In this document: positions 1 to 64,000 of the stretch, piece after piece
Position numbering within the stretch: the first letter of the stretch is position 1
Layout: each line of letters opens with the position of its first letter
Translations under genes and position numbers: made by a program
NCBI GenBank assembly: GCA_017991775.1
Contig: JAGOPV010000004.1
Location: 2,847-66,846, forward strand
From: Candidatus Levyibacteriota bacterium
GTDB lineage: Bacteria > Patescibacteriota > Microgenomatia > Levybacterales > UBA12049
Direction: 5' to 3'
Length of the DNA: 64,000 nt
The notes under the pieces: model-generated
Seen by the model: the letters and a program-made list of their open reading frames with translations, nothing else
Told to the model about the DNA's origin: nothing
The model's database searches: none

Positions 1-2
1 CC

Positions 3-536
3 AGTTACTGGATGAAGCTCCAACATCGACAATGTCTCACGCTTCTTGTCGTCAGAGCGATAATACGAGACAAGTTCGTAATGTGTCTGCGCTTCTTTTC
101 CTCCGGCCACAACACCAAATTGTCGCCTATTCCAGGGTAGCCTGCCCACTGGCACATTAATCTCGCCAGATGGTGGCGTGACCCTACCATGAGCTAGTGC
201 TTTGTATGTCTTTTTTACTTCCCTATTCTTAAATTGAGACTGCATCTGCAAAAATACCTCCTCATTTTTTGCCAAAATAAGTACACCAGACGTTTCTTTA
301 TCTAGACGATGAACGAGACCAGATCGACTCTTAAAATCTGACCCATCTTCATCTGCCTCATCGCCCACTGGACCACCACCTGCCTCACCTTTTTCCCATC
401 CACAGTACTCCTCCATCCAATCCTGCACTGTCTGCTCCCCTCCTGTAGTATCTGAGCGATTTGCAGTCATACCTGATGGCTTATTAATAACAACCAGGCT
501 TTCATCTTCAAAAATTATAGGTACGTTAAATGTCAT
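3..536 (-). CDS. RluA-family pseudouridine synthase, C-terminally truncated by window edge
   Basis: Hand translation of minus strand from ATG at 536-534 gives MTFNVPIIFEDESLVVINKPSGM...GLVHRLDKETSGVLILAK (RluA HRLD..TSG motif) with no stop before position 3; not in ORF track because it runs off the window. Confidence 0.8.
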   Translation of the reverse strand, partial: MTFNVPIIFEDESLVVINKPSGMTANRSDTTGGEQTVQDWMEEYCGWEKGEAGGGPVGDEADEDGSDFKSRSGLVHRLDKETSGVLILAKNEEVFLQMQSQFKNREVKKTYKALAHGRVTPPSGEINVPVGRLPWNRRQFGVVAGGKEAQTHYELVSYYRSDDKKRETLSMLELHPVT

Positions 537-549
537 AATATACTATAGG

Positions 550-1251
550 CTACATGAGATGCTTCTTCATTAACTGACCTTTTCTCTCTTGTCGCAGCAG
601 AACGACCAAGGATGTTACCATCAGACCTAAGAGCAAGCCATTATCAAACTGCTTGTAAAATGATAACTCAAAAGGTTCATGAGTAAGACTTGCTATCAAA
701 AGTGTTGACGCCAGAATAATCAAAATAAGACTTCCCATCGAGCCATCCTTTAGCTCCCCTCTCACGTTTAGTGGTAGTAGGACTTTGGCACTGAAAAAGA
801 CGGTCGCAAGAAAAATAACTGGAAGGAGGATCCCAACAAAAGGATCCTGCATGCCTATAAGTAGCTGAGATCCAAGGAGTCCTACCGGCATGGCTGTCAG
901 AAATGAGAGTGCAAAAAAATCAAGAATTCTTCCTGTCGGGATCCTTTTTCTTCTGTTATAAAGCGTTACAAAAAGTATTCCTCCAACAATTCCACCTGGA
1001 AGGGATAGTCCAGGGAAATACGGAAATAGTAAAAAGACTAATGGATTAAGGTAGTCGGCACTGGGATGAAGAGCAACGTATACAATTCTTGAGAAAAGTA
1101 GCCCAAGACCAGCAGAGTAGAAAGAAAGATTAAAGAGAGTCTCTAAAGTAACATTTTTCCGCACAAAAACGAGATCCTCTTTTGCAAGCACATGGAGTGC
1201 AAAAAGATATACTACTAAACTGAGAATGAGAATAATAATAAGAAATTGCAT
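550..1251 (-). CDS. lgt: Prolipoprotein diacylglyceryl transferase
   Basis: 233 aa polytopic membrane protein with Lgt-like YFPGLSLPGGIVGGILF signature. Confidence 0.7.
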   Translation of the reverse strand: MQFLIIILILSLVVYLFALHVLAKEDLVFVRKNVTLETLFNLSFYSAGLGLLFSRIVYVALHPSADYLNPLVFLLFPYFPGLSLPGGIVGGILFVTLYNRRKRIPTGRILDFFALSFLTAMPVGLLGSQLLIGMQDPFVGILLPVIFLATVFFSAKVLLPLNVRGELKDGSMGSLILIILASTLLIASLTHEPFELSFYKQFDNGLLLGLMVTSLVVLLRQERKGQLMKKHLM

Positions 1252-2519
1252 TAGAAATCAAAGAGAACTCGAGAGACACCTAGGCTTAGAAGAATAACAG
1301 CGATGCCTACGATTACTTTCTCAATGCCAAAGATATCTGAGAGACTTCCAACAACCAGGATTGGGATGAGTGAGAAAATACCTACAAGCGCATTTAGTAC
1401 GCCATATATCTTACCCCTAAATTCATCGCTCGTCTTCTCTTGCAAAATAGTATTGGATGGAACGAAGACAAATGCATTTGCAAATCCAAGTACAAAAGCG
1501 ATAACTACAACTATATGAAGAGTCGTTATATCTATGACTTTCGGCAAAAATCCGTTAAGAGTTTGGATGATTTGTCTTGCGCTGATATTGGCGCCATATG
1601 GCAACAGGAACATCGCAATTCCTGAAAGAAAAAGACCGGCAGTAGATAACTTCTCGCGTGATCGATCATGGAAGAATGTTGCCAGCACAACTGCACCGAC
1701 AAGTACTCCAAGAGCAGCGGGGGCAATAAAAAGTATAGGGAAATTATTTACATTTACTTTTAAAATCTGCGTTGCGTATCCTGGAGCTATCACTGCAAGA
1801 ACAAGAAGGAGGATCTGTGAAAGTGCGAGAAGAAAAAGCGAGTTATAGATAGGCTTTGAAGCCTTCATCATTGTGATGGCAGACTTTACCTCATCCATCA
1901 TTGCAGCCTTTGATGTCCGCAGCAGTGCTTTTTTCTTTTTACCTGGATGATCAAGCTTGATCCCGGTTGTAAAAACTGCACTAATCAGAAAGAGAATTGA
2001 GAGAAAGAGGAGCGTATATTTAGCTCCAAGGAAAAGAATTACTGGACCTGAGATAAGGTATGCAACAAGGATCGACCCATAAAGTCCCAGACCAAACATA
2101 GCATTTGCAGAAAAAAGAATATCTTTAGGAACGACAAGTGGGATTAACGGCGTCTCAGCTGGAACAAAGAACTGTGTAATAACAGAGATCAAAAACGAAA
2201 TAATGAACACGAGAGCCAAGTCATTGATGAAAAAAGCTAAAGGGATGATGATAATGCCACGCAGGATATTGGCAAAGAGAAGTACTCTTTTCTTACTCCA
2301 ACGATCGACCAAAATCCCAGCCAAAATTCCAAAAAGAATTGCTGGCAACGTAAAAGTAACAACGATGAGCGAGACTGCTGTATTTGATTTAGTAAGTTCA
2401 AAGACATGAAGGATGAGGAAAAAATTAAAAAGGTTGAAAGCTATCTGAGTAAAGATCTCACTTAGCCACAAATAGGAAAATGATGGCTGTTTAAAAGCGC
2501 CGAAGATTTTGTTAGTCAT
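1251..2519 (-). CDS. MFS transporter
   Basis: About 12 predicted TM helices; ORF track start 2570 would overlap efp by 59 nt, so internal Met (MTNKIFG...) at 2519 is more likely. Confidence 0.7.
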   Translation of the reverse strand: MTNKIFGAFKQPSFSYLWLSEIFTQIAFNLFNFFLILHVFELTKSNTAVSLIVVTFTLPAILFGILAGILVDRWSKKRVLLFANILRGIIIIPLAFFINDLALVFIISFLISVITQFFVPAETPLIPLVVPKDILFSANAMFGLGLYGSILVAYLISGPVILFLGAKYTLLFLSILFLISAVFTTGIKLDHPGKKKKALLRTSKAAMMDEVKSAITMMKASKPIYNSLFLLALSQILLLVLAVIAPGYATQILKVNVNNFPILFIAPAALGVLVGAVVLATFFHDRSREKLSTAGLFLSGIAMFLLPYGANISARQIIQTLNGFLPKVIDITTLHIVVVIAFVLGFANAFVFVPSNTILQEKTSDEFRGKIYGVLNALVGIFSLIPILVVGSLSDIFGIEKVIVGIAVILLSLGVSRVLFDF

Positions 2520-3072
2520 TTGCTTTTTCCGAATAAGCACCAGTTCTTGTATCAACACGAATTGACTCACCGATATTTATGAACATTGGCACCTTAGTAA
2601 TAATACCATTTTCAAGTGTCGCATCCTTAAAAACATTTGTAGCAGAATTACCCTTAACACCAGGGGTTGTCTCTATAACTTTAAAGACCATTTTTGAAGG
2701 TAGAGCAACTGATAATGGCTCGCCATCAAGAATACTCACGTTGAATTCCTCCCCTTCCTTAAGATACCTATGGTCCTCAATCTTCACAAGGTCAATCTGA
2801 ATTTGCTCATATGTAGCAGGATCCATGAAATATGCAGAGGTATCGTCTTTGTAGAGGTACTGAAGATCTTTCTTGGCAACCGCAACGTTACTTACTTTAG
2901 CTCCATTGGTATAACCTTTCTCAAGTGTAGAACCAGTCTTTAAATTTCTAACTTTAACTTTGATGTTAGCACTTCCCCTACCCATCTTAATGTGCTCATA
3001 TGAGACTACCATCAAAAGCTGTCCATCTTCTTCATACGTAGTTCCAGCACGAAGTTCTGTAACTGAGATCAT
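2512..3072 (-). CDS. efp: Elongation factor P
   Basis: MISVTELRAGTTYEEDGQLL...KMGRGSANIKVKVRNLKTGS matches EF-P; start taken at MISV. Confidence 0.9.
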   Translation of the reverse strand: MISVTELRAGTTYEEDGQLLMVVSYEHIKMGRGSANIKVKVRNLKTGSTLEKGYTNGAKVSNVAVAKKDLQYLYKDDTSAYFMDPATYEQIQIDLVKIEDHRYLKEGEEFNVSILDGEPLSVALPSKMVFKVIETTPGVKGNSATNVFKDATLENGIITKVPMFINIGESIRVDTRTGAYSEKAND

Positions 3073-4031
3073 TTGGAAGCCTTTCTTTTGATACGAACAA
3101 ATCCTGAACATGGGATGATCTCGACACCTTTTGCTTCTAACGCATCCATAAACAGATTGGCGCCTATTGAGTCAGCCGCCATGTGTCCAGCATCAATAAC
3201 GTTGATATGAAGTTCGCGTAACTTTTTAAGAGCATCTTCACTAACATGCATCTCAACAAGTGTGCCTACCCCTGCTTTTGCTAATTGTTCATATAGCTTC
3301 ACTGAAGGGTTCGTACCGCCTGTAAAACTAACGACTACTTTACCAGCACGTGATGAAGGACTTCCGGATACAAGATCGGGCCCTGATTTAGATTTCATAG
3401 CCTCGACAAATTCTGGGATACTTTGAACTTCCTCCAAAACCTCACCTGCCGTATCAAATGTCTTGGTGGCAAATAACTTTTCCATGAAGTCATTACCCAT
3501 GTTATCCCAGATGGTGTGAAGTGCCATGATTGGAACATTCATGATCCGCGCTGCGTCAACTGTCTTTGAGTGATTTAGTGGATTAAATCTTCTTTGCACT
3601 TCCCCACTTCTTTCTTTGAATAATGCGTCCGCGACATTAACAGGAACTCCTGCCTTTGCAAACATATCTACCTGCATCTCCATCACTTCATGAAGACTGC
3701 TAAGCGCATGACCTTCTGGATGATGAGTGATAAGTAGGTCGATCTTTTCACCTTTCTCATTAAGTCTATCGACCATCAATACTTCAGAAACATCAGCATC
3801 AATGCCAGCAATAAGTTTCTTTACGGGAGTTTTTGGATCTCCAAAGAGGATTCGAGAATCTGAATATGGAGAATTGAGAGTTTCGGAGTCAAAGTACTTC
3901 TTTGATTTTTCTGAAGAATCTTTGTGGGCTTTTGTCCTTTTCTCAAGAAGTGCCTTGACTGCCTTCTCACCACGAGGATCTGCCTTTATTCCCATTTCAA
4001 CTGCAAGGTCGTAAATCTGTTGAATAGTCAT
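3069..4031 (-). CDS. NIF3-family dinuclear metal centre protein (YqfO/GTP cyclohydrolase 1 type 2-like)
   Basis: LITHHPEG and HTIWDN NIF3 motifs; 4-nt overlap with efp; ORF track start 4067, Met at 4031 (MTIQQIYDL) also plausible. Confidence 0.75.
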   Translation of the reverse strand: MTIQQIYDLAVEMGIKADPRGEKAVKALLEKRTKAHKDSSEKSKKYFDSETLNSPYSDSRILFGDPKTPVKKLIAGIDADVSEVLMVDRLNEKGEKIDLLITHHPEGHALSSLHEVMEMQVDMFAKAGVPVNVADALFKERSGEVQRRFNPLNHSKTVDAARIMNVPIMALHTIWDNMGNDFMEKLFATKTFDTAGEVLEEVQSIPEFVEAMKSKSGPDLVSGSPSSRAGKVVVSFTGGTNPSVKLYEQLAKAGVGTLVEMHVSEDALKKLRELHINVIDAGHMAADSIGANLFMDALEAKGVEIIPCSGFVRIKRKASK

Positions 4032-4093
4032 ACTCTGAAGTATATAATAGACACACTCGTAATTCAAGGCTGAGTTACGTTCAAATACTTTAT

Positions 4094-4179
4094 GGGCGAG
4101 TGGCGGAATGGTATACGCGACAGTCTCAAAAACTGTTAGTTGTAATGACTATAAGGGTTCGAGTCCCTTCTCGCCCACC
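4094..4179 (+). tRNA. tRNA-Leu (anticodon CAA)
   Basis: Cloverleaf by hand: acceptor GGGCGAG/CTCGCCC, 5-bp anticodon stem ACAGT/ACTGT, loop CTCAAAA (U33, CAA, A37), long variable arm, T-arm AAGGG-TTCGAGT-CCCTT, discriminator A, encoded CC. Confidence 0.85.
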
Positions 4180-4241
4180 TTGGTTCGCTTGCCCTCCCGA
4201 AGCTTTAGCGAAGGAGGGAGTCCCTCTCCCGGCACAACTTT

Positions 4242-4658
4242 ATGGCAAACGACTTTTCATTAAATTTAATTAGAGATTACGACTTCTGGGAAGTCTATGT
4301 CCATGAAAATCAAGGGTATCTCGGACGATGTGTGATTGTTTGCAAACGCGTAGACGCCCTCGACCTTACTCAAGCAACCTCAGAGGAGCAAGCAGAACTA
4401 TTTTTAATCCTTCAAAACTTAAAGAAAGCTTCCGAAGAATTATTTCAACCAGATTGGTTTAATTATGCATTCTTAGGAAATGAGTTCAGGCATCTACATG
4501 GGCACTTTATTCCTAGATATGAAAATCCTAAAAAGTTTAATGGCGTCGTGTTTGAAGACAAGCTTTATGGGCATAATTACAAAACAGATAAAAGTTTCAA
4601 AACTTCTTCCAGCCTCCTCGCATCCATTAGGGATGGATATAAAAATATATTGGTATAA
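4242..4658 (+). CDS. HIT-family (histidine triad) nucleotide hydrolase
   Basis: HLHGHFIP histidine-triad motif. Confidence 0.75.
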   Translation: MANDFSLNLIRDYDFWEVYVHENQGYLGRCVIVCKRVDALDLTQATSEEQAELFLILQNLKKASEELFQPDWFNYAFLGNEFRHLHGHFIPRYENPKKFNGVVFEDKLYGHNYKTDKSFKTSSSLLASIRDGYKNILV

Positions 4659-4733
4659 TCTTCTGTTCTCCAACTACAAAAACGACCCCGCATAGCGAGG
4701 CCGTCTTTTTATGCATATCCTAACGTTAGAATA

Positions 4734-5042
4734 CTAGACTGCTGATCCAGTTCCGCCTGTTGGAGGAGTTGGAGTTTCAGCTGCAGGCTCTGGCGCTGCT
4801 GGAGTCTCTGCTACTGGTGTAGCTGGAGGTGTCCAAGCTGGTGCTGCTGGCACTTCAGGTGTTGTCGGAGGTGTCCAAGCTGGTGTAGCTGGAGGAACAA
4901 CTGGCTCCGCTGGAGTCTGAGGCGCTGCTGGAGTCTCTGCTACTGGTGTAGCTGGAGGTGTCCAAGCTGGTGCTGCTGGTTGATCTGTTACAGGAGGTGT
5001 TGGAACACCTGTCTGTGGAATACCACTATTATTTTGATCCAT
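4734..5042 (-). CDS. Pro/Ala/Thr-rich low-complexity repeat protein
   Basis: Repeated PAAPAWTPPATPVAETPAAP units with matching DNA tandem repeats; coding status uncertain. Confidence 0.4.
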   Translation of the reverse strand: MDQNNSGIPQTGVPTPPVTDQPAAPAWTPPATPVAETPAAPQTPAEPVVPPATPAWTPPTTPEVPAAPAWTPPATPVAETPAAPEPAAETPTPPTGGTGSAV

Positions 5043-5104
5043 TTATATCTCACCTCCTTTCATCATTACTTTCTACTACTTTAGCTTACTTACAAAGCAT
5101 TTGT

Positions 5105-6439
5105 CTATTCACTAGATACGGTACTATTTTCGACATTATAAAATCTGATCCTGTCACCTCTAAAGAGAAGGTCGATCTCACCGGTCGGACCATTTCGATG
5201 CTTAGCGATCAACATTTTTGTGGGTATATTATGATTGGACACATCAAGTTCCATATCTGGCCTGTACAGGAACATAACAACGTCAGCATCCTGTTCGATA
5301 GCTCCTGACTCTCGTAGATCCGACAACTGAGGTCTTTTTTCACCACGCTGCTCAACTGCACGAGAAAGCTGGGAGGCAGCAAGCAGTGGAACACTGAGTT
5401 CTCGAGCGAGATTTTTAAGAGCTTGGGAAACGATCGAGACTTCCTGTACACGACTCTCTACTTTTCGACCTGGATCAACAAGCTGCAAATAGTCAACAAT
5501 AATCAGTCCTAATCCGTGTTCCATGTGAAGTCTACGTGCTTTGCTTCTCATTTCTGAGAGATTAAGACCAGGTGTGTCATCAATAAAAATTGGAGCATCT
5601 GCCAACTCACCCATCGCATTTGATAATTTTGTAAAGTCATCTTCAGACAATTTACCTGTCTTAAGTCTCCATGCATCAACATCTGCCTGAGCTACGAGAA
5701 AACGATCTACCAACTCTTCTTTACTCATTTCCAAGGAGAATATCGCAACAGCTTTACGCTCTTTTGTCGCGATATGTTGAGCCATGTTAAGAGTGATCGC
5801 GGTCTTACCCTGCCCAGGTCGTGCAGCAAGAATAATAAGATTTGACTTCTGAAACCCTGAGAGAACTCTATCAAGATCATTAAAGCCCGTCTTAACTCCC
5901 CGAAGCCCCTCTCCCCCTTTATGCAACTCATCTATCCTGTCAAAACTCTGAGAAAGCGTATCCTTAATTGGTATGAATCCACGAGTAATATTACCTTGGG
6001 ATATTGCAAAGATCGAGGACTCAGCCTTATCGAGAACTTCTTTTACTTCTTTTTTATCATCGTACCCAAGCTCTGCAATCTCTGTCCCAGCCCTGACAAG
6101 AGATCTTTTAGTCGATGCCTCCTTCACAATGCGCGCATATTCCTCGACGTTGGCAGCTGTTGGAACGATACTAACAAGGTCAGTAAAGTATGATGACTCG
6201 ATCTTTGGCATCTCTTTATTCTTTTTCAAATAAGAGGTGATCGTCATCAAATCGATAGGCTTTCGCTGCTCATAAAGTGCGAGCATGACAGAATAAATAA
6301 CTTCATTTGTGCTGTCGTAAAAATCTTCAGAGCGCAGGAGTTCAGAGACAATATTTACCGCATCCTTATCAATAAGAATTGAGCCAAGGACACTCTTTTC
6401 TGCGTCTACATTCGAGGGGAGAACTTTAAGTGTTGCCAT
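5105..6439 (-). CDS. dnaB: Replicative DNA helicase DnaB
   Basis: N-terminal DnaB domain, Walker A GQGKTA, RecA-like C-terminal domain. Confidence 0.9.
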   Translation of the reverse strand: MATLKVLPSNVDAEKSVLGSILIDKDAVNIVSELLRSEDFYDSTNEVIYSVMLALYEQRKPIDLMTITSYLKKNKEMPKIESSYFTDLVSIVPTAANVEEYARIVKEASTKRSLVRAGTEIAELGYDDKKEVKEVLDKAESSIFAISQGNITRGFIPIKDTLSQSFDRIDELHKGGEGLRGVKTGFNDLDRVLSGFQKSNLIILAARPGQGKTAITLNMAQHIATKERKAVAIFSLEMSKEELVDRFLVAQADVDAWRLKTGKLSEDDFTKLSNAMGELADAPIFIDDTPGLNLSEMRSKARRLHMEHGLGLIIVDYLQLVDPGRKVESRVQEVSIVSQALKNLARELSVPLLAASQLSRAVEQRGEKRPQLSDLRESGAIEQDADVVMFLYRPDMELDVSNHNIPTKMLIAKHRNGPTGEIDLLFRGDRIRFYNVENSTVSSE

Positions 6440-6441
6440 TA

Positions 6442-6963
6442 TTAACTTGAAGACAGGACAATCGTCTCGACTTCAGCTGGGAATTTACCTGCAACGATTG
6501 AGTATTTGCTAACTGTTTTTTTAGAGTCTTTATTTAAAGTATCGCTAACTTCATTCGCATGAGCCCCAAAAAATACTGTCGCATTTGTGCCAAGTGCACT
6601 AGCAAATCCAGCTGTGCCTACAGACTCAGCTCGCACAATAAGTACGTGATGCTCTTTTAGTTTTTGATGCGCAGACTCAAGCGCATCTCGATCTCCAACC
6701 AAGACCTCAACACCATCAACTGAAAGTGTAAAGACTGTCTTCTCGCCCACTGATGTTCCAGTAATCTTTATTCCACCTGCTTCATACTCTCCTGGTCCAT
6801 CGATAACAACAATATCGTCTTTAATTTTTAGCGATGACTTTGCTGGACTCCCAAGGAGGATAGCTGCGTTGTATTGCGAGGTCTTATCAATTGGATTGAA
6901 GAATACAGAGGCCGTCTTTCCTTTGATCTTTAAACTGTCTGTTGCTTGTACTGATACTTCCAC
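6442..6963 (-). CDS. Hypothetical protein (possibly degenerate MBL-fold, His motifs absent)
   Basis: 173 aa ORF translationally coupled to dnaB; weak resemblance to UPF0173 beta-lactamase-fold proteins without the HxHxDH motif. Confidence 0.3.
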   Translation of the reverse strand: MEVSVQATDSLKIKGKTASVFFNPIDKTSQYNAAILLGSPAKSSLKIKDDIVVIDGPGEYEAGGIKITGTSVGEKTVFTLSVDGVEVLVGDRDALESAHQKLKEHHVLIVRAESVGTAGFASALGTNATVFFGAHANEVSDTLNKDSKKTVSKYSIVAGKFPAEVETIVLSSS

Positions 6964-7124
6964 CCAGTCATACTACCATACGCAAAATTTTCTGTCTAGA
7001 GATAGTGAATTTGTGCCCTTTTTCTTGACAACATACCCTCAATCGCCTATCATCATCTGGCACGATTACTCCTACTGTCTTATTATCTTCTCGTGTATTA
7101 AGACAATTCATTGACATCACGCAT

Positions 7125-7550
7125 ATGAAAGCAGAAAGGCTTATTTTATCTCTCATAGCAATCTTTGTCGGGCTACTTGTAGCCGGTGGAGCTTTTTATA
7201 TATTTCAGCTCACAAAGCAAGTTCCCGGTGGAGCAAATAGTATTACAGTAAAAGCGCACCCAACTCCAACCCCCTCGTCCACAAACTATCTTGTCATCGA
7301 CTCCCCAGCTGATGAATCAATTTCTAAAGTCAAAACTATCACTATAGCAGGAAAAGTAGTGCCCAACTCTACGCTCATTATTTCAAACGGCGTTACTGAT
7401 CAGGTTGTTAGCCCTTCATCATCTGGTAGTTTTAGCGTAACTTCATCACTTAATGAAGATACAACGCTTTTCAATATCACTGCGATCTTTCCCGATGGCG
7501 AAGAAAAAACTTTGACCCGAACGTTAAGTTTTGTCTCGGAGGAATTTTAA
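7125..7550 (+). CDS. Membrane-anchored hypothetical protein
   Basis: N-terminal TM helix, Ser/Thr-rich extracytoplasmic portion. Confidence 0.5.
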   Translation: MKAERLILSLIAIFVGLLVAGGAFYIFQLTKQVPGGANSITVKAHPTPTPSSTNYLVIDSPADESISKVKTITIAGKVVPNSTLIISNGVTDQVVSPSSSGSFSVTSSLNEDTTLFNITAIFPDGEEKTLTRTLSFVSEEF

Positions 7551-8323
7551 TGACTAAATACTTTATACTTTTATTTCTATTAATTATCCTTAGTGCTCCT
7601 GCGCACGCAGCAACACCGACCCCTACTGGCAGCACGGAACCAACTGCTGAATCAGTTACGCAAAAACTTTCAGACAAGATCAATAATCTAAAAGAGAAGA
7701 TCGCCTCACGCGTTGCTGAGCTAAATCTTGTTGAAAAGAAAGGCTTCATCGGAACAATAAAAGAAATTAAATCCAATCTCATCTCTATTACCGATGGAAA
7801 AGGTGATATCAAATTGATTGACGTTGATGAAATAACAAAGTTCTCTGATGGATCAGATGATATAGGCATCTCAGATCTCAAGGTTGGTGGAAAAGTAGCA
7901 GTTGTTGGACTATATAACAAAGATTCTGAGCATCTCCTCGCTCGCTTCATCTCTATCATCAATATTCCCATCTTTGTCAGTGGAGCCGTCAACAGTATAG
8001 ATGATAAGAATTTTACCTTCACCCTACTAAAAGAGACCGGTGACCAAATAAAAGTAGATGTTGAGAACGTCACCAAGACCATCTCGTACTCTGGTACAAC
8101 TGGTGAGAAATCAGGATTCTCAACAATAAAGAGAGGCACTCGCGTAATTGTTATTGGATTTCCAGATGCAAAAGAGAAAAATAGAGTTGTTGCTACTAGA
8201 CTCCTCCTCTTCCCCTCACTCCCCAAGAATCCTCGCCTAGTTATTCCAGATAATGCAGTAGATACCACTCAAGATCCAGTTACATCTACTGGGAGTGGCA
8301 ACAAACTAACTCCTCTACGATAG
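7550..8323 (+). CDS. Secreted hypothetical protein
   Basis: Signal peptide ending PAHA-A; stop/start overlap with upstream ORF. Confidence 0.55.
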   Translation: MTKYFILLFLLIILSAPAHAATPTPTGSTEPTAESVTQKLSDKINNLKEKIASRVAELNLVEKKGFIGTIKEIKSNLISITDGKGDIKLIDVDEITKFSDGSDDIGISDLKVGGKVAVVGLYNKDSEHLLARFISIINIPIFVSGAVNSIDDKNFTFTLLKETGDQIKVDVENVTKTISYSGTTGEKSGFSTIKRGTRVIVIGFPDAKEKNRVVATRLLLFPSLPKNPRLVIPDNAVDTTQDPVTSTGSGNKLTPLR

Positions 8324-8328
8324 CTTAC

Positions 8329-9408
8329 ATGATTGACAAAAAAGTCATTGAAAATTTTCTCAGGAGCAATGGATTAGATGCCATGCTACTTTCAAATCAA
8401 AGCGATATTGCGCATCTAACATCTTTCCATAGTTTCTCACCAACTGAGAGAGATGCATTTGCTCTTGTTACAGCTAAAGATAGATTTCTCTTCACTAATC
8501 CGCTCTACATCACTGAAGTAAGAGAATCCGTAAAAAATGTTGAAATCATTGAGCACTCAGGCGAGAATAATTTCTTTAAAAACCTAGCTGAAATCGTTGC
8601 AAAAAATAGACTTCACAACATTGGATTTGAGAACGATAATATTACTGTTGCAGAATATCTTAGACTTACGACAGCAATCACATCGCATCTTATTGCAAAA
8701 GACTTCTCCCAAGTTCGAATTCAGAAATCTCCTGCGGAAATAGAATCAATTACTCAGGCGTGTGAGATCGGTGACAATTCATTTGAGCTTATCAAGCCAT
8801 TCCTAAAACCTGGGATCACTGAATTGGGATTGGCATGGGAATTGGAAAAACGCATAAGAGAATCAGGTGCAGAACTTTCATTCCCAACAATCGTTGCTTT
8901 TGGCGCCAACTCAGCCATGCCACATCATCGCCCAAACAGCACAAAGCTCAATACCCGAGACACTGTGCTCTTAGATTTTGGCTCTAAAACAGACGGCTAC
9001 TGCTCTGACATGAGTAGAACACTTTTTATCGGTGAGCCAACAAAGCAACAAAAATCTGTATACGAGGCAGTCTTACAAGCACAGAGGGAGGCAGTTAACT
9101 TTCTGCAAAAAGAATTAAGAATAATTAATAAGGATGGGATCAAAGCTTCTGATGTGGATAAAGTTGCGAGGGAATATCTTGTCTCCAAAGGATACCCATC
9201 AATCCCTCACTCACTAGGACATGGAATTGGACTTGATGTTCATGAAGCTCCTAGAATATCTCCGAGCTCTCATGACTATCTATCAGAGGGGATGGTCTTC
9301 TCAATCGAGCCAGGTGTCTATCTTGAGGGGAAATTTGGTGTACGGATTGAGGATCTTTATTCAATTCAAGATAATAAGCTCATTCAACTCACCCACTCAG
9401 CAGTGTAG
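8329..9408 (+). CDS. Xaa-Pro aminopeptidase / M24 family peptidase
   Basis: M24 metal-ligand signature HGIGLDVHEAP, creatinase-like N-domain. Confidence 0.85.
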   Translation: MIDKKVIENFLRSNGLDAMLLSNQSDIAHLTSFHSFSPTERDAFALVTAKDRFLFTNPLYITEVRESVKNVEIIEHSGENNFFKNLAEIVAKNRLHNIGFENDNITVAEYLRLTTAITSHLIAKDFSQVRIQKSPAEIESITQACEIGDNSFELIKPFLKPGITELGLAWELEKRIRESGAELSFPTIVAFGANSAMPHHRPNSTKLNTRDTVLLDFGSKTDGYCSDMSRTLFIGEPTKQQKSVYEAVLQAQREAVNFLQKELRIINKDGIKASDVDKVAREYLVSKGYPSIPHSLGHGIGLDVHEAPRISPSSHDYLSEGMVFSIEPGVYLEGKFGVRIEDLYSIQDNKLIQLTHSAV

Positions 9409-9449
9409 CCCATCTTCATTTTAATTCGTAACCAATGTATACTATCTGT

Positions 9450-10643
9450 ATGTTACTACAGACACTCAAAGGTTTTAGAGATTTTTTGCCGACTGAAGCT
9501 CGACGCAGACAATTCGTGATTAGCACTTTGAAAAAGGTGTTTGAGTCTTATGGTTTTGAACCACTTGAGACACCCTCGCTTGAATACGAGGCTATTTTAG
9601 CTGGAAAATATGGTGAAGAGGGCGATAAGCTCATGTACAAATTCACAGACAATGGCAAAAGAAAGGTAGCACTTCGCTATGACCAGACTGTCCCGCTTTC
9701 TCGCGTAGTTGCACAAAGACAGAATGACCTCCCTACGCCATTTAAAAGATATCAAATCCAAAATGTTTGGAGAGCTGAGAATACACAGAAAGGAAGATTT
9801 CGAGAATTCCTACAATGCGACATCGACATCGCTGGGAGTGCTTCGAGTTTTGCTGATGCTGAGATACTTGCAATCATCTCAGATAGCTATCAAGCTCTGG
9901 GGTTCAAGAATTTCAAAATCCTTGTAAATGATCGCTCAGTCTTCTCAGGTTTGCCTATGCAAGCCGTAATCAGTATTGATAAGTTAAAGAAAATTGGCAA
10001 AGAAGCAGTTGAGAAAGAGCTCAAAGATTTAGGTGTAGATGCAAAAGCTCTGGACCAACTCCTAGATTCATCCCCCACTCCTGCGCTTGCTAAAATTCTT
10101 GACGCTGCTGAAAAACTTGGAGTTCCCAAAAGCATCATCCAATTTGAGCCAACGCTTGCGCGAGGGCTTGACTACTATACTGGCATAATTATTGAGGTAG
10201 AAATCGAAGGGTACTTAGTTGGCTCAGTTGGCGGTGGTGGACGCTACGATAACCTCATTGGGATGTTTGCTAAGCGACAGATCCCATCAGTCGGATTTGC
10301 ATTTGGATTTGATAGGACGATGGAGGCAATGGAGGAAAAAAAGCTTTTCAGTAAAGATAATGCCACCGCCAAAGTCCTTGTGACGCTATTTTCGCCAGAA
10401 CTAGCAGATGAATCAATCGCCCTTGCCTATGAGCTTCGAGCACAAGGAATACCAACCGAACTCTTCCTTGATGAAAATACCAAGATGGATAGGCAACTAA
10501 AGTACGCAGATCAGAAAAACATACCATTTGTTGCAACAATCGGACCTGACGAGAAAAAAGACGACAAAATATCGCTTAAGGATATGGCGACAAAAGAACA
10601 AAAACAAGTTACACTAAAAGCACTACTGGAAATCCTCCAATAG
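9450..10643 (+). CDS. hisS: Histidyl-tRNA synthetase
   Basis: LKGFRDFLP class II motif, HisRS catalytic core and anticodon-binding domain; start taken at MLLQTLKG. Confidence 0.9.
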   Translation: MLLQTLKGFRDFLPTEARRRQFVISTLKKVFESYGFEPLETPSLEYEAILAGKYGEEGDKLMYKFTDNGKRKVALRYDQTVPLSRVVAQRQNDLPTPFKRYQIQNVWRAENTQKGRFREFLQCDIDIAGSASSFADAEILAIISDSYQALGFKNFKILVNDRSVFSGLPMQAVISIDKLKKIGKEAVEKELKDLGVDAKALDQLLDSSPTPALAKILDAAEKLGVPKSIIQFEPTLARGLDYYTGIIIEVEIEGYLVGSVGGGGRYDNLIGMFAKRQIPSVGFAFGFDRTMEAMEEKKLFSKDNATAKVLVTLFSPELADESIALAYELRAQGIPTELFLDENTKMDRQLKYADQKNIPFVATIGPDEKKDDKISLKDMATKEQKQVTLKALLEILQ

Positions 10644-10650
10644 TTCCAAC

Positions 10651-11574
10651 ATGATTAGACTGTCCAAATACCATCTCGCTATCATTGCGCTCATCGGCAC
10701 AAATATTATTTGGGGAGCAAGTGTCCCACTTTTCAAATGGTCTCTTCAGGAAATGCCTCCATTCACTTTTGCCTTTATCAGATTTCTCCTCTCAGCACTC
10801 ATTCTTCTCCCCTTCACAATGCATCGTCTCAAAATTACAAAAAAGGATGTGATATCGCTTTTTGTCCTAGGATTTGTAGGGTTCTTTGTACATATTGGAC
10901 TACTATTAGTTGGACTGAAGATATCTTCGAGCCTCAATGCTTCGATCATCGCGGCAGCCGCCCCAATTTTTCTCATCATCGGATCTGCACTTTTCTATAA
11001 GGAGAAAGTGAAATCAAAAGTCGTACTAGGGACAATTATTAGCCTTGCAGGAGTAATCGTCATTATCCTAAGACCCTTATTTGACGTAGGCCTAGATGGT
11101 GCTATAAGTGGCAACTTGATGTTCCTCGTTGGAACGCTTGCATTTGTGGCCTATACCTTTCTTCTCAAGAACTACACCACACATCTAAGAACAACAACTG
11201 TGACTTTTTATATGTTCGCATTTTCAACACTCATGTTCCTCCCGTTCTTTCTCATGGAATCATCCAACCACAATATCCTCACCTTTATAACAGTCCAATC
11301 CATGATTGGTATACTCTTCGGTGCAATTTTTACCTCAATTGTAGGATATTTGTTCTATAATTTTGCAATTCGATATGTAAAGGCAAGTGAAGTTGGCATT
11401 TTTCTTTATATGGATCCGATTGTCACGATCTTAGTCGCTGTACCACTGCTTGGCGAGAAATTGACCTCTATCTTCCTACTTGGAGCTCTCCTTGTTTTTG
11501 TAGGAATTTTTATTGCAGAGAGACGCGTGCCGTATCATCCTGTCCACAGATTGAGGAAGAAATACCAATACTAG
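10651..11574 (+). CDS. EamA/DMT-family transporter
   Basis: 10 TM helices, duplicated EamA architecture. Confidence 0.75.
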   Translation: MIRLSKYHLAIIALIGTNIIWGASVPLFKWSLQEMPPFTFAFIRFLLSALILLPFTMHRLKITKKDVISLFVLGFVGFFVHIGLLLVGLKISSSLNASIIAAAAPIFLIIGSALFYKEKVKSKVVLGTIISLAGVIVIILRPLFDVGLDGAISGNLMFLVGTLAFVAYTFLLKNYTTHLRTTTVTFYMFAFSTLMFLPFFLMESSNHNILTFITVQSMIGILFGAIFTSIVGYLFYNFAIRYVKASEVGIFLYMDPIVTILVAVPLLGEKLTSIFLLGALLVFVGIFIAERRVPYHPVHRLRKKYQY

Positions 11575-11593
11575 ACCCTCACCCACCACTGGG

Positions 11594-11622
11594 TTGAATT
11601 TATCCCTAAATTAGACTATAAT
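11594..11622 (+). promoter_or_regulatory. Sigma70-like promoter TTGAAT-17-TATAAT, -10 only 6 nt from rpmE ATG (near-leaderless)
   Basis: TTGAAT 11594-11599, 17-nt spacer, TATAAT 11617-11622, ATG at 11629; no SD. Confidence 0.55.
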
Positions 11623-11628
11623 AGCTCT

Positions 11629-11928
11629 ATGCAACAGGCAATTCACCCACAATATTTCGATAGCGCAAACGTTATTTGTGTTTGTGGTAACAAGTTTACC
11701 ATCGGATCCACAAAAGAGACTATACACATCGAGCTCTGCAACAAGTGTCATCCGTTCTACACAGGTGAACAAAGATTCGTAGACACAGCTTCTCGTATCC
11801 AAAAATTCGAGAAAAAACAGGAGAAGGCAAAGGAGTACAAAGCTACTCACGTTCAAAAGCAAGAAGAAAAGAAAAAGTCCTCAGAGGCACCAAAGTCTCT
11901 TCGAGATATGCTCATGGCTCTCAAATAG
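11629..11928 (+). CDS. rpmE: 50S ribosomal protein L31
   Basis: MQQAIHPQYF...CVCGNKF...CNKCHPFYTG zinc-ribbon L31 signature. Confidence 0.9.
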   Translation: MQQAIHPQYFDSANVICVCGNKFTIGSTKETIHIELCNKCHPFYTGEQRFVDTASRIQKFEKKQEKAKEYKATHVQKQEEKKKSSEAPKSLRDMLMALK

Positions 11929-12021
11929 CACTTCTTCCCCAATTTCAAATACTACCAATACTAAATGGCAAGGCCATTTGATATTTGACATTTTATATTT
12001 GCCATTGGATATTAAATACAT

Positions 12022-12924
12022 ATGAACGATTATCGCTATACACAGATTGAGGAGCTTGATAAAAAAATCCAAGAAACCCAAGTTCTCCTCCAAGACCCTG
12101 ACATGCAAGAACTTGCTCAAGAAGAGTTAGATACTCTTTTGGCGCAGAAAAAAGTTATCGAGGACAGCTTAGCACAAAGCAATGCTTCATCACTTCAAGA
12201 TGACGTTGATGATCGCAATGTTATTATCGAGGTCAAAGGTGCAGCTGGTGGAGACGAAGCGAATATCTTTGCAGAAGAATTAAAGCGTATGTATATCCGC
12301 TTCGCAGAAACGCATAATCTCAAAGCTGAGATGATCGAAGAGAACGTCTTAAAGCTCTCTGGAAAAGGCGCCTACAATACTCTCAAATATGAATCCGGTG
12401 TACACCGTGTTCAACGTACTCCAAAGACTGAAAAGAAAGGGCGCATCCACACGTCAACTGTCACAGTTTCTGTTCTGCCAGAGCTCGAGGATATCGACCT
12501 CCATATCAGCCCAGATGACATTAGTTTTGAAGCATTTCGAAGTGGTGGGCATGGTGGACAAAACGTTAACAAGGTCTCAACAGCAGTTCGACTCATTCAT
12601 ATTCCAACAGGCCTTGCTGTAGTCTCCTCAGCTGAAAGATCACAGATCCAAAATAGAGAAATCGCCATGACACTACTTCGTGCAAGACTATGGGAAAATG
12701 AAGTTGAAAAACAACAAGCTGAGTACTCGTCATTAAAAGCCAATCAGGTTGGACATGGTATGAGAAATGAAAAAATTAAGACATATAACTTTCCTCAAGA
12801 CAGATTAACTGACCATAGAATTGGCAAATCATGGGGCAATCTGCCAGCAATCATGGATGGTGCAATTCCTGATGAACACCCAACAGATGATTCAGTTGCA
12901 CAAGATGTTGAGGACGAGAACTAA
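12022..12924 (+). CDS. prfA: Peptide chain release factor 1 (short N-terminus)
   Basis: GGQ motif (SGGHGGQNVNK) and RF1-type PxT tripeptide region RVQRTPKTEKKGRIHTS (RF2 would have SPF). Confidence 0.85.
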   Translation: MNDYRYTQIEELDKKIQETQVLLQDPDMQELAQEELDTLLAQKKVIEDSLAQSNASSLQDDVDDRNVIIEVKGAAGGDEANIFAEELKRMYIRFAETHNLKAEMIEENVLKLSGKGAYNTLKYESGVHRVQRTPKTEKKGRIHTSTVTVSVLPELEDIDLHISPDDISFEAFRSGGHGGQNVNKVSTAVRLIHIPTGLAVVSSAERSQIQNREIAMTLLRARLWENEVEKQQAEYSSLKANQVGHGMRNEKIKTYNFPQDRLTDHRIGKSWGNLPAIMDGAIPDEHPTDDSVAQDVEDEN

Positions 12925-12993
12925 TGTCAGATATCCAACTCAAATAGATCTCACCCATTTGAAATTTGTCATTTGATATTAGCCATTTGATAT

Positions 12994-14685
12994 TTATGTT
13001 AGATACTGGAGGTCTTTTTCTTTATACTTCTCAATCATCTCAAGATCGTCATCATTAACCAAGATCTTGGCAAGATGATGTCCACCAGCCAAGTGTGGCA
13101 AGACTACATAATCTGCTCCCTTTTTATAGAGTAACTTTGCATCCATTGGCTCATATGCCATAACGACAATCTTCGCTCTCTTATTGAAATGCTTTAGACC
13201 TTCAATAAGGAGAAGATTGTCTTCAAGATCTGGGACCGTTGAGATAACCATTTTCGCCTTCTCAAACCCCACTCTTTCTTGAATATCAGGATCGGCGATA
13301 TCACCAAAGACAGCCACGACCCCATCCTTTTTAAGTTTAGTGATGACATCGGGATCAAAGTCTACCACGAGTACCTGCTCCTTACTCTGTTTAAGTGCAT
13401 GAAGCACACTTTTACCCATTTGATGCCCACCAATCAAAATAACATGCTTATCAAATCCGCTAAGATCATCTTCTGACTCTTCCTGGCGATGAGCAGTCTT
13501 TCGCAACTCAAGAAATGAAAGCCTTCCTCCAATAACTTTATAAATTTTATTTGTATGCGAGATAAGATACGTTGAGATAGTAAAAGTGATCATGCTCACA
13601 ATAATCATAATTGTGACAACTTCACTTGGAATAATCCCTTTGCTCTGACCAAGAAATAATATGATCAAACTAAACTCAGATATCTGTGCCATTGTGACTC
13701 CTGCAAAAAAGGAAGTTCGTTTTCTAAATCCAGACAAGCCGGCAATGATCATTACAATCAGTGGTTTGACAACAATCGCAAATGCAGAGAGAATAAGCGC
13801 TGGGAAGAGCGCACTCAGGAGATTGGTAAATGCCATCTCAATCCCCAACATCACAAAAAATATCGTCATGAAAAAGTCTCTAAGTGCTTTCATGCGAGCG
13901 ATGATTTGGTAATTTTCATGCGTATTCGCGAGCGCAAGTCCAGCTAAGAATCCACCAATCTCAATAGAAAAACCAATTGGCTTTAGTGTGACAATTGCTG
14001 TGACTGCAAAAACCCAAGCAAGACTAAAAAGAAAGAGTATCTCACCAGAGTCTGAGAAATTATGAAGTATTTTCGGAAAGACGTATTTACTACAAACTAA
14101 GATCCACCCAACCAAGACGAGTAATTTTAGAAGAACGAAGCCAACTGCAATTCCAATCTCAAATGCACCCCCGCCATGAAGTCCAGTCATAAAAATGATC
14201 GCAAGAATCGCAAAAAAGTCTTGCATCAAAAGTACACCAATCGCTAATTTACCATGAAGACTATTAAGATCTTTCTTATCAGAGAGCAGCTTCACAATAA
14301 TGATCGTACTTGAGAATGAAAGCGCTAAGGCCACATAGAGCGAGATCTGGGCGCTAAATCCAAGTAAGGTCGCCACGCCAAACCCGAGACCTAGTGTAGT
14401 CACCATCTGCAAGCTGCCAATAACTAGAGCGGTCTTCCCGATTGATTTGAGTTCGTGTAGCTTTAACTCTAGACCTAACAAAAAGAGTAAGAGCGTGATA
14501 CCCAGCTGCCCCAATGTCTGAAGTGACTCAGGATTCTTGAGATGGATAATGCCTAATGGACCAAGAATAATGCCTGTAAGAATATATGCAATTATAGATG
14601 GCTGACGGAGATAACGAAGTAAAATTGAGAGGAATGCTGCAACGATAATAACAATCGAAAGCTCAAAGAAAACACTGTCCATCAA
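12994..14685 (-). CDS. Cation:proton antiporter (CPA2/KefB-like) with C-terminal RCK/TrkA-N domain
   Basis: About 12 TM helices followed by Rossmann-like LIGGHQMGKSV TrkA-N domain. Confidence 0.8.
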   Translation of the reverse strand: MMDSVFFELSIVIIVAAFLSILLRYLRQPSIIAYILTGIILGPLGIIHLKNPESLQTLGQLGITLLLFLLGLELKLHELKSIGKTALVIGSLQMVTTLGLGFGVATLLGFSAQISLYVALALSFSSTIIIVKLLSDKKDLNSLHGKLAIGVLLMQDFFAILAIIFMTGLHGGGAFEIGIAVGFVLLKLLVLVGWILVCSKYVFPKILHNFSDSGEILFLFSLAWVFAVTAIVTLKPIGFSIEIGGFLAGLALANTHENYQIIARMKALRDFFMTIFFVMLGIEMAFTNLLSALFPALILSAFAIVVKPLIVMIIAGLSGFRKRTSFFAGVTMAQISEFSLIILFLGQSKGIIPSEVVTIMIIVSMITFTISTYLISHTNKIYKVIGGRLSFLELRKTAHRQEESEDDLSGFDKHVILIGGHQMGKSVLHALKQSKEQVLVVDFDPDVITKLKKDGVVAVFGDIADPDIQERVGFEKAKMVISTVPDLEDNLLLIEGLKHFNKRAKIVVMAYEPMDAKLLYKKGADYVVLPHLAGGHHLAKILVNDDDLEMIEKYKEKDLQYLT

Positions 14686-14785
14686 TTAAGTATAGAGCAA
14701 ATAGCGTATAGCGTACAGCTAATAGTTTTGCCATTTACCATAAGCTATTTGCCATTTGCAGATACGTTTGCTAGGATAATCCCTC

Positions 14786-16189
14786 ATGCTTCCCTCTAAA
14801 CTTGCCTTTGTCGATCTTGAGACCACAGGCATGAGGTCTCACTCAGATCGAATCATCGAAATAGGAATCATCCTTGTTGATGACGATAAAGTGAGTTCTA
14901 CCTACTCTTCACTTATTAACCCGGGTGCATATATTCCACCGTCAATTCAAGCGATTACTGGTATCACCCAAAGCGAACTTGAGACTGCTCCTTCTTTTCG
15001 TGAAATTCACGAAATCGTCGAAGAACTCTTAATAGATAGAGTATTTGTTGCACATAATGCACGTTTTGATTACGGATTTTTGAAAAGTGAGTTCAAAAGA
15101 CTCGAGAAGTCATTCTCGCCAAAGCAATTCTGCACAGTCAGATTCTCAAGGACACTCTTCCCGTCTCTCCCAAGACATAACTTAGACACCATCATAAATC
15201 ACTTCGATATTAAGGTTGAAAATAGACATAGAGCCCTTGATGATGCTCAAGCAACCTATGAATTCTTTAAAATTGCAAAAGAAAGAACCGACCCGCAGAT
15301 TTTTAAGACTGCCATCGAGAAAACACTCAAGAAGCCTTATCTTCCTAAGAATCTTGATCCACTCGTACTAGACGCACTTCCCTCGTCTCCTGGCGTCTAT
15401 GTTTTTTATGGAGACGACAACTTTCCCCTCTATATTGGCAAAAGTATCAATTTAAAAGATCGAGTCCTCTCACACTTCTCTGACATCCTCTCGCCTACTG
15501 AAATGAATATTAGTCAACAAATCACACGTATTGAAACGATAAAAACGGCAGGTGAGCTTGGTGCACTTTTTCTTGAATCAAGGATGATCAAAGAGCAACT
15601 TCCTCTCTATAATAAAATGCTTCGTCAAACCCAAGAACTTCTCATTCTCAAAAAGAATATCAATAAAGATGGCTACCTTACGACCTCACTCGAGCAGCTT
15701 CCCAGTACACAACTTCCTGATATGGAGAATAATCTCGGCATATTCCGCACGCGAAAACAGGCAAAAGAATCCCAAAGCGCGCTTTCGCTCAAGTACTCAC
15801 TCTGCGAGAAGCTCCTAGGATTGGAAAAAACAAATGGTGCCTGTTTTGGACATAGATTAGATAGATGCAAAGGGGCATGTATTGGAAAAGAAAATAGTCT
15901 TAGCTATAACATGAGATTCGTCGAGGCATTTAGCACACAACGCATAAAGAACTGGCCATTTGAGGGGAAGATCATAATCACTGAAAAAGATGAGCTTGAG
16001 GGTAAGACTGATTACTTCCTCATCGACAACTGGTGTCTATTGGGAAAGGTCCAGACTGACACAAATGATAGCTTTCTGGAAGATGAATATGACTATTCAT
16101 TTGATCTGGATACCTATAAAATAATCTGTCGATATATTCTTTCGACAAAAAATATTCACAGGATCAAAGCTCTACTCAACGATAACTGA
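14786..16189 (+). CDS. DEDDh 3'-5' exonuclease (DnaQ-like) fused to GIY-YIG nuclease domain (Cho/UvrC-N-like)
   Basis: N-terminal FVDLETTG...HNARFD...HRALDDA exonuclease motifs; GIY-YIG-like VYVFYG...LYIGKS...R in middle. Confidence 0.75.
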   Translation: MLPSKLAFVDLETTGMRSHSDRIIEIGIILVDDDKVSSTYSSLINPGAYIPPSIQAITGITQSELETAPSFREIHEIVEELLIDRVFVAHNARFDYGFLKSEFKRLEKSFSPKQFCTVRFSRTLFPSLPRHNLDTIINHFDIKVENRHRALDDAQATYEFFKIAKERTDPQIFKTAIEKTLKKPYLPKNLDPLVLDALPSSPGVYVFYGDDNFPLYIGKSINLKDRVLSHFSDILSPTEMNISQQITRIETIKTAGELGALFLESRMIKEQLPLYNKMLRQTQELLILKKNINKDGYLTTSLEQLPSTQLPDMENNLGIFRTRKQAKESQSALSLKYSLCEKLLGLEKTNGACFGHRLDRCKGACIGKENSLSYNMRFVEAFSTQRIKNWPFEGKIIITEKDELEGKTDYFLIDNWCLLGKVQTDTNDSFLEDEYDYSFDLDTYKIICRYILSTKNIHRIKALLNDN

Positions 16190-16612
16190 TCCAGTCATCT
16201 CCCCAACGGTATACGTGTACGTTCCTGCTGTTGTGAACATGTACGTCGACTTTTCTCCGTTTTCAAGATTAACGCTATCAAATGTTCCATTGTATGAAGT
16301 GACTTTATGATCAGCGGTACCAGCATTGATCCATGTGACCTGTGTACCAACAGGAACTGTAAGACTATCTGGAGTTACCATATCATCTGATATTGTAACG
16401 GTATTCTCGTCAGCAACTTCCTTGGTCATCGTTGCCGCTTCCTGCTTCATCATTGCGTATCTTCGTGCAACAGATGATCTTCCTAAGATCATAAGGATAA
16501 GAAGGATAACGATAAAACCACCACCAACAATAATCAAAAGTGAGTGCTCACCTGCAAGAGATGAATGTCCTTTAGATGCTGCTACTTTTGTCTTTTTTAC
16601 TTTCTTCGCCAT
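16172..16612 (-). CDS. Membrane-anchored cupredoxin-like domain protein (no Cu ligands evident)
   Basis: TM anchor then beta-rich VPVGTQVTWINAGTADHKV...GTYTYTVG domain; start set at second Met (16612) 9 nt after AGGTGG RBS. Confidence 0.5.
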   Translation of the reverse strand: MAKKVKKTKVAASKGHSSLAGEHSLLIIVGGGFIVILLILMILGRSSVARRYAMMKQEAATMTKEVADENTVTISDDMVTPDSLTVPVGTQVTWINAGTADHKVTSYNGTFDSVNLENGEKSTYMFTTAGTYTYTVGEMTGSVIVE

Positions 16613-16819
16613 AATAATCACCACCTTTAGAAGTTCTTGACGAATGCCTGTAAGGCAGAGTCTCTAGAACTTCTTAACCCCTCGAAGCGAATATTCGACT
16701 GCATGGCTGTAAGCCTTGAGGCGAACATGAGCGAAGTGGGGCTTCACATAATTATCATACATCAGCGGCTGAATAGCTTGTCAATGAGATGATTAGATAG
16801 GAGAGTTAGAAGTGGCGGC

Positions 16820-17665
16820 TTAGGCCTTTGGATACGAGATCTTAGCGTTCTTCTGAAGATTTTGGATAAGAGTCTGTACCTGAGTATTGAATTTTTCTTG
16901 TCTCAAAGCCTCTTTAGCCTGCGCCTTGATATCTGCATCTTTTGTTCCTGCAGGGATAGACTCTTTATTCTTTTCAACATAATCTGTAATTTCCTTGTCG
17001 GACACCTTGATCTCGCCTACGAGCTTCTCCAATAGCTTCTGGAGCTGAATACGTTCCTTATAGTTAGCAAGTGTGTCGCCCTGCATAGCAAGAGCTGACT
17101 CAAGGTTTTGACCCTGACCTTCAAGACTCTTACGTGTCTTTGCAACTTCATCATTAATCTCTTTCTCTGTAACTGAAACATTCTTCTTCTCTGCCTCCTG
17201 ATGTAGGAGAGTCTTTGTTACAAGCTGATTCATTGCTTGCTTTCCAGCAGTTGTTCGAGCTTCTGAAACATAAATCCCCTCAACCTCTTTCATGTAAGTA
17301 AGTCGATCAATTGGTTTGCCATTAACAGTTGCAACTACAAAAAACCCTCTAAAATAAATCAAAAGACCGACGATAAGTAAGACGATAATTGCAAGAATTG
17401 CATGCATCGGACGGATATTTAATCTCTTCATCGTAGCTGTAGCAGATGATCTGTATGATGAGAGCGTACTTTTGGAAGTAGTGGATGATGTCTGAGTTTT
17501 TGCTGGAGACGCTGCTACTTTCGTAGGCGTTGGAGATGATTTAACTGGAGTAGCTTTTGAACTAACTTTTACAACTGATTTGGATGCTTTTTTTGCTGGT
17601 GATGCTTTCAAAGTTGGACTTGTAGTCTTTTTAGCAGTTGATGGTTTAGTTTTTTGTGTCGCCAT
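16820..17665 (-). CDS. Lys/Ala-rich N-terminus, TM anchor, SurA-N/PpiD-like chaperone domain protein
   Basis: Histone-like KKxAK repeats, single TM, helical SurA_N-like domain. Confidence 0.5.
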   Translation of the reverse strand: MATQKTKPSTAKKTTSPTLKASPAKKASKSVVKVSSKATPVKSSPTPTKVAASPAKTQTSSTTSKSTLSSYRSSATATMKRLNIRPMHAILAIIVLLIVGLLIYFRGFFVVATVNGKPIDRLTYMKEVEGIYVSEARTTAGKQAMNQLVTKTLLHQEAEKKNVSVTEKEINDEVAKTRKSLEGQGQNLESALAMQGDTLANYKERIQLQKLLEKLVGEIKVSDKEITDYVEKNKESIPAGTKDADIKAQAKEALRQEKFNTQVQTLIQNLQKNAKISYPKA

Positions 17666-17708
17666 AAAGTTATTATACTTATTAAAAAATAAATTGCAAT
17701 AGTATTTT

Positions 17709-18986
17709 TTACTTTTTCAAAATCTCTTCAATTGCTTTTTCAAGTTGTGTGTCACGGGACGGATCTTTCTCATCAAGTGATACAGTCACATCTGGCTTAA
17801 TGCCTTCTCCATTTTTGCCATTCCCGACCCAGATCTTATTTGGCGTGAGCCATCGTGCTATTGTCACGTGAAGTCCAGCTCCACTACCAAGATCTTCAGC
17901 ACTCTGCATGGTGCCTTTTCCAAATGACTGCTCTCCTACGATGACTGCCCTATCATAGTCTCGCATCGCACCAGTCACAATTTCAGAAGCAGAGGCTGAG
18001 CCTTTGTTAATGAGGATTATCAGAGGGGTATCAAGCAGGAGACCATTGCGAGTTACATTAAGACGCTCTTCTCGTCCACTACCAAAATCCTGAATTACAA
18101 CAGTTTGGCCCATCTTCAAAAACTCTGATGCGATAAAGACTGCATCTGTGACATAACCACCCGGATTGTTTCGAAGATCGAGGATAACACCTTTGATACT
18201 CTTGTCAGTCTGCATCTTAAGAGCTAATTCATTTGAGAACGTCAACCATTCTTGATTGGTATTGTCTCCAAACTGTGAAAGTCTGATATAGCTGATTTTT
18301 GAGTCACCGCTCTTTTTGAGTGTGTCATTTAATTTGATCTCCTCAACCTCCTTAATAGGTTTAAGCCAGCTTGTAACACTCTTAACAGTGATCACGTCTC
18401 GAGTGATGTTAAGCACCTTTGGTGACGAATCTTTTGCGCGAAGAATGGTGAGAGCGACCTTGGTCTCTTTAGGACCCCTGATCTTCTCGACTGCTTGAGA
18501 GAGTGTTAGTCCTGCTGTGGAGAGACTGTCTACTTTCAAAATTGCATCTCCTGCACGAATACCAGCTTTTTGTGCCGGACTTCCATCAATTGGTGCAATC
18601 ACAATTATTTGCTTCTCTTTCATCCCTAACTCTGCGCCAATACCAGTAAACTGACCGGCCATTGCTTGCTTAAAATCACTATTTCGTACAGGTGGGAGAT
18701 ATGTGGTAAATGGATCATCCAGACTACTTACCATGCCGGAAATGGCACCATCTAAAAGCTTTTGCTGATCAATAGCAGACTTGTCATAATAATCAGCTTG
18801 GACTTTCTCAAAAACTGTCCAGAACTTTGAGAAGTCGAGGGTAGACACAGAAGTTGGGGGCTCTTTGCTCGAGATCTGAATACTAGGATGAAATGCATTC
18901 CAATCAAGCGCCACTTTATTAACACCCAAATAGTATCCAAGAATTCCAGCAATGATAATAACGGCTATAAAACGAATTGTACGCAT
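17709..18986 (-). CDS. ctpA: Carboxyl-terminal processing protease (S41, CtpA-like) with PDZ domain
   Basis: PDZ (GSPAQKAGIRAGDAI) and S41 catalytic GSASASE, K dyad. Confidence 0.85.
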   Translation of the reverse strand: MRTIRFIAVIIIAGILGYYLGVNKVALDWNAFHPSIQISSKEPPTSVSTLDFSKFWTVFEKVQADYYDKSAIDQQKLLDGAISGMVSSLDDPFTTYLPPVRNSDFKQAMAGQFTGIGAELGMKEKQIIVIAPIDGSPAQKAGIRAGDAILKVDSLSTAGLTLSQAVEKIRGPKETKVALTILRAKDSSPKVLNITRDVITVKSVTSWLKPIKEVEEIKLNDTLKKSGDSKISYIRLSQFGDNTNQEWLTFSNELALKMQTDKSIKGVILDLRNNPGGYVTDAVFIASEFLKMGQTVVIQDFGSGREERLNVTRNGLLLDTPLIILINKGSASASEIVTGAMRDYDRAVIVGEQSFGKGTMQSAEDLGSGAGLHVTIARWLTPNKIWVGNGKNGEGIKPDVTVSLDEKDPSRDTQLEKAIEEILKK

Positions 18987-18992
18987 ATGAAT

Positions 18993-19811
18993 TTAGGAAA
19001 GAAGCAAGACCTTTTCTGATCCTTCAATAAAAATCTGCTTTCCACTTTTTTCTTTTAATTTTTTGGCAACTTCCTTATCAATATCCATGACAGGGAGACC
19101 GAGCTTTTTCTCAACGAGATAGTCAAGATCTTCTTGGACTATTGAAATACCTATTACACCTGAAACGCCTATTGCTGATGCCTTAACAAGTGCATCGCGA
19201 GTCATATATGGAACAAGTAAAATTTTCCCGATCATATCTCCCGTGATCAACCGACTCTCAACTGGTTCTCCGTCTTGGGTTGCAATGATGACTAGTTCAC
19301 CACTTGCCTTCCCACCTACTCCTTTTATCCCAGCAAGCGCAGTTGTCTTGCCCTCGATGACAATCTGATCATTATTACACACAGCGATCTTGCCATCAAG
19401 CGGAGAAAGAATTGGCATCAATTCTTCAGACGAGACATTCTCGCTAACTACACTACTCTGTGATTTCTTAATAATTAATTTGCCTGTATCTCGTTCAAAT
19501 CGATAGATAGTACCAGGCACCGTCGCAACAACTTGCTCTTTTTTAAGCCCAAGGCCTCCCGTTCGCTCAGCCAAGACATCACCCACTACGATATTTTCAC
19601 CCAAGGATTTTTTAAGAAGTCTTCCGACATTCCCAGCACGAGTTGCATAGATAGACGTCAGATCGATCTCATATTCATCATGAGAAATTTGTGAAGTATC
19701 TGTGTGCGATATTTTGGGAGGAGTAGCGAGGACATCATTCATGGACACATGATCCCCTACTTTTACAGTAGACGTATAGCCATGAGGGACAGTGATAGGC
19801 AGTGAAGACAT
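18993..19811 (-). CDS. Hypothetical protein
   Basis: 272 aa, no recognised motif; sits downstream of rpsR in same orientation. Confidence 0.5.
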   Translation of the reverse strand: MSSLPITVPHGYTSTVKVGDHVSMNDVLATPPKISHTDTSQISHDEYEIDLTSIYATRAGNVGRLLKKSLGENIVVGDVLAERTGGLGLKKEQVVATVPGTIYRFERDTGKLIIKKSQSSVVSENVSSEELMPILSPLDGKIAVCNNDQIVIEGKTTALAGIKGVGGKASGELVIIATQDGEPVESRLITGDMIGKILLVPYMTRDALVKASAIGVSGVIGISIVQEDLDYLVEKKLGLPVMDIDKEVAKKLKEKSGKQIFIEGSEKVLLLS

Positions 19812-19827
19812 AGGTAACTAAAAATCT

Positions 19828-20073
19828 TTAGTCGTGAGCTACAAATGGCAGTAGAGCCAAATGACGCGCATATTTAATAGCGTCAGTTAGACGACGCTGA
19901 TGAAGTGCACAAACACCAGTTCGTACACGACCAATGATCTTTCCCCGATCAGTCATATACTTTGAGATCGTTGACACATCTGCATATGATGGCAACTTTT
20001 TGTCATCACAGAATGCGCAGTTCTTAGGTGCGACTATCTTTTTTTTATTTCGTAGTGGTTTTTTAAATGCCAT
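19828..20073 (-). CDS. rpsR: 30S ribosomal protein S18
   Basis: S18 signature ...DVSTISKYMTDRGKIIGRVRTGVCALHQRRL. Confidence 0.9.
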   Translation of the reverse strand: MAFKKPLRNKKKIVAPKNCAFCDDKKLPSYADVSTISKYMTDRGKIIGRVRTGVCALHQRRLTDAIKYARHLALLPFVAHD

Positions 20074-20078
20074 ATATT

Positions 20079-20582
20079 TTAGAAAGGAATATCGTCTGGA
20101 GCAACCTCATCAGTGCTAGCAGTTGATGCTACTGGCTCAGTTGGCTCTGGCTCGACTTCTACCCTCTCTTCTTTCTTTGATTTTACAGACTTTGAAGTCT
20201 CGGCTGGCTTTTCTGCCTCGCCTTCTTCAGTCTTGCCAACAGGTGTACCTGTCTTATCAAGGATGATCATATCATCAATCACAATTTCTGTGACTGATTT
20301 ATTCTGACCATCTTGTGATGTCCAGTTCCTGGTAGAAAGTCGTCCTTCAACATATACCTTACGACCTTTTACCAAATACTGACTGCATATTTCCCCTAAT
20401 TTGTTCCAAGCAACTATGCGATGAAAGTCTGATTCTTCATGCTTTTCGCCTGTATCAGTTGTCCAAGATCTATTTGTTGCAATGCTAAATGAGCAAACTG
20501 CTGCTCCACTTGGCGTATATCGCAATTCTGGATCCCGAGTAAGATTTCCGATTAACTGAGCTTTGTTTAGTGACCGAGCCAT
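20079..20582 (-). CDS. ssb: Single-stranded DNA-binding protein
   Basis: OB-fold MARSLNKAQLIGNLTRDPELRYTPSG... and acidic C-terminal DDIPF tail. Confidence 0.9.
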   Translation of the reverse strand: MARSLNKAQLIGNLTRDPELRYTPSGAAVCSFSIATNRSWTTDTGEKHEESDFHRIVAWNKLGEICSQYLVKGRKVYVEGRLSTRNWTSQDGQNKSVTEIVIDDMIILDKTGTPVGKTEEGEAEKPAETSKSVKSKKEERVEVEPEPTEPVASTASTDEVAPDDIPF

Positions 20583-20646
20583 AATTTATTTAGCTTCTAG
20601 GAATTAGTTCAGCAACTATATGCTAGCTGCTATTTCCTAGTTACTA

Positions 20647-20925
20647 TTACTTAGTTCTAATGAGTAAGTGTCTAATGACACTATCACTTCTAATTAAGCG
20701 TGTTTCGAAATCTGCAGGGATAGCATTTTCACCAGCCAAATGGAGAACTTGATAGAATCCAGCAAGCTCTTTCTTGATCTTGTAGGCTAATGGTTTTTGA
20801 CCCCATTCATCCTCGCTCTCAATCTTAATGTCTCCCAACCACTCTTTAACTGTAGCCAATGTCTTTTTGCGATCAGCATCAGTAAGTGATGTTTTGAAGA
20901 CCAAAACTAAATCATAAAGTCTCAT
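20647..20925 (-). CDS. rpsF: 30S ribosomal protein S6
   Basis: MRLYDLVLVFKTSLTD... S6 signature; ORF track start 21039 overlaps upstream gene, Met at 20925 fits S6 length. Confidence 0.85.
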   Translation of the reverse strand: MRLYDLVLVFKTSLTDADRKKTLATVKEWLGDIKIESEDEWGQKPLAYKIKKELAGFYQVLHLAGENAIPADFETRLIRSDSVIRHLLIRTK

Positions 20926-21016
20926 AACTAGGCCTAATGATACCAAATTTGAGCCTCTTATCGCAAGTGGGAATACATATCTATTTAAAATCCAAGAAAC
21001 AAGTGTTTTGCCTGAG

Positions 21017-21598
21017 TTATTCCTGCTTGAGCCTATCAAGATAGTCTCTCAGATCTCTTCGCTGATCTTCAAGCTCTATGAGAAGGTCTTGATAAACTTC
21101 TCGCTGAGCAACAGACGAAAATGCGACTTGCAACTCGCGTACACCATCTATGGCATTTAGAGTTGATGGAATCACTCGTTCAAAAAAACCACCAACCTTT
21201 GGCCTCTCATTGCTTCCTTTCATGATCAGTCTCATACCTGTAATCGATGTCCTTAGATCCTGCGTAACATACTCAACATCATTTTGGGTTAGTCTTATCC
21301 AAGCTGAATTCTTCTCGTCTTTTCTTAAATGCGCGCCTACAAAACTCTGAGCAAGATTATTAAGATATGATCCTTCCCCATTTGCTGCCTCTCCGCCGCC
21401 TATCTCAACTTGAGCGCTTATTCCATCTTGCTGAGAATTATATGAACTTCTCAAATGCTTTCCAAGCGCAAGTGCACTTTTGGCAGAAATATCAACGGTG
21501 TAGAGAACTCGCTTTTCAGGGTGCTCAATAAAACTAACAATATCACTAATATCAATAGCGTCTGGAGAAAAATGGGGGTTGCTTTCTCTTTCTAGCAT
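21017..21598 (-). CDS. Hypothetical protein
   Basis: 193 aa soluble ORF directly downstream of ychF. Confidence 0.5.
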   Translation of the reverse strand: MLERESNPHFSPDAIDISDIVSFIEHPEKRVLYTVDISAKSALALGKHLRSSYNSQQDGISAQVEIGGGEAANGEGSYLNNLAQSFVGAHLRKDEKNSAWIRLTQNDVEYVTQDLRTSITGMRLIMKGSNERPKVGGFFERVIPSTLNAIDGVRELQVAFSSVAQREVYQDLLIELEDQRRDLRDYLDRLKQE

Positions 21599-22696
21599 TT
21601 AAGCACCGATCTTAAACTCTATAACGTCACCATCTTGTACGATATAATCTTTGCCTTCAAGCCGCGCCTTACCGACTTCACGAGCTTTTTTGCGGCCACC
21701 TCTGGTCACATAATCATCAAATGAGACGACTTCAGCTTTGATAAATTTCTTAATAAAATCTTGATGAATTTCGCCGGAGGCGATGAGCGAGGTAGAACCG
21801 AGTCGAATGGTCCATGCTCGTATCTCCATCTCGCCAGCTGTCAAAAATGAGATGAGACCAAGTCTGCTATACGCTTTTTGAATGAGTCGCTCAAGTCCAG
21901 ATGAACTAACACCGAGCTCTGATAAATATTCTTTCTGCTCATCAGTATTTAATCCTGCTAACTCTGACTCGATCTTGGCGCAAATCACAACGAAACGGTC
22001 CTCTGGTAAGCTGAGCAGACCTGCATACTCAACAATTTTTTTAGCGATGGAAGCCTCATTATAATCATCCTCTGTAACGTTAAGAACTACGACTTCTGGT
22101 TTGTTCGTTAGTAAAAAAAGATCTTTGATCGCCTCACGCTCTTCATCAGTTAGGGATACATCAAACGCTCTCTTGCCTGAGTTAAGTTCGACCAATAACT
22201 TCTCTGCTGCTGCCTTTTTGGCTGGCTCTGCTTTTCTATTATCAACAGTCTTTTCAAGCGTCGAGATATCAGCGATGATCAACTCTGTTTGAATTGTGGA
22301 ATAGTCCTCAGATGGGCTGACACTCCCCTCTCGCAGCACATCAGCGTCCTCGAATGCGCGGACAACGTGCGCTATAACAGATACCTCCCTGATGTGAGAC
22401 AAGAATTTATTGCCAAGACCGGCTCCCTCTGCAGCTCCTTTCACAAGTCCTGCGATATCGACGAACTCCACTGTCGCTGACTTTATCGGTGGCAAAGAAC
22501 TCATCGACTCCTCTATCTTCACGACATCGGCAAGTGTCACAAGACGCTGATCAGGAACGGGCACGATACCTACATTGGGCTCGATAGTAGCGAAAGGATA
22601 GTTGGCAGCCAAAGCCTGCTGCTTTTTCAAAAGCGCATTAAAGAGTGTCGACTTACCGACATTTGGAAGACCCACAATACCTACTGATAAATTCAT
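21599..22696 (-). CDS. ychF: Ribosome-binding ATPase YchF (Obg-like ATPase)
   Basis: GLPNVGKSTLFNAL P-loop, C-terminal TGS domain. Confidence 0.9.
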   Translation of the reverse strand: MNLSVGIVGLPNVGKSTLFNALLKKQQALAANYPFATIEPNVGIVPVPDQRLVTLADVVKIEESMSSLPPIKSATVEFVDIAGLVKGAAEGAGLGNKFLSHIREVSVIAHVVRAFEDADVLREGSVSPSEDYSTIQTELIIADISTLEKTVDNRKAEPAKKAAAEKLLVELNSGKRAFDVSLTDEEREAIKDLFLLTNKPEVVVLNVTEDDYNEASIAKKIVEYAGLLSLPEDRFVVICAKIESELAGLNTDEQKEYLSELGVSSSGLERLIQKAYSRLGLISFLTAGEMEIRAWTIRLGSTSLIASGEIHQDFIKKFIKAEVVSFDDYVTRGGRKKAREVGKARLEGKDYIVQDGDVIEFKIGA

Positions 22697-22764
22697 ATTT
22701 ATTTATATCCTGAGCTATGTCAAAGGATGAGGCTAATTATAGCAGAAACTAGAAGAGAGATAAT

Positions 22765-22792
22765 TTGTACGATGCATTAATGCATCGTACAA
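22765..22792. repeat. 28-bp perfect palindrome TTGTACGATGCATT|AATGCATCGTACAA
   Basis: Exact reverse-complement symmetry read directly; intergenic between ychF start and SRPBCC gene stop. Confidence 0.9.
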
Positions 22793-22824
22793 GATGGATA
22801 TTCTCACAAAATTGGGTGGAGATA

Positions 22825-23229
22825 TTAGCAGGATTCGGTGTGTTTTTTAAAGTTATCGAGGATTGCTTGCCAACCTGTTCTCTGTAGTTCTTCTGAATTT
22901 TCTTGCTCTGGGTCAAAATCAACATCGACCTTCGTAGCATCTCCTTGAGATGAGAGCTTCACAATAACTTTTCTTCCATCATCCATTGTATATGCAATCA
23001 ACTCATGCTCTTTAACCTGCGAATAAACACCTGAAAAATCAAACTGCTCACTCTTATCTTTAGCCGCCATTTTTGTGGAGAACTTTCCACCAACTCGTAA
23101 ATCATTTTCCGCATGAGGAGCCTCCCAGTCATCTGAGGCAAATGCCCATTTTGTAATATGCTCTGGAGACGTATAACACTCCCAGACCTTTTCAAGTGAA
23201 GCATTAATTGTTGAAGTAGTATGTACCAT
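22825..23229 (-). CDS. SRPBCC-superfamily protein (Aha1/AHSA1-like)
   Basis: Sequence pattern typical of activator-of-Hsp90-ATPase-like START/Bet v1 fold. Confidence 0.6.
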   Translation of the reverse strand: MVHTTSTINASLEKVWECYTSPEHITKWAFASDDWEAPHAENDLRVGGKFSTKMAAKDKSEQFDFSGVYSQVKEHELIAYTMDDGRKVIVKLSSQGDATKVDVDFDPEQENSEELQRTGWQAILDNFKKHTESC

Positions 23230-23264
23230 AGCTATGTTGTCATTATAGCAAATAATCTCATGCG

Positions 23265-24767
23265 CTAGAACTTTACGTAGCGGGTAATCGAGCCGATAAC
23301 TCTGGCAGCAAAGTTCTTGTAGTATCTATTCCCAGATGTACTCCCCTTCTTAGAAGTCGTAAATTTCATTTCATTACTCCATGTTCCAGTGGCACAGTCA
23401 TTACCAGCTCTAACACGGACGTAGTACGTGCTCTTGGGCGCGAGCGACTCAATCGTATATGCTCTTACACCAGTTGAGTTGCCAGAGAGTTCTCCTCCAA
23501 ATCGCGCCTCACCTGGTTTGTAGCCATACGAGATCACATACTTATTTGTATTACTTTGCACAGGCGAGAAATAGATCTTCGCTTTTGTAGTTGTTGTATC
23601 TATCTGAAAAAGATTTGGGGCACCAACTGGCTCTGGCGATCCACAAGTAATTGCGAGAGAAAGCGAATCGCCAGATGATGTATTTCCACTTCCGCTATCT
23701 GGGGTTGGTGTTGGTGTCGGTGTCGAGACAGGCAGATCACCTTTATACACTCGTCCATTCCACTCAACCGCAAGCAGCACTTGACCATCGCTACTCATAA
23801 AGCCTGTATTCCACTCAGCATTTACATCACCCTTTGGCTGGGTCTCAGTCCAGGTTGAGCCTGCATTCACTGAGAGATATGATCTTCCTAGGTTGGCAGC
23901 AGCCAGCATGGTCTGACCATCTGAACTCACAGTGCTAATTGCCCATGTCTTATCGGTATCACCTGCAGGCTGGGTCTCAGTCCAGGTTGAGCCTGTGTTT
24001 GTCGAGATATATAGCCTGCCACCTGCTAAACCAACAATCATTGTCTGTCCATTTGAGCTCATGTTGGCCATGTACCAATCTTTATCTATATCACCTGCGG
24101 CTAGCGAATCACCCCAAGTATCTCCGCCATCAGTTGAAAGATAAAGTCTATCCCCAACTGCACCTGCAAGTATGACTTCTCCATCTGAACTCATAGCAAA
24201 TGTTCCCCACTGTTGATCTGATGGACCTGCTGGCTGGGTCTCAGTCCAGGTTGAGCCTGCGTTGGTAGATAGGTATGCTCGGCCTCCATTAACTCCTGCG
24301 AACAGTATCTGTCCATTTGAGCTCATCGCAACCGCACTCCATGATTTATCTAAGTCCCCAGCAGGCTGAACTTCTGTCCACATTGATCCGCTACTCGAAG
24401 AAACAAATATCCTGCCACCATTCACTCCGGCGATCATTTTTACACCATCTGAACTCATCGCAACAGTCTGCCAATCAGCATCAGTGTCTCCTAAAGGTTG
24501 TGCTTCAAACCATGTAGTCCCACTTGTTGAGGAAACAAAGAGTCTCCCATCGATTCCTGTTGCCCCTACAAGCATAACTTGCCCATCATTACTTAGAGCA
24601 GTCACATTCCAGTCTCTTGCCACATCACCTACTGGCTGCACCTCAGTCCACGTCAATGCTGCACGAACTACAAATGTAAAAATGCTAACGAGTAGACCAA
24701 CAAAAACTAAAAAGAGGATCTCTTTTCTCAAGAGATGATTTTTCTTGGGCAGACCTTTTCTCTTCAT
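23265..24767 (-). CDS. Secreted BNR/Asp-box-like repeat protein with C-terminal fibronectin type III domain
   Basis: TM/signal anchor, about 9 repeats of S(S/T)DG..., S.N.GSTWTETQPAGD, then Pro/Thr linker and Fn3-like tail; repeats visible in DNA. Confidence 0.65.
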   Translation of the reverse strand: MKRKGLPKKNHLLRKEILFLVFVGLLVSIFTFVVRAALTWTEVQPVGDVARDWNVTALSNDGQVMLVGATGIDGRLFVSSTSGTTWFEAQPLGDTDADWQTVAMSSDGVKMIAGVNGGRIFVSSSSGSMWTEVQPAGDLDKSWSAVAMSSNGQILFAGVNGGRAYLSTNAGSTWTETQPAGPSDQQWGTFAMSSDGEVILAGAVGDRLYLSTDGGDTWGDSLAAGDIDKDWYMANMSSNGQTMIVGLAGGRLYISTNTGSTWTETQPAGDTDKTWAISTVSSDGQTMLAAANLGRSYLSVNAGSTWTETQPKGDVNAEWNTGFMSSDGQVLLAVEWNGRVYKGDLPVSTPTPTPTPDSGSGNTSSGDSLSLAITCGSPEPVGAPNLFQIDTTTTKAKIYFSPVQSNTNKYVISYGYKPGEARFGGELSGNSTGVRAYTIESLAPKSTYYVRVRAGNDCATGTWSNEMKFTTSKKGSTSGNRYYKNFAARVIGSITRYVKF

Positions 24768-24769
24768 AT

Positions 24770-25237
24770 CTATTCTTTATTTTTCTTCATATGTAATGCG
24801 TAGTCAATGAGTATTAATTGATTTTTGGAAATCTTTGGCAGATCTCCTAAAGCAAAAAAACCATACTCCACTACTTCATGCGACTTCCTGAACTCTCCTC
24901 CTATGAATGTACCAATAAGTGTCAAATCTAGTCGCGAAGATGACCTATCAGTACGCAACTTTAGTTGATCTTCAACGCTCACAACAAGACCAGACTCCTC
25001 TAGTATTTCTCTTTCAAGACTCTCAAATGGATGCTCTTTAGATTTAATGTAACCCCCCGGCAAACTCCACTCCGTCTGGCGATATGTATGCTTGAAAAGA
25101 AGTACTTCCTTCTTTTCGTTAAAAATAATTCCAGTCACTCCAATTAAGAACTGATCCTGGAAGATGCGCATAATTGCGAGCTGAAAATTGGTTGGGAGGG
25201 ATAACGCGCGCCATGTTTTAGCAAGAAGTGTTTTCAC
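24770..25237 (-). CDS. NUDIX hydrolase
   Basis: Nudix box LPGGYIKSKEHPFESLEREILEESGL. Confidence 0.8.
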   Translation of the reverse strand: MKTLLAKTWRALSLPTNFQLAIMRIFQDQFLIGVTGIIFNEKKEVLLFKHTYRQTEWSLPGGYIKSKEHPFESLEREILEESGLVVSVEDQLKLRTDRSSSRLDLTLIGTFIGGEFRKSHEVVEYGFFALGDLPKISKNQLILIDYALHMKKNKE

Positions 25238-25575
25238 AATGACTTATCATCATCTGAGCTGTGTGTTTGTTCTTTTAGACGAGCGTTGTCAAGCTCTAGC
25301 TGGTGAATTTTCTTCAGATGCTCTGCGTTCTCTTTTTTGTAATCGCTAATCTTCTTATCTTTCCCCCTCATGGTCAGACCTGACGCGATATCATTCACCA
25401 AACTAATGATCCATGAGACAAGGAGGCCAAATAAAAGTGCTCCAACTACGACTACATAAACAGGGATATTAGGAATACTATAATTAAAAAAGAACAAAGA
25501 CGTAGTGCCTGTGTTCTGAGTCGCAAAAAACGCAATAACTAATCCCAATAGAACTGTGACTATAAGTGTTGCCAT
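25234..25575 (-). CDS. LapA/DUF1049-like small inner-membrane protein
   Basis: Two TM helices plus C-terminal coiled-coil KKIHQLELDNARLKEQ. Confidence 0.55.
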   Translation of the reverse strand: MATLIVTVLLGLVIAFFATQNTGTTSLFFFNYSIPNIPVYVVVVGALLFGLLVSWIISLVNDIASGLTMRGKDKKISDYKKENAEHLKKIHQLELDNARLKEQTHSSDDDKSL

Positions 25576-25635
25576 ATCTCAATCTTACATACAGATGAGA
25601 AGCGATGCAACCAACTTACAAAACGATTACATTTC

Positions 25636-26247
25636 TCATGCCTCATCATCTTCCTGAGCGTTCATCAATTCTTCAATAAATGTTGAGTTATACGTCGCAA
25701 CTGAAGGATCATAGTCTTCCGATAAAGGCTGAAAAACAATTCTATTTCTTATTCTCCACTTTTCGAGTTCCCAGGCAGGTAATTTATTTACATATTTTTC
25801 CTGCTGTTTTCTCAGCCTTGCTTCCTCAACCCTTACACGTTCGACTTCCCTATTCCACTCAACAACATGTTCTGGGTTTGGCTCGAGCACCCCTAAATAT
25901 GTCCCATCTGCACTCCAAGCATCACCACCTTCATAGTTTAACGTAGGCTCAATCAGACCATAAAGAGTATTCCCAAATTGGTCAAACTTTTCATCATAAT
26001 AATTCACTACTGCTCGAACACTTTTAGGAGCACGCGGATTGGCATAAGGTTGGATTATCCCCTTTCTTCGAGCCCATACATCTGGAGCTAGTCCATCAAT
26101 AGTGTCCATACTTGTATCTTCTGGGTCGCTCATAATATCAGCAACTATTTGATCAACCTCATGCACAGCCTTTTCTAGCGATATCGTAGCTATCTCCTCT
26201 TCAACCAAAACCCCAAGGAATTCTGTTGGAATATGCTGCTCAGACAT
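25636..26247 (-). CDS. Hypothetical acidic protein
   Basis: 203 aa ORF, no recognisable motif. Confidence 0.45.
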   Translation of the reverse strand: MSEQHIPTEFLGVLVEEEIATISLEKAVHEVDQIVADIMSDPEDTSMDTIDGLAPDVWARRKGIIQPYANPRAPKSVRAVVNYYDEKFDQFGNTLYGLIEPTLNYEGGDAWSADGTYLGVLEPNPEHVVEWNREVERVRVEEARLRKQQEKYVNKLPAWELEKWRIRNRIVFQPLSEDYDPSVATYNSTFIEELMNAQEDDEA

Positions 26248-26302
26248 GACACGATTCTAAACATTTTCTATGTCTAAAACAATGTGATGATATACTTCCA
26301 CT

Positions 26303-26623
26303 ATGGCTACAAAGCAATCAACTGTAGATTTTATTGCAGACCAAGTCTCGGGTGCTGGCGAGATCCGAACTCGCAAGATGTTTGGTGAGTATGCACTTTA
26401 TTGTAATGAGAAAGTTGTCGCACTTATTTGCGACGATCAATTATTTATTAAGCCAACCGAGCCAGGACTCAAATTCCTAGATGAAAGTCACGCCACTCCA
26501 CCATATCCAGGTGCTAAGGATTATTTAAAAGTACCAGAGGATAAATGGGATGACAGAGAATGGTTAGCTGATTTTATAAAGGCATCTGCAGACGTCCTCC
26601 CCGTCATCAAGAAGAAAAAATAA
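26303..26623 (+). CDS. TfoX N-terminal domain protein
   Basis: TfoX_N-like ...TRKMFGEYALYCNEKVVALICDDQLFIKPT. Confidence 0.65.
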   Translation: MATKQSTVDFIADQVSGAGEIRTRKMFGEYALYCNEKVVALICDDQLFIKPTEPGLKFLDESHATPPYPGAKDYLKVPEDKWDDREWLADFIKASADVLPVIKKKK

Positions 26624-26712
26624 ACTTAAGGGTAATTCTGTGGTAGAATCTGCGTGAACATTGACACGTTGACGTTAGTTATCATGCTGCGAGGCTAGAA
26701 GGTGAACAAATC

Positions 26713-27108
26713 ATGTTCTTGATACTGTTATTCTTACTGGCTTGTGCAGCTTGCTGCATAAAGTTCTCGCCGCCAGGCACAGGAATTAACAAATCCGGCA
26801 TGGTCGGAACCATCTTAGGATTAATTTTTGGACTCATGGTGGCTCTTTTTCTTGGAGCCTGGCAGCACCAAGAGTCTGTGACCAATAAAGTTCCTCTGGA
26901 GGCATCCAGCTTCGAAGGAACAGTTAGAATCAAAGAGGGAGATGTTAATTGGCCAACATTGGCCTTCACCGACAACCTCTGCGATGATGGTGATTGGGGA
27001 TGGGATCCACTTGATCTTTCCATCTCCAAATGGTGGTGGATCTGCATAGATGTAAACTCAGACGGCGTCCTTCTCGTTCCGAGGGGATATCTAGATCCAC
27101 CAAGCTAA
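26713..27108 (+). CDS. Small Cys-rich secreted/lipoprotein-like hypothetical protein
   Basis: Hydrophobic N-terminus LLFLLACAACC; followed by intrinsic terminator; leader shares CATTGACACGTT with the 34.5-kb array leaders. Confidence 0.5.
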   Translation: MFLILLFLLACAACCIKFSPPGTGINKSGMVGTILGLIFGLMVALFLGAWQHQESVTNKVPLEASSFEGTVRIKEGDVNWPTLAFTDNLCDDGDWGWDPLDLSISKWWWICIDVNSDGVLLVPRGYLDPPS

Positions 27109-27135
27109 AACGTTAGGACGATCAATTACACACTA

Positions 27136-27166
27136 CCCTGCGCCCCCTCTGGGCGCAGGGTTTTTT
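27136..27166 (+). terminator. Rho-independent terminator
   Basis: CCCTGCGCCC-cctct-GGGCGCAGGG hairpin then TTTTTT. Confidence 0.75.
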
Positions 27167-27167
27167 A

Positions 27168-27848
27168 CTACTTGATCTTAAGAGTTGCGCCATAATCTTT
27201 TAGCCATTTAATTTGCTGCCTATATGAAGGGGTGATGCCTCGCACCTTCATCCAAAACATCTGCGTATGATTTTTCTCAATCGTATGTGCTAACTCATGG
27301 ACCACGACGTAGTTAAGAACCATAGCTGGTGCCATAATTAGACGCCAATTGAATTGGAGCCTATTATCCTGGGTGCACCTACCCCACTGTGACTTAGTAT
27401 CTGAGAATGTAATTTCTTTGAACTCTGTCTTCATCTCTAAAGCATATTTCTCAGTCTGAAGCGTGATCACTCTCTTTGATTCAGACAGATACCAATTTAA
27501 GAGCTCTTTATCTTTGCGAAACATGAGTGACTGTGGGAAAAATAATGTATCATTCTTGACCGAAATCTTTGTGACACTCGAAGGCTCAAGTGTCAGCATC
27601 TGCCCAAGATAGAGATATTGATCTTTTGCTCTTTTAACAACTGGAACTTTCTTAATTCGCGCGAGGTGCTTATCAATCCAGTCTTGATGTGAGGAAATAA
27701 AATTATTGATCATGAAGGTGGGCATGAGCTTTGGAGCCTTGACGATCACATCGCCATCCGGCTCAATGTGGACTGATATCGTTCTTCGATGAGACCTAAC
27801 AATACTTATCTTTGGAGACTCTACCATAGGAGAGGACTTATTGTACAA
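27168..27848 (-). CDS. M48-family/YgjP-like (DUF45) zinc metallopeptidase
   Basis: HELAHT HExxH motif in C-terminal part. Confidence 0.7.
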   Translation of the reverse strand: MYNKSSPMVESPKISIVRSHRRTISVHIEPDGDVIVKAPKLMPTFMINNFISSHQDWIDKHLARIKKVPVVKRAKDQYLYLGQMLTLEPSSVTKISVKNDTLFFPQSLMFRKDKELLNWYLSESKRVITLQTEKYALEMKTEFKEITFSDTKSQWGRCTQDNRLQFNWRLIMAPAMVLNYVVVHELAHTIEKNHTQMFWMKVRGITPSYRQQIKWLKDYGATLKIK

Positions 27849-27865
27849 CGAATTAACAGATCTGG

Positions 27866-28387
27866 CTATTTATTATCAGGGATAAATTTAAGTGCTGAGG
27901 CATTGATACAGTATCTTTTACCGGTTGGCAAAGGCCCGTCATCGAAGACATGCCCTAGATGTCCGCCACATTTTTTACCAATAACTTCGATGCGCTTGAT
28001 GCCCCCTGAGTAGTCATCCTTCAAAATAACTGCATCCTCATTAATGGGTGCCCAAAAACTTGGCCACCCAGTTCCAGAATCAAATTTCTGTTCGGAGCGA
28101 AAAACTGGCTCATTACAGTCAGCAGTGACATATGTCCCCTTCTCATGATTCTCAAGCATCTCTTTATTGCTAAAGGGCACATCTGTTCCGCCTTCTCGCA
28201 AGACATAGTATTGTTGGGCTGTAAGCTTAGTCCTCCATGGATCATCCACTTCTGACACCTTTTTCTGTGACAATATTTGAATTGAGAAAAAACCAAGAAC
28301 TATAACAAGAAGAGTAACGAGGAGCACAGTGGTTCGATATTTAGGCTTTAGCAATATCATGGGTACTTTACCCAAACGTGAAAGCAA
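27866..28387 (-). CDS. msrB: Peptide-methionine (R)-S-oxide reductase MsrB, membrane-anchored/secreted
   Basis: SelR/MsrB motifs GWPSF, two CxxC pairs (CNEP...CGGHLGHVF), RYCIN catalytic Cys; N-terminal TM helix. Confidence 0.85.
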   Translation of the reverse strand: MLSRLGKVPMILLKPKYRTTVLLVTLLVIVLGFFSIQILSQKKVSEVDDPWRTKLTAQQYYVLREGGTDVPFSNKEMLENHEKGTYVTADCNEPVFRSEQKFDSGTGWPSFWAPINEDAVILKDDYSGGIKRIEVIGKKCGGHLGHVFDDGPLPTGKRYCINASALKFIPDNK

Positions 28388-30116
28388 ATGCTTGCACGCC
28401 TGGAGTCTTGAAGCGAAGCTCTAAAAGATGATTCCTTGTATTACCCTTCATATCCACAATGTCATAGAGCTTATCAGTAGAGACTGTCATGACTCCATCA
28501 GTTACGTCAAGTCCTGAGTGCTCTGGACTGATAACTTTCCCATCAATGAATACCTCGATCTTCCCGTCTACTGCTTGACCTTTTTTCAAAACAAGATAGA
28601 CATGTTCCCCAATAAAGTTATAAATGAGGGACGCATCATTACCGCTTTGCGAGAATTCATCCTGAACAGTCCAGTTACCAACGAATGAAAATTTATTCAG
28701 ACTAATGGTCTTGGGTCTCTCAAAATTTTGCTCACCAAGGTCTGCTTTTCCTCTTCCCTGAAGGTAAAGCATGCGTCCTGATCCTAGATATGTTTCTGGT
28801 GATGTCTGTGCTGTAGGAGTCTGATCACTCGTCTGAGAAATGCTCTCTTCGACGTCCTGTCCAGCCTCTTTGAGAAGTCCCTGAATAGCTTCTTCCATCT
28901 CATCGTACTTCCCTTCTCCAAAATGTGTCCTTCTGATGACTCCCTTGCTATCTATCAGGTACTCTGCAGGCCAATAAAGATTCTCATACGCATTCCATGT
29001 CGCAAAGTCATTGTCCTGTGCGACGGGATAATTGATCTTAAATTGCTTAATCGCATTTTGGACATTTGAAGTCTCTTTTTCGAATGCAAATTCTGGAGTG
29101 TGTACTCCTACGACCACAAAACCTTTATCTTTATACTTCTCATACCAACTTGTGACATGCGGCAACGTCCGAACACAGTTAATACAGGTGTATGTCCAAA
29201 CATCAACGAGCACAACTTTCCCCTTTAACTCCGCAAGCGTTAGGCTACTTTTGCCCTCAGGTAAGTTAAGCCATTTTGTAATTCCTACAAATTCTGGAGC
29301 TTTTTTATTTTCGTTATAAAGCGATGAGCTATTCTTAGTCGCAAAGCCCGAACTGTCGCCACGTAACTTGCGCAGCTCAGCGGTCACAGTGTCACTGGTC
29401 TCAAATCCGTTCAAAGCCGTAGCGAGCACTGGGAAGCGGTCAAGAAGCGCGATCTGGAGCTCTTTGTCTTTATTGGTATAGATTAGAAGAGCTGTAATAA
29501 TCATGATGACGCCAAAGACCTGCTGAATCCTGGCTGTATATTTATTAATCCCTCTTGCTTTCAACACGAATCGCTGTCCTCCGTAAGCAAATGCAAAAAG
29601 TGGTATTCCAACCCCTATGACATAGGCAAGTGTGACAAGTACAACTTGAATAGAGACATTACCAGTAGCTGCAAGTGCAGCAATCGACGCGAGAATTGGA
29701 CCTGCACATGGCGACCAGACAACGCCCAAAGAGAGTCCTGTCACAAATCCTGGGAGAAATTCATTCTGCTGTGCTTTGCCTGTCCTGTTAAAAATATTTG
29801 ATAGTCTCGATACGGCTAATTCGAACTTCACTGCTAGTGCAGGAACGACCATGGTCAGTCCCAAAAGAGCGATAATGATAACTGCGAAAAGCCTGATAAC
29901 ATTTGGATCAAGACCGAAAAGTGCGACAAGAGTTGAGACAGAAAGAGTAAAAATCAAAAAGCTAAGCATCACACCAATTGTGATTCCCAATGGCCTCTTA
30001 TGTCCGCCACCCCCCTGAATTGAAGAAGATAATACGATGGGCAGGACCGGCCAAATGCATGGAGCAAGAATAGTGACCAGTCCAGATAAAAATGCGAATG
30101 CAAGTAATAAAATCAT
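28368..30116 (-). CDS. CcdA/DsbD-like membrane thiol-disulfide transporter fused to TlpA-like thioredoxin and a C-terminal domain
   Basis: N-terminal DsbD_2 TM core with conserved Cys pairs, periplasmic thioredoxin fold with WTYTCINC active site. Confidence 0.75.
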   Translation of the reverse strand: MILLLAFAFLSGLVTILAPCIWPVLPIVLSSSIQGGGGHKRPLGITIGVMLSFLIFTLSVSTLVALFGLDPNVIRLFAVIIIALLGLTMVVPALAVKFELAVSRLSNIFNRTGKAQQNEFLPGFVTGLSLGVVWSPCAGPILASIAALAATGNVSIQVVLVTLAYVIGVGIPLFAFAYGGQRFVLKARGINKYTARIQQVFGVIMIITALLIYTNKDKELQIALLDRFPVLATALNGFETSDTVTAELRKLRGDSSGFATKNSSSLYNENKKAPEFVGITKWLNLPEGKSSLTLAELKGKVVLVDVWTYTCINCVRTLPHVTSWYEKYKDKGFVVVGVHTPEFAFEKETSNVQNAIKQFKINYPVAQDNDFATWNAYENLYWPAEYLIDSKGVIRRTHFGEGKYDEMEEAIQGLLKEAGQDVEESISQTSDQTPTAQTSPETYLGSGRMLYLQGRGKADLGEQNFERPKTISLNKFSFVGNWTVQDEFSQSGNDASLIYNFIGEHVYLVLKKGQAVDGKIEVFIDGKVISPEHSGLDVTDGVMTVSTDKLYDIVDMKGNTRNHLLELRFKTPGVQAFAFTFG

Positions 30117-30143
30117 AGTTATGTAATAAGTATATACCCTTTT

Positions 30144-30175
30144 GCTCTATCCACCAGGCGCCTGGCGGATAGAGC
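30144..30175. repeat. 32-nt near-perfect palindrome (GCTCTATCCACCAGGCG|CCTGGCGGATAGAGC)
   Basis: Read directly; lies between fasciclin gene stop and dsbD-like gene start; no adjacent T-tract. Confidence 0.8.
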
Positions 30176-30187
30176 CTCAATCCCCCA

Positions 30188-30775
30188 TTACTGAGGCATT
30201 AATACAGTATCAATAACGTGTGTCACGCCATTGGATGAGATAACATCAGCAATGTCAATCATAGCTGAATCGTTGATCCACCACTTACCATCTTTCATCG
30301 TGAAAGTAAGCATTTGACCGTTAACGGTCTTAAGAGTCATGCCTTCTGTTATATCAGAAGAGCGATATACTCCAGGAACAACGTGGTATGTCAAAATACT
30401 GGTAAGCTTAGCTTTATTCGCCGGCATTACGAGCGTATCAACTGTACCTGCTGGCAATTTAGCGAACGCTTCATTTGTTGGAGCGAAAACGGTAAATGGC
30501 CCGGTTCCCTTAAGAGTCTCAACGAGCCCTGCAGCCTTAACAGCAGCAACGAGCGTTGTGTGGTCATTTGAGCCTAATGCATTATCCACGATATCTTTAT
30601 CGGGAGTCATTAATGCTCCTCCAACCATAACTCCATCTTTATTCATGGAGTCATCTTGGGTAGTCATAGCTTTGTTCTCCATAGAGTTCTTTGTGTCACT
30701 TTTCATAGAAAAGACCATATAAGCTCCTCCAATTAGAACAACTGCTGCGATTATAATAAGAATCATTTTATTCAT
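30188..30775 (-). CDS. Fasciclin (FAS1) domain secreted protein
   Basis: TVFAPTNEAF and LTYHVVPG FAS1 motifs; N-terminal TM/signal. Confidence 0.8.
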   Translation of the reverse strand: MNKMILIIIAAVVLIGGAYMVFSMKSDTKNSMENKAMTTQDDSMNKDGVMVGGALMTPDKDIVDNALGSNDHTTLVAAVKAAGLVETLKGTGPFTVFAPTNEAFAKLPAGTVDTLVMPANKAKLTSILTYHVVPGVYRSSDITEGMTLKTVNGQMLTFTMKDGKWWINDSAMIDIADVISSNGVTHVIDTVLMPQ

Positions 30776-30816
30776 AATTTTTCACCTCCTTTCAATGTAG
30801 TTTACTAATATAATAT

Positions 30817-30840
30817 TTAACTTACTTAAGTATACTATAC
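30817..30840. promoter_or_regulatory. Candidate MarR operator copy 1 (TTTAACTTACTTAAGTATACTATAC) upstream of fasciclin gene
   Basis: About 24-nt block nearly identical to 31362-31389 upstream of marR; internal dyad AACTTAsTTAAGT. Confidence 0.5.
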
Positions 30841-30871
30841 AAAAAAACTGCACTGTCAAGAAAGAGTGTTC

Positions 30872-31339
30872 TTACACATTCGTATTCTTGACGATAGCAG
30901 TTAGCACTTTAAGATATATTAGAAGGTGTTCTCTACTCACGCCATCAAGCACTTGGGCCATCGCTTTTTTAACAAAAGGCTCAGCATCTTGAACAATCTC
31001 TGTACCACTTCTTGTTATAGTTATTATTTTCGCTCTCTCATCAATCTTATCTGCCTTGCGCAAAACATACCCTTTCTTCTCAAGTTGCTTAACAAGCTTG
31101 GTGACCATAGGAGGATCATAACTGAGGAGCTCTGCGAGCATGGAGAGTTTAACATCACCAAATTCATGAAGTTGACCTAAGAGCTTCCACTCTGGAATCG
31201 AGATGTTCATAGATGCAAGGGATCTATTTAAATGCGAATTTAGCCTGCTGTATGCTGTTCCCTGTAAAAGCCCTGCGCCATGTGCTGATAGCTGCATTGT
31301 CTTTGGATTAATGATCTTATCAAGTGATATATTTTCCAT
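30872..31339 (-). CDS. MarR-family transcriptional regulator
   Basis: Winged-helix MarR fold pattern. Confidence 0.8.
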   Translation of the reverse strand: MENISLDKIINPKTMQLSAHGAGLLQGTAYSRLNSHLNRSLASMNISIPEWKLLGQLHEFGDVKLSMLAELLSYDPPMVTKLVKQLEKKGYVLRKADKIDERAKIITITRSGTEIVQDAEPFVKKAMAQVLDGVSREHLLIYLKVLTAIVKNTNV

Positions 31340-31361
31340 TTTTATTTGCCTAACTAAATTA

Positions 31362-31389
31362 ATTAACTTAGTTAAGTATATTGTATAAC
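31362..31389. promoter_or_regulatory. Candidate MarR operator copy 2 (ATTAACTTAGTTAAGTATATTGTATAAC) upstream of marR
   Basis: Shares AACTTA(G/C)TTAAGTATA(T/C)T(G/A)TA(T/C)A with 30817-30840; overlaps the palindromic TTAACTAAATTAATTAACTTAGTTAA. Confidence 0.5.
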
Positions 31390-31458
31390 ACAGGGTTTTT
31401 TATGTCAAGCACCTTTGAGTAACTAGATCCTAGCGTCCAGCAGCTAGTAGCTTACTAG

Positions 31459-32964
31459 CTAGAATCCGGGGAAGTAATCGGAAATGATATTCTTACGCTG
31501 TACACCAACTGAAAGGAGCATGGCTTTATACCCCTCAACCATAGCATTTGGCCCTGAAAGGTAGTACATTCTCTTTGCAAAATTTGGGGTGTATTTTTTC
31601 AGCATATCTTTTGTGAGCCTTCCGCTCTCACCATGCACAGCTTCTCTTGTGGGAACATACATAGTCTTAAGTCCGTATGCCTCAGCCCTTGTAAAAATAT
31701 CTCTATAGACAAAGTCCTCCACAGTATTTGCAAAATAAAAAAGCGTGATATCTCTTTTCTCTTTTTTATCAATAAGGTATGCGGCCATACTCCTAAATGG
31801 TGTAATGCCAATTCCTCCTGCGATGAAGGTCATCTGAACTGTGGGGTCATTTGGGAGTGTAAAATCCCCGGCAAGCTGTGTCGCAATAATTCGAGCATCT
31901 TTGGTAAGTGAAAGTAGTTTCCTTTTAAAGCTACTGGATGATTCACTATCTACTCTAACTCCTAATTTAAGAGTCTCCTCAGTTGGAGATGAGGCTATAG
32001 TAAAAAAACGTCTTACTCCCCTGCTATCACTTTTAGGATGAGAAAGAGTCCATTCTAGATACTGCCCAGCTTTATATGTAAAACCCTTTGGCTTTATAAA
32101 AACGAATTCATAGATATTTGATGCTATTTTCTTAGAACTAATAACTGACAGAAATAGCTTATATTTTGGACCGACAAGATATGAATAAATATTACCAAGA
32201 ACAAGTGCTAACTCTGGCGAGGAATATATCGGCCCTAGCTCAAATCGAATACTAAAAAGCAATCCAACAAGAACCCCGTAGCTCATGTAGAGTTTTTTTG
32301 TTGGCGGCGTTGTCATTGGCTCGGTCAACATGATAGACCCAAAAAATAGTAACGGCCATGATGTAAGAATCAGAACAACCGATTCATTGATGGACACACC
32401 TTGTGCAATATTTAAAAAAGTTAGCACTGGAATAGCGATCAAGGCGAAAGAGAAGAAGAGATGAAATCTTCGTATCTTTCTAACGACCAAGAGACCAAAA
32501 CACAATGTAAATGGTAAAAGAGCAGCGCTCCCAACCCACCAGATAGCGTTCCCAAAACCAAATAGTCCAAGCAGAAAAAGCGAAATAGCCACAGGATTAA
32601 AAATATGCCTCTTGTTAATAGCCAGTAAATATTTGGATACTGAAGCAAGAACACCTGCAACAAACGTGATATACACATCTGTCATGCTTGCAATTGGTGC
32701 AAGGATGAGAAAGAGAATCATCCCTGTAATGATGTAAGATTCAACGTTAGTCGTCGCTTTGAAGAAACGAGCGAGTATCACATGTGAGACCCAAACTCCT
32801 GTCATCACAACAAAATAAGTCTCAATCATAGCAAAACCAGAATATGAGAGGACACCTAAGAAGCCAAAAAGTACTGAGATACAGGACAGGATCAGCAAGC
32901 CATGCATTACAAGCTTATACATCGTAATTTGATTCAGGAACGAGTCGATAAAAGACAGCCGCAT
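31459..32964 (-). CDS. Integral membrane oxidoreductase with C-terminal FNR-like FAD/NAD(P)-binding domain
   Basis: About 8 TM helices then RRFFTIASSP (FAD RxYS-like) and GGIGITPFRSM (NAD-binding GGxGxxP) motifs. Confidence 0.7.
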   Translation of the reverse strand: MRLSFIDSFLNQITMYKLVMHGLLILSCISVLFGFLGVLSYSGFAMIETYFVVMTGVWVSHVILARFFKATTNVESYIITGMILFLILAPIASMTDVYITFVAGVLASVSKYLLAINKRHIFNPVAISLFLLGLFGFGNAIWWVGSAALLPFTLCFGLLVVRKIRRFHLFFSFALIAIPVLTFLNIAQGVSINESVVLILTSWPLLFFGSIMLTEPMTTPPTKKLYMSYGVLVGLLFSIRFELGPIYSSPELALVLGNIYSYLVGPKYKLFLSVISSKKIASNIYEFVFIKPKGFTYKAGQYLEWTLSHPKSDSRGVRRFFTIASSPTEETLKLGVRVDSESSSSFKRKLLSLTKDARIIATQLAGDFTLPNDPTVQMTFIAGGIGITPFRSMAAYLIDKKEKRDITLFYFANTVEDFVYRDIFTRAEAYGLKTMYVPTREAVHGESGRLTKDMLKKYTPNFAKRMYYLSGPNAMVEGYKAMLLSVGVQRKNIISDYFPGF

Positions 32965-32965
32965 A

Positions 32966-33844
32966 TTATGTAGTATAGTAAAGTTCTCCTGGAAAGTCTG
33001 TGGACTTTTTGATACTAAAATCAGGATAAAGAAGGAGGTATGAGAATGAAAATTTTTCTTTCAAGCGATCTGGCTCTACTAAAAATAATGCAGTTGCAAG
33101 AGCATCGGCTGTGATCGCTCTATCAGCAATTACCCATGATGCCAAGATATGACTTGCAGATGAAAGTGTGCGAGGATCAAGAATATGATGGAATTTCCCC
33201 CATTTACGTCTATTACCAGCTGATGCACAGATGCTTTGATCTTTAAGCTGCACAACGCCAATTACCTGACTTAGGTCTTCGGGGTGCTCAAGTCCAATAC
33301 TCAGAGGGAATGATGGATTTTTATAGAGAAGATCTCCCCCTGCATCTATGCAGTATGAATGAATACCTTGCTCTTCAAGATAATTTGCAACCAGATCAAT
33401 GAGATGGCCTTTTCCAAGAGCACCAAAATCAAGCAGTGCGGGTTTTTTGAGAGTTAAGAGTGGAAAATCGTAGTCTATCGCCTCATCCCAGCCATAAGGC
33501 TTTTGTATTTCTTTTTCCCCAAAAGAATAGGAAGCGTCGTACCCGGCATCACTGATAACTGAGCCAATAAGCGGCGTCATTGCTCCATCTGTCAGATCAT
33601 ACATGGTTCTGTAGAGATCGAGCATTTCTTTCGCATCTTTATCTAAAGTGTATTCACCAGCCTTCTTTGACCATATTGTGACATCGGAATCAGCACGAAA
33701 CCGTGAGTACTTTTGATCAAAGCCCTCAACTAATTCAAGAATATGCTTTTCAAGAAAAGCGGCTACTCTCGGATCAAGACGTGGCAGATGATCTATCACC
33801 CACTTGGTACCTATCGCATCAAATACGAATTGGGATGAGCTCAT
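32966..33844 (-). CDS. apbE: ApbE-family FAD:protein FMN transferase
   Basis: ApbE-like sequence pattern through the core (DAGGDL...); located between FNR-like reductase and FMN-binding protein. Confidence 0.7.
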   Translation of the reverse strand: MSSSQFVFDAIGTKWVIDHLPRLDPRVAAFLEKHILELVEGFDQKYSRFRADSDVTIWSKKAGEYTLDKDAKEMLDLYRTMYDLTDGAMTPLIGSVISDAGYDASYSFGEKEIQKPYGWDEAIDYDFPLLTLKKPALLDFGALGKGHLIDLVANYLEEQGIHSYCIDAGGDLLYKNPSFPLSIGLEHPEDLSQVIGVVQLKDQSICASAGNRRKWGKFHHILDPRTLSSASHILASWVIADRAITADALATALFLVEPDRLKEKFSFSYLLLYPDFSIKKSTDFPGELYYTT

Positions 33845-34311
33845 GCTTTGGCTTCTGTTTTCACTTTCTCAAGTGCATCCATGAATCCTTTTGGAGTTAG
33901 AGAAGATCCAGCAACCTTGGTCAACTGTACTTCATCAATCTTTTTGCCAACAACCATCGGCTTAAATCCTTCTGCGAACTCCCCCTGGAATCTCTTTGAG
34001 GGTGCATCTGTGGCACTACCTTCAAAAGTTGAGTCAGTAACAACATCTCCTTGCAGCGTCACTGTAATATTTACCTCACGTGGGCCTCCTGGCGAAACGT
34101 AGTTACCAACGACACTATATGTACCATCTTTATAAATACCTGTAGTAGCAGAGTCTTGTGTTGGAGCCGTAGTCACCTGATCTGAAACTGCACCAGATGG
34201 GACAGTTGAAGATTTTTGAGTCGTATAGAAGAAAATCACTGCGACTGCAATGATTGCAACGACGGCAGCGGGAAGTACGAACTTCATCATAGAATTATTT
34301 TGTTCATCCAT
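33841..34311 (-). CDS. Membrane-anchored FMN-binding (FMN_bind) domain protein, probable flavinylation substrate
   Basis: TM anchor, FMN_bind-like domain with candidate flavinylation site KVAGSSLTPKGF. Confidence 0.6.
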   Translation of the reverse strand: MDEQNNSMMKFVLPAAVVAIIAVAVIFFYTTQKSSTVPSGAVSDQVTTAPTQDSATTGIYKDGTYSVVGNYVSPGGPREVNITVTLQGDVVTDSTFEGSATDAPSKRFQGEFAEGFKPMVVGKKIDEVQLTKVAGSSLTPKGFMDALEKVKTEAKA

Positions 34312-34555
34312 ATAAAATCACCCCCGTTAGAAGCTCTTGCTCTTTTTGTAAAGCAAAAAAGCTTAGAGATTCTTACGTCCCTCATAGTGAACTTTCGGCT
34401 GCATGGCTGTAAGCCTTGAGACGAACGTGAACGACGTGGGACCAAGCCTACTTAGAGTAGCGTAGATTCTTAAGATATCCTAAGCACTACTATATGTGAA
34501 GGTAGTATACAAACCATTTCGTCTTCGTGCAACTGAAAAAAACCTATAGGTTTGC

Positions 34556-34620
34556 TATAATCCCCTTGTTCATTGACACGTTAGGATCGAATCAGGCTAA
34601 CGCCTGGAAAGGACAGGACC
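34556..34620 (+). promoter_or_regulatory. Conserved promoter -10 (TATAAT) plus 5' leader, copy A of 3
   Basis: TATAAT 34556-34561 followed by CCCCTTGTTCATTGACACGTTAGGATCGAATCAGGCTAACGCCTGGAA, identical to copy B. Confidence 0.6.
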
Positions 34621-35088
34621 ATGATCTATCCATTGGTCTTAGTAGTCATCTTTGTTCTTGCCTTTGGCAAGCTCTTCAAGCATTCGAGCTTCAAAGATAT
34701 GACTACTCTTGCGAAAAAGATCTGCTCTTACAGCCTGGGAATTGTATTTGGTGGACTCCTAGGAGTCTTCGTTGGACTTCTTTTGGACAACATCTCCCCA
34801 GCAAGTGAGATTCGCAGCGTTCCCTACACACTAGATCAATTCTCCTCGCCTAAAGGAACGCTTGTTTTTGTGGGCGAGGAGTATGTCTGGTATCTGCTCA
34901 ATGGAGAGGAGAAAAAGACACATCTAAGTGCTGTCGAATTCGTTGAGGCCGACTCGGCAACACTTACCGTACAAGGAGAATACTGCATGCGAGACTTTTG
35001 GTCAATCCTGCTGCGAGGATTTTGTTTCGGCAACGAAACATTTGTCTTCGAAGTTCCACCAGAATCCATTCATCAATTCAAAACCTAA
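34621..35088 (+). CDS. Small membrane protein, array paralog 1 (2 TM + about 90-aa beta-rich C-domain)
   Basis: 155 aa; own promoter/leader and terminator; architecture shared with 35245 and 35886 ORFs. Confidence 0.6.
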   Translation: MIYPLVLVVIFVLAFGKLFKHSSFKDMTTLAKKICSYSLGIVFGGLLGVFVGLLLDNISPASEIRSVPYTLDQFSSPKGTLVFVGEEYVWYLLNGEEKKTHLSAVEFVEADSATLTVQGEYCMRDFWSILLRGFCFGNETFVFEVPPESIHQFKT

Positions 35089-35112
35089 CATCAATCAACC
35101 CAATAATCACAC

Positions 35113-35145
35113 CCCGTCCCGCTAAGCGGGACGGGGTTTTTCTTT
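35113..35145 (+). terminator. Rho-independent terminator (conserved module)
   Basis: CCCCGTCCCGCTAAGCGGGACGGGG hairpin then TTTTTCTTT. Confidence 0.8.
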
Positions 35146-35179
35146 ATCTCATCGCTTGTCCTACGCCTTCAGAATATAC

Positions 35180-35244
35180 TATAATCCCCTTGTTCATTGA
35201 CACGTTAGGATCGAATCAGGCTAACGCCTGGAAGGAGTACCAAA
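35180..35244 (+). promoter_or_regulatory. Conserved promoter -10 plus leader, copy B
   Basis: TTGTCC-18-TATAAT then leader identical to copy A over about 50 nt. Confidence 0.6.
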
Positions 35245-35739
35245 ATGATCAATATTCTTTTTGGAGCTAATCTCGGTGTGCTTTTTTGCATTTTCGCTAG
35301 GCTCTTTATCGGGCCTCATCCAGTAGATAATCGCGAGATTAAAGGTTTGGCAGTATTTGGAGCAATCATTGGAACTATTATCACCCTAGTTGCGTCACCA
35401 TGGATTCTGGATAGAGGACCAATGTCCAACGAATCCAAGATCTATCCCATATACCGCCTCCATGACCCCGCCAATGGTCCGTATCTCATCCTTCAACGGG
35501 ATGGCGAATATGTCGCAGACATCGACATAAAGGAAGGGGTCCAACTCGTTCCTATACCTACATTGACGAACTATCATCTCGAAGTGATAATTGCACCACG
35601 TGATGATGCGATCGCAATCGTATCAACAAATAGGTGCATTAACAGAATCACACTCTGGACAATCTGCTGGAGGAGCACCACGGAGGTCACCTATCGAATT
35701 CCGACTGGAACGCAACTTGACCTCCTCTCGTCAACCTAA
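35245..35739 (+). CDS. Small membrane protein, array paralog 2
   Basis: 164 aa; 2 TM + C-terminal domain; flanked by conserved promoter and terminator modules. Confidence 0.6.
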   Translation: MINILFGANLGVLFCIFARLFIGPHPVDNREIKGLAVFGAIIGTIITLVASPWILDRGPMSNESKIYPIYRLHDPANGPYLILQRDGEYVADIDIKEGVQLVPIPTLTNYHLEVIIAPRDDAIAIVSTNRCINRITLWTICWRSTTEVTYRIPTGTQLDLLSST

Positions 35740-35762
35740 CAATCAACATCTTTCATCCATAC

Positions 35763-35797
35763 CCCGTCTCGCATTATGCAGGCGGGGTTTTTCTTTA
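35763..35797 (+). terminator. Rho-independent terminator (diverged copy)
   Basis: CCCCGTCTCGCATTATGCAGGCGGGG hairpin then TTTTTCTTT. Confidence 0.7.
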
Positions 35798-35830
35798 TCT
35801 CATCGCTTGTCCTAAGCCTTCAGATTATTC

Positions 35831-35885
35831 TATAATCCCCTTGTTCATTGACAGATCGTTGCAAGTCACTTGAAGGGAGTAAAAA
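35831..35885 (+). promoter_or_regulatory. Conserved promoter -10 plus leader, copy C (3' half diverged, alternative hairpin CAAG-tca-CTTG)
   Basis: TATAATCCCCTTGTTCATTGACAG shared, then divergent. Confidence 0.5.
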
Positions 35886-36320
35886 ATGCTCTATCCTATC
35901 ATTGGCATAATCATAGGATTAGTCCTAGCATCAATTTCAAGCACACTGAGTGAAATTCTGGGCAAATGGCTAACCGTCCTCCTGTGCGTCGCCTGCACAT
36001 TTATTCTAGGTGCATATATTGGTACATATGCACCACATGATCAACGCAACAATGTATCTTATCTTTCTCCACATCCAATTTCCGAAAATACTCTTATCAT
36101 CTACAATCAGGGTGACGCCTGGTTGTTCATTGATGGAAAGCTTCGGACCATTGGGAGCGAGAAGGTCCATCTCAATCCAAAAACGGAAGGGGTTCTCATT
36201 GAATCCGAAAGAGGCTGCAATAGCAACTTCCTAACACTCTCCATCTGGAGTCTTTGCGACGGAAGTACTGAATTCAAAGTCGAAATTCCAGACGAGTCGG
36301 TGACATATTCACTCGAGTAA
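35886..36320 (+). CDS. Small membrane protein, array paralog 3
   Basis: 144 aa; 2 TM + C-terminal domain. Confidence 0.6.
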   Translation: MLYPIIGIIIGLVLASISSTLSEILGKWLTVLLCVACTFILGAYIGTYAPHDQRNNVSYLSPHPISENTLIIYNQGDAWLFIDGKLRTIGSEKVHLNPKTEGVLIESERGCNSNFLTLSIWSLCDGSTEFKVEIPDESVTYSLE

Positions 36321-36349
36321 TTTCTTTGGATTTCCCGACAACCAGCATC

Positions 36350-36378
36350 CCGTCCCGCTTAGCGGGACGGGGTTTTTC
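36350..36378 (+). terminator. Rho-independent terminator (conserved module)
   Basis: CCCGTCCCGCTTAGCGGGACGGGG + TTTTTCTTT. Confidence 0.8.
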
Positions 36379-36382
36379 TTTA

Positions 36383-36428
36383 GTTTCATTGGGGGTTCAA
36401 CCCCTAACTTGATACAAGGACAGGGGTT
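36383..36428. terminator. Second long hairpin (AGGGGTTCAACCCCT ... AGGGGTTGAACCCCT), likely terminator for convergent minus-strand gene
   Basis: Two 15-nt arms, exact reverse complements, 17-nt loop. Confidence 0.55.
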
Positions 36429-36441
36429 GAACCCCTGAAGA

Positions 36442-37557
36442 CTATTGAAGGTGTTTCTTGTAAAACGCTACTGTACGCTGCATTGCCAAACCAAAACTAG
36501 ACCCATCGATATTGTGTCCGCCTGTTGAATACTCAAATAACTCATGGGGAACGCTTGTCTTATCAAGAAGTGTTATCAGATCCCTACTATAACCCACATT
36601 CACAACATCGTCATTAACAGCATGATGTAATTCAATTGCTCCTTGAAGATCATTCAGATAATTGGTGGGTGCAACTTGTTTCCAAAATAGACTTTGCGCT
36701 GAAGGACTTCCTACTTTTGCAAAAAGACTTTGACGTCTATTTTGATTCTGCTGCTGAGCTGCACTCGGCATGGGAGGTCGATAGCTATTATCATTAATGC
36801 CGTACTTTCGCTGATCCTCATATGAATAAACTGCACCAGCCCATATCACGATCGCAGGAATAGTCTTTTTGACTACTGCACTTCGCAACAAAATATTACC
36901 AGCCATACTATGCCCCCACATTCCTATTTTTTCTTTATTCACAAAGTCTGCACTCTGTAACGCTGCATATGCATTGAGTGCATCAATCACATAATCGGAT
37001 CCGTAGTATCCACCACCTGGATCTCCTTCTGACTCACCATGTCCACGAAGATCTATCTTGAGTACTACAAATTCATTTCGCGCTAGATAATCGACATAAT
37101 CTACATATTTCTCGGTTGTCACGTAAAGTGTTGGAGGGATATATCCATGAATAAAGACAATTGCTGGCCATCCCCCTTCTGGCTCAGCCCCAGCTGGTCT
37201 AGTCATCAGAGCATTAATCTTAAGACCATCTGAGGTATAGCTTGTAAGGTATGAGGTGTAGTTAGTATTGGTTGAAATTTGATCCAGCTCCCCTAACGAA
37301 CCTTGATACTCTCGTTCGCGAAGATGAGGAATGGTGAGTTCTTTAAACGGTAGGGACTCAACTGACTCAGCAATTTTTTGTGTGACACCTTTACTCTTCT
37401 CCATAAGTCCTGATAAAGACTGTGATGCTATCAAAAAAATCGCGATGACTATAATGGCAAGAACTAGAATATATTTCATTTTCGATTTCTTAGCAGAACT
37501 TTTTGACTCATCAATTTCAACGAGGTCTTCCTGAATTTCATTGGCAAGTGTCGTCAT
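36442..37557 (-). CDS. Membrane-anchored alpha/beta hydrolase (S9/dienelactone-hydrolase-like)
   Basis: TM anchor; nucleophile elbow GHSMAG; catalytic His near C-terminus (GGHN). Confidence 0.7.
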   Translation of the reverse strand: MTTLANEIQEDLVEIDESKSSAKKSKMKYILVLAIIVIAIFLIASQSLSGLMEKSKGVTQKIAESVESLPFKELTIPHLREREYQGSLGELDQISTNTNYTSYLTSYTSDGLKINALMTRPAGAEPEGGWPAIVFIHGYIPPTLYVTTEKYVDYVDYLARNEFVVLKIDLRGHGESEGDPGGGYYGSDYVIDALNAYAALQSADFVNKEKIGMWGHSMAGNILLRSAVVKKTIPAIVIWAGAVYSYEDQRKYGINDNSYRPPMPSAAQQQNQNRRQSLFAKVGSPSAQSLFWKQVAPTNYLNDLQGAIELHHAVNDDVVNVGYSRDLITLLDKTSVPHELFEYSTGGHNIDGSSFGLAMQRTVAFYKKHLQ

Positions 37558-37596
37558 ATGAAGAAATAGTATACCATCTCTTTTCTTAAGGAATTC

Positions 37597-38199
37597 TTAA
37601 GATTCATCAACATAGTATCGGATCTCCTCATTTTCAGGATCAAGGAGCTCATAAAGATATGTGATGTCTTCATCTTTGTGACGAATACACCCTAGACTTC
37701 CTTCATTTTCACTAGACAACTTATCCTCATTCCCAGCAACTCCATGGAGGCCAAAAAACCCTGGCTGCACCCAGTCACATTGTGCATTCTCACCAGAAAC
37801 GGGATCAATACACTCTTCATAAGGCGTGGGTCCATAGGGCCAGTCTATACCTGAAGGTATATCAAGTGTTAAGAAATATGGAGCGGTATCAGGATTATCG
37901 CTAGAGCTCTCTTTCTTGATAATCTTCCAATACTCTCTCCCCATCAAGCGTGGCAATGGCGTAGGGCTCTTCCCATCTATCCCTGTCTTAACTTGAAATA
38001 CACGTATAATTTGACTATGATTAGCATCTCCTGGCGTGCCCTTATATAATGTTTCTGTCTGAGATGTTCGAGCTAATCTTAGCCAGTACTTTGCAGGCAC
38101 AATCATTTCTTCTTGATGAACAAAACTTTTATGGAAAACAAAAATACTACCAATAATAAAGACCAGACCGAATATGAAAATGAAATACCTCAAACGCAT
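37597..38199 (-). CDS. L,D-transpeptidase (YkuD domain)
   Basis: YkuD catalytic motif GLHGV...SLGCIRH with Cys nucleophile; N-terminal TM. Confidence 0.75.
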   Translation of the reverse strand: MRLRYFIFIFGLVFIIGSIFVFHKSFVHQEEMIVPAKYWLRLARTSQTETLYKGTPGDANHSQIIRVFQVKTGIDGKSPTPLPRLMGREYWKIIKKESSSDNPDTAPYFLTLDIPSGIDWPYGPTPYEECIDPVSGENAQCDWVQPGFFGLHGVAGNEDKLSSENEGSLGCIRHKDEDITYLYELLDPENEEIRYYVDES

Positions 38200-39354
38200 C
38201 AGAATTATCTTAGCAAAAGAGGCATCATATTTACACTAATTGGGCTTTTTCTCACAATACTTTTGGCTGTCCATTTTTTTTCCACTTTTATCCATGAGAT
38301 CGAGATGTCGCCCGATGGAAAGCGTGTCATCCTCCCCTCTCGGCAAAATTCGAATGAAACAAATCGTCCGACAACTTTTCCAATTGCAACGAAAAATCAG
38401 AGCTCATTCCCTCCGACTCCAGATCAGAAGGTCCTAGCCAACTCATATCACATTTTCCAGTCATTTAATAATTGTGGTCCGGCTGCCCTCTCTATGGCAC
38501 TTTCTTATTTTGACATCTCTGCAACTCAGGCTGAGTTGGGCCAGGCACTTCGCCCGTATCAAAATCCAAATGGTGATAATGATGATAAATCGGTAACACT
38601 TGAAGAAATAGCTACATACGCAAACGAAAAATATGGACTCACAGCATATCGTCGACCAATGGGAGACATGGCAACGATCAAACAATTTATCGCAAATGAT
38701 ATTCCCGTGATCACAAGGACATGGCTTAAACAAGATGACGACATCGGTCATTTTCGAATTATAAAAGGCTATAACGATACAAGGGGCATTATTATCCAAG
38801 ATGATTCATATCAAGGGAAAAATCTCGAATACACGTATGATGATTTTATGTCTATCTGGAAAAAATTTAACTATGAATACCTCGTCCTTGTACCTAAGAA
38901 CAAAGAAAGCGTAGCGAAATTAATTCTCAATGAGAACATTGACGAGAAAATAGCATGGCGTCGTGCTATCACTAACTCTGAAAAAGATCTCAAAATAAAT
39001 CCCAATGACTTCTATGCAGGATTTAATTTATCCGTAGCATATTATGAAATTGGCTACTATCAAAAATCAGTAGAGGAGTATGAGAAAATTAAAGAAATAC
39101 TTCCATTTCGAACACTTTGGTATCAAATTGAACCTTTAAAAGCTCTCTATGAGATCAAAAGATATGACGAACTTCTAGATATCACTGGAAGAATCCTTTC
39201 AAATCAAAACAGAGCGTACTCTGAGCTCTATATCATCAGAGGTGATATCTATAAAGCCCAGAATAACACCACCCTTGCTCGAGCAGAGTACGAAAAAGCC
39301 GTCCAGTATAATTCTCACCTTACTCTTGCCCAAAATAAATTAGACTCACTTTAG
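38113..39354 (+). CDS. Peptidase C39-like (papain-fold) domain protein with C-terminal TPR repeats
   Basis: NCGPAALSMALSYF Cys motif, His in DDIGHFRIIKGY; TPR-like C-terminus; 5' end overlaps divergent ldt gene so start uncertain. Confidence 0.65.
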   Translation: MMNKTFMENKNTTNNKDQTEYENEIPQTHQNYLSKRGIIFTLIGLFLTILLAVHFFSTFIHEIEMSPDGKRVILPSRQNSNETNRPTTFPIATKNQSSFPPTPDQKVLANSYHIFQSFNNCGPAALSMALSYFDISATQAELGQALRPYQNPNGDNDDKSVTLEEIATYANEKYGLTAYRRPMGDMATIKQFIANDIPVITRTWLKQDDDIGHFRIIKGYNDTRGIIIQDDSYQGKNLEYTYDDFMSIWKKFNYEYLVLVPKNKESVAKLILNENIDEKIAWRRAITNSEKDLKINPNDFYAGFNLSVAYYEIGYYQKSVEEYEKIKEILPFRTLWYQIEPLKALYEIKRYDELLDITGRILSNQNRAYSELYIIRGDIYKAQNNTTLARAEYEKAVQYNSHLTLAQNKLDSL

Positions 39355-39767
39355 AAAAGTCCAATAATAATCCCCATGACTAGAAGTGCAGCCAACTGAT
39401 TTCCTGCATTTATCCAGACATGTGGCATCGTCTTTTTTCCAAAAAAGTTATCATTGAGTTGACTTGGCACGACAAATCCCAGCCAGACAAAAAATGCTGT
39501 AGTGAGACCTGCTTGGATCATCGGGTAGCCAAAATAACTCGCCGACATCTTGATAAGATGAGCAAGTATAAAGGCAGTGACTAAAGTTACAACGAAGTTA
39601 ACAGGATAGATCTTACCCATTTCCTTCGCATCATGCTGAGCCTTATCTTTTGACTCAGTCATAATCTTCATATATTGTTTTCCAAACAAGACTGTGTACC
39701 ATGCAAACCCTACAACAGTTGCTCCAACTGCTGCTAATAAAACCGCAATATAGTTTATTTCAATCAT
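39351..39767 (-). CDS. DUF1761-family small membrane protein
   Basis: MIEINYIAVLLAAV...FAWYTVLFGK pattern typical of DUF1761; strong GGAGGAGG RBS. Confidence 0.55.
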   Translation of the reverse strand: MIEINYIAVLLAAVGATVVGFAWYTVLFGKQYMKIMTESKDKAQHDAKEMGKIYPVNFVVTLVTAFILAHLIKMSASYFGYPMIQAGLTTAFFVWLGFVVPSQLNDNFFGKKTMPHVWINAGNQLAALLVMGIIIGLF

Positions 39768-39840
39768 TTTCTACTCACCTCCTCCGCCCGCCGAAGTTTT
39801 AACGAAGGCGGGTCTTTCTTACTCTCCAAATAATATCACC

Positions 39841-40809
39841 CTACTTCTCAACTGTGAAGTATTTATAGACTGCTGTGGAAACATCAGCAATCCTCCCCTC
39901 CGCGGCAAGTGGATCAGAACTTTCAGACATAGCGACAATAATATATGGACTAGTCGTATAGACTATACCTGCGTCATGAGTAAAGTCTCCTAATTCACCT
40001 GTCTTATGAGCGACGACTGTAGAATCCGGTAAATTAAGTGGTAGCTTATTATTAAGTCGCTGCTGCTTTAGTAGCTCTAACATCTCTTTTGAGGCAGACT
40101 CGCTCACAAGATCTCCCCTGTAAAGTCTTTCCAGAAAAAGCGCCATATCTGAAGGTGTCGTAGTCGGATTGTTACCACTTGTCCCTACCTTGGAATCCTC
40201 AAAACCTTGCTCATCCAAAAATGTTGTGACTGAGGAAAGTCTGATTTTTTCTGTAAGCAAAAGTGCTGCATAGTTATCTGAAAATGTAATCATATTAAAA
40301 AGTGCATTCTCTACACTTAAGGTGATCTTTCCTTCAGATCTTTCTGCTGATTCTGATGCTATCTTGAACTTCTCATTAAGGACTTTGACATCCTGACTGA
40401 GTACTGTGTTCAACTCTAAATCACCCTTCTCTACTTTTTCAAAAACAACAGCCATGATCCACAATTTATAGAGACTTGCCGACTCGAACGACTTTTGAGG
40501 ATTGCGAGAATATGACTCACCTGTCGCCAGGTCTTTAACAACAATTCCATACGTCCCTTTTGTCCCATCTAACTCTGACGAAACTACCTCATCAAGCTGC
40601 GTGTTTTTCGAGAATGACGTAGGGGTGATTTTAGAAGTCGGGCTAGTGGACGCATTAAGCACCCGCTTTGTGTCTTTTGGCAAAATGTACATAACGAGGA
40701 AAAAATAGATCAGCCCAATAATAAAGAAAAGTAGGAGAAAAAATCGAGTGACTTGTCTTCGTATCCTTCTTCGTCTCCTATGCAGCATGGCTGAATTAGA
40801 ATACCACAA
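39841..40809 (-). CDS. Class A beta-lactamase-fold serine hydrolase, membrane-anchored
   Basis: SxxK (SASLYK), SDN-like and KTG (KTGELG) motifs; Arg-rich N-terminus + TM. Confidence 0.7.
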   Translation of the reverse strand: MWYSNSAMLHRRRRRIRRQVTRFFLLLFFIIGLIYFFLVMYILPKDTKRVLNASTSPTSKITPTSFSKNTQLDEVVSSELDGTKGTYGIVVKDLATGESYSRNPQKSFESASLYKLWIMAVVFEKVEKGDLELNTVLSQDVKVLNEKFKIASESAERSEGKITLSVENALFNMITFSDNYAALLLTEKIRLSSVTTFLDEQGFEDSKVGTSGNNPTTTPSDMALFLERLYRGDLVSESASKEMLELLKQQRLNNKLPLNLPDSTVVAHKTGELGDFTHDAGIVYTTSPYIIVAMSESSDPLAAEGRIADVSTAVYKYFTVEK

Positions 40810-40926
40810 GATGATAAATTAGGAATCAGTCAATAGGAACTAGGAAATAGTTCCAATATGACATTGTAACTAATTTCTAATTCCTAGTTACTAGCTTCTA
40901 TCTCTGGGGGGGGTACTTGCTATGTA

Positions 40927-41493
40927 GTGTATAATAGATCCATGGACACACAATATGAGACCGCAACGTTTGCAAATGGCTGCTTCTGGTGCACTGAAGC
41001 GATCTTTCAAAGACTCAAAGGCGTAAAATCAGTCAGCCCAGGATACACAGGAGGTACGACTGTTAACCCATCATACGAAGATGTATGCAACGGCAACACG
41101 GGTCATGCCGAGGCTCTTCAGATCGTCTTTGATCCAAGTGTGATCACCTACGAAAAACTTCTTGATGTCTATTGGCACACTCATAACCCTACCACTCTCA
41201 ATCGACAAGGTAATGATGTTGGAACTCAGTACAGATCTGTGATCTTTTATCAAAATGATAGACAAAAAGATGCAGCAGAGAAATCCAAAATGGAACTAGA
41301 AGAATCTGGATATTATCCAGACCCAATTGTCACCAAGATCGAACCACTTAATGCATGGTTCGCAGCTGAAGATTATCACAAGGACTACTACAACAAGAAT
41401 GGATCAGCTGGCTACTGCTCAGTGATCATTGATCCAAAAGTGAGGAAATTTATCGCTGAATACTCTCAGGACGTTCAAGATAAGTATAAATAG
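40927..41493 (+). CDS. msrA: Peptide-methionine (S)-S-oxide reductase MsrA
   Basis: GCFWCTE active-site motif. Confidence 0.9.
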   Translation: MYNRSMDTQYETATFANGCFWCTEAIFQRLKGVKSVSPGYTGGTTVNPSYEDVCNGNTGHAEALQIVFDPSVITYEKLLDVYWHTHNPTTLNRQGNDVGTQYRSVIFYQNDRQKDAAEKSKMELEESGYYPDPIVTKIEPLNAWFAAEDYHKDYYNKNGSAGYCSVIIDPKVRKFIAEYSQDVQDKYK

Positions 41494-41515
41494 AAGTTAT
41501 AGAAATTGATCCCCT

Positions 41516-41552
41516 GAAAAAAGGCGGCGGGCCCAAAATGGGAGCCGCCGCA
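41516..41552 (-). terminator. GC-rich hairpin with T-tract on minus strand
   Basis: GCGGCGG...CCGCCGC stem with inner CCC/GGG, A6 on plus side (U-run for minus-strand MarR gene). Confidence 0.5.
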
Positions 41553-41579
41553 AATAATGGATTAAGACCATCGCTGCCG

Positions 41580-42005
41580 CTAGTCGTCGCAAAGACAACT
41601 TAATACGATGATCGCATTCTCGACCGCCTTTGGCGGGATACCTTTTTTAGAGGCTACTTGAACCAGCTCTCTCCTTAACTTAATCTCAAGAGCGACTAGA
41701 TGGCTTACGCCATCAGGACTGAGCTCATAGAGCCAAATTCTCCCGTCTGAATCGTCTTGGAACCGGGAGATAAGCCCTTCCTCCAAAAGTCGCCCCACGA
41801 TTTTTGGGCACTGCTGGCCTGTCATTGACTTGAGGGCCATCTCTTTTACGGTACGAGCCCCAAGTTCGATTGCGACAAGCACATCAAGCTCGTCACTTTT
41901 CTTAGCGTTGATCAGAATTTGGGAGAGCATGCCCCCAATCGCACGACTGGACCTTGGGATTCTATTTCTCAGTGTGCTTGAACGATCAACCATGGATACC
42001 TCCAA
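41580..42005 (-). CDS. MarR-like winged-helix regulator (GC-rich island)
   Basis: wHTH pattern; local GC clearly above genome background. Confidence 0.55.
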   Translation of the reverse strand: MEVSMVDRSSTLRNRIPRSSRAIGGMLSQILINAKKSDELDVLVAIELGARTVKEMALKSMTGQQCPKIVGRLLEEGLISRFQDDSDGRIWLYELSPDGVSHLVALEIKLRRELVQVASKKGIPPKAVENAIIVLSCLCDD

Positions 42006-42129
42006 TACTAATTAGGCGAAGAGTCAATTGAACTACGTGTATTATAGGATATTTTGATGAGGATTTCAAACCAAGAAAAAGCGGCGATCTGTACCAGATG
42101 GTATAGAATCGCCGCACGTGTAAGATGAG

Positions 42130-42546
42130 TTACTCCCGACTGGAAAAATAGTCCAGTGAAATTGTATTGTTTGACGAGTTCTGTTTCGACAGCCACTCAT
42201 CTTTGATGTCCAGGAATGTTCCAGAAATACGCTGCAAAAGCTGTAGCCCATCATCAGATAGGCATATTGTGACCTCAACGTCACGCTCAATGTGCCTACA
42301 AACCAGCCGTAGGTCCTCGAGCCTACCAACTGCAGCTGACACTGCTGACCTTGTTGACATCAGGTCACCGGCAAGCCCGATGAACGTAGCACGATCGCTC
42401 CTATAAACTTTGAGCATCACTAAAAGCTCAAAGAAGGTCAAAGGTTCATCGACTTTCCAGAGAAGATAGTTGAAGAATTGCAACAATAGTCTTTCGACCA
42501 TCATCATATTCTCCAACGAATTAAGCCTTTCCTTGCAAGTGTCCAT
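42130..42546 (-). CDS. MarR-like winged-helix regulator (GC-rich island)
   Basis: wHTH pattern; GC-rich. Confidence 0.55.
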   Translation of the reverse strand: MDTCKERLNSLENMMMVERLLLQFFNYLLWKVDEPLTFFELLVMLKVYRSDRATFIGLAGDLMSTRSAVSAAVGRLEDLRLVCRHIERDVEVTICLSDDGLQLLQRISGTFLDIKDEWLSKQNSSNNTISLDYFSSRE

Positions 42547-42620
42547 GACGATTCTCCCTCATCTGTGAATACGAACAACGGCTGAACTAGTGTGAAGTAT
42601 AAGGCTTTTACACTGCGAGT

Positions 42621-43544
42621 TCAATGAAGAGGCGGAGTAACACCTTTGTGGTGAATCGTGATTTTATAATAGTTATCTTCACAACTCTTGTCACAAAATG
42701 CGAGACCAGTCTTTTCGTCCAGACAGTCATCGCAGCTAATGAAATGTCTATGGCACTCGTTATACGCGCAATTCACATAACTATCACATGGCTTACTACA
42801 TTTATCACATGATCCAACGATTTGATGCTCTGGACTGTCTGTATTAAATCCAACTGTAATTCTCTTATCAAAAACATACAGCTTGCCTTTGAAATGCCGA
42901 TTGGGATACTTCTCCATGTAGGTATGTATTCCATCTTTAAGCTGATAGACATCAGCAAATCCATTCTCTACCAAAAAACCAGATGCCTTCTCGCATCGGA
43001 TGCCACCGGTGCATACTGTCACAACAGTCTTGTCTCTTAGATGAATTAGCTTAGGAAGGACGCTTGGGAGATCGTAGAAATTCTTAAGTTCTGAGGAGAT
43101 GAAATTCTCAAAATGACCACTCGCATACTCATAGTCGTTGCGCATATCGACGACATAAAATTCTTTTCCATCTTCATACCATTGATGCAGCTCCTCCGCT
43201 GACAGATACTTACCTGTTGTTCTATTGGGGTCTAACCCATCAACTTTGGTAGTCACGACTTCTGGTCTAAATTTCACAGAGAGCTTTGGAAACGCTTCGC
43301 CAGTTCCTGTACTTTTTTTAAATGTAATATCTTTAAAGTATTCAGACTCTCCCATCACCTTGGTATACTTTTCTGTATTCTCAGCTGTACCCTCAACTGT
43401 TCCATTAATCCCCTCATATGACACGATAATACGACCCTTCAAGTCCAGGGACTCACAAAGAGCTCTCTGCTCATCTCGAACATTTTTAGGATCTGCTATC
43501 GAAATATATTTATAGAATAGTAAGACCTGAAAATTTTGCTTCAT
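42621..43544 (-). CDS. trhO: tRNA uridine(34) hydroxylase TrhO (rhodanese-like, YceA/UPF0176) with Cys-rich C-terminal extension
   Basis: LLFYKY... N-domain, rhodanese active-site loop CTGGIRCEKAS, C-terminal CxxC-rich tail; start set at MKQNF. Confidence 0.75.
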   Translation of the reverse strand: MKQNFQVLLFYKYISIADPKNVRDEQRALCESLDLKGRIIVSYEGINGTVEGTAENTEKYTKVMGESEYFKDITFKKSTGTGEAFPKLSVKFRPEVVTTKVDGLDPNRTTGKYLSAEELHQWYEDGKEFYVVDMRNDYEYASGHFENFISSELKNFYDLPSVLPKLIHLRDKTVVTVCTGGIRCEKASGFLVENGFADVYQLKDGIHTYMEKYPNRHFKGKLYVFDKRITVGFNTDSPEHQIVGSCDKCSKPCDSYVNCAYNECHRHFISCDDCLDEKTGLAFCDKSCEDNYYKITIHHKGVTPPLH

Positions 43545-43645
43545 GAGGCTATTATACCACGAGATGGGATTACAAACTAAAATTAATGTCATCCTGAACT
43601 TGTTTCAGGATCTCAGTTAGATGCTGAAATAATTTCAGCATGACA

Positions 43646-45004
43646 CTATTTTTTAATAAATGTGAGGAAGTCGTCCTGCATTTTTTGCATTTTTTCTTTC
43701 TCCATATTCGCAATCATCAGCATCGCTTCATCAGATCGCTTAAGAAAATCACGATCAACTTCTGCGATATCTGGATTGACTGTCAGAGCAATGTTATTCA
43801 TCCCCATCAATCTTAGACCATTCAAATTTCTCAAGCGAGATAGCGCGACATACCCTTGTCCTGGCACAAAAGAACGGGAGAGATCGACCTCAGCCGCGTC
43901 CAACGACATACCTTGTGACTTATGCACTGTGATAGCCCAAGCAAGCCGAAGTGGGATCTGGCTGATCGCAGCCACAACATTTCCTTGTCCTGAGCCTGTC
44001 GCAGGATCTTCTTTAACTTCCCAACTCGAAGCATCAACGATGATCTCTGCCCCATCAAAAGTACGGACCTTTGGGTGTCCTTCTTTATCAAAACCTATTA
44101 CTTCTCCCAGTGTACCGTTGACATACCCTACATCCCAATTGTTCTTCACGAACATCACCTGGGCTCCAACTTTTAAGGACAACCTTTCTGGAGCTAGGCA
44201 GGTTTTTCGTAAAGTTTCAACGATCTTGGGACTACCTCGACCTACCATTAAGAAGTCATGTGACTCGCCCTTAAGTTCATCAAGTTCTTTTTTATTAATT
44301 GCATCAACATCTGCATTATGTGTGAACAATTTTGTCGGCTTAGAATACCCTTCTGGATTTTTATCAAGACGCTCTGAGAGAACTTCAACAGTATCTTCAT
44401 TAACCTCTCCAGATCGAATATCACTGAGAACTCGCAAAAAGGATCTATCGCTTTGCCTGAACTGCTCATCTAGATAGCAAATCTGTAGACGCATGTTATT
44501 CCAGACTTCTGCATCAATAACATAGGAAGGCTTCTCACCACCTTTCACGACAGGAGGAAGTTGAAAAAAATCCCCACACATGATTACTTGCATCCCGCCA
44601 AAAGGCTCATAATTTCGCTTAAAGCCTCTACATATTGCATCCACAATATCGAGCTGGTGTGCATGAAGCATCGAGACTTCGTCAATGATCAGGACCTTAG
44701 CAAGCAAAAATCTTTTTCGAAGGTATGACCTCTTCATAAGATCATGGATTTCAGGAGTAGTGATCGTGTCTTTTATCCCCATCCCCGACCAGCTATGAAT
44801 AGTCGTCCCACCCATGTGAGTTGCTGCAATTCCAGTTGAGGCTGTAATACCAACGCTCACTTTTTGCTGCTTAAGATAATCTATATATTGATTGAGCAGA
44901 TGTGTTTTGCCACTTCCAGCAGGACCTGTGAGATAGACATTATGCCCTAGCTTGAGCAGATTGAGGGCATCTTTTTGTGTCATAGGAGAACAGTAGTATA
45001 GCAT
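43646..45004 (-). CDS. Pif1/RecD-family SF1 helicase
   Basis: Walker A GPAGSGKTH, motif II IIDEVSM, Pif1-like GDFFQLPPV; start ambiguous because 8-nt repeat supplies ATGs in all frames (ORF track 45052). Confidence 0.8.
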   Translation of the reverse strand: MLYYCSPMTQKDALNLLKLGHNVYLTGPAGSGKTHLLNQYIDYLKQQKVSVGITASTGIAATHMGGTTIHSWSGMGIKDTITTPEIHDLMKRSYLRKRFLLAKVLIIDEVSMLHAHQLDIVDAICRGFKRNYEPFGGMQVIMCGDFFQLPPVVKGGEKPSYVIDAEVWNNMRLQICYLDEQFRQSDRSFLRVLSDIRSGEVNEDTVEVLSERLDKNPEGYSKPTKLFTHNADVDAINKKELDELKGESHDFLMVGRGSPKIVETLRKTCLAPERLSLKVGAQVMFVKNNWDVGYVNGTLGEVIGFDKEGHPKVRTFDGAEIIVDASSWEVKEDPATGSGQGNVVAAISQIPLRLAWAITVHKSQGMSLDAAEVDLSRSFVPGQGYVALSRLRNLNGLRLMGMNNIALTVNPDIAEVDRDFLKRSDEAMLMIANMEKEKMQKMQDDFLTFIKK

Positions 45005-45059
45005 GACTGCATGACTGCATGACTGCATGACTGCATGACTGCATGACTGCATGACTGCA
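45001..45059. repeat. 8-nt tandem repeat (GCATGACT) x about 7.4 overlapping the helicase start region
   Basis: Read directly; each unit carries an ATG on the coding (minus) strand. Confidence 0.9.
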
Positions 45060-45064
45060 AAATT

Positions 45065-45607
45065 CTAGTCGTCGAAGTCTTTGTAGACTTTTGAGCCCAC
45101 GAGAGTTTTTTTCTTACCATCAGAACTTGGGATCAATTCTTCAATAATTTGTGAGTAACGAAATGGGTTGTGAATCATGTACATATCCTGATATTTTGTA
45201 CCTCGAAAATCAGATAGCGAGACAGTACCAAAGTTGAACATCCTACCATACGCACTTTGATAGACCTCGACCATCCGCACATGACTCAAGAGAAATTTTT
45301 CCTCCTTTTTAAAAAAGACTCCCCTGCGATGATAAAGTGTCGTCGATGTAATTTCATAATATTCATTCAGCCACTGCAAAACGATATAGATAGATAACGA
45401 CATTTTAATAAGAAGAAATGTAATAAATATTGGAATGGTGAAGACCGTAAATTCAAAACCTGCAAAGGTGTCGCGAATCATAGCCAGCGATGAGAAAGAA
45501 AAGACTGCAAGTCCTCCAGACATGATTTCAATAAATAGTAATTTCGCGAGAAGAAGAGAGATGCTTGTTCTAACATTGACGTGTGTGACTTGTATCGGCT
45601 TCTCCAT
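45065..45607 (-). CDS. bPH_2/YdbT-like membrane protein (bacterial PH domain)
   Basis: Two TM helices + PH-like domain pattern. Confidence 0.55.
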   Translation of the reverse strand: MEKPIQVTHVNVRTSISLLLAKLLFIEIMSGGLAVFSFSSLAMIRDTFAGFEFTVFTIPIFITFLLIKMSLSIYIVLQWLNEYYEITSTTLYHRRGVFFKKEEKFLLSHVRMVEVYQSAYGRMFNFGTVSLSDFRGTKYQDMYMIHNPFRYSQIIEELIPSSDGKKKTLVGSKVYKDFDD

Positions 45608-45614
45608 TTTTTAT

Positions 45615-46328
45615 TTACTGCGCAATCTTCATGTGATACTTAAGACTATAGATCCAATCCTCTTCATTACCAGGACTTTGCAACTTCTGTTCCAAGAGCC
45701 ACTCTAAATATGGCCTATCTGTCATGACTATCTCCTCAATTTTTTTACCTCTATGCTTACCAAAATTCATCATTGTATAGAGAATTGGGTCAAGCGAAAT
45801 CCTCAGCATTTCCTCGACAGCTTTTTCATGCGTACCCTGCTGCTCCATAACTTTTGCGTAAAGTCGCTTGAAGAGTGCTTCAAGTACGATTACATCATCT
45901 TTCGCTTCATGCGCTGAAGCCTCTACATCAAGATCAAGATAATAGCGAAGATACTGCATGTTGTACTCAGGGATCTTGCTCTCAGGATCCATCGCTCGAG
46001 CCAACTTGAGCGTGCAGATAAATCGTGGCACCTCGATATCCTCGTGGGCAAGCATTGTGATATCAAAAACAGCATTATGCGCAACGAGAATTTTTTCTTT
46101 CAGTAAAAGTGATAGGTCCTTGCTCATAGCACTACCTGCAAAGGGTTCTTTATCATCTACCATTCTATTGGTGACGTGCGTGATGCTCTGAGACTTAATA
46201 GAGATTGGAAGTGGTGGTTTGAAATACGCGTCCTTTATCTCTGTCCCAATTTTGTAGCAGACTTGAAATAGCCTATCTTCTAGCAACTGATTGCCAGTCG
46301 TTTCGGTATCCAAAAACATGAAATCATC
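45615..46328 (-). CDS. DEDD 3'-5' exonuclease (DnaQ/epsilon-like)
   Basis: FLDTETTG (Exo I), HNAVFD (Exo II), HEAKDD (Exo III); start set at MDDFMFLD. Confidence 0.75.
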   Translation of the reverse strand, partial: DDFMFLDTETTGNQLLEDRLFQVCYKIGTEIKDAYFKPPLPISIKSQSITHVTNRMVDDKEPFAGSAMSKDLSLLLKEKILVAHNAVFDITMLAHEDIEVPRFICTLKLARAMDPESKIPEYNMQYLRYYLDLDVEASAHEAKDDVIVLEALFKRLYAKVMEQQGTHEKAVEEMLRISLDPILYTMMNFGKHRGKKIEEIVMTDRPYLEWLLEQKLQSPGNEEDWIYSLKYHMKIAQ

Positions 46329-46456
46329 CATGAGCACATTATAGCAGGCCAGCAAATTGCAGGATAGCATGCGAGTAAACCAAGGGTATAAAAAACTCAG
46401 GTTAATAATTACTCCATCTGCTTGCCCGCCCGCCTGCTTTACGCTATCGTTAATGT

Positions 46457-47509
46457 ATGTCCACTACTCCGATAGATGAGTTAAAAAAAGAACTTCGTAA
46501 AGAAGAGCTTGTCTACGCCATGGACACCAAGCCTGGCTTGATGCGCCAAAAGATTCAAAAGTCATATGCCTACTATGACCTTGATGGTAAAAAGGTCACG
46601 GATAAAAAGACTAAGGATAGGATTGATAGCCTAGGCATCCCTCCAGCTTGGGAAAATGTCTGGATATCCCCCCTCACCAATGGCCACCTACAAGCAACTG
46701 GATTTGATGAAAAAGGTCGTAAGCAGTACATCTACCATCCGTCATGGATCAAAATTTCCCAGGAAAATAAATTCGCAAAAATGGTCGACTTTGGCATGAA
46801 CCTTCCTAAAATCAGAGGTAAAGTTGCATACGACATGCGAAATGATGAATTGAGTCGTAAAAAGATAATCGCGACTGTTATCTGGCTACTCGAGCATACC
46901 TTTATCAGAATTGGTAATGAGCAATATTCAAAAGAAAATGCATCCTTTGGACTCACGACTCTTCGAAATCGCCATGCAAAGGTACGTGGTAAGGAAGTCA
47001 CTTTTCACTTCACGGGCAAAAGTGGTGTTGAGAATATCCTCACTTTCTCAAATCCAACTGTCGCCAAAACTATAAAGAAATGTATTGAGCTTCCAGGCTT
47101 TGAACTTTTTCAGTACATCGATGATGATGGCACCAAGCACACGATCGAGTCCTCAGATGTAAATGAATTCTTAAAAGAGATCACCGATGACACTTTTACT
47201 GCTAAAGACTTTAGAACTTGGGGCGCGACCAATCTATCAGCCGATATTTTCTATGACACGGGGGATCCCGAAGATTCGAAAACACTGAAGAAAAACGTTA
47301 AGGAGACTATCAAACAGGTCTCAGAGCATCTTAATAACACTGTATCAGTCTGTCGTAGCTACTACATCCACCCAAGCGTGATACAGACTTATGAGAAGAA
47401 GATCCTCTTACCCTTTATGAAACGCCATGATGGGAAAAAGTCTGATATCAATGGGCTCTCATGGAAAGAATCAGCCCTGATCAAACTTCTTCGCGAACAC
47501 CCCCTTTAA
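46457..47509 (+). CDS. Type IB DNA topoisomerase (bacterial TopIB, poxvirus-like)
   Basis: GRKQYIYH, FTGKSG, KDFRTWGAT and catalytic-Tyr motif RSYYIHP characteristic of TopIB. Confidence 0.85.
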   Translation: MSTTPIDELKKELRKEELVYAMDTKPGLMRQKIQKSYAYYDLDGKKVTDKKTKDRIDSLGIPPAWENVWISPLTNGHLQATGFDEKGRKQYIYHPSWIKISQENKFAKMVDFGMNLPKIRGKVAYDMRNDELSRKKIIATVIWLLEHTFIRIGNEQYSKENASFGLTTLRNRHAKVRGKEVTFHFTGKSGVENILTFSNPTVAKTIKKCIELPGFELFQYIDDDGTKHTIESSDVNEFLKEITDDTFTAKDFRTWGATNLSADIFYDTGDPEDSKTLKKNVKETIKQVSEHLNNTVSVCRSYYIHPSVIQTYEKKILLPFMKRHDGKKSDINGLSWKESALIKLLREHPL

Positions 47510-47510
47510 C

Positions 47511-47555
47511 TAGGAACTAGGAACTAGGAACTAGGAACTAGGAACTAGGAACTAG
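47511..47555. repeat. 7-nt tandem repeat (TAGGAAC) x about 6.4
   Basis: Read directly, begins 2 nt after topIB stop. Confidence 0.9.
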
Positions 47556-47573
47556 TTAAATATAACCTATAGT

Positions 47574-47602
47574 TTGACTATCTCCCCTCAATTTAATAAA
47601 AT
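47574..47602 (+). promoter_or_regulatory. Sigma70-like promoter TTGACT-17-TAAAAT
   Basis: Upstream of 47647 ORF, appropriate spacing; AAGGAG RBS follows. Confidence 0.5.
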
Positions 47603-47646
47603 ATACACCTAGCTCTTTTTCATCTACGCCAAACAAGGAGATACAA

Positions 47647-48063
47647 ATGTCAACTTCAACAATGGACACCGAGATCGTTGCTCCATCTGGACGAGTCTTC
47701 ACCAGCACATTGCTCGACCAAATCGCCGAAGCAGTTTGGCAACGCTTTCAGGCAAAAGCTGGTCAGGACGAGCTTCTCGACTTGCATTTCGCTGACTTCC
47801 CCGTCGGGAAGAATCTGCGTGATCCTATCGTCACAAGCGAGAAGATCGCATGGTACGTCGCACGTGGATTCACTGCCAACATGGCAAGGCTGCTGGTAAG
47901 AAGTGATATTTCACCTCAGTTTCTTTACACAGCAACACCGGAGCAAATTATTGGCAGGAAAGGTATTGGCGTGAACTCTCTTGAGGAAATCCTTGAGAGA
48001 AGAAAACAGCTTGCACCACAAGTTTGGATCAAACAACAATTGTTGTCTTTAGCAGCGCGATAG
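47647..48063 (+). CDS. Hypothetical protein with helix-hairpin-helix-like motif (GC-rich island)
   Basis: IGRKGIGVNSLEEILERR resembles HhH; elevated GC. Confidence 0.45.
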   Translation: MSTSTMDTEIVAPSGRVFTSTLLDQIAEAVWQRFQAKAGQDELLDLHFADFPVGKNLRDPIVTSEKIAWYVARGFTANMARLLVRSDISPQFLYTATPEQIIGRKGIGVNSLEEILERRKQLAPQVWIKQQLLSLAAR

Positions 48064-48080
48064 CGCGCTGATGCGAGGCA

Positions 48081-48590
48081 TCATTTGTTATCCATCAACG
48101 AGGCGGTTGGTTCGAAAGAATCGGCCGCCTCAAGTCTAAATAACTCAATGCCGCCTTCTTTGTTAAAAATAAAAGACCCTTTTACAAATTTTCCATTTAG
48201 TACCTCTGGTAGCCAATGAGCATCATCCGGCCACATAGCTGAGTACGGAATATCTTCGACCGCAAACCACTCTGGCTTCATCTCTATACTCTCACTAGGC
48301 TCTCCCTTCCAACTTTCTACCAAATATACATGCACGACCTGATCCCAATCTGGCTGATGTGGATTCTCAAATACTAATCGTGCACACTTCTTAAGGTCCT
48401 TGATCTCTACTCCAATTTCTTCTCGTGTCTCACGAACTGCAGCCTGCTCTATGGTCTCACCCGCCTCTAATTTACCTCCGACACCATTGTATCTCCCTTC
48501 CCCAAAGCCACCCTTTTTCATGGCAAGACAAATTTCAGAGATCTCCCCATATGATCTTTTTACAAGGAGAACGAGAGTCGTATCCGGCAT
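48081..48590 (-). CDS. NUDIX hydrolase (MutT-like)
   Basis: Nudix box GVGGKLEAGETIEQAAVRETREEIGV. Confidence 0.8.
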   Translation of the reverse strand: MPDTTLVLLVKRSYGEISEICLAMKKGGFGEGRYNGVGGKLEAGETIEQAAVRETREEIGVEIKDLKKCARLVFENPHQPDWDQVVHVYLVESWKGEPSESIEMKPEWFAVEDIPYSAMWPDDAHWLPEVLNGKFVKGSFIFNKEGGIELFRLEAADSFEPTASLMDNK

Positions 48591-48672
48591 AATTCACATT
48601 ATACTCCAGACTGAGTATGAGATCAGTAAGAAGTCTTGACACGATATTTAAATGGGAGGATAGTATAGATAT

Positions 48673-49140
48673 ATGGCCTCAACAGACGGATACACCTCCA
48701 ATTCATTCTTCAGCATGCGCAATATTATCATCTATATTGTCGTAGCACTTGTGGTATATGGAGCTATTTATCTCCTCTTCTTGAGAAAAGACGGAGGCTA
48801 CATGCAGCAGTCCAACTCCATGTCCGTCACTCTTGCTGCACAAAATGACTCCACCCAGGCTGGGACTGCAACACTCACTGAAAAAGATGGCAAGACTACA
48901 GTATCAGTCACACTGAGCAACCCTGTAGATGACTCGCCTCAGCCTGCACATATCCATAGCGGGGCATGTCCTACACCAGGTGATGTAGCTTATCCTCTCA
49001 CCAATCTCGTTGGTGGCAAATCAGAGACAGTCCTCGATGTCACTCTTTCGACACTTAAAAAAGCACTCCCACTTGCGATCAATATCCACAAGTCAGAAGC
49101 TGAGTCCAGCGTCTACGTCTCCTGCGGTGACCTAAAATGA
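48673..49140 (+). CDS. Membrane-anchored CHRD-like domain protein
   Basis: TM anchor; PAHIHSGACPTPGDV resembles CHRD HIHxGxxG motif; TGA stop. Confidence 0.45.
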   Translation: MASTDGYTSNSFFSMRNIIIYIVVALVVYGAIYLLFLRKDGGYMQQSNSMSVTLAAQNDSTQAGTATLTEKDGKTTVSVTLSNPVDDSPQPAHIHSGACPTPGDVAYPLTNLVGGKSETVLDVTLSTLKKALPLAINIHKSEAESSVYVSCGDLK

Positions 49141-49286
49141 CACGATAAATTGTGTCATCCCGGACTTGATCCGGGATCTCCTCTCTATTTCTCATTCTTA
49201 TAAGCCTATTTATGCTATAATCACACCTAATCTCCCTCGTTTTTTGAGGGAACGATCATTCACAATTCAACAGAAAGGCTTGGAAA

Positions 49287-49526
49287 ATGCCAGAGAGAGC
49301 ATATTGCATGATCACTGTCCAAACAGGATGGGCAGACGATATCCTCAACTCTCTCAGAGAAATAGAAGGGGTCGTTCGAGCAGACGGAACAACTGGTGAC
49401 TTCGATGTCATTGCAACAATCGAGATGGAAACATCAAGAGAAATCGGTGAGACAGTTCTTCGAAAAATTCAGGTCCTAAAGGGCGTAGTCCGAACAACAA
49501 CCAGCTTAGTGATCAGTAGCCTCTAA
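49287..49526 (+). CDS. Stand-alone Lrp/AsnC ligand-binding (RAM) domain protein
   Basis: 79 aa beta-alpha-beta-beta-alpha-beta pattern typical of AsnC_trans_reg C-domain. Confidence 0.55.
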   Translation: MPERAYCMITVQTGWADDILNSLREIEGVVRADGTTGDFDVIATIEMETSREIGETVLRKIQVLKGVVRTTTSLVISSL

Positions 49527-49542
49527 GCAATTCCGATATACA

Positions 49543-49577
49543 CCCTCCTCTCGCACACGCGGGAGGAGGTTTTTTTA
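49543..49577 (+). terminator. Rho-independent terminator
   Basis: CCTCCTC-tcgcacacgcg-GGAGGAGG hairpin then TTTTTTT. Confidence 0.7.
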
Positions 49578-49611
49578 TGAACATAATCCCCTCGTGCTAT
49601 AATGGCCCACT

Positions 49612-50961
49612 ATGGATTTAGAATTTATCGGCTATCGACTACTACTCTCTTTTCTCATCGGCGCAGCCATCGGACTGGAGCGAGAGATCAATGAAAAGTC
49701 TGGCAAATTTGCTAAGAAGTCATCTGCGATCCTGGGCATTAGAACTTTCTCACTCACAAGCATACTGGGTGCTGTTACTGGAATTATTTATCTGTCATAC
49801 GCTCCATTAGGACTTCTTATCGGAGTGGCATTTTTTGCGCTACTTCTATCTTTTTATATCTTAGACGTCAAAGCCACCAACGATCGCGGTCTCACGACTG
49901 AGATAGGACTCCTTTTTAGCTATGTCCTTGGACTTCTACTAATAACAGATGTCATCCCAGTCCATTTCACACTCGCTCTTTCCGTAGGCATTCTCTTACT
50001 CCTCTCGCAAAAAGCATTTATTAAAGAGACAGTGTCACGTATTCGCTCGAATGAACTCAATGCCTTCATTAGTTTTGCTATCATCGCAATCGCGATCCTC
50101 CCTTTTCTACCAAATCAAGCATACAGTCTCAATGATATTCCAGGAGTTCAAGGCCTGCTCCAAAGTTTTGGCGTCAAGCAAAATGCTTTCTCAGATCTCA
50201 CTATCATCAATCCATTTAAGACCTGGCTCTATGTCGCCCTCATCACGGGTGTAGATCTGATCGGTTATTTCCTAGAAAAAGGACTGGGGCAAAAAAGAGG
50301 CTGGCTTGTAGCAAGTGCTGCTGGAGGATTTGTCTCATCAACTGCGACAACGCAGTCACTTGCTCAAGAAGGAAAAGGTAAAAAGGTCGTAAATCATCTT
50401 GTCGCTGCAGCGATTGCGGCCAATCTTGTAAGTTTTGTACAGATCTTCGTCCTACTAACTCCTATCAATAGCAACCTTGCCATAACACTTATTCCGACAA
50501 TCATACTTATGATAGTCACAGCTGGGGCAGGACTTTTGTACCTTCTGAGAACACAGGAGAAGAAAGAAAAATACTCCAAGGAGAAGAAAGAAGTTGTAAC
50601 AAAGATCATTGACCTTCGCGCTGCACTATCATTTGCAGGACTTTTTGTTCTGATAAGCATTTTTACTCAAGTCGCTCTGATCCTTTTTGGAGATAGCGGT
50701 TTCTTGATAGCAACTGCATTTGGAGCAATCATCGGTCTTGACGCAGTGATGATCAATACAGCTCAACTAGTTGGTGGAACTATCAGCATCTCTACTGGAA
50801 TTCTCGCATTTGTCATAGCCAACGCTGTCAATATTGGAGCAAAGACTTTTTATAGCTATGCAGCAGGGGCTAAGACATTTACTCTTAAATTTGGAGCTAG
50901 TATGGGCGCGGTCGTCATCGCGAGTCTGATAGGATATTTTATCACTACAACGATTCTCTAA
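49612..50961 (+). CDS. MgtC/SapB-family membrane protein with DUF4010-like C-terminal TM domain
   Basis: MgtC N-terminal motif AIGLEREIN; about 12 TM helices. Confidence 0.7.
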   Translation: MDLEFIGYRLLLSFLIGAAIGLEREINEKSGKFAKKSSAILGIRTFSLTSILGAVTGIIYLSYAPLGLLIGVAFFALLLSFYILDVKATNDRGLTTEIGLLFSYVLGLLLITDVIPVHFTLALSVGILLLLSQKAFIKETVSRIRSNELNAFISFAIIAIAILPFLPNQAYSLNDIPGVQGLLQSFGVKQNAFSDLTIINPFKTWLYVALITGVDLIGYFLEKGLGQKRGWLVASAAGGFVSSTATTQSLAQEGKGKKVVNHLVAAAIAANLVSFVQIFVLLTPINSNLAITLIPTIILMIVTAGAGLLYLLRTQEKKEKYSKEKKEVVTKIIDLRAALSFAGLFVLISIFTQVALILFGDSGFLIATAFGAIIGLDAVMINTAQLVGGTISISTGILAFVIANAVNIGAKTFYSYAAGAKTFTLKFGASMGAVVIASLIGYFITTTIL

Positions 50962-51070
50962 AAAAAGAAGCACCGGCAATGCAGAATGAATGCCGGCTAC
51001 TTCTTCTCCTCTCAAATTGAGGATGCGAAGCAAAACCGCTTCAATCCGCACCGAAATCCGGTGCTTAATG

Positions 51071-51289
51071 TCACATTTTCTCCCATGGTTTTCGGTGGAA
51101 AAATACTGGCATGATGCCAACAACTCCCACCAGGGTGTACGATGCAGCGATCGCATCTCTGGTCTCAAGACCAAAAGCGCGAAAGCTTACATCTATAAGT
51201 GGCACTCCCACTATCCCCACCATGAGATAGCAGAGGAATTTTGCGAGCCAGTAGACAGCACCCTCTGCCCAAGCAAGCATTTTGTGCAT
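51071..51289 (-). CDS. Small membrane protein (2 TM), last gene of the defence operon
   Basis: 72 aa, start overlaps stop of upstream ORF (ATGA-type coupling); GC-rich. Confidence 0.35.
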   Translation of the reverse strand: MHKMLAWAEGAVYWLAKFLCYLMVGIVGVPLIDVSFRAFGLETRDAIAASYTLVGVVGIMPVFFHRKPWEKM

Positions 51290-51290
51290 A

Positions 51291-51644
51291 CTACTCTCCG
51301 TTCGTTAATCGCGGACTTGCCAGGAAGCAAGTTGCGATGAACTCGTGAGTGACCTCGCACTCATCGCCATTGATGATCATGTATCCGCCACTCGCAAGTC
51401 TTTCGGCGAATGTGAATTCCTTCTCGAGCTTGTTCTTGCGAACTCGTGACTCATCATAGAACTTCTTGAAGTCAGCTTTGGTAAAAGGCGCAAGCCCTTC
51501 ATCGCGATGCTGCAAGAATTCTACAACCTTGCGAGCTGCCTCCTCAATACTATTATCGAAACCACCGAATGCTCCCGCGAATCCCCGCTTCTTATTAATG
51601 TGGTGAAGGCCGAGTGGGTAATTTTCACCGATTGGTGTGTTCAT
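51291..51644 (-). CDS. Hypothetical protein (defence-operon member)
   Basis: 117 aa, GC-rich, no recognised motif. Confidence 0.45.
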   Translation of the reverse strand: MNTPIGENYPLGLHHINKKRGFAGAFGGFDNSIEEAARKVVEFLQHRDEGLAPFTKADFKKFYDESRVRKNKLEKEFTFAERLASGGYMIINGDECEVTHEFIATCFLASPRLTNGE

Positions 51645-51721
51645 TTTGTCCTCCTGGACGAAAAAGTGCTATCCCTTGATAGTATCAACGTATTATAGGA
51701 CAAACCGAGGGAAATTGAAAG

Positions 51722-52066
51722 TTAAATTTTACGTATGAGGACGGTCCGAGGCTTTGCTCCTTCTGCAGCACTAATAACTCCGTTATCATAAAGCATTTGT
51801 ATAAGTTTAGCTGCCTTCTCATAGCCAATGAGAAGTTTCCGTTGCAACAACGCAGGACTTGCAGTACCAATTTCCATTACATACTCCAGTGCTGACTCAT
51901 AATATTCATCATCAATATCTTCTTTAGAAATATACTCCTTTGGATCTGGAAAAAAGCTCAGAAACTCTTCAACTCTTTTAAGGCGGATTTTGAGGTTCGT
52001 TACATCGTATCGCAACTGTATTAGCTCTTTCTTTTCTTCGTCATTCATTGGCTTAATATACACCAT
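51722..52066 (-). CDS. Stand-alone FtsK-gamma winged-helix DNA-binding domain protein
   Basis: C-terminal ASPALLQRKLLIGYEKAAKLIQMLYDNGVIS...GAKPRTVL closely matches the FtsK gamma (KOPS-binding) domain consensus. Confidence 0.7.
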   Translation of the reverse strand: MVYIKPMNDEEKKELIQLRYDVTNLKIRLKRVEEFLSFFPDPKEYISKEDIDDEYYESALEYVMEIGTASPALLQRKLLIGYEKAAKLIQMLYDNGVISAAEGAKPRTVLIRKI

Positions 52067-52083
52067 CTAAAATGATTTTTACA

Positions 52084-52833
52084 CTATGAAACCTTTTCAA
52101 CTGCCTCTCTATAATTGCAGAAGTCACACTCAGGAGAAGCTGGAGGGATTTGATCTCCCTTGAGGCAATCGACAGCATCGCGGACTGTCTGCTCGACCCA
52201 ACTATCATCACCCTCATAGCCAAGAAGTCTCACTTTGAACTCTAACTTTCCATCAAAGGCTTCTTTATCACTATCTCCATTGCAGTATACAAAGTATCCA
52301 GTTCTTGATACCTTAAATCCATTCTGCCTGAAAAGCCACTGATAAGTCTCCATCTGTCTTTTATATCCATCCTGCCAGTCAGCATCAAGATTCACTTCCC
52401 CAGTCTTTGAAGTTGCCTTATAGTCAACGATGATCAGCTCACCATCTGGTCTGACCCAGACATCATCAACTCCCCCAGTCACTAAGATATTCGTACCAGC
52501 AACTTGTGCTGTGATCCCGCGGCGCAGCGAATCTCGCCATTCATCCATACGCTCGTCCTGAAATGGCACAGCATCTACTCCATATTCTTTCATTAATGGA
52601 TGACTACTACCATTGGCTCGATGCACATCGAATTCTTTTTTAAGTAGTGCATCAACTGCGCTATTAAGGGAGAACGGAAATCCAGGAGGTCGACCCACGC
52701 CCAACTTGCGATCAAGATAGAAGCACTGCTGACAACTCAAAAAGAGATCTATCTTCCCCCGACTGAGCCTGAACGACTCCAATGAGGCATCATACATATT
52801 TCTAGAACGTTGTGAGTTGTAGTAATGAGACAT
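52084..52833 (-). CDS. Cas4/RecB-like PD-(D/E)XK nuclease with putative Fe-S cysteines
   Basis: GGVDDVW...DGELIIVDYKAT (D...(D/E)xK), N-terminal CQQC and C-terminal C-x12-C-x2-C cysteines. Confidence 0.6.
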   Translation of the reverse strand: MSHYYNSQRSRNMYDASLESFRLSRGKIDLFLSCQQCFYLDRKLGVGRPPGFPFSLNSAVDALLKKEFDVHRANGSSHPLMKEYGVDAVPFQDERMDEWRDSLRRGITAQVAGTNILVTGGVDDVWVRPDGELIIVDYKATSKTGEVNLDADWQDGYKRQMETYQWLFRQNGFKVSRTGYFVYCNGDSDKEAFDGKLEFKVRLLGYEGDDSWVEQTVRDAVDCLKGDQIPPASPECDFCNYREAVEKVS

Positions 52834-52877
52834 ATAATTGAATTATATCTTATTATTTTAACTTCTAAAGAACTATT

Positions 52878-53570
52878 CTAAATTTTGCCATTAAGTCTGT
52901 CATCTAATTTAGAGAGTTTTCCTTGCTGCATATCTGCTGGACATAGATACTCTTCGGAGAGATGTTGAGAAATATAATATTCGCCGTCTTCTTCCATCCC
53001 CATCTCTTCAAGCCATCTCTCTGCAACTGAATCATTTAACTTAAGCATTTTGGGCTGGATTAACCGTAAAATTGAAAAATATTGCTCAATTCTAGATTCG
53101 ATATTCTCCTCAATGTTTCCATTTGCATGAGCATATGTACTTCTAATCTTAACAAGCTCCTTTCCTTTTTCTACGACTTCACTGTCTACATTTATTATTT
53201 TCAAAAAATCGAAAAGTTTTCCCTCTGGAATATAACTTAAATTGCTCACTAAGCAATGACTCGGAATCACTCCTCCGTTATCTCTTATGGGAGGATTTTG
53301 CCTAAGCATCTCAAGATCATTGGGCTTGCGCACGGAGCAAGAGCCAAGAGTGGTTAAATAATCTTCTGCGTGAAATGCGCTGATACGAAAAACCTTATAT
53401 TGAATAGCGAACATGCATAACAGGTGGAATGGGAGAATCGCAAAAGGCTTAACAGGATGCTCTTTTTCAATAAGAGCTAGGAATGCTCCCCAAAGATGAT
53501 CAATATAAGGACCCAGTGATGCTGGTTCTAGTGGCAGAAAATCAAATATTTCATAATATCTTTCGTCCAT
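52878..53570 (-). CDS. Hypothetical protein with HEPN-like R-x4-H motif (possible Abi-type RNase)
   Basis: KIRSTYAHANG contains Rx4H; 4-nt gap to hsdMS stop; assignment speculative. Confidence 0.4.
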   Translation of the reverse strand: MDERYYEIFDFLPLEPASLGPYIDHLWGAFLALIEKEHPVKPFAILPFHLLCMFAIQYKVFRISAFHAEDYLTTLGSCSVRKPNDLEMLRQNPPIRDNGGVIPSHCLVSNLSYIPEGKLFDFLKIINVDSEVVEKGKELVKIRSTYAHANGNIEENIESRIEQYFSILRLIQPKMLKLNDSVAERWLEEMGMEEDGEYYISQHLSEEYLCPADMQQGKLSKLDDRLNGKI

Positions 53571-53573
53571 TTA

Positions 53574-56075
53574 CTAAGATTTCCAAACTTCTGCGATTTT
53601 TTCTCTAACCCTTTCCTCATAGATTTTAATTATTTTTTTTGTCGATTCAATTAATGCACGCTCAATTTCAACATTTTCCACAATTTGCTTTTGAACTTCC
53701 AGACTAGGGAGAGGGATCTCTTGATTAGTCACGAAATCTCTCGTTACCCCAGCCACGCTCATACCAACTGCATTATTTTTTATTCTCTCTGCAACAATCT
53801 CTGACACTAGCCATAGGTATTTTGCATCTAAATTAGGGTCTTTAGACACTAACGCGGTCAAGTCCTGGTTAATAGCATAATCCTGGTCTGCAATAGCAAA
53901 CTTACCAACAGACACACGCGTTATTAATATTGTTGAACCTTTTGGGGCAATTTTACTTGAGCTATTTTTCAAACCTTCTTCTGTAATCATTTCTGAACCC
54001 TTGATCTTGTGCTCATCAGTAAAATACCTGGCCGAAAGCCATGGAATATTGCCGCCCCAATAATTCTCCATCTCTCTTGAAGGAGTTCCGCCTCCAAAAA
54101 TGTCACATAACTGTCCTAGCTTCGCCATACTCCACTCAGGATCGATATCAAACTTTGGCTTCCAATTTTTAACAATTTGTTCTGCTCCTGAAATAATTTT
54201 TTGGTATCCCTCAATCTCCCCAGAAATTTTCTTCTGAATTTCAAGTGGAGGGAGTGGAATTTCTAGATTATATGCATCATTTCTATTAAGACCAGGAATA
54301 CCAGCTCCCGCTCTTAATAATTTCAAGTTTAGCGAAGCAAGTATAAAGTAAAGATACTTTAAATAAACCTTCTTCTCGTCTAGTAATTTTACGTAGTAAG
54401 TAGTGTCGATCGGAAAACAGCTCTCATCCTCCCAAACTACTTCACCAGCCGATCCTTTCCTTCCGATAATTATTACCGGGCCTTTAACTAAGAAACTTAT
54501 ATGAAATCCACTTCTACCATTTGATCCCATAACTGGATAAGGTCCTTCTACTCGGTCCCTCTCGGGTAAACTTTTCCCGTACTCGAACGTACATACATCT
54601 CGAAGTTTTACCATTGAACTCTTGACATCTTTCTCTGCGCCTCCAAAAGTGTATCTTTCCCAGGACAAATTATGACTCTCACTCTCTAAAATTTCTTTCC
54701 TTGATACAAAATTTATATTTGGATGTCCGTCAATTGCATGCTCTCCTTCAGGCCAACCATTAGCTGAAAATGAATTTCCAGAGATTATATGCTTTTTGTA
54801 CCTTTCAATTGCATCCAAAGCGAGTGGAATATCATTGAATTGAGATGGTGACCTTTGTGCGCTCAGATTAAATCCATCAGAAGTTAACTTAACAAATAAA
54901 ATGTGATTTACTTTTTTTACAGCTTCTTTATCTATAAATAAAATACTTGTCTTAACACCAGCGTATGGATTAAAGACTCCTGAAGGCAGGGATACTACGC
55001 ACCATAATCCTTTTTCAATTAACATTTCTCTTATCTTTCTGTATGCAAATGAATTGTTAAAAATAACTCCTTCTGGAACAATGACTCCAAGCCTTCCATT
55101 GTCCGTAAGATGATCAAGCATATATCTTAGGAACAGCACTTCTGTAGCGCCAGTATTCATCTGCAATTCTTGAGCCACACTATCTCTATCTATCGTTCCA
55201 CTAAATGGTGGGTTGGCAAGAATCACGTCATATTTATCACGATTACCTGCTGTATCTGTCAGTGTGTTTTGTCTTACTAAGCGAGCATTTTGAAGCCCGT
55301 GGAGATAGAGATTCATCATCCCAAACTTGATCATATCCTCATCACTGTCAAACCCACTGAAAGTGTGTTCATATAAAAATGTATGCTCTTTAGAATTTAA
55401 TTGATCAAAAGAGCCGCCTGTCTCTAGCACTACCTCGCTCGTATTATTCTTTCGCAAATATTCAAATGCTTTGACTAAAAATCCTGCAGTGCCAACTGCT
55501 GGATCTAATATTGTCTCCCCTTTCTGAGGAGCAATGACATTCACCATAAAATCAATAATATGACGCGGAGTTCTGAATTGTCCCGAAGTACCTGCCTGAG
55601 ATAACTTACTCAAAAGGTACTCATAAGCATCTCCGAATATATCTCTATGATTTGTCTTGCCTGCCTTTTCTGCTAATTTGGCAAACTCATCAATCTCATG
55701 AACAACAACCCTCAAAGTTGGCTGATCATAAAGTTTGATATGTGCATTTCTGAATATCAATTTAACTGTCTTATTTGTTGTACTCTCAGGTATTTTACGG
55801 AAACATTCCTCAAGAGCTACGAATAACGCTTCTGCATTAAGACTAAGCAAATTTTCCCAACGATATTTTTCAAGATCTCCATCAAAAACAATATGATCAG
55901 CATCATTAATACCTAATTGACGATATTCATCATCCTTATATGAAAGAGCTCTCATGAAGAGGAGGTAATTGATCTGCTCAATAATTGTCGGGTGACTCGC
56001 AACACCAGCACCAAAAAAACGATCCATAAGACCGTCAATCTTTCTAAGAACCTCGCTTGTTGTAATTTCTTTCAT
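53574..56075 (-). CDS. hsdM: Type I R-M N6-adenine DNA methyltransferase fused to specificity subunit (HsdM-HsdS, two TRDs)
   Basis: HsdM_N region, motif I DPAVGTAGFL, motif IV NPPF(SG), followed by two HsdS-type target-recognition domains with central/terminal conserved helices. Confidence 0.8.
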   Translation of the reverse strand: MKEITTSEVLRKIDGLMDRFFGAGVASHPTIIEQINYLLFMRALSYKDDEYRQLGINDADHIVFDGDLEKYRWENLLSLNAEALFVALEECFRKIPESTTNKTVKLIFRNAHIKLYDQPTLRVVVHEIDEFAKLAEKAGKTNHRDIFGDAYEYLLSKLSQAGTSGQFRTPRHIIDFMVNVIAPQKGETILDPAVGTAGFLVKAFEYLRKNNTSEVVLETGGSFDQLNSKEHTFLYEHTFSGFDSDEDMIKFGMMNLYLHGLQNARLVRQNTLTDTAGNRDKYDVILANPPFSGTIDRDSVAQELQMNTGATEVLFLRYMLDHLTDNGRLGVIVPEGVIFNNSFAYRKIREMLIEKGLWCVVSLPSGVFNPYAGVKTSILFIDKEAVKKVNHILFVKLTSDGFNLSAQRSPSQFNDIPLALDAIERYKKHIISGNSFSANGWPEGEHAIDGHPNINFVSRKEILESESHNLSWERYTFGGAEKDVKSSMVKLRDVCTFEYGKSLPERDRVEGPYPVMGSNGRSGFHISFLVKGPVIIIGRKGSAGEVVWEDESCFPIDTTYYVKLLDEKKVYLKYLYFILASLNLKLLRAGAGIPGLNRNDAYNLEIPLPPLEIQKKISGEIEGYQKIISGAEQIVKNWKPKFDIDPEWSMAKLGQLCDIFGGGTPSREMENYWGGNIPWLSARYFTDEHKIKGSEMITEEGLKNSSSKIAPKGSTILITRVSVGKFAIADQDYAINQDLTALVSKDPNLDAKYLWLVSEIVAERIKNNAVGMSVAGVTRDFVTNQEIPLPSLEVQKQIVENVEIERALIESTKKIIKIYEERVREKIAEVWKS

Positions 56076-56076
56076 C

Positions 56077-58479
56077 TTATATATTGACTAAAGGACTTGC
56101 TTGGATATCGCTTACTAATTCAAGAAGTTCTTCTTTGCTGTCAAATTCTTCCAGCCACCCACTCATTAGATACGCTTGAGAAAATTCTGGTCGGGTCAAA
56201 AAAGATAAATTATTTGACAAAATAATTTCTGTGCGAAGGTTTTTATCCTCGATCAGATGACCTGCCAAGTACTTAACCATCTGAGTTCTTCGCTGAGACC
56301 CTTCTCCATCATTATTTGCGAACTTATTGACGAGGCCCTGCTTAAATTCTGCAATTTGCTCATCTCTTGTAGGAAGTTGAGACTTACCCATTGCAGCGAG
56401 AAAAAAGTCCTTTACCCCTGCAACAATTCGATGACTCTGGCGAAGGGACTCTTCGTTGAAATAATATTTTGGCTTATCTAACAACTCACTACCTACCTCA
56501 GACATCAGCTCCTCAATTGCTTCTGAGTCATCGATCAAACGCTCAATCTTATCCTTATTTTTCTCTACATAACTTCTGACACTCTTTGTCCATTCATCTT
56601 GGTACATATTTCGGTCAACTACATCTCCTTCATCAAGACCATATTTTATAAGATCTCTTGTGGCGACAAAATCATTCATCTGACTTATTGGAGTATGAGC
56701 ATAAACAGGAACTTCACCATCCGCACCAGTTGCTGAGCCATGGACGAATGGAAGAGGCTCACCTGAGCCCTGGACGCGGGAGAGAGAAGTTTTCTCTTTA
56801 GGAATATTTAAAGGCTCATCCCAATCATGCTTCTCGTTGAAGTAGTCAATAACTCCAGCAAAATCATGCATAACAAAACGCTCTTTTTTAATTTCTGGAC
56901 AAAGCCTTGTACCACGACCTTTTATTTGCTGATACGTAGTTGGATCAAAAATAGCACGAGCTAATACAATATTTTGAATTTCTGGAGCATTAAATCCTGT
57001 TGATAGCATGTCAACTGTGACAGCAACTCTTGGAAGCTTATTCTCTGGGTTGGCAAAATCTTTTGCAATATCATGAGCTCCTCTAACATTTGATGTCACA
57101 ACTTCCGCGAATCGTCCATTATATTCAGGCATCAAATCATTCAGTATCTTACTCAGCGCAACAGCATGGCTTTGAGATACCGCGAAAACTAGAGACTTTC
57201 CAATTTCACCATTTGGTGAACGGTCTGCGTAATCTAGAAATTCTTGCATCATTGCCATATTGCGCTTAGGAAAAAATACTTTTTGCTCTAGGTCGCGAAT
57301 TTTAAGACTTGTTCCCTCCTCCAGCTCAATGTCGTCAAGTTTTGTAATACCTTCTTCACTCAGAGCTTGGTATGTCAAAGACGTCTTAGCTTTTCTGTAC
57401 ACTGGTGAAATCAAGTAGCCAGCTTTTGATCCATCTTGGATCGTATAGCGGAATGTTGGCTGACCATCATCACATTCAAAATATCGATAGGTATCGCGCT
57501 GGATGCGGGCTTCTAGCTTGCGCGGGTCCTCAGACGAAAGCTTCTCAATATCGATATTTTTAAGAAAGTCTTTGGGAGTAGCGGTAAGTCCGACCTTTAT
57601 TGCGCCTACGAAATGATCTACTGCAGAGCGGGCCTCAGGGGTATAAATACTTCTGTGAGCCTCATCATGAATAATCAAATCAAAAGCACCAGGAGTAAAA
57701 TCTTTTTTTCCATGTAGTCCAAGAGATTGAATCGTTGCTATCACTACATTGCTTCCGGTCAGATTCTGACGCTTACCACCCCAATATATTCCAACCATCG
57801 ATATATGTCGCAAGATTCGCTCAAATTCTTGCTTGGTCTGAATTGCAAGTGACTGACGATCGACTATAAAAAGAACTCGACTAGCATTGTTGGTGCGTAA
57901 AAATTTACTGATAATGAGTCCAGCCAGCACTGTCTTCCCAGTACCTGTAGCCATCTCTAAAAGAAAGGCCCGCTTCTTCTTTTCATCGTACCCTTTAGCA
58001 ATCGCATCCCACGCATTGATTTGAAAATCCCGAAGCCTTATTTGATCAATAACGTCAATAAAATAATCCTCATTTACACTTTTCTGCATCAAGGGCTCAA
58101 CATTGCTCACGCGTCCAGCTGCCCTTCTTCGCTCTAAGTCACTCTGCGAAAAGAAACCACTATCGGATGGAATAGCATCGCCATGCCCAAGATCCCAAAA
58201 ATAAATCTTCTCGTCATTTGCGAGATAAATAAAATCAACTTGAGGATACTGAAGTTCTACATATGATCTAGCTTGATTTTTTGCAGTATATGGATCGATA
58301 TCATGCGATTTAGCCTCAATGATTGCGATAGGCATTCCCTTAGAGTCCTTAAGGACATAGTCTGAACGGCCCGCTGCTCCATGATCCTCAAAGATAACCT
58401 GAGAGCTATCCTCGATATCCCACCCAGCTTCGCGTAACTTACGATCAATTACTACCCTCGAAAATGATTCATTTACCAT
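56077..58479 (-). CDS. hsdR: Type I restriction enzyme R subunit (HsdR-like): N-terminal PD-(D/E)XK nuclease + SF2 DEAH helicase
   Basis: N-terminal DYVLKD...IIEAK nuclease motif, Walker A MATGTGKT, DEAH (HDEAHRS), motif VI QIKGRGTR; 800 aa, shorter than typical HsdR. Confidence 0.8.
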   Translation of the reverse strand: MVNESFSRVVIDRKLREAGWDIEDSSQVIFEDHGAAGRSDYVLKDSKGMPIAIIEAKSHDIDPYTAKNQARSYVELQYPQVDFIYLANDEKIYFWDLGHGDAIPSDSGFFSQSDLERRRAAGRVSNVEPLMQKSVNEDYFIDVIDQIRLRDFQINAWDAIAKGYDEKKKRAFLLEMATGTGKTVLAGLIISKFLRTNNASRVLFIVDRQSLAIQTKQEFERILRHISMVGIYWGGKRQNLTGSNVVIATIQSLGLHGKKDFTPGAFDLIIHDEAHRSIYTPEARSAVDHFVGAIKVGLTATPKDFLKNIDIEKLSSEDPRKLEARIQRDTYRYFECDDGQPTFRYTIQDGSKAGYLISPVYRKAKTSLTYQALSEEGITKLDDIELEEGTSLKIRDLEQKVFFPKRNMAMMQEFLDYADRSPNGEIGKSLVFAVSQSHAVALSKILNDLMPEYNGRFAEVVTSNVRGAHDIAKDFANPENKLPRVAVTVDMLSTGFNAPEIQNIVLARAIFDPTTYQQIKGRGTRLCPEIKKERFVMHDFAGVIDYFNEKHDWDEPLNIPKEKTSLSRVQGSGEPLPFVHGSATGADGEVPVYAHTPISQMNDFVATRDLIKYGLDEGDVVDRNMYQDEWTKSVRSYVEKNKDKIERLIDDSEAIEELMSEVGSELLDKPKYYFNEESLRQSHRIVAGVKDFFLAAMGKSQLPTRDEQIAEFKQGLVNKFANNDGEGSQRRTQMVKYLAGHLIEDKNLRTEIILSNNLSFLTRPEFSQAYLMSGWLEEFDSKEELLELVSDIQASPLVNI

Positions 58480-58631
58480 ATTACTATGCTTATTATACTC
58501 CTCCTATAGGGTTTTATAAAGCTGAGGGAGATCCTAAAACAAAGTTCTCCCGGATTAATCGGTATTCAGGTTGACATCATAACTATTTACTAACTTCTAG
58601 TTACTAGCTCCTAATCTGATATACTTCACAA

Positions 58632-58704
58632 CAGTTCTTTGACATTCTGTTACGTTACTCCCCCACGACTTTGTGGAAGGAGCGAAATTCAAAAGGAGTT
58701 GGTC
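58632..58704 (+). promoter_or_regulatory. Conserved leader/promoter module, copy 1 of 2 (CAGTTCTTTGACATTCTGTTACGTTACTCCCCCACGACTTTGTGGAAGGAG)
   Basis: About 55-nt block about 90% identical to 59332-59390; -10-like element just upstream in both copies. Confidence 0.55.
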
Positions 58705-59226
58705 ATGTTCCAAACTGCAGGAGAATTAACAATCCAAGACGTGAGTGTAGCTATTTTGGCTGCAATCATAACGCTCTTCTGTGTTTGCTACTTAAGCAAG
58801 TACACTTTGTTCTTGGCGATGCTTGGCTATATTGCAATCATCTCCATGATTGCAGGTGACATCGCTGAGCAATTTAGTCAAAGCAGTCAAACAACTGCCC
58901 TCGCGATACTGATCGCGGCATTCTGCTTCGAAATTCTTTTTATTGCGACCCCCATCAGTAAAAAAAAGTACGATGAGGTTGCGAAGGAGGCGATGGAGTT
59001 CCGTGCGATCATTGCTGCTCATGAAGCACGCAGGCAGCTAGATCGCAAAGAAGCGCCTATCAAATATATTCAAGATCTCAGGGTACCACATGCACTAAAC
59101 AGTGAATTCTGGAAACTCATAGAAGAGGAGTTCCGGAATTTAAACATAAGGATCACCTCCACCTCTGTGGAGAAGCTCGGAAGAACTCTTACCTTCGCCA
59201 ATGAGGTCACACCCAAAACATCGTAA
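58705..59226 (+). CDS. Small membrane protein, pair paralog 1 (3 TM + cytoplasmic domain)
   Basis: ATG at 58705 preceded by AAAGGAG RBS; ORF track start 58639 is a TTG inside the conserved leader. Confidence 0.55.
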   Translation: MFQTAGELTIQDVSVAILAAIITLFCVCYLSKYTLFLAMLGYIAIISMIAGDIAEQFSQSSQTTALAILIAAFCFEILFIATPISKKKYDEVAKEAMEFRAIIAAHEARRQLDRKEAPIKYIQDLRVPHALNSEFWKLIEEEFRNLNIRITSTSVEKLGRTLTFANEVTPKTS

Positions 59227-59244
59227 CAGCTTAGATCATCACCT

Positions 59245-59278
59245 CCCCGTTTCGCCACTTGGCAGACGGGGATTTTTT
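59245..59278 (+). terminator. Rho-independent terminator (conserved module)
   Basis: CCCCGTTTCGCCACTTGGCAGACGGGG then TTTTTT. Confidence 0.8.
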
Positions 59279-59331
59279 ATACTCACGTCTACAGACTTGT
59301 CGCAAGATTGATGAATAGACTATAATTCCCC

Positions 59332-59406
59332 TCAGTTCTTTGACATTCTGTTACGTTGCTCCCCCACAACTTTGTGGAGGGAGAGAAAATTCGAAAGGAG
59401 TAACTC
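59332..59406 (+). promoter_or_regulatory. Conserved leader/promoter module, copy 2 (TATAAT 59321-59326 just upstream)
   Basis: CAGTTCTTTGACATTCTGTTACGTTGCTCCCCCACAACTTTGTGGAGGGAG. Confidence 0.55.
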
Positions 59407-59937
59407 ATGTGCCTTTCTCTCATTGAAATCTATCTGCTCATTGGAACAGTTGGACTGTTGAGCATTGCATTTGCAATCTGGACATTTGGCGGAAACGACA
59501 TGTCTCCGATACTACTCACTTGCATTGTAGTACTTACCTTGATGATCTTCATCAGGGGGTACCTGAACGAGCTGACTCTCGCACCAATCTTTGTGATGTC
59601 ATTGCTCATATGCATTATCACAATGATTCAGTTCCAGAAATCGTCGCCGCTCATGCCTCGAAAAGAGGTCCATGCATTCACTGTCGCTACGATCACACGT
59701 CGAGCCAAGCACACAGCAGAGCAACTGATGAGTCAAATGGATCCAGATGAAGAACACTTTGAAATCCACATAAGTACAGCTGGGGTTCCATGGAGACTCA
59801 CGGATCTATTCATCTCAGAAGTTGCAACGGAATTTTCCAAACACAGGCTATCTCTCTCATCACTTGAGAGAGCAAAAAACGGTCGTCAAGTGGTACTTGA
59901 ACGAATACCAACCAGAATGATGAGGACCAACGAGTAA
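59407..59937 (+). CDS. Small membrane protein, pair paralog 2
   Basis: 176 aa; 3 TM + cytoplasmic domain; AAAGGAG RBS. Confidence 0.55.
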   Translation: MCLSLIEIYLLIGTVGLLSIAFAIWTFGGNDMSPILLTCIVVLTLMIFIRGYLNELTLAPIFVMSLLICIITMIQFQKSSPLMPRKEVHAFTVATITRRAKHTAEQLMSQMDPDEEHFEIHISTAGVPWRLTDLFISEVATEFSKHRLSLSSLERAKNGRQVVLERIPTRMMRTNE

Positions 59938-60006
59938 GCAACGTCTACTCCTTAGGAGAACATCTGGCCCAACATCACCTTCGTAACAGAAACAGATTCC
60001 ACACCT

Positions 60007-60041
60007 CCCCGTTTCGCCATTTGGCAGACGGGGATTTTTTT
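60007..60041 (+). terminator. Rho-independent terminator (conserved module)
   Basis: CCCCGTTTCGCCATTTGGCAGACGGGG then TTTTTTT. Confidence 0.8.
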
Positions 60042-60339
60042 AAGAAAAAATGATGAGGCCAACCACGATCACTGCATCCAGAAGACAGATTGATAAATTA
60101 CCGATGATGAGTGGCAATTGTTTTTTAAAAATACCATACAGCATCCAAAGACCGGAAAGAATGGTATAAGACCCCCACGTCAAAAGCGAGACACCCGCGA
60201 CATTATGATCAACCCAGACACTAATGAGCTGTGGGATTGTGACGATTATCGAAAAGAAGACAATAGGATAAATTGCGTAGTCAAAAAAGCCTTTTTTGAT
60301 TTTTCTAGCTTTTGCTTTTCGATGAGGAGGTATGACCAT
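60040..60339 (-). CDS. SemiSWEET / PQ-loop (MtN3-like) 3-TM sugar transporter
   Basis: 99 aa, three TM helices, PQ motif in TM1 (TIPQLISVW). Confidence 0.55.
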   Translation of the reverse strand: MVIPPHRKAKARKIKKGFFDYAIYPIVFFSIIVTIPQLISVWVDHNVAGVSLLTWGSYTILSGLWMLYGIFKKQLPLIIGNLSICLLDAVIVVGLIIFS

Positions 60340-60451
60340 ATAATAACGATATCATAGTTAGGGATTAGGAAATAGGAGCTAGGAATTAGTTTAAAAAAAG
60401 AGCGGTCCGATAAATGAATATCGGACCGCTAAGAACAGACACTGGGTCCTT

Positions 60452-61057
60452 TCACGCCGACCTCAGCCTCGCTTCCATGATCTGCATCATGAAGTTTGCA
60501 AGCCGATGCCCCAATTCGTTGACGGCATTCTGCCCGACAGATTCTGTCATGCAGATATCTCGGTCCTTAAAGCCCATATCTCGAAGAGCATCTGGTGTTG
60601 GCGACAGCCACGAAATCCTGTGATAAATCCCTTGACCTGGATTCTTCATGACCGAGCACTTGAGCTTGAAATGGAAGACACCTGGGATCAGGGCTGGATG
60701 GACCGGATTGAGATCGACCACGTTCTGGACGTCTTGCGAGTCCAAAAATATGACCGAACATGCGAGCCCATCCAAATTGACACCAAGAAAGTGAGCAAGC
60801 ATATCCGAAGCGTCATCGTTCTGCAACGAGATCCTGACTTCGTCAATGGAAGTCTCACTTAGATGCATGTTGACGCGCCCTATGAGCTCTCGCTCTGCTC
60901 GAAGGAACCCTTCGATTCGGCGCACAAACGCCCGCCTGGCAAGAGCCTCGGACAGGCGAGCCAGCCTGCGTGCGATTGGATTCTGAGGCGAGGACAACCT
61001 CACCTCGGACTCGTAATTCGGAACGAGCTTCTCCTCGTGAGGATTACAGGTCAGCAT
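60452..61057 (-). CDS. Hypothetical protein on GC-rich (~50%+) island
   Basis: 201 aa ORF, composition strongly deviates from flanks. Confidence 0.45.
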   Translation of the reverse strand: MLTCNPHEEKLVPNYESEVRLSSPQNPIARRLARLSEALARRAFVRRIEGFLRAERELIGRVNMHLSETSIDEVRISLQNDDASDMLAHFLGVNLDGLACSVIFLDSQDVQNVVDLNPVHPALIPGVFHFKLKCSVMKNPGQGIYHRISWLSPTPDALRDMGFKDRDICMTESVGQNAVNELGHRLANFMMQIMEARLRSA

Positions 61058-61180
61058 GATGTCTCCTTGTTTTAAAAAGGGCTAGCTCGCAAAGACGCGT
61101 GTCTAAGCAGGCAAAAATGTCACAAGCGACACTTTGTGGAGAGATTGTAGCAAAAAGAGGACAATGACTCAACTATAGGA

Positions 61181-62866
61181 CTACCAAGAACCCCCACCCC
61201 CACCGCCTCCTCCACCGCCTGAGGATCCACCAGAGAATCCAGAGGATGAAGATGGAGCTGTCGTCGTCACATTAGAACTTGCTGCTGAGTGGAAAAGTGG
61301 ATACATCGCATAAAAAGTTCCATTGCCTCGATACCAAGACGGCTCATACTCAGGCTTTAGGATCTTTAGTTCTTTCATATACTGATCGATCAATCCTAGC
61401 GCCATCGCATACGGAATCATGCTCTCAAGAAATATGAAGTTCTTTGTCTGCCAGACATTATATCTATTAGTCGCTTTCAAGAATATCTTCAACCCATCTA
61501 TCTTCCAGTCCATCTCATCGCCCGCTGCCGTTCGTCCATTGAGATTGCGATAGAGCCAGAAAAGAACGACTGCCAAGATAACAGCGCCAAATGAGAGTGA
61601 CATAATCCCAAAAACTAGACAGGCTGACTTTTGTGACTTAGGATTTTTGATGAAAAACTTCCTTGCGATGAGTGCATCGAAATTCTTTTTCTCAAGATCG
61701 GTAAAATCTGTGTATGTTAATTTTGCAGCCTTCAATGTCGTTGTCTTTTGCCCACTAAATAATGCTGACATCAATGCTATTTCAAAAGCATTGAGACCAT
61801 CGGTATCTCTTAATTTTGTTAGTGTGAAGTCCTGACTTTTCCCAAGCCCCAACTTCGTCTTTTTCTCTGTCCCCTCGATCTTAATATATTTTCTAATCGC
61901 AAGATCAAAAATAGTTGCCACGATATCTTCCTTATCTAACTTTGTATTATCAATTGTACCCGCCTCTGCTGGACTGATCCTCTCACCCTTTGGATGCTCT
62001 GGAGTATCAAAATTTACAGTTGGTGGACCAAATTTTTTCTTATTTCTCTTTTTGTGATGCCAGTAGATAAGGTACGGTGCTAGGATAAAATTCAGAAAAA
62101 TAAAAATGGTCCCTGCAATAAGCATGAATGCTTTCAGATCTGGATCTGTTGGCATCGACTTTTGGAGTGTGCTCTTTGGAAATGTGCCGACTGGAAATGA
62201 AGAGACCAGAGTGAGCCCAGCTGAGGCAGGCAGGAAAGCTGATGTAGCAACACTTGCTGATCCGTTATTCAAGACGACCTTGCAGTTACTTTCTGTGGAG
62301 CCTGCGATACCTGTAAAACAGAGGGTCTTACTGACCTGAGCACCAAAATCTGTAGTCAATTGCACTGATGCAGAAGAGATCGGGACTTCCCATCCATTTC
62401 CCGTTACATTCCAATAGATTTCGTCATGATCCTCATAATTACTACCAATTCCATTTTTGACAGTATAATTTATCTCATACAAATGTGGTCCCGAGATAGT
62501 CTTGTCTTTATCCCCGATCTTTATCTCAACTTGATCTCCTGAACTATCCAATGAATATGGCTCACGCTCTCCATCTCTTTTAATATCTGTAAATCTGATA
62601 TCGACCACTCGATAAAGATCGCCAACGCGCGATACCAGTGGAACATAACGATAGATACCATGACGATACTTACTTCCAAAACTATACTCAATCTTCTCCT
62701 GCACTTTGATATCACCATTCTTCTGTGCCTGCATCGTAACATCAAATTTATTGATGAACTCCTGAGCATGCGCCTTTTGAGCAAAGATGAATAAGAGGCT
62801 AAAAACAAGTAGCATCAGCCAAAGACTGATCGTCCTTTGGACGAGGAGTGAAAAAAATTTCTTCAT
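61181..62866 (-). CDS. DUF2207-family membrane protein with poly-Gly C-terminal tail
   Basis: Signal peptide (start set at MKKFFSLL), large extracytoplasmic domain, TM helices, C-terminal SGGSSGGGGGGGGGGSW. Confidence 0.6.
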   Translation of the reverse strand: MKKFFSLLVQRTISLWLMLLVFSLLFIFAQKAHAQEFINKFDVTMQAQKNGDIKVQEKIEYSFGSKYRHGIYRYVPLVSRVGDLYRVVDIRFTDIKRDGEREPYSLDSSGDQVEIKIGDKDKTISGPHLYEINYTVKNGIGSNYEDHDEIYWNVTGNGWEVPISSASVQLTTDFGAQVSKTLCFTGIAGSTESNCKVVLNNGSASVATSAFLPASAGLTLVSSFPVGTFPKSTLQKSMPTDPDLKAFMLIAGTIFIFLNFILAPYLIYWHHKKRNKKKFGPPTVNFDTPEHPKGERISPAEAGTIDNTKLDKEDIVATIFDLAIRKYIKIEGTEKKTKLGLGKSQDFTLTKLRDTDGLNAFEIALMSALFSGQKTTTLKAAKLTYTDFTDLEKKNFDALIARKFFIKNPKSQKSACLVFGIMSLSFGAVILAVVLFWLYRNLNGRTAAGDEMDWKIDGLKIFLKATNRYNVWQTKNFIFLESMIPYAMALGLIDQYMKELKILKPEYEPSWYRGNGTFYAMYPLFHSAASSNVTTTAPSSSSGFSGGSSGGGGGGGGGGSW

Positions 62867-62970
62867 TAAGAGTATTCTAACATTTCTTGTACTCCTTTTG
62901 AGCAAGATTTTGTAAAAAAAGCGGCGGACACTCCCAATGAGGGAATGCCGCCGCAGAAAATGACTGAAAA

Positions 62971-63666
62971 CTATTCCCACACTGCCGTGCTAGCGAGAAA
63001 GTCGCTAACATGACTTGCGAGAGATGTCTCCAGATCCTTCTCTCCCTTGTAGTAAATGTGATGAATCGAATTTAGTCGCTCTGGCGCCCAAGTTGAGCTT
63101 ACAAGAATATGGCACGACTTTCGCACCATCCTCTTTACGACGAGATGGCCATACTTTGGAAGAACTTCTTCCATTTTCCGTCGAGCATCCTCAACGGAAA
63201 ACTCAAAGAAATAGTCGATCTCCCTGCCCTTGACAGTAATTCTAAGGAAGTGAGCCATCTCAGGACGGTTGATTGAGATCTCCATCTCACCGATCTTCCA
63301 GGCAATTGACGTTTCGCCTACTGAGGCGCGGAACATCGCGATGTAAAAATCGAATGGACCGCAGAGCTTTAGAACTGTCCCGTCTTGTTGTTTAATTCCA
63401 ACTTGATGTCGATTGACAACGAGATAGGCCAGATTCCCAGATCTTCCTGCCTCACGGAATGGATAAATGAGGCAAGCCGGCCAGAATTTCTCCTCATCGA
63501 GCTCTTGGTCTAGTAACAACCGAATGGAATTTCGATAATCCTCCCTCTCCTGGAATGTCAGGCTAGATAGGTCCTCTTGTAGAAGGATTAGGAGAGCCCT
63601 AATCCTATCCACGACCAGATCTAATTTCAGAGCATTCACGTTGCTTGGTACCATCCAGACCTCCAT
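62971..63666 (-). CDS. Hypothetical protein (GC-richer)
   Basis: 231 aa ORF, no motif recognised. Confidence 0.4.
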   Translation of the reverse strand: MEVWMVPSNVNALKLDLVVDRIRALLILLQEDLSSLTFQEREDYRNSIRLLLDQELDEEKFWPACLIYPFREAGRSGNLAYLVVNRHQVGIKQQDGTVLKLCGPFDFYIAMFRASVGETSIAWKIGEMEISINRPEMAHFLRITVKGREIDYFFEFSVEDARRKMEEVLPKYGHLVVKRMVRKSCHILVSSTWAPERLNSIHHIYYKGEKDLETSLASHVSDFLASTAVWE

Positions 63667-63780
63667 CCTTCATCAATGTCTTACAACACAGAACTCCCGT
63701 GCTGCATTAGATTGTGTGAAGCGCCCCTCACAAGCGGAAACTGAGGCTGATAGTAGCAAATTATAGGATGTAAGTAAAGA

Positions 63781-64000
63781 TTAGAATTCGAAGGATTCGC
63801 CAAGCTTGGGAAGGATGATGTCGTTGATCTTTAGATCTGACTTGATCTTGGCAGCTAGTGCTGTTCTTTGAGGATCTTCACCGTGAATGAGGAATACTTT
63901 CTGAACACCCTTCATCGACTTGAGCCAATTCATCAGCTTTGGCTGATCTGCATGAGATGAGAATGACTCGATCTGTCTGATGTGTGCACGCACAGTTACA
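63781..64000 (-). CDS. MBL-fold beta-CASP family ribonuclease (RNase J/CPSF-like), C-terminal fragment; N-terminus beyond window
   Basis: SFSSHADQ (beta-CASP motif C His) and LIHGE C-terminal pattern. Confidence 0.55.
   Translation of the reverse strand, partial: VTVRAHIRQIESFSSHADQPKLMNWLKSMKGVQKVFLIHGEDPQRTALAAKIKSDLKINDIILPKLGESFEF

Follow-up and report, generated by a model that had tools for sequence, protein, structure and literature searches.

Two tandem membrane-protein cassettes with conserved leaders and terminators in Candidatus Levybacteria: a probable strain-variable expression slot

The 64-kb window, the whole stretch of DNA analyzed here, contains two tandem units (58617–59278 and 59297–60041), each made of a -10 element, a leader, a Shine-Dalgarno (SD) sequence, an open-reading frame (ORF) and an intrinsic terminator. 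The locus is probably a strain-variable expression slot (probability of roughly 0.62), in which the control sequences are conserved while the coding content is swapped or diversified. Its two genes would encode a lineage-restricted inner-membrane protein with three transmembrane (TM) helices, as ancient, strongly diverged paralogues or as co-resident alleles, and the sharing of one slot would explain why both keep nearly the same promoter, leader and terminator.

If correct, this uncultured CPR lineage offers a compact case in which regulatory DNA stays conserved while the protein cargo turns over. A membrane-protein slot beside a mobile type I restriction-modification (R-M) island is an expected place for determinants of host, phage or episymbiont interaction in Patescibacteria. 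The invariant 5′ block and the insulated promoter-terminator pairs might serve as expression parts or regulon markers in a group that has no genetic tools. The evidence does not amount to a new class of element.

Anatomy of the two units

The features of the locus, which carries the NCBI names KBC15_01770 and KBC15_01775 (Candidatus Levybacteria), are the following.

50962–58612, unstranded: strain-specific island of ~7.65 kb between the MgtC/DUF4010 gene and unit 1, absent from the related contig L005
58572–58613, forward: heptamer-periodic CTAGTTA/TAGGAA-like tract upstream of the unit 1 promoter, in the region shared with the divergent hsdR
58617–58625, forward: putative extended -10 of unit 1, TGaTATACT, read from the sequence
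58626–58704, forward: unit 1 leader (5′ UTR), with TTGACA at 58639–58644, a C-rich/GGAG hairpin at 58658–58682 and the SD AAGGAG at 58693–58698
58705–59226, forward: ORF1 (B1), 173 amino acids, three TM helices and a cytoplasmic alpha/beta C-terminal domain
59221–59278, forward: terminator module 1, with TCGTAACAG overlapping the ORF1 stop codon, a 12-bp bulged hairpin at 59244–59272 and a T6 run
59297–59326, forward: putative unit 2 promoter, TTGTCG, 18-nt spacer and TATAAT (59321–59326), 10/12 matches
59327–59406, forward: unit 2 leader, with TTGACA at 59340–59345, the hairpin at 59359–59383 and the SD AAGGAG at 59395–59400
59407–59937, forward: ORF2 (B2), 176 amino acids, architecture as in ORF1
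59938–59980, forward: short spacer, site of a second, partner ORF in related strains
59981–60041, forward: terminator module 2, with TCGTAACAG, the hairpin at 60006–60034 and a T7 run
60040–60339, reverse: convergent PQ-loop gene, its stop codon adjoining terminator module 2

Every part that the original prediction assigned to the units, from the -10 to the terminator and including ORFs of 173 and 176 residues, is found in both copies. Conservation between the copies starts at the -10 (about -86) and runs to -1, and upstream of the -10 they are unrelated. The -10 of unit 1 is kept as TGATATACT in the orthologous locus of L005, and the unit 2 promoter can be aligned with CTTGTCC...TATAAT of a second array, A, located at 34.5 kb. 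The heptamer-periodic tract is repeated at 40859–40900 (83% identity over 42 nt, repeat family D12).

The units are best read as autonomous monocistronic cassettes, with promoter, transcription start and terminator predicted from sequence. Each gene would produce its own transcript from an extended -10 or TATAAT promoter. The ~80-nt 5′ UTR would comprise an invariant first ~25 nt (with TTGACA at about +6 to +12), the C-rich/GGAG stem-loop and a canonical SD, and a Rho-independent terminator would insulate each unit from the next one.

Divergence of the encoded proteins

In the AlphaFold models of both proteins, which are of modest confidence (pLDDT 68 and 63), three N-terminal helices of TM length precede a C-terminal alpha/beta region, and the predicted order of secondary-structure elements is alike in the two. 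They had been called weakly similar, which is borne out: the identity is ~23–24%, and the BLASTP match (23%, E-value of 0.62) is not significant on its own, while comparison with shuffled sequences gives a full-length z-score of 4.8 and a z-score of 3.7 when the C-terminal domains are compared. A third protein, P0004, links both, with E-values of 2e-9 to ORF2 and 1e-3 to ORF1, and a four-way alignment that includes ORF1 and ORF2 is nearly gapless. The alignments thus establish ORF1 and ORF2 as true but remote paralogues, with homology that is transitive via P0004.

The family is small. Among 1.84 billion representatives it forms three clusters, and beyond the two window proteins the profile search finds only P0004. 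The only copies of the orphan ORF1 are identical ones from the same strain, and ORF2 has an orthologue in L005/L001 that is 63–65% identical. The cassette proteins have no match in Pfam, NCBIfam, PHROGs or PADLOC, and no match with an E-value ≤ 0.001 in a Foldseek search of the PDB. Membership in a defence system was rejected on the PADLOC result, and a phage or plasmid-type origin on the lack of any match to phage DNA, PHROGs or viral contigs.

A very recent local tandem duplication, the competing scenario named with the original prediction, would account for adjacent, directly repeated units with a period of 701 bp and for leader and terminator similarity confined to two copies within the window. 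It is nevertheless refuted by the coding DNA, which is near random similarity (61% identical versus 56.6 ± 1.3% for shuffled sequences), as well as by the low protein identity, and is very improbable. Moreover, the two leaders have already diverged by 15%, comparable to leaders of different strains (3–19%). The pattern is one of coding regions without similarity between leaders at 85–88% and terminators at 88–97% identity.

The dN/dS ratio of ORF2 is 0.41, versus 0.04, 0.06 and 0.17 for neighbouring genes; pS is 0.37–0.40 in most of the neighbours and 0.64 in the PQ-loop gene. The identity profile of ORF2 is a mosaic of blocks at 95–97% and blocks at 60–75%. The analysis shows purifying selection to be much stronger on the control modules than at synonymous sites, and the coding sequences to evolve fast, with some between-strain differences too large for divergence in place.

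Leaders and terminators

The leader is ~80 nt long in both units and its core is identical at 48 of 51 positions. Its consensus has exactly two matches in the 64-kb window, at 58632–58682 and 59333–59383, with none expected from shuffles. The repeat spans 68 nt at 88% identity (58620–58687 versus 59321–59388, repeat family D7), and over the full 85–86 nt from the -10 to the ATG the two leaders are 85% identical. Leaders are 81–97% identical among strains, and that of unit 2, from the -10 at 59321 to the ATG, differs from L005 at 3 of 86 positions. The intergenic region at 60340–60450 is also 92–97% identical to L005, so strong intergenic conservation is not unique to the leader.

Conservation far above that of synonymous sites is what would be expected of a cis-regulatory RNA (a riboswitch, a thermosensor or a translational switch controlled by a small RNA or protein), in which an anti-SD CUCC, a decoy GGAGGGAG and a 5′ UUGACAUUCU compete for the SD and the start codon. 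A local hairpin indeed has a C-rich arm complementary to GGAG, and in the consensus fold UGA.AUUCU pairs with GGAGU...UCA at the SD and start codon in 4/4 leaders. However, compensatory changes are seen in 0 of the 18 predicted pairs across these four leaders, and the folding energy of the whole leader is no better than that of shuffles (z-scores of +0.47 and -1.23). In L006 the right arm of the hairpin is altered and the helix weakened; these changes break pairs while the left arm is invariant, which points to the sequence, not the structure, being selected. The leaders of array A have only the first ~12 nt in common with those described here.

Rfam 15 gives no match at the gathering score in the region, and at an E-value ≤ 1 the sole match is BtsR1, on the opposite strand and with 22 bits versus a 66-bit threshold; a known RNA family was rejected for the leader on this basis. 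Control by a cis-acting RNA is therefore improbable on balance, and a role of leader RNA structure is putative given the lack of covariation, the insignificant folding z-scores and the weakened helix of L006. The CTCC...GGAG pairing originally noted is a predicted hairpin that shows no covariation and whose helix is weakened by right-arm changes in L006. In the expression slot, the invariant 5′ block may be the binding site of a regulator, as a DNA operator or as RNA, partly common to array A, and the stem-loop may stabilize the mRNA and/or tune access to the SD.

Several other roles for the leader were considered and rejected. A leader peptide or N-terminal extension starting from the TTG of TTGACA would read into ORF1 in frame, but the frame is lost in unit 2, L005 and L006. 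Each of the three differences between the leaders of the two units would be non-synonymous, and no SD precedes the TTG, while AAGGAG lies 6 nt upstream of each ATG. A reading of TTGACA as the -35 of a second, downstream promoter fails, since no -10-like hexamer follows 16–18 nt downstream in any copy. A CtsR-like or direct-repeat operator (GTTCTTTGAC/ATTCTGTTAC) has 7 of 10 matches by eye and is not common to the A leaders.

The terminators are near-identical, as had been noticed before. Their consensus has exactly two matches in the window, at 59245–59271 and 60007–60033, with none expected; the two copies are identical at 26 of 27 positions, the similarity extends to 39 nt at 97% identity (repeat family D11), and the overall identity between units is 88–97%. 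Both form hairpins of -20 kcal/mol (z-scores of -4.98 and -4.84), with a T6 run after the first and a T7 run after the second. All 12 pairs can form in four homologous sequences, two of them via one-sided, pair-preserving changes; a compensatory double change in L005 was discarded, as the formal count gives one-sided, pair-preserving changes only.

With a stable GC-rich stem-loop of 12 bp directly before the U tract, and a position after the stop codon, these elements have the predicted features of Rho-independent terminators. They differ from ordinary intrinsic terminators in lying inside a longer conserved module (TCGTAACAG...CAYCTCCCCG) and in having a stem near-identical to a terminator of the unrelated array A.

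Variable ORFs placed between conserved imperfect hairpins, with strain-variable content, also recall an integron-like or other site-specific cassette system that uses the hairpins as recombination sites. In integrons, typically promoterless ORFs are followed by a 57–141-nt attC palindrome with GTTRRRY cores, and intI and attI lie nearby. Here, on the contrary, each cassette has its own promoter and SD, the hairpins are 27–29 nt long and followed by T runs as in terminators, no GTTRRRY core is seen in the sequence, and no integrase is found by Pfam among the flanking genes from 49.6 kb to the window end. Such a system can be given hardly any credence.

The slot among related strains and its possible origin

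The relatives compared are uncultured and represented by three or four short contigs. The window strain, L005 and L006 are equidistant by their PQ-loop protein (87–88%), and their slot proteins are 21–26% identical, except for window ORF2 and its L005 counterpart at 63%. A partner ORF of 88 amino acids in L005 and 133 in L006 (E-value of 2e-20 to each other) is absent from the window strain, where the spacer at 59938–59980 is interpreted as its deletion scar; it has no relatives in the JGI metagenome scan. In L007, a more distant relative, other small ORFs are preceded by TATAAT-N12-TTTACA, a hairpin and an SD.

The repeated leader and terminator modules may act as homology arms, at which unequal crossing-over, allele replacement and differential loss would set the identity and number of the cassettes and the presence of the partner ORF. 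The slot differences are as well explained by allele replacement as by differential loss from an ancestral multi-copy array. A crossover between leaders 1 and 2 as the origin of the single-copy state of L005 was rejected as unsupported, since the variant sites are patchy (1-like, 2-like, 1-like, 2-like) and fit shared ancestry equally well.

The adjacent island encodes an FtsK-gamma protein, a PD-(D/E)XK/Cas4-like nuclease, a fused HsdM-HsdS and HsdR, and, of the strains compared, the window strain alone has this type I R-M island. The position next to it, together with the extreme between-strain divergence, the raised dN/dS and the two-gene form in relatives (the 3-TM protein with a soluble partner of 88–133 amino acids), would suit a small conflict module, of toxin/immunity, abortive-infection or holin-like type with a cytosolic partner, diversified by phages or competitors. 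This is a functional claim that is compatible with the expression slot, and it is doubtful: PADLOC, PHROG, Pfam and NCBIfam give no match, dN/dS stays below 1, toxin and phage genes are lacking next to the units, no similarity to phage DNA is found, and the partner gene is dispensable in the window strain. In the expression-slot reading itself, the proteins may have a conflict-type role, such as interaction with phage, toxin or host interface, judging only from their diversification pattern and their position next to the strain-specific R-M island.

Orphan immunity genes of polymorphic toxin and bacteriocin loci form similar arrays of tandem, fast-evolving paralogues or alleles with conserved flanks in hypervariable loci. 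The present locus resembles them in its conserved flanks and divergent cores, strain-variable copy number and content, small membrane proteins and nearby defence island. Unlike these arrays, it has no adjacent toxin, bacteriocin, transporter or regulator genes and no family signature, and each of its units is insulated by its own terminator.

The control module of array A and distribution beyond the locus

The two units (referred to below as B) mirror, as originally proposed, a second group of cassettes in the window.

34555–36382, forward: array A, three cassettes with ORFs at 34621–35088, 35245–35739 and 35886–36320

The A and B proteins show no similarity (z-scores of -1.1 to 0.7). The intergenic modules, however, are collinear, in the order terminator, CTTGTC as -35, GAATAnACTATAATyCCCCT and GTTCwTTGACA, with 31 of 33 matches across the last two blocks. 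Their local score is 42 versus 15.9 ± 2.1 (z-scores of 10.6–12.4, reached in 0 of 1000 shuffles), and other intergenic regions give background scores. Since the modules are significantly similar though the proteins are unrelated, the proposed shared leader logic is partly right.

Such a combination raises the question of whether terminator, promoter and leader form a portable module, as a putative mobile promoter or MITE-like element, that has spread to unrelated small membrane-protein genes, so that the flanks resemble each other through mobility of the module and not through paralogy. Putative mobile promoters and promoter reuse in prokaryotes have been described by Matus-Garcia, Nijveen and van Passel (2012, PMC3575422). 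In addition to the A/B collinearity, the stem of one A terminator (CCCCGTCTCGC...GCAGGCGGGG) is almost the same as the B terminator of L005, and L007 keeps a related TATAAT-CCyCCCAG-N4-TTTACA start before entirely different ORFs. On the other hand, ORF1 and ORF2 are themselves homologous, which makes paralogy a sufficient account of this pair. At the module edges, reading of the sequence and alignments shows neither terminal inverted repeats nor target-site duplications, the module is confined to the two arrays in 64 kb, and no dispersed copies were found in the genome, JGI metagenome and viral-contig collections searched. Spread of a mobile module is thus unlikely.

With the published mobile promoters (PMC3575422) the B units have in common the similar upstream non-coding DNA, as given above for 68 and for 85–86 nt, coding regions without nucleotide-level similarity, and a conserved part for which neither an Rfam family nor an IS element gives a match. 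By their coding identity of 61% versus 57% shuffled, ORF1 and ORF2 would clear the published filter as non-paralogous, yet the proteins are remote homologues. The conserved block here extends from -86 to -1, from the -10 to the start codon, rather than from -150 to -50; a conserved terminator accompanies it, and the copies are tandem and local, not dispersed. Correia, ERIC and REPIN-type elements are likewise short repeated intergenic modules supplying transcription signals, but no terminal inverted repeats, target-site duplications, dispersed high copy number or match outside the lineage are found here: the two B and three A copies all lie inside the arrays, with none found elsewhere.

The B leader and terminator have no further copies in the 64-kb window. 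A leader 20-mer searched in 596 Gb of species-representative genomes, a collection that does not include the source MAG and so did not return its own two copies, matches one contig only, which is the syntenic orthologous locus. The leader has no match in JGI metagenomes, and neither viral contigs nor phage DNA gave a match. Together with the three protein clusters, this gives no support to the suggested genome-wide family: the observation is real, but it is local and of a known general kind.

A bolder and quite unlikely view is that the terminator/-35/-10/“TTGACA at +6” module common to A and B is a lineage-specific regulatory device of Levybacteria. The -35-like hexamer, 11–13 nt downstream of the -10 and thus in the initially transcribed region, would act as an operator or as a sigma-engaging checkpoint of early elongation, co-ordinating cassettes for hypervariable envelope proteins, with flanks that double as homology arms for exchange between strains.

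The A/B module is also echoed upstream of 26713–27108, upstream of a ychF-like gene and in the slot of L007.

Organization of the two units

On the best explanation, the slot holds two autonomous cassettes, both monocistronic, whose genes are either remote paralogues or co-resident alleles for an orphan protein with three transmembrane (TM) helices. The source is an uncultured Candidatus Levybacteria bacterium (Patescibacteria/CPR), and the GC content of the window is 41.9%. The original prediction described a pair of units here, each with a promoter element, leader, membrane-protein gene and terminator, and this anatomy is borne out by the consensus matches, hairpins and ORFs:

58617–58625: extended -10 of unit 1, TGaTATACT
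59297–59326: promoter of unit 2, TTGTCG-N18-TATAAT
6 nt before the ATG in both units: SD, AAGGAG
58705–59226: ORF1, 173 aa
59407–59937: ORF2, 176 aa

The 51-nt leader consensus has exactly two matches in the window (58632–58682 and 59333–59383, with 0 expected by chance), and the repeat is longer than the consensus, extending over 68 nt at 88% identity between the units. The 27-nt terminator consensus also matches exactly twice in the window, at 59245–59271 and 60007–60033, within an extended repeat of 39 nt at 97% identity; both hairpins fold at -20 kcal/mol (z about -5) and are followed by T6 and T7 runs. The predicted structures of the ORF1 and ORF2 proteins (KBC15_01770 and KBC15_01775 at NCBI), of modest pLDDT (68 and 63), contain three TM helices and a helix/strand C-terminal domain with an identical order of elements.

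Remote paralogues in a strain-variable slot

Direct BLASTP of ORF1 against ORF2 gives 23% identity at E 0.62, below significance; shuffle tests yield z scores of 4.8 (full length) and 3.7 (C-terminal domains). When 1.84 billion cluster representatives were searched with a profile, only the two window proteins and P0004 (E 1e-6) were recovered, the last a 180-aa relative encoded on L006, a contig of a related strain. Because P0004 is similar to both ORF2 (E 2e-9) and ORF1 (E 1e-3), and because the alignment of the four known family members is almost gap-free, ORF1 and ORF2 are, by sequence comparison, real but very remote paralogues of a tiny, lineage-restricted family. The slot proteins have no match in Pfam, NCBIfam, PADLOC or PHROGs, and Foldseek against the PDB returned nothing at E ≤ 0.001.

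Over their coding DNA, ORF1 and ORF2 share 61% identity, compared with 56.6 ± 1.3% in shuffled sequence; between the units, the leaders are 85–88% and the terminators 88–97% identical. The 15% leader divergence between the two in-genome copies is comparable to the 3–19% found between strains. A very recent local duplication, the alternative named in the original prediction, is ruled out by the near-shuffle coding identity and the leaders already 15% diverged.

The proposal of a genome-wide family found no support in the window or in the collections searched. The window holds two leader and two terminator copies, a leader 20-mer search of 596 Gb of species-representative genomes matched one contig, L005 (CAZHKZ010000043.1), no leader match was found in JGI metagenomes or viral contigs, and among the 1.84 billion representatives the protein family has three clusters, P0004 and the window pair. 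L005 carries the corresponding, syntenic locus from a related strain of Levybacteria, though binned as a gammaproteobacterium; its MAG label, ‘uncultured Gammaproteobacteria’, is probably a binning error, since the contig is collinear with the window and ~80–86% identical to it.

On L005, the tail of the MgtC/DUF4010 gene is followed by the leader, an ORF2 orthologue (183 aa), an overlapping 88-aa ORF, the terminator, a PQ-loop gene, a 200-aa gene and a DUF2207 gene; ORF1 is an extra cassette of the window strain. The order on L006 is TATAAT, leader, P0004, a 133-aa ORF, terminator and PQ-loop gene. In a more distant relative, L007, whose PQ-loop protein is 67% identical to that of the window, the corresponding position holds different small ORFs, which follow TATAAT-N12-TTTACA, a hairpin and an SD, with a terminator of their own. 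The second ORFs of L005 (816–1082) and L006 (988–1389) are homologous (E 2e-20, 45% identical) and encode a soluble orphan inside the same leader-terminator unit as the 3-TM gene, with a conserved motif RLLIAV..GGD; this partner has no family match (Pfam and PHROGs among the libraries) and no relatives in JGI metagenomes. The window strain is without it, and a 43-nt spacer (59938–59980) remains ahead of TCGTAACAG, the conserved sequence that opens the terminator module.

Compared by PQ-loop protein, L005, L006 and the window are all equally far apart (87–88% amino-acid and 78–81% DNA identity). The slot proteins of the same three are 21–26% identical, except for ORF2 and its L005 orthologue at 63%, and their leaders 81–97%; the unit 2 leader differs from that of L005 at 3 of 86 positions. 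Relative to L005, pS lies at 0.37–0.40 for most genes nearby and reaches 0.64 for the PQ-loop gene, and dN/dS is 0.41 for ORF2 versus 0.04–0.17 for its neighbours. Identity across the ORF2 region is mosaic, with blocks of 95–97% at 59321–59445 and 59634–59713 and 60–75% elsewhere. On the best explanation, the slot is a strain-variable expression site with a promoter/leader and terminator under strong purifying selection. Cassettes are probably also gained, lost and replaced by way of these conserved modules. Both promoter reuse and tandem paralogues that have diverged between conserved regulatory flanks are already known, and the slot is a further case.

In the window strain, the MgtC/DUF4010 gene and the cassette leader are separated by an inserted island of ~7.65 kb (50962–58612) that the L005 locus lacks. 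Besides two unassigned ORFs, the island carries genes for an FtsK-gamma domain protein, a PD-(D/E)XK/Cas4-like nuclease, a fused HsdM-HsdS of 833 aa and an HsdR of 800 aa. A conflict-type role for the slot proteins, from their diversification pattern and this adjoining R-M island, is a guess.

Conservation of the leader and terminator

Leader conservation begins at the -10, with none upstream, and peaks in the first ~25 transcribed nt and the C-rich left arm of the hairpin. A structured-RNA role finds little support, since the leader has no Rfam match, no predicted pair shows a compensatory change, whole-leader folding energies are no better than those of shuffles, and a changed right arm weakens the helix in L006. 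Selection on the sequence itself, as in an operator or RNA site bound by a protein, would account for the pattern better than a riboswitch-like fold. The stem-loop adjoining the SD may still stabilize the mRNA or tune initiation. All 12 terminator pairs are kept in four sequences, two through one-sided pair-preserving changes and none through double compensatory changes; the predicted terminator is well supported.

A -10-like hexamer with TTGACA 11–13 nt on occurs 7 times in the window versus ~1.1 expected, the TTGACA falling within the predicted transcript:

26645–26666: -10/TTGACA pair
34556–34578: -10/TTGACA pair
35180–35202: -10/TTGACA pair
35831–35853: -10/TTGACA pair
58620–58644: -10/TTGACA pair
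59321–59345: -10/TTGACA pair
22741–22718, minus strand: -10/TTGACA pair
about 988–965 on L007: counterpart, TATAAT-N12-TTTACA

Pairs ahead of a ychF-like GTPase gene and ahead of the small membrane-protein gene 26713–27108 are among the seven. Since just 3–4 instances are independent, a general motif is suggestive, not established.

The 34.5-kb array and other repeats

The three cassettes of array A (34555–36382) encode proteins with 2 TM segments and a Cys-containing beta-rich domain, which are related among themselves (z 12.8 for the first and third) but not to the slot proteins (z -1.1 to 0.7). The ‘shared logic’ proposed for both arrays is partly borne out: the intergenic modules are collinear (terminator stem, CTTGTC, GAATAnACTATAATyCCCCT, GTTCwTTGACA), and the leaders diverge past TTGACA. 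The local score between the modules is 42 versus 15.9 ± 2.1 (0 of 1000 shuffles as high), and the slot module scores 14–20 against other intergenic regions. This likeness may reflect either a very ancient common origin of both arrays or a terminator-promoter module that has been reused, the latter corresponding to ‘putative mobile promoters’ (PMC3575422).

The gene at 26713–27108 encodes a 131-aa membrane protein of array-A-type architecture, weakly similar to the first array A protein (z 3.1), and its leader has TTGACACGTT in common with the first two cassettes. The gene probably belongs to that family as a dispersed, diverged copy.

A perfect tandem octamer, TGCAGTCA, is repeated seven times at 44993–45067 (minus strand, as read), directly ahead of a TATACT -10 and of the point where a gene for a PIF1-like helicase likely starts (ORF 43646–45052; Pfam PIF1, E 1e-37). 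The repeat, whose unit length is not divisible by 3, covers the -35/spacer region and is a candidate switch for phase variation by slipped-strand mispairing.

Heptamer-periodic TAGGAAC/CTAGTTA tracts, which may act as UP-like elements or as regulator arrays, are intergenic and lie just upstream of promoters:

47508–47557: heptamer tract, a perfect AACTAGG run of at least 5 units
40817–40900: heptamer tract
58572–58613: heptamer tract
60356–60391: heptamer tract
about 20590–20640: heptamer tract

Over 60340–60450, the tract is 92–97% identical to L005, and the flanking coding DNA about 80–85%.
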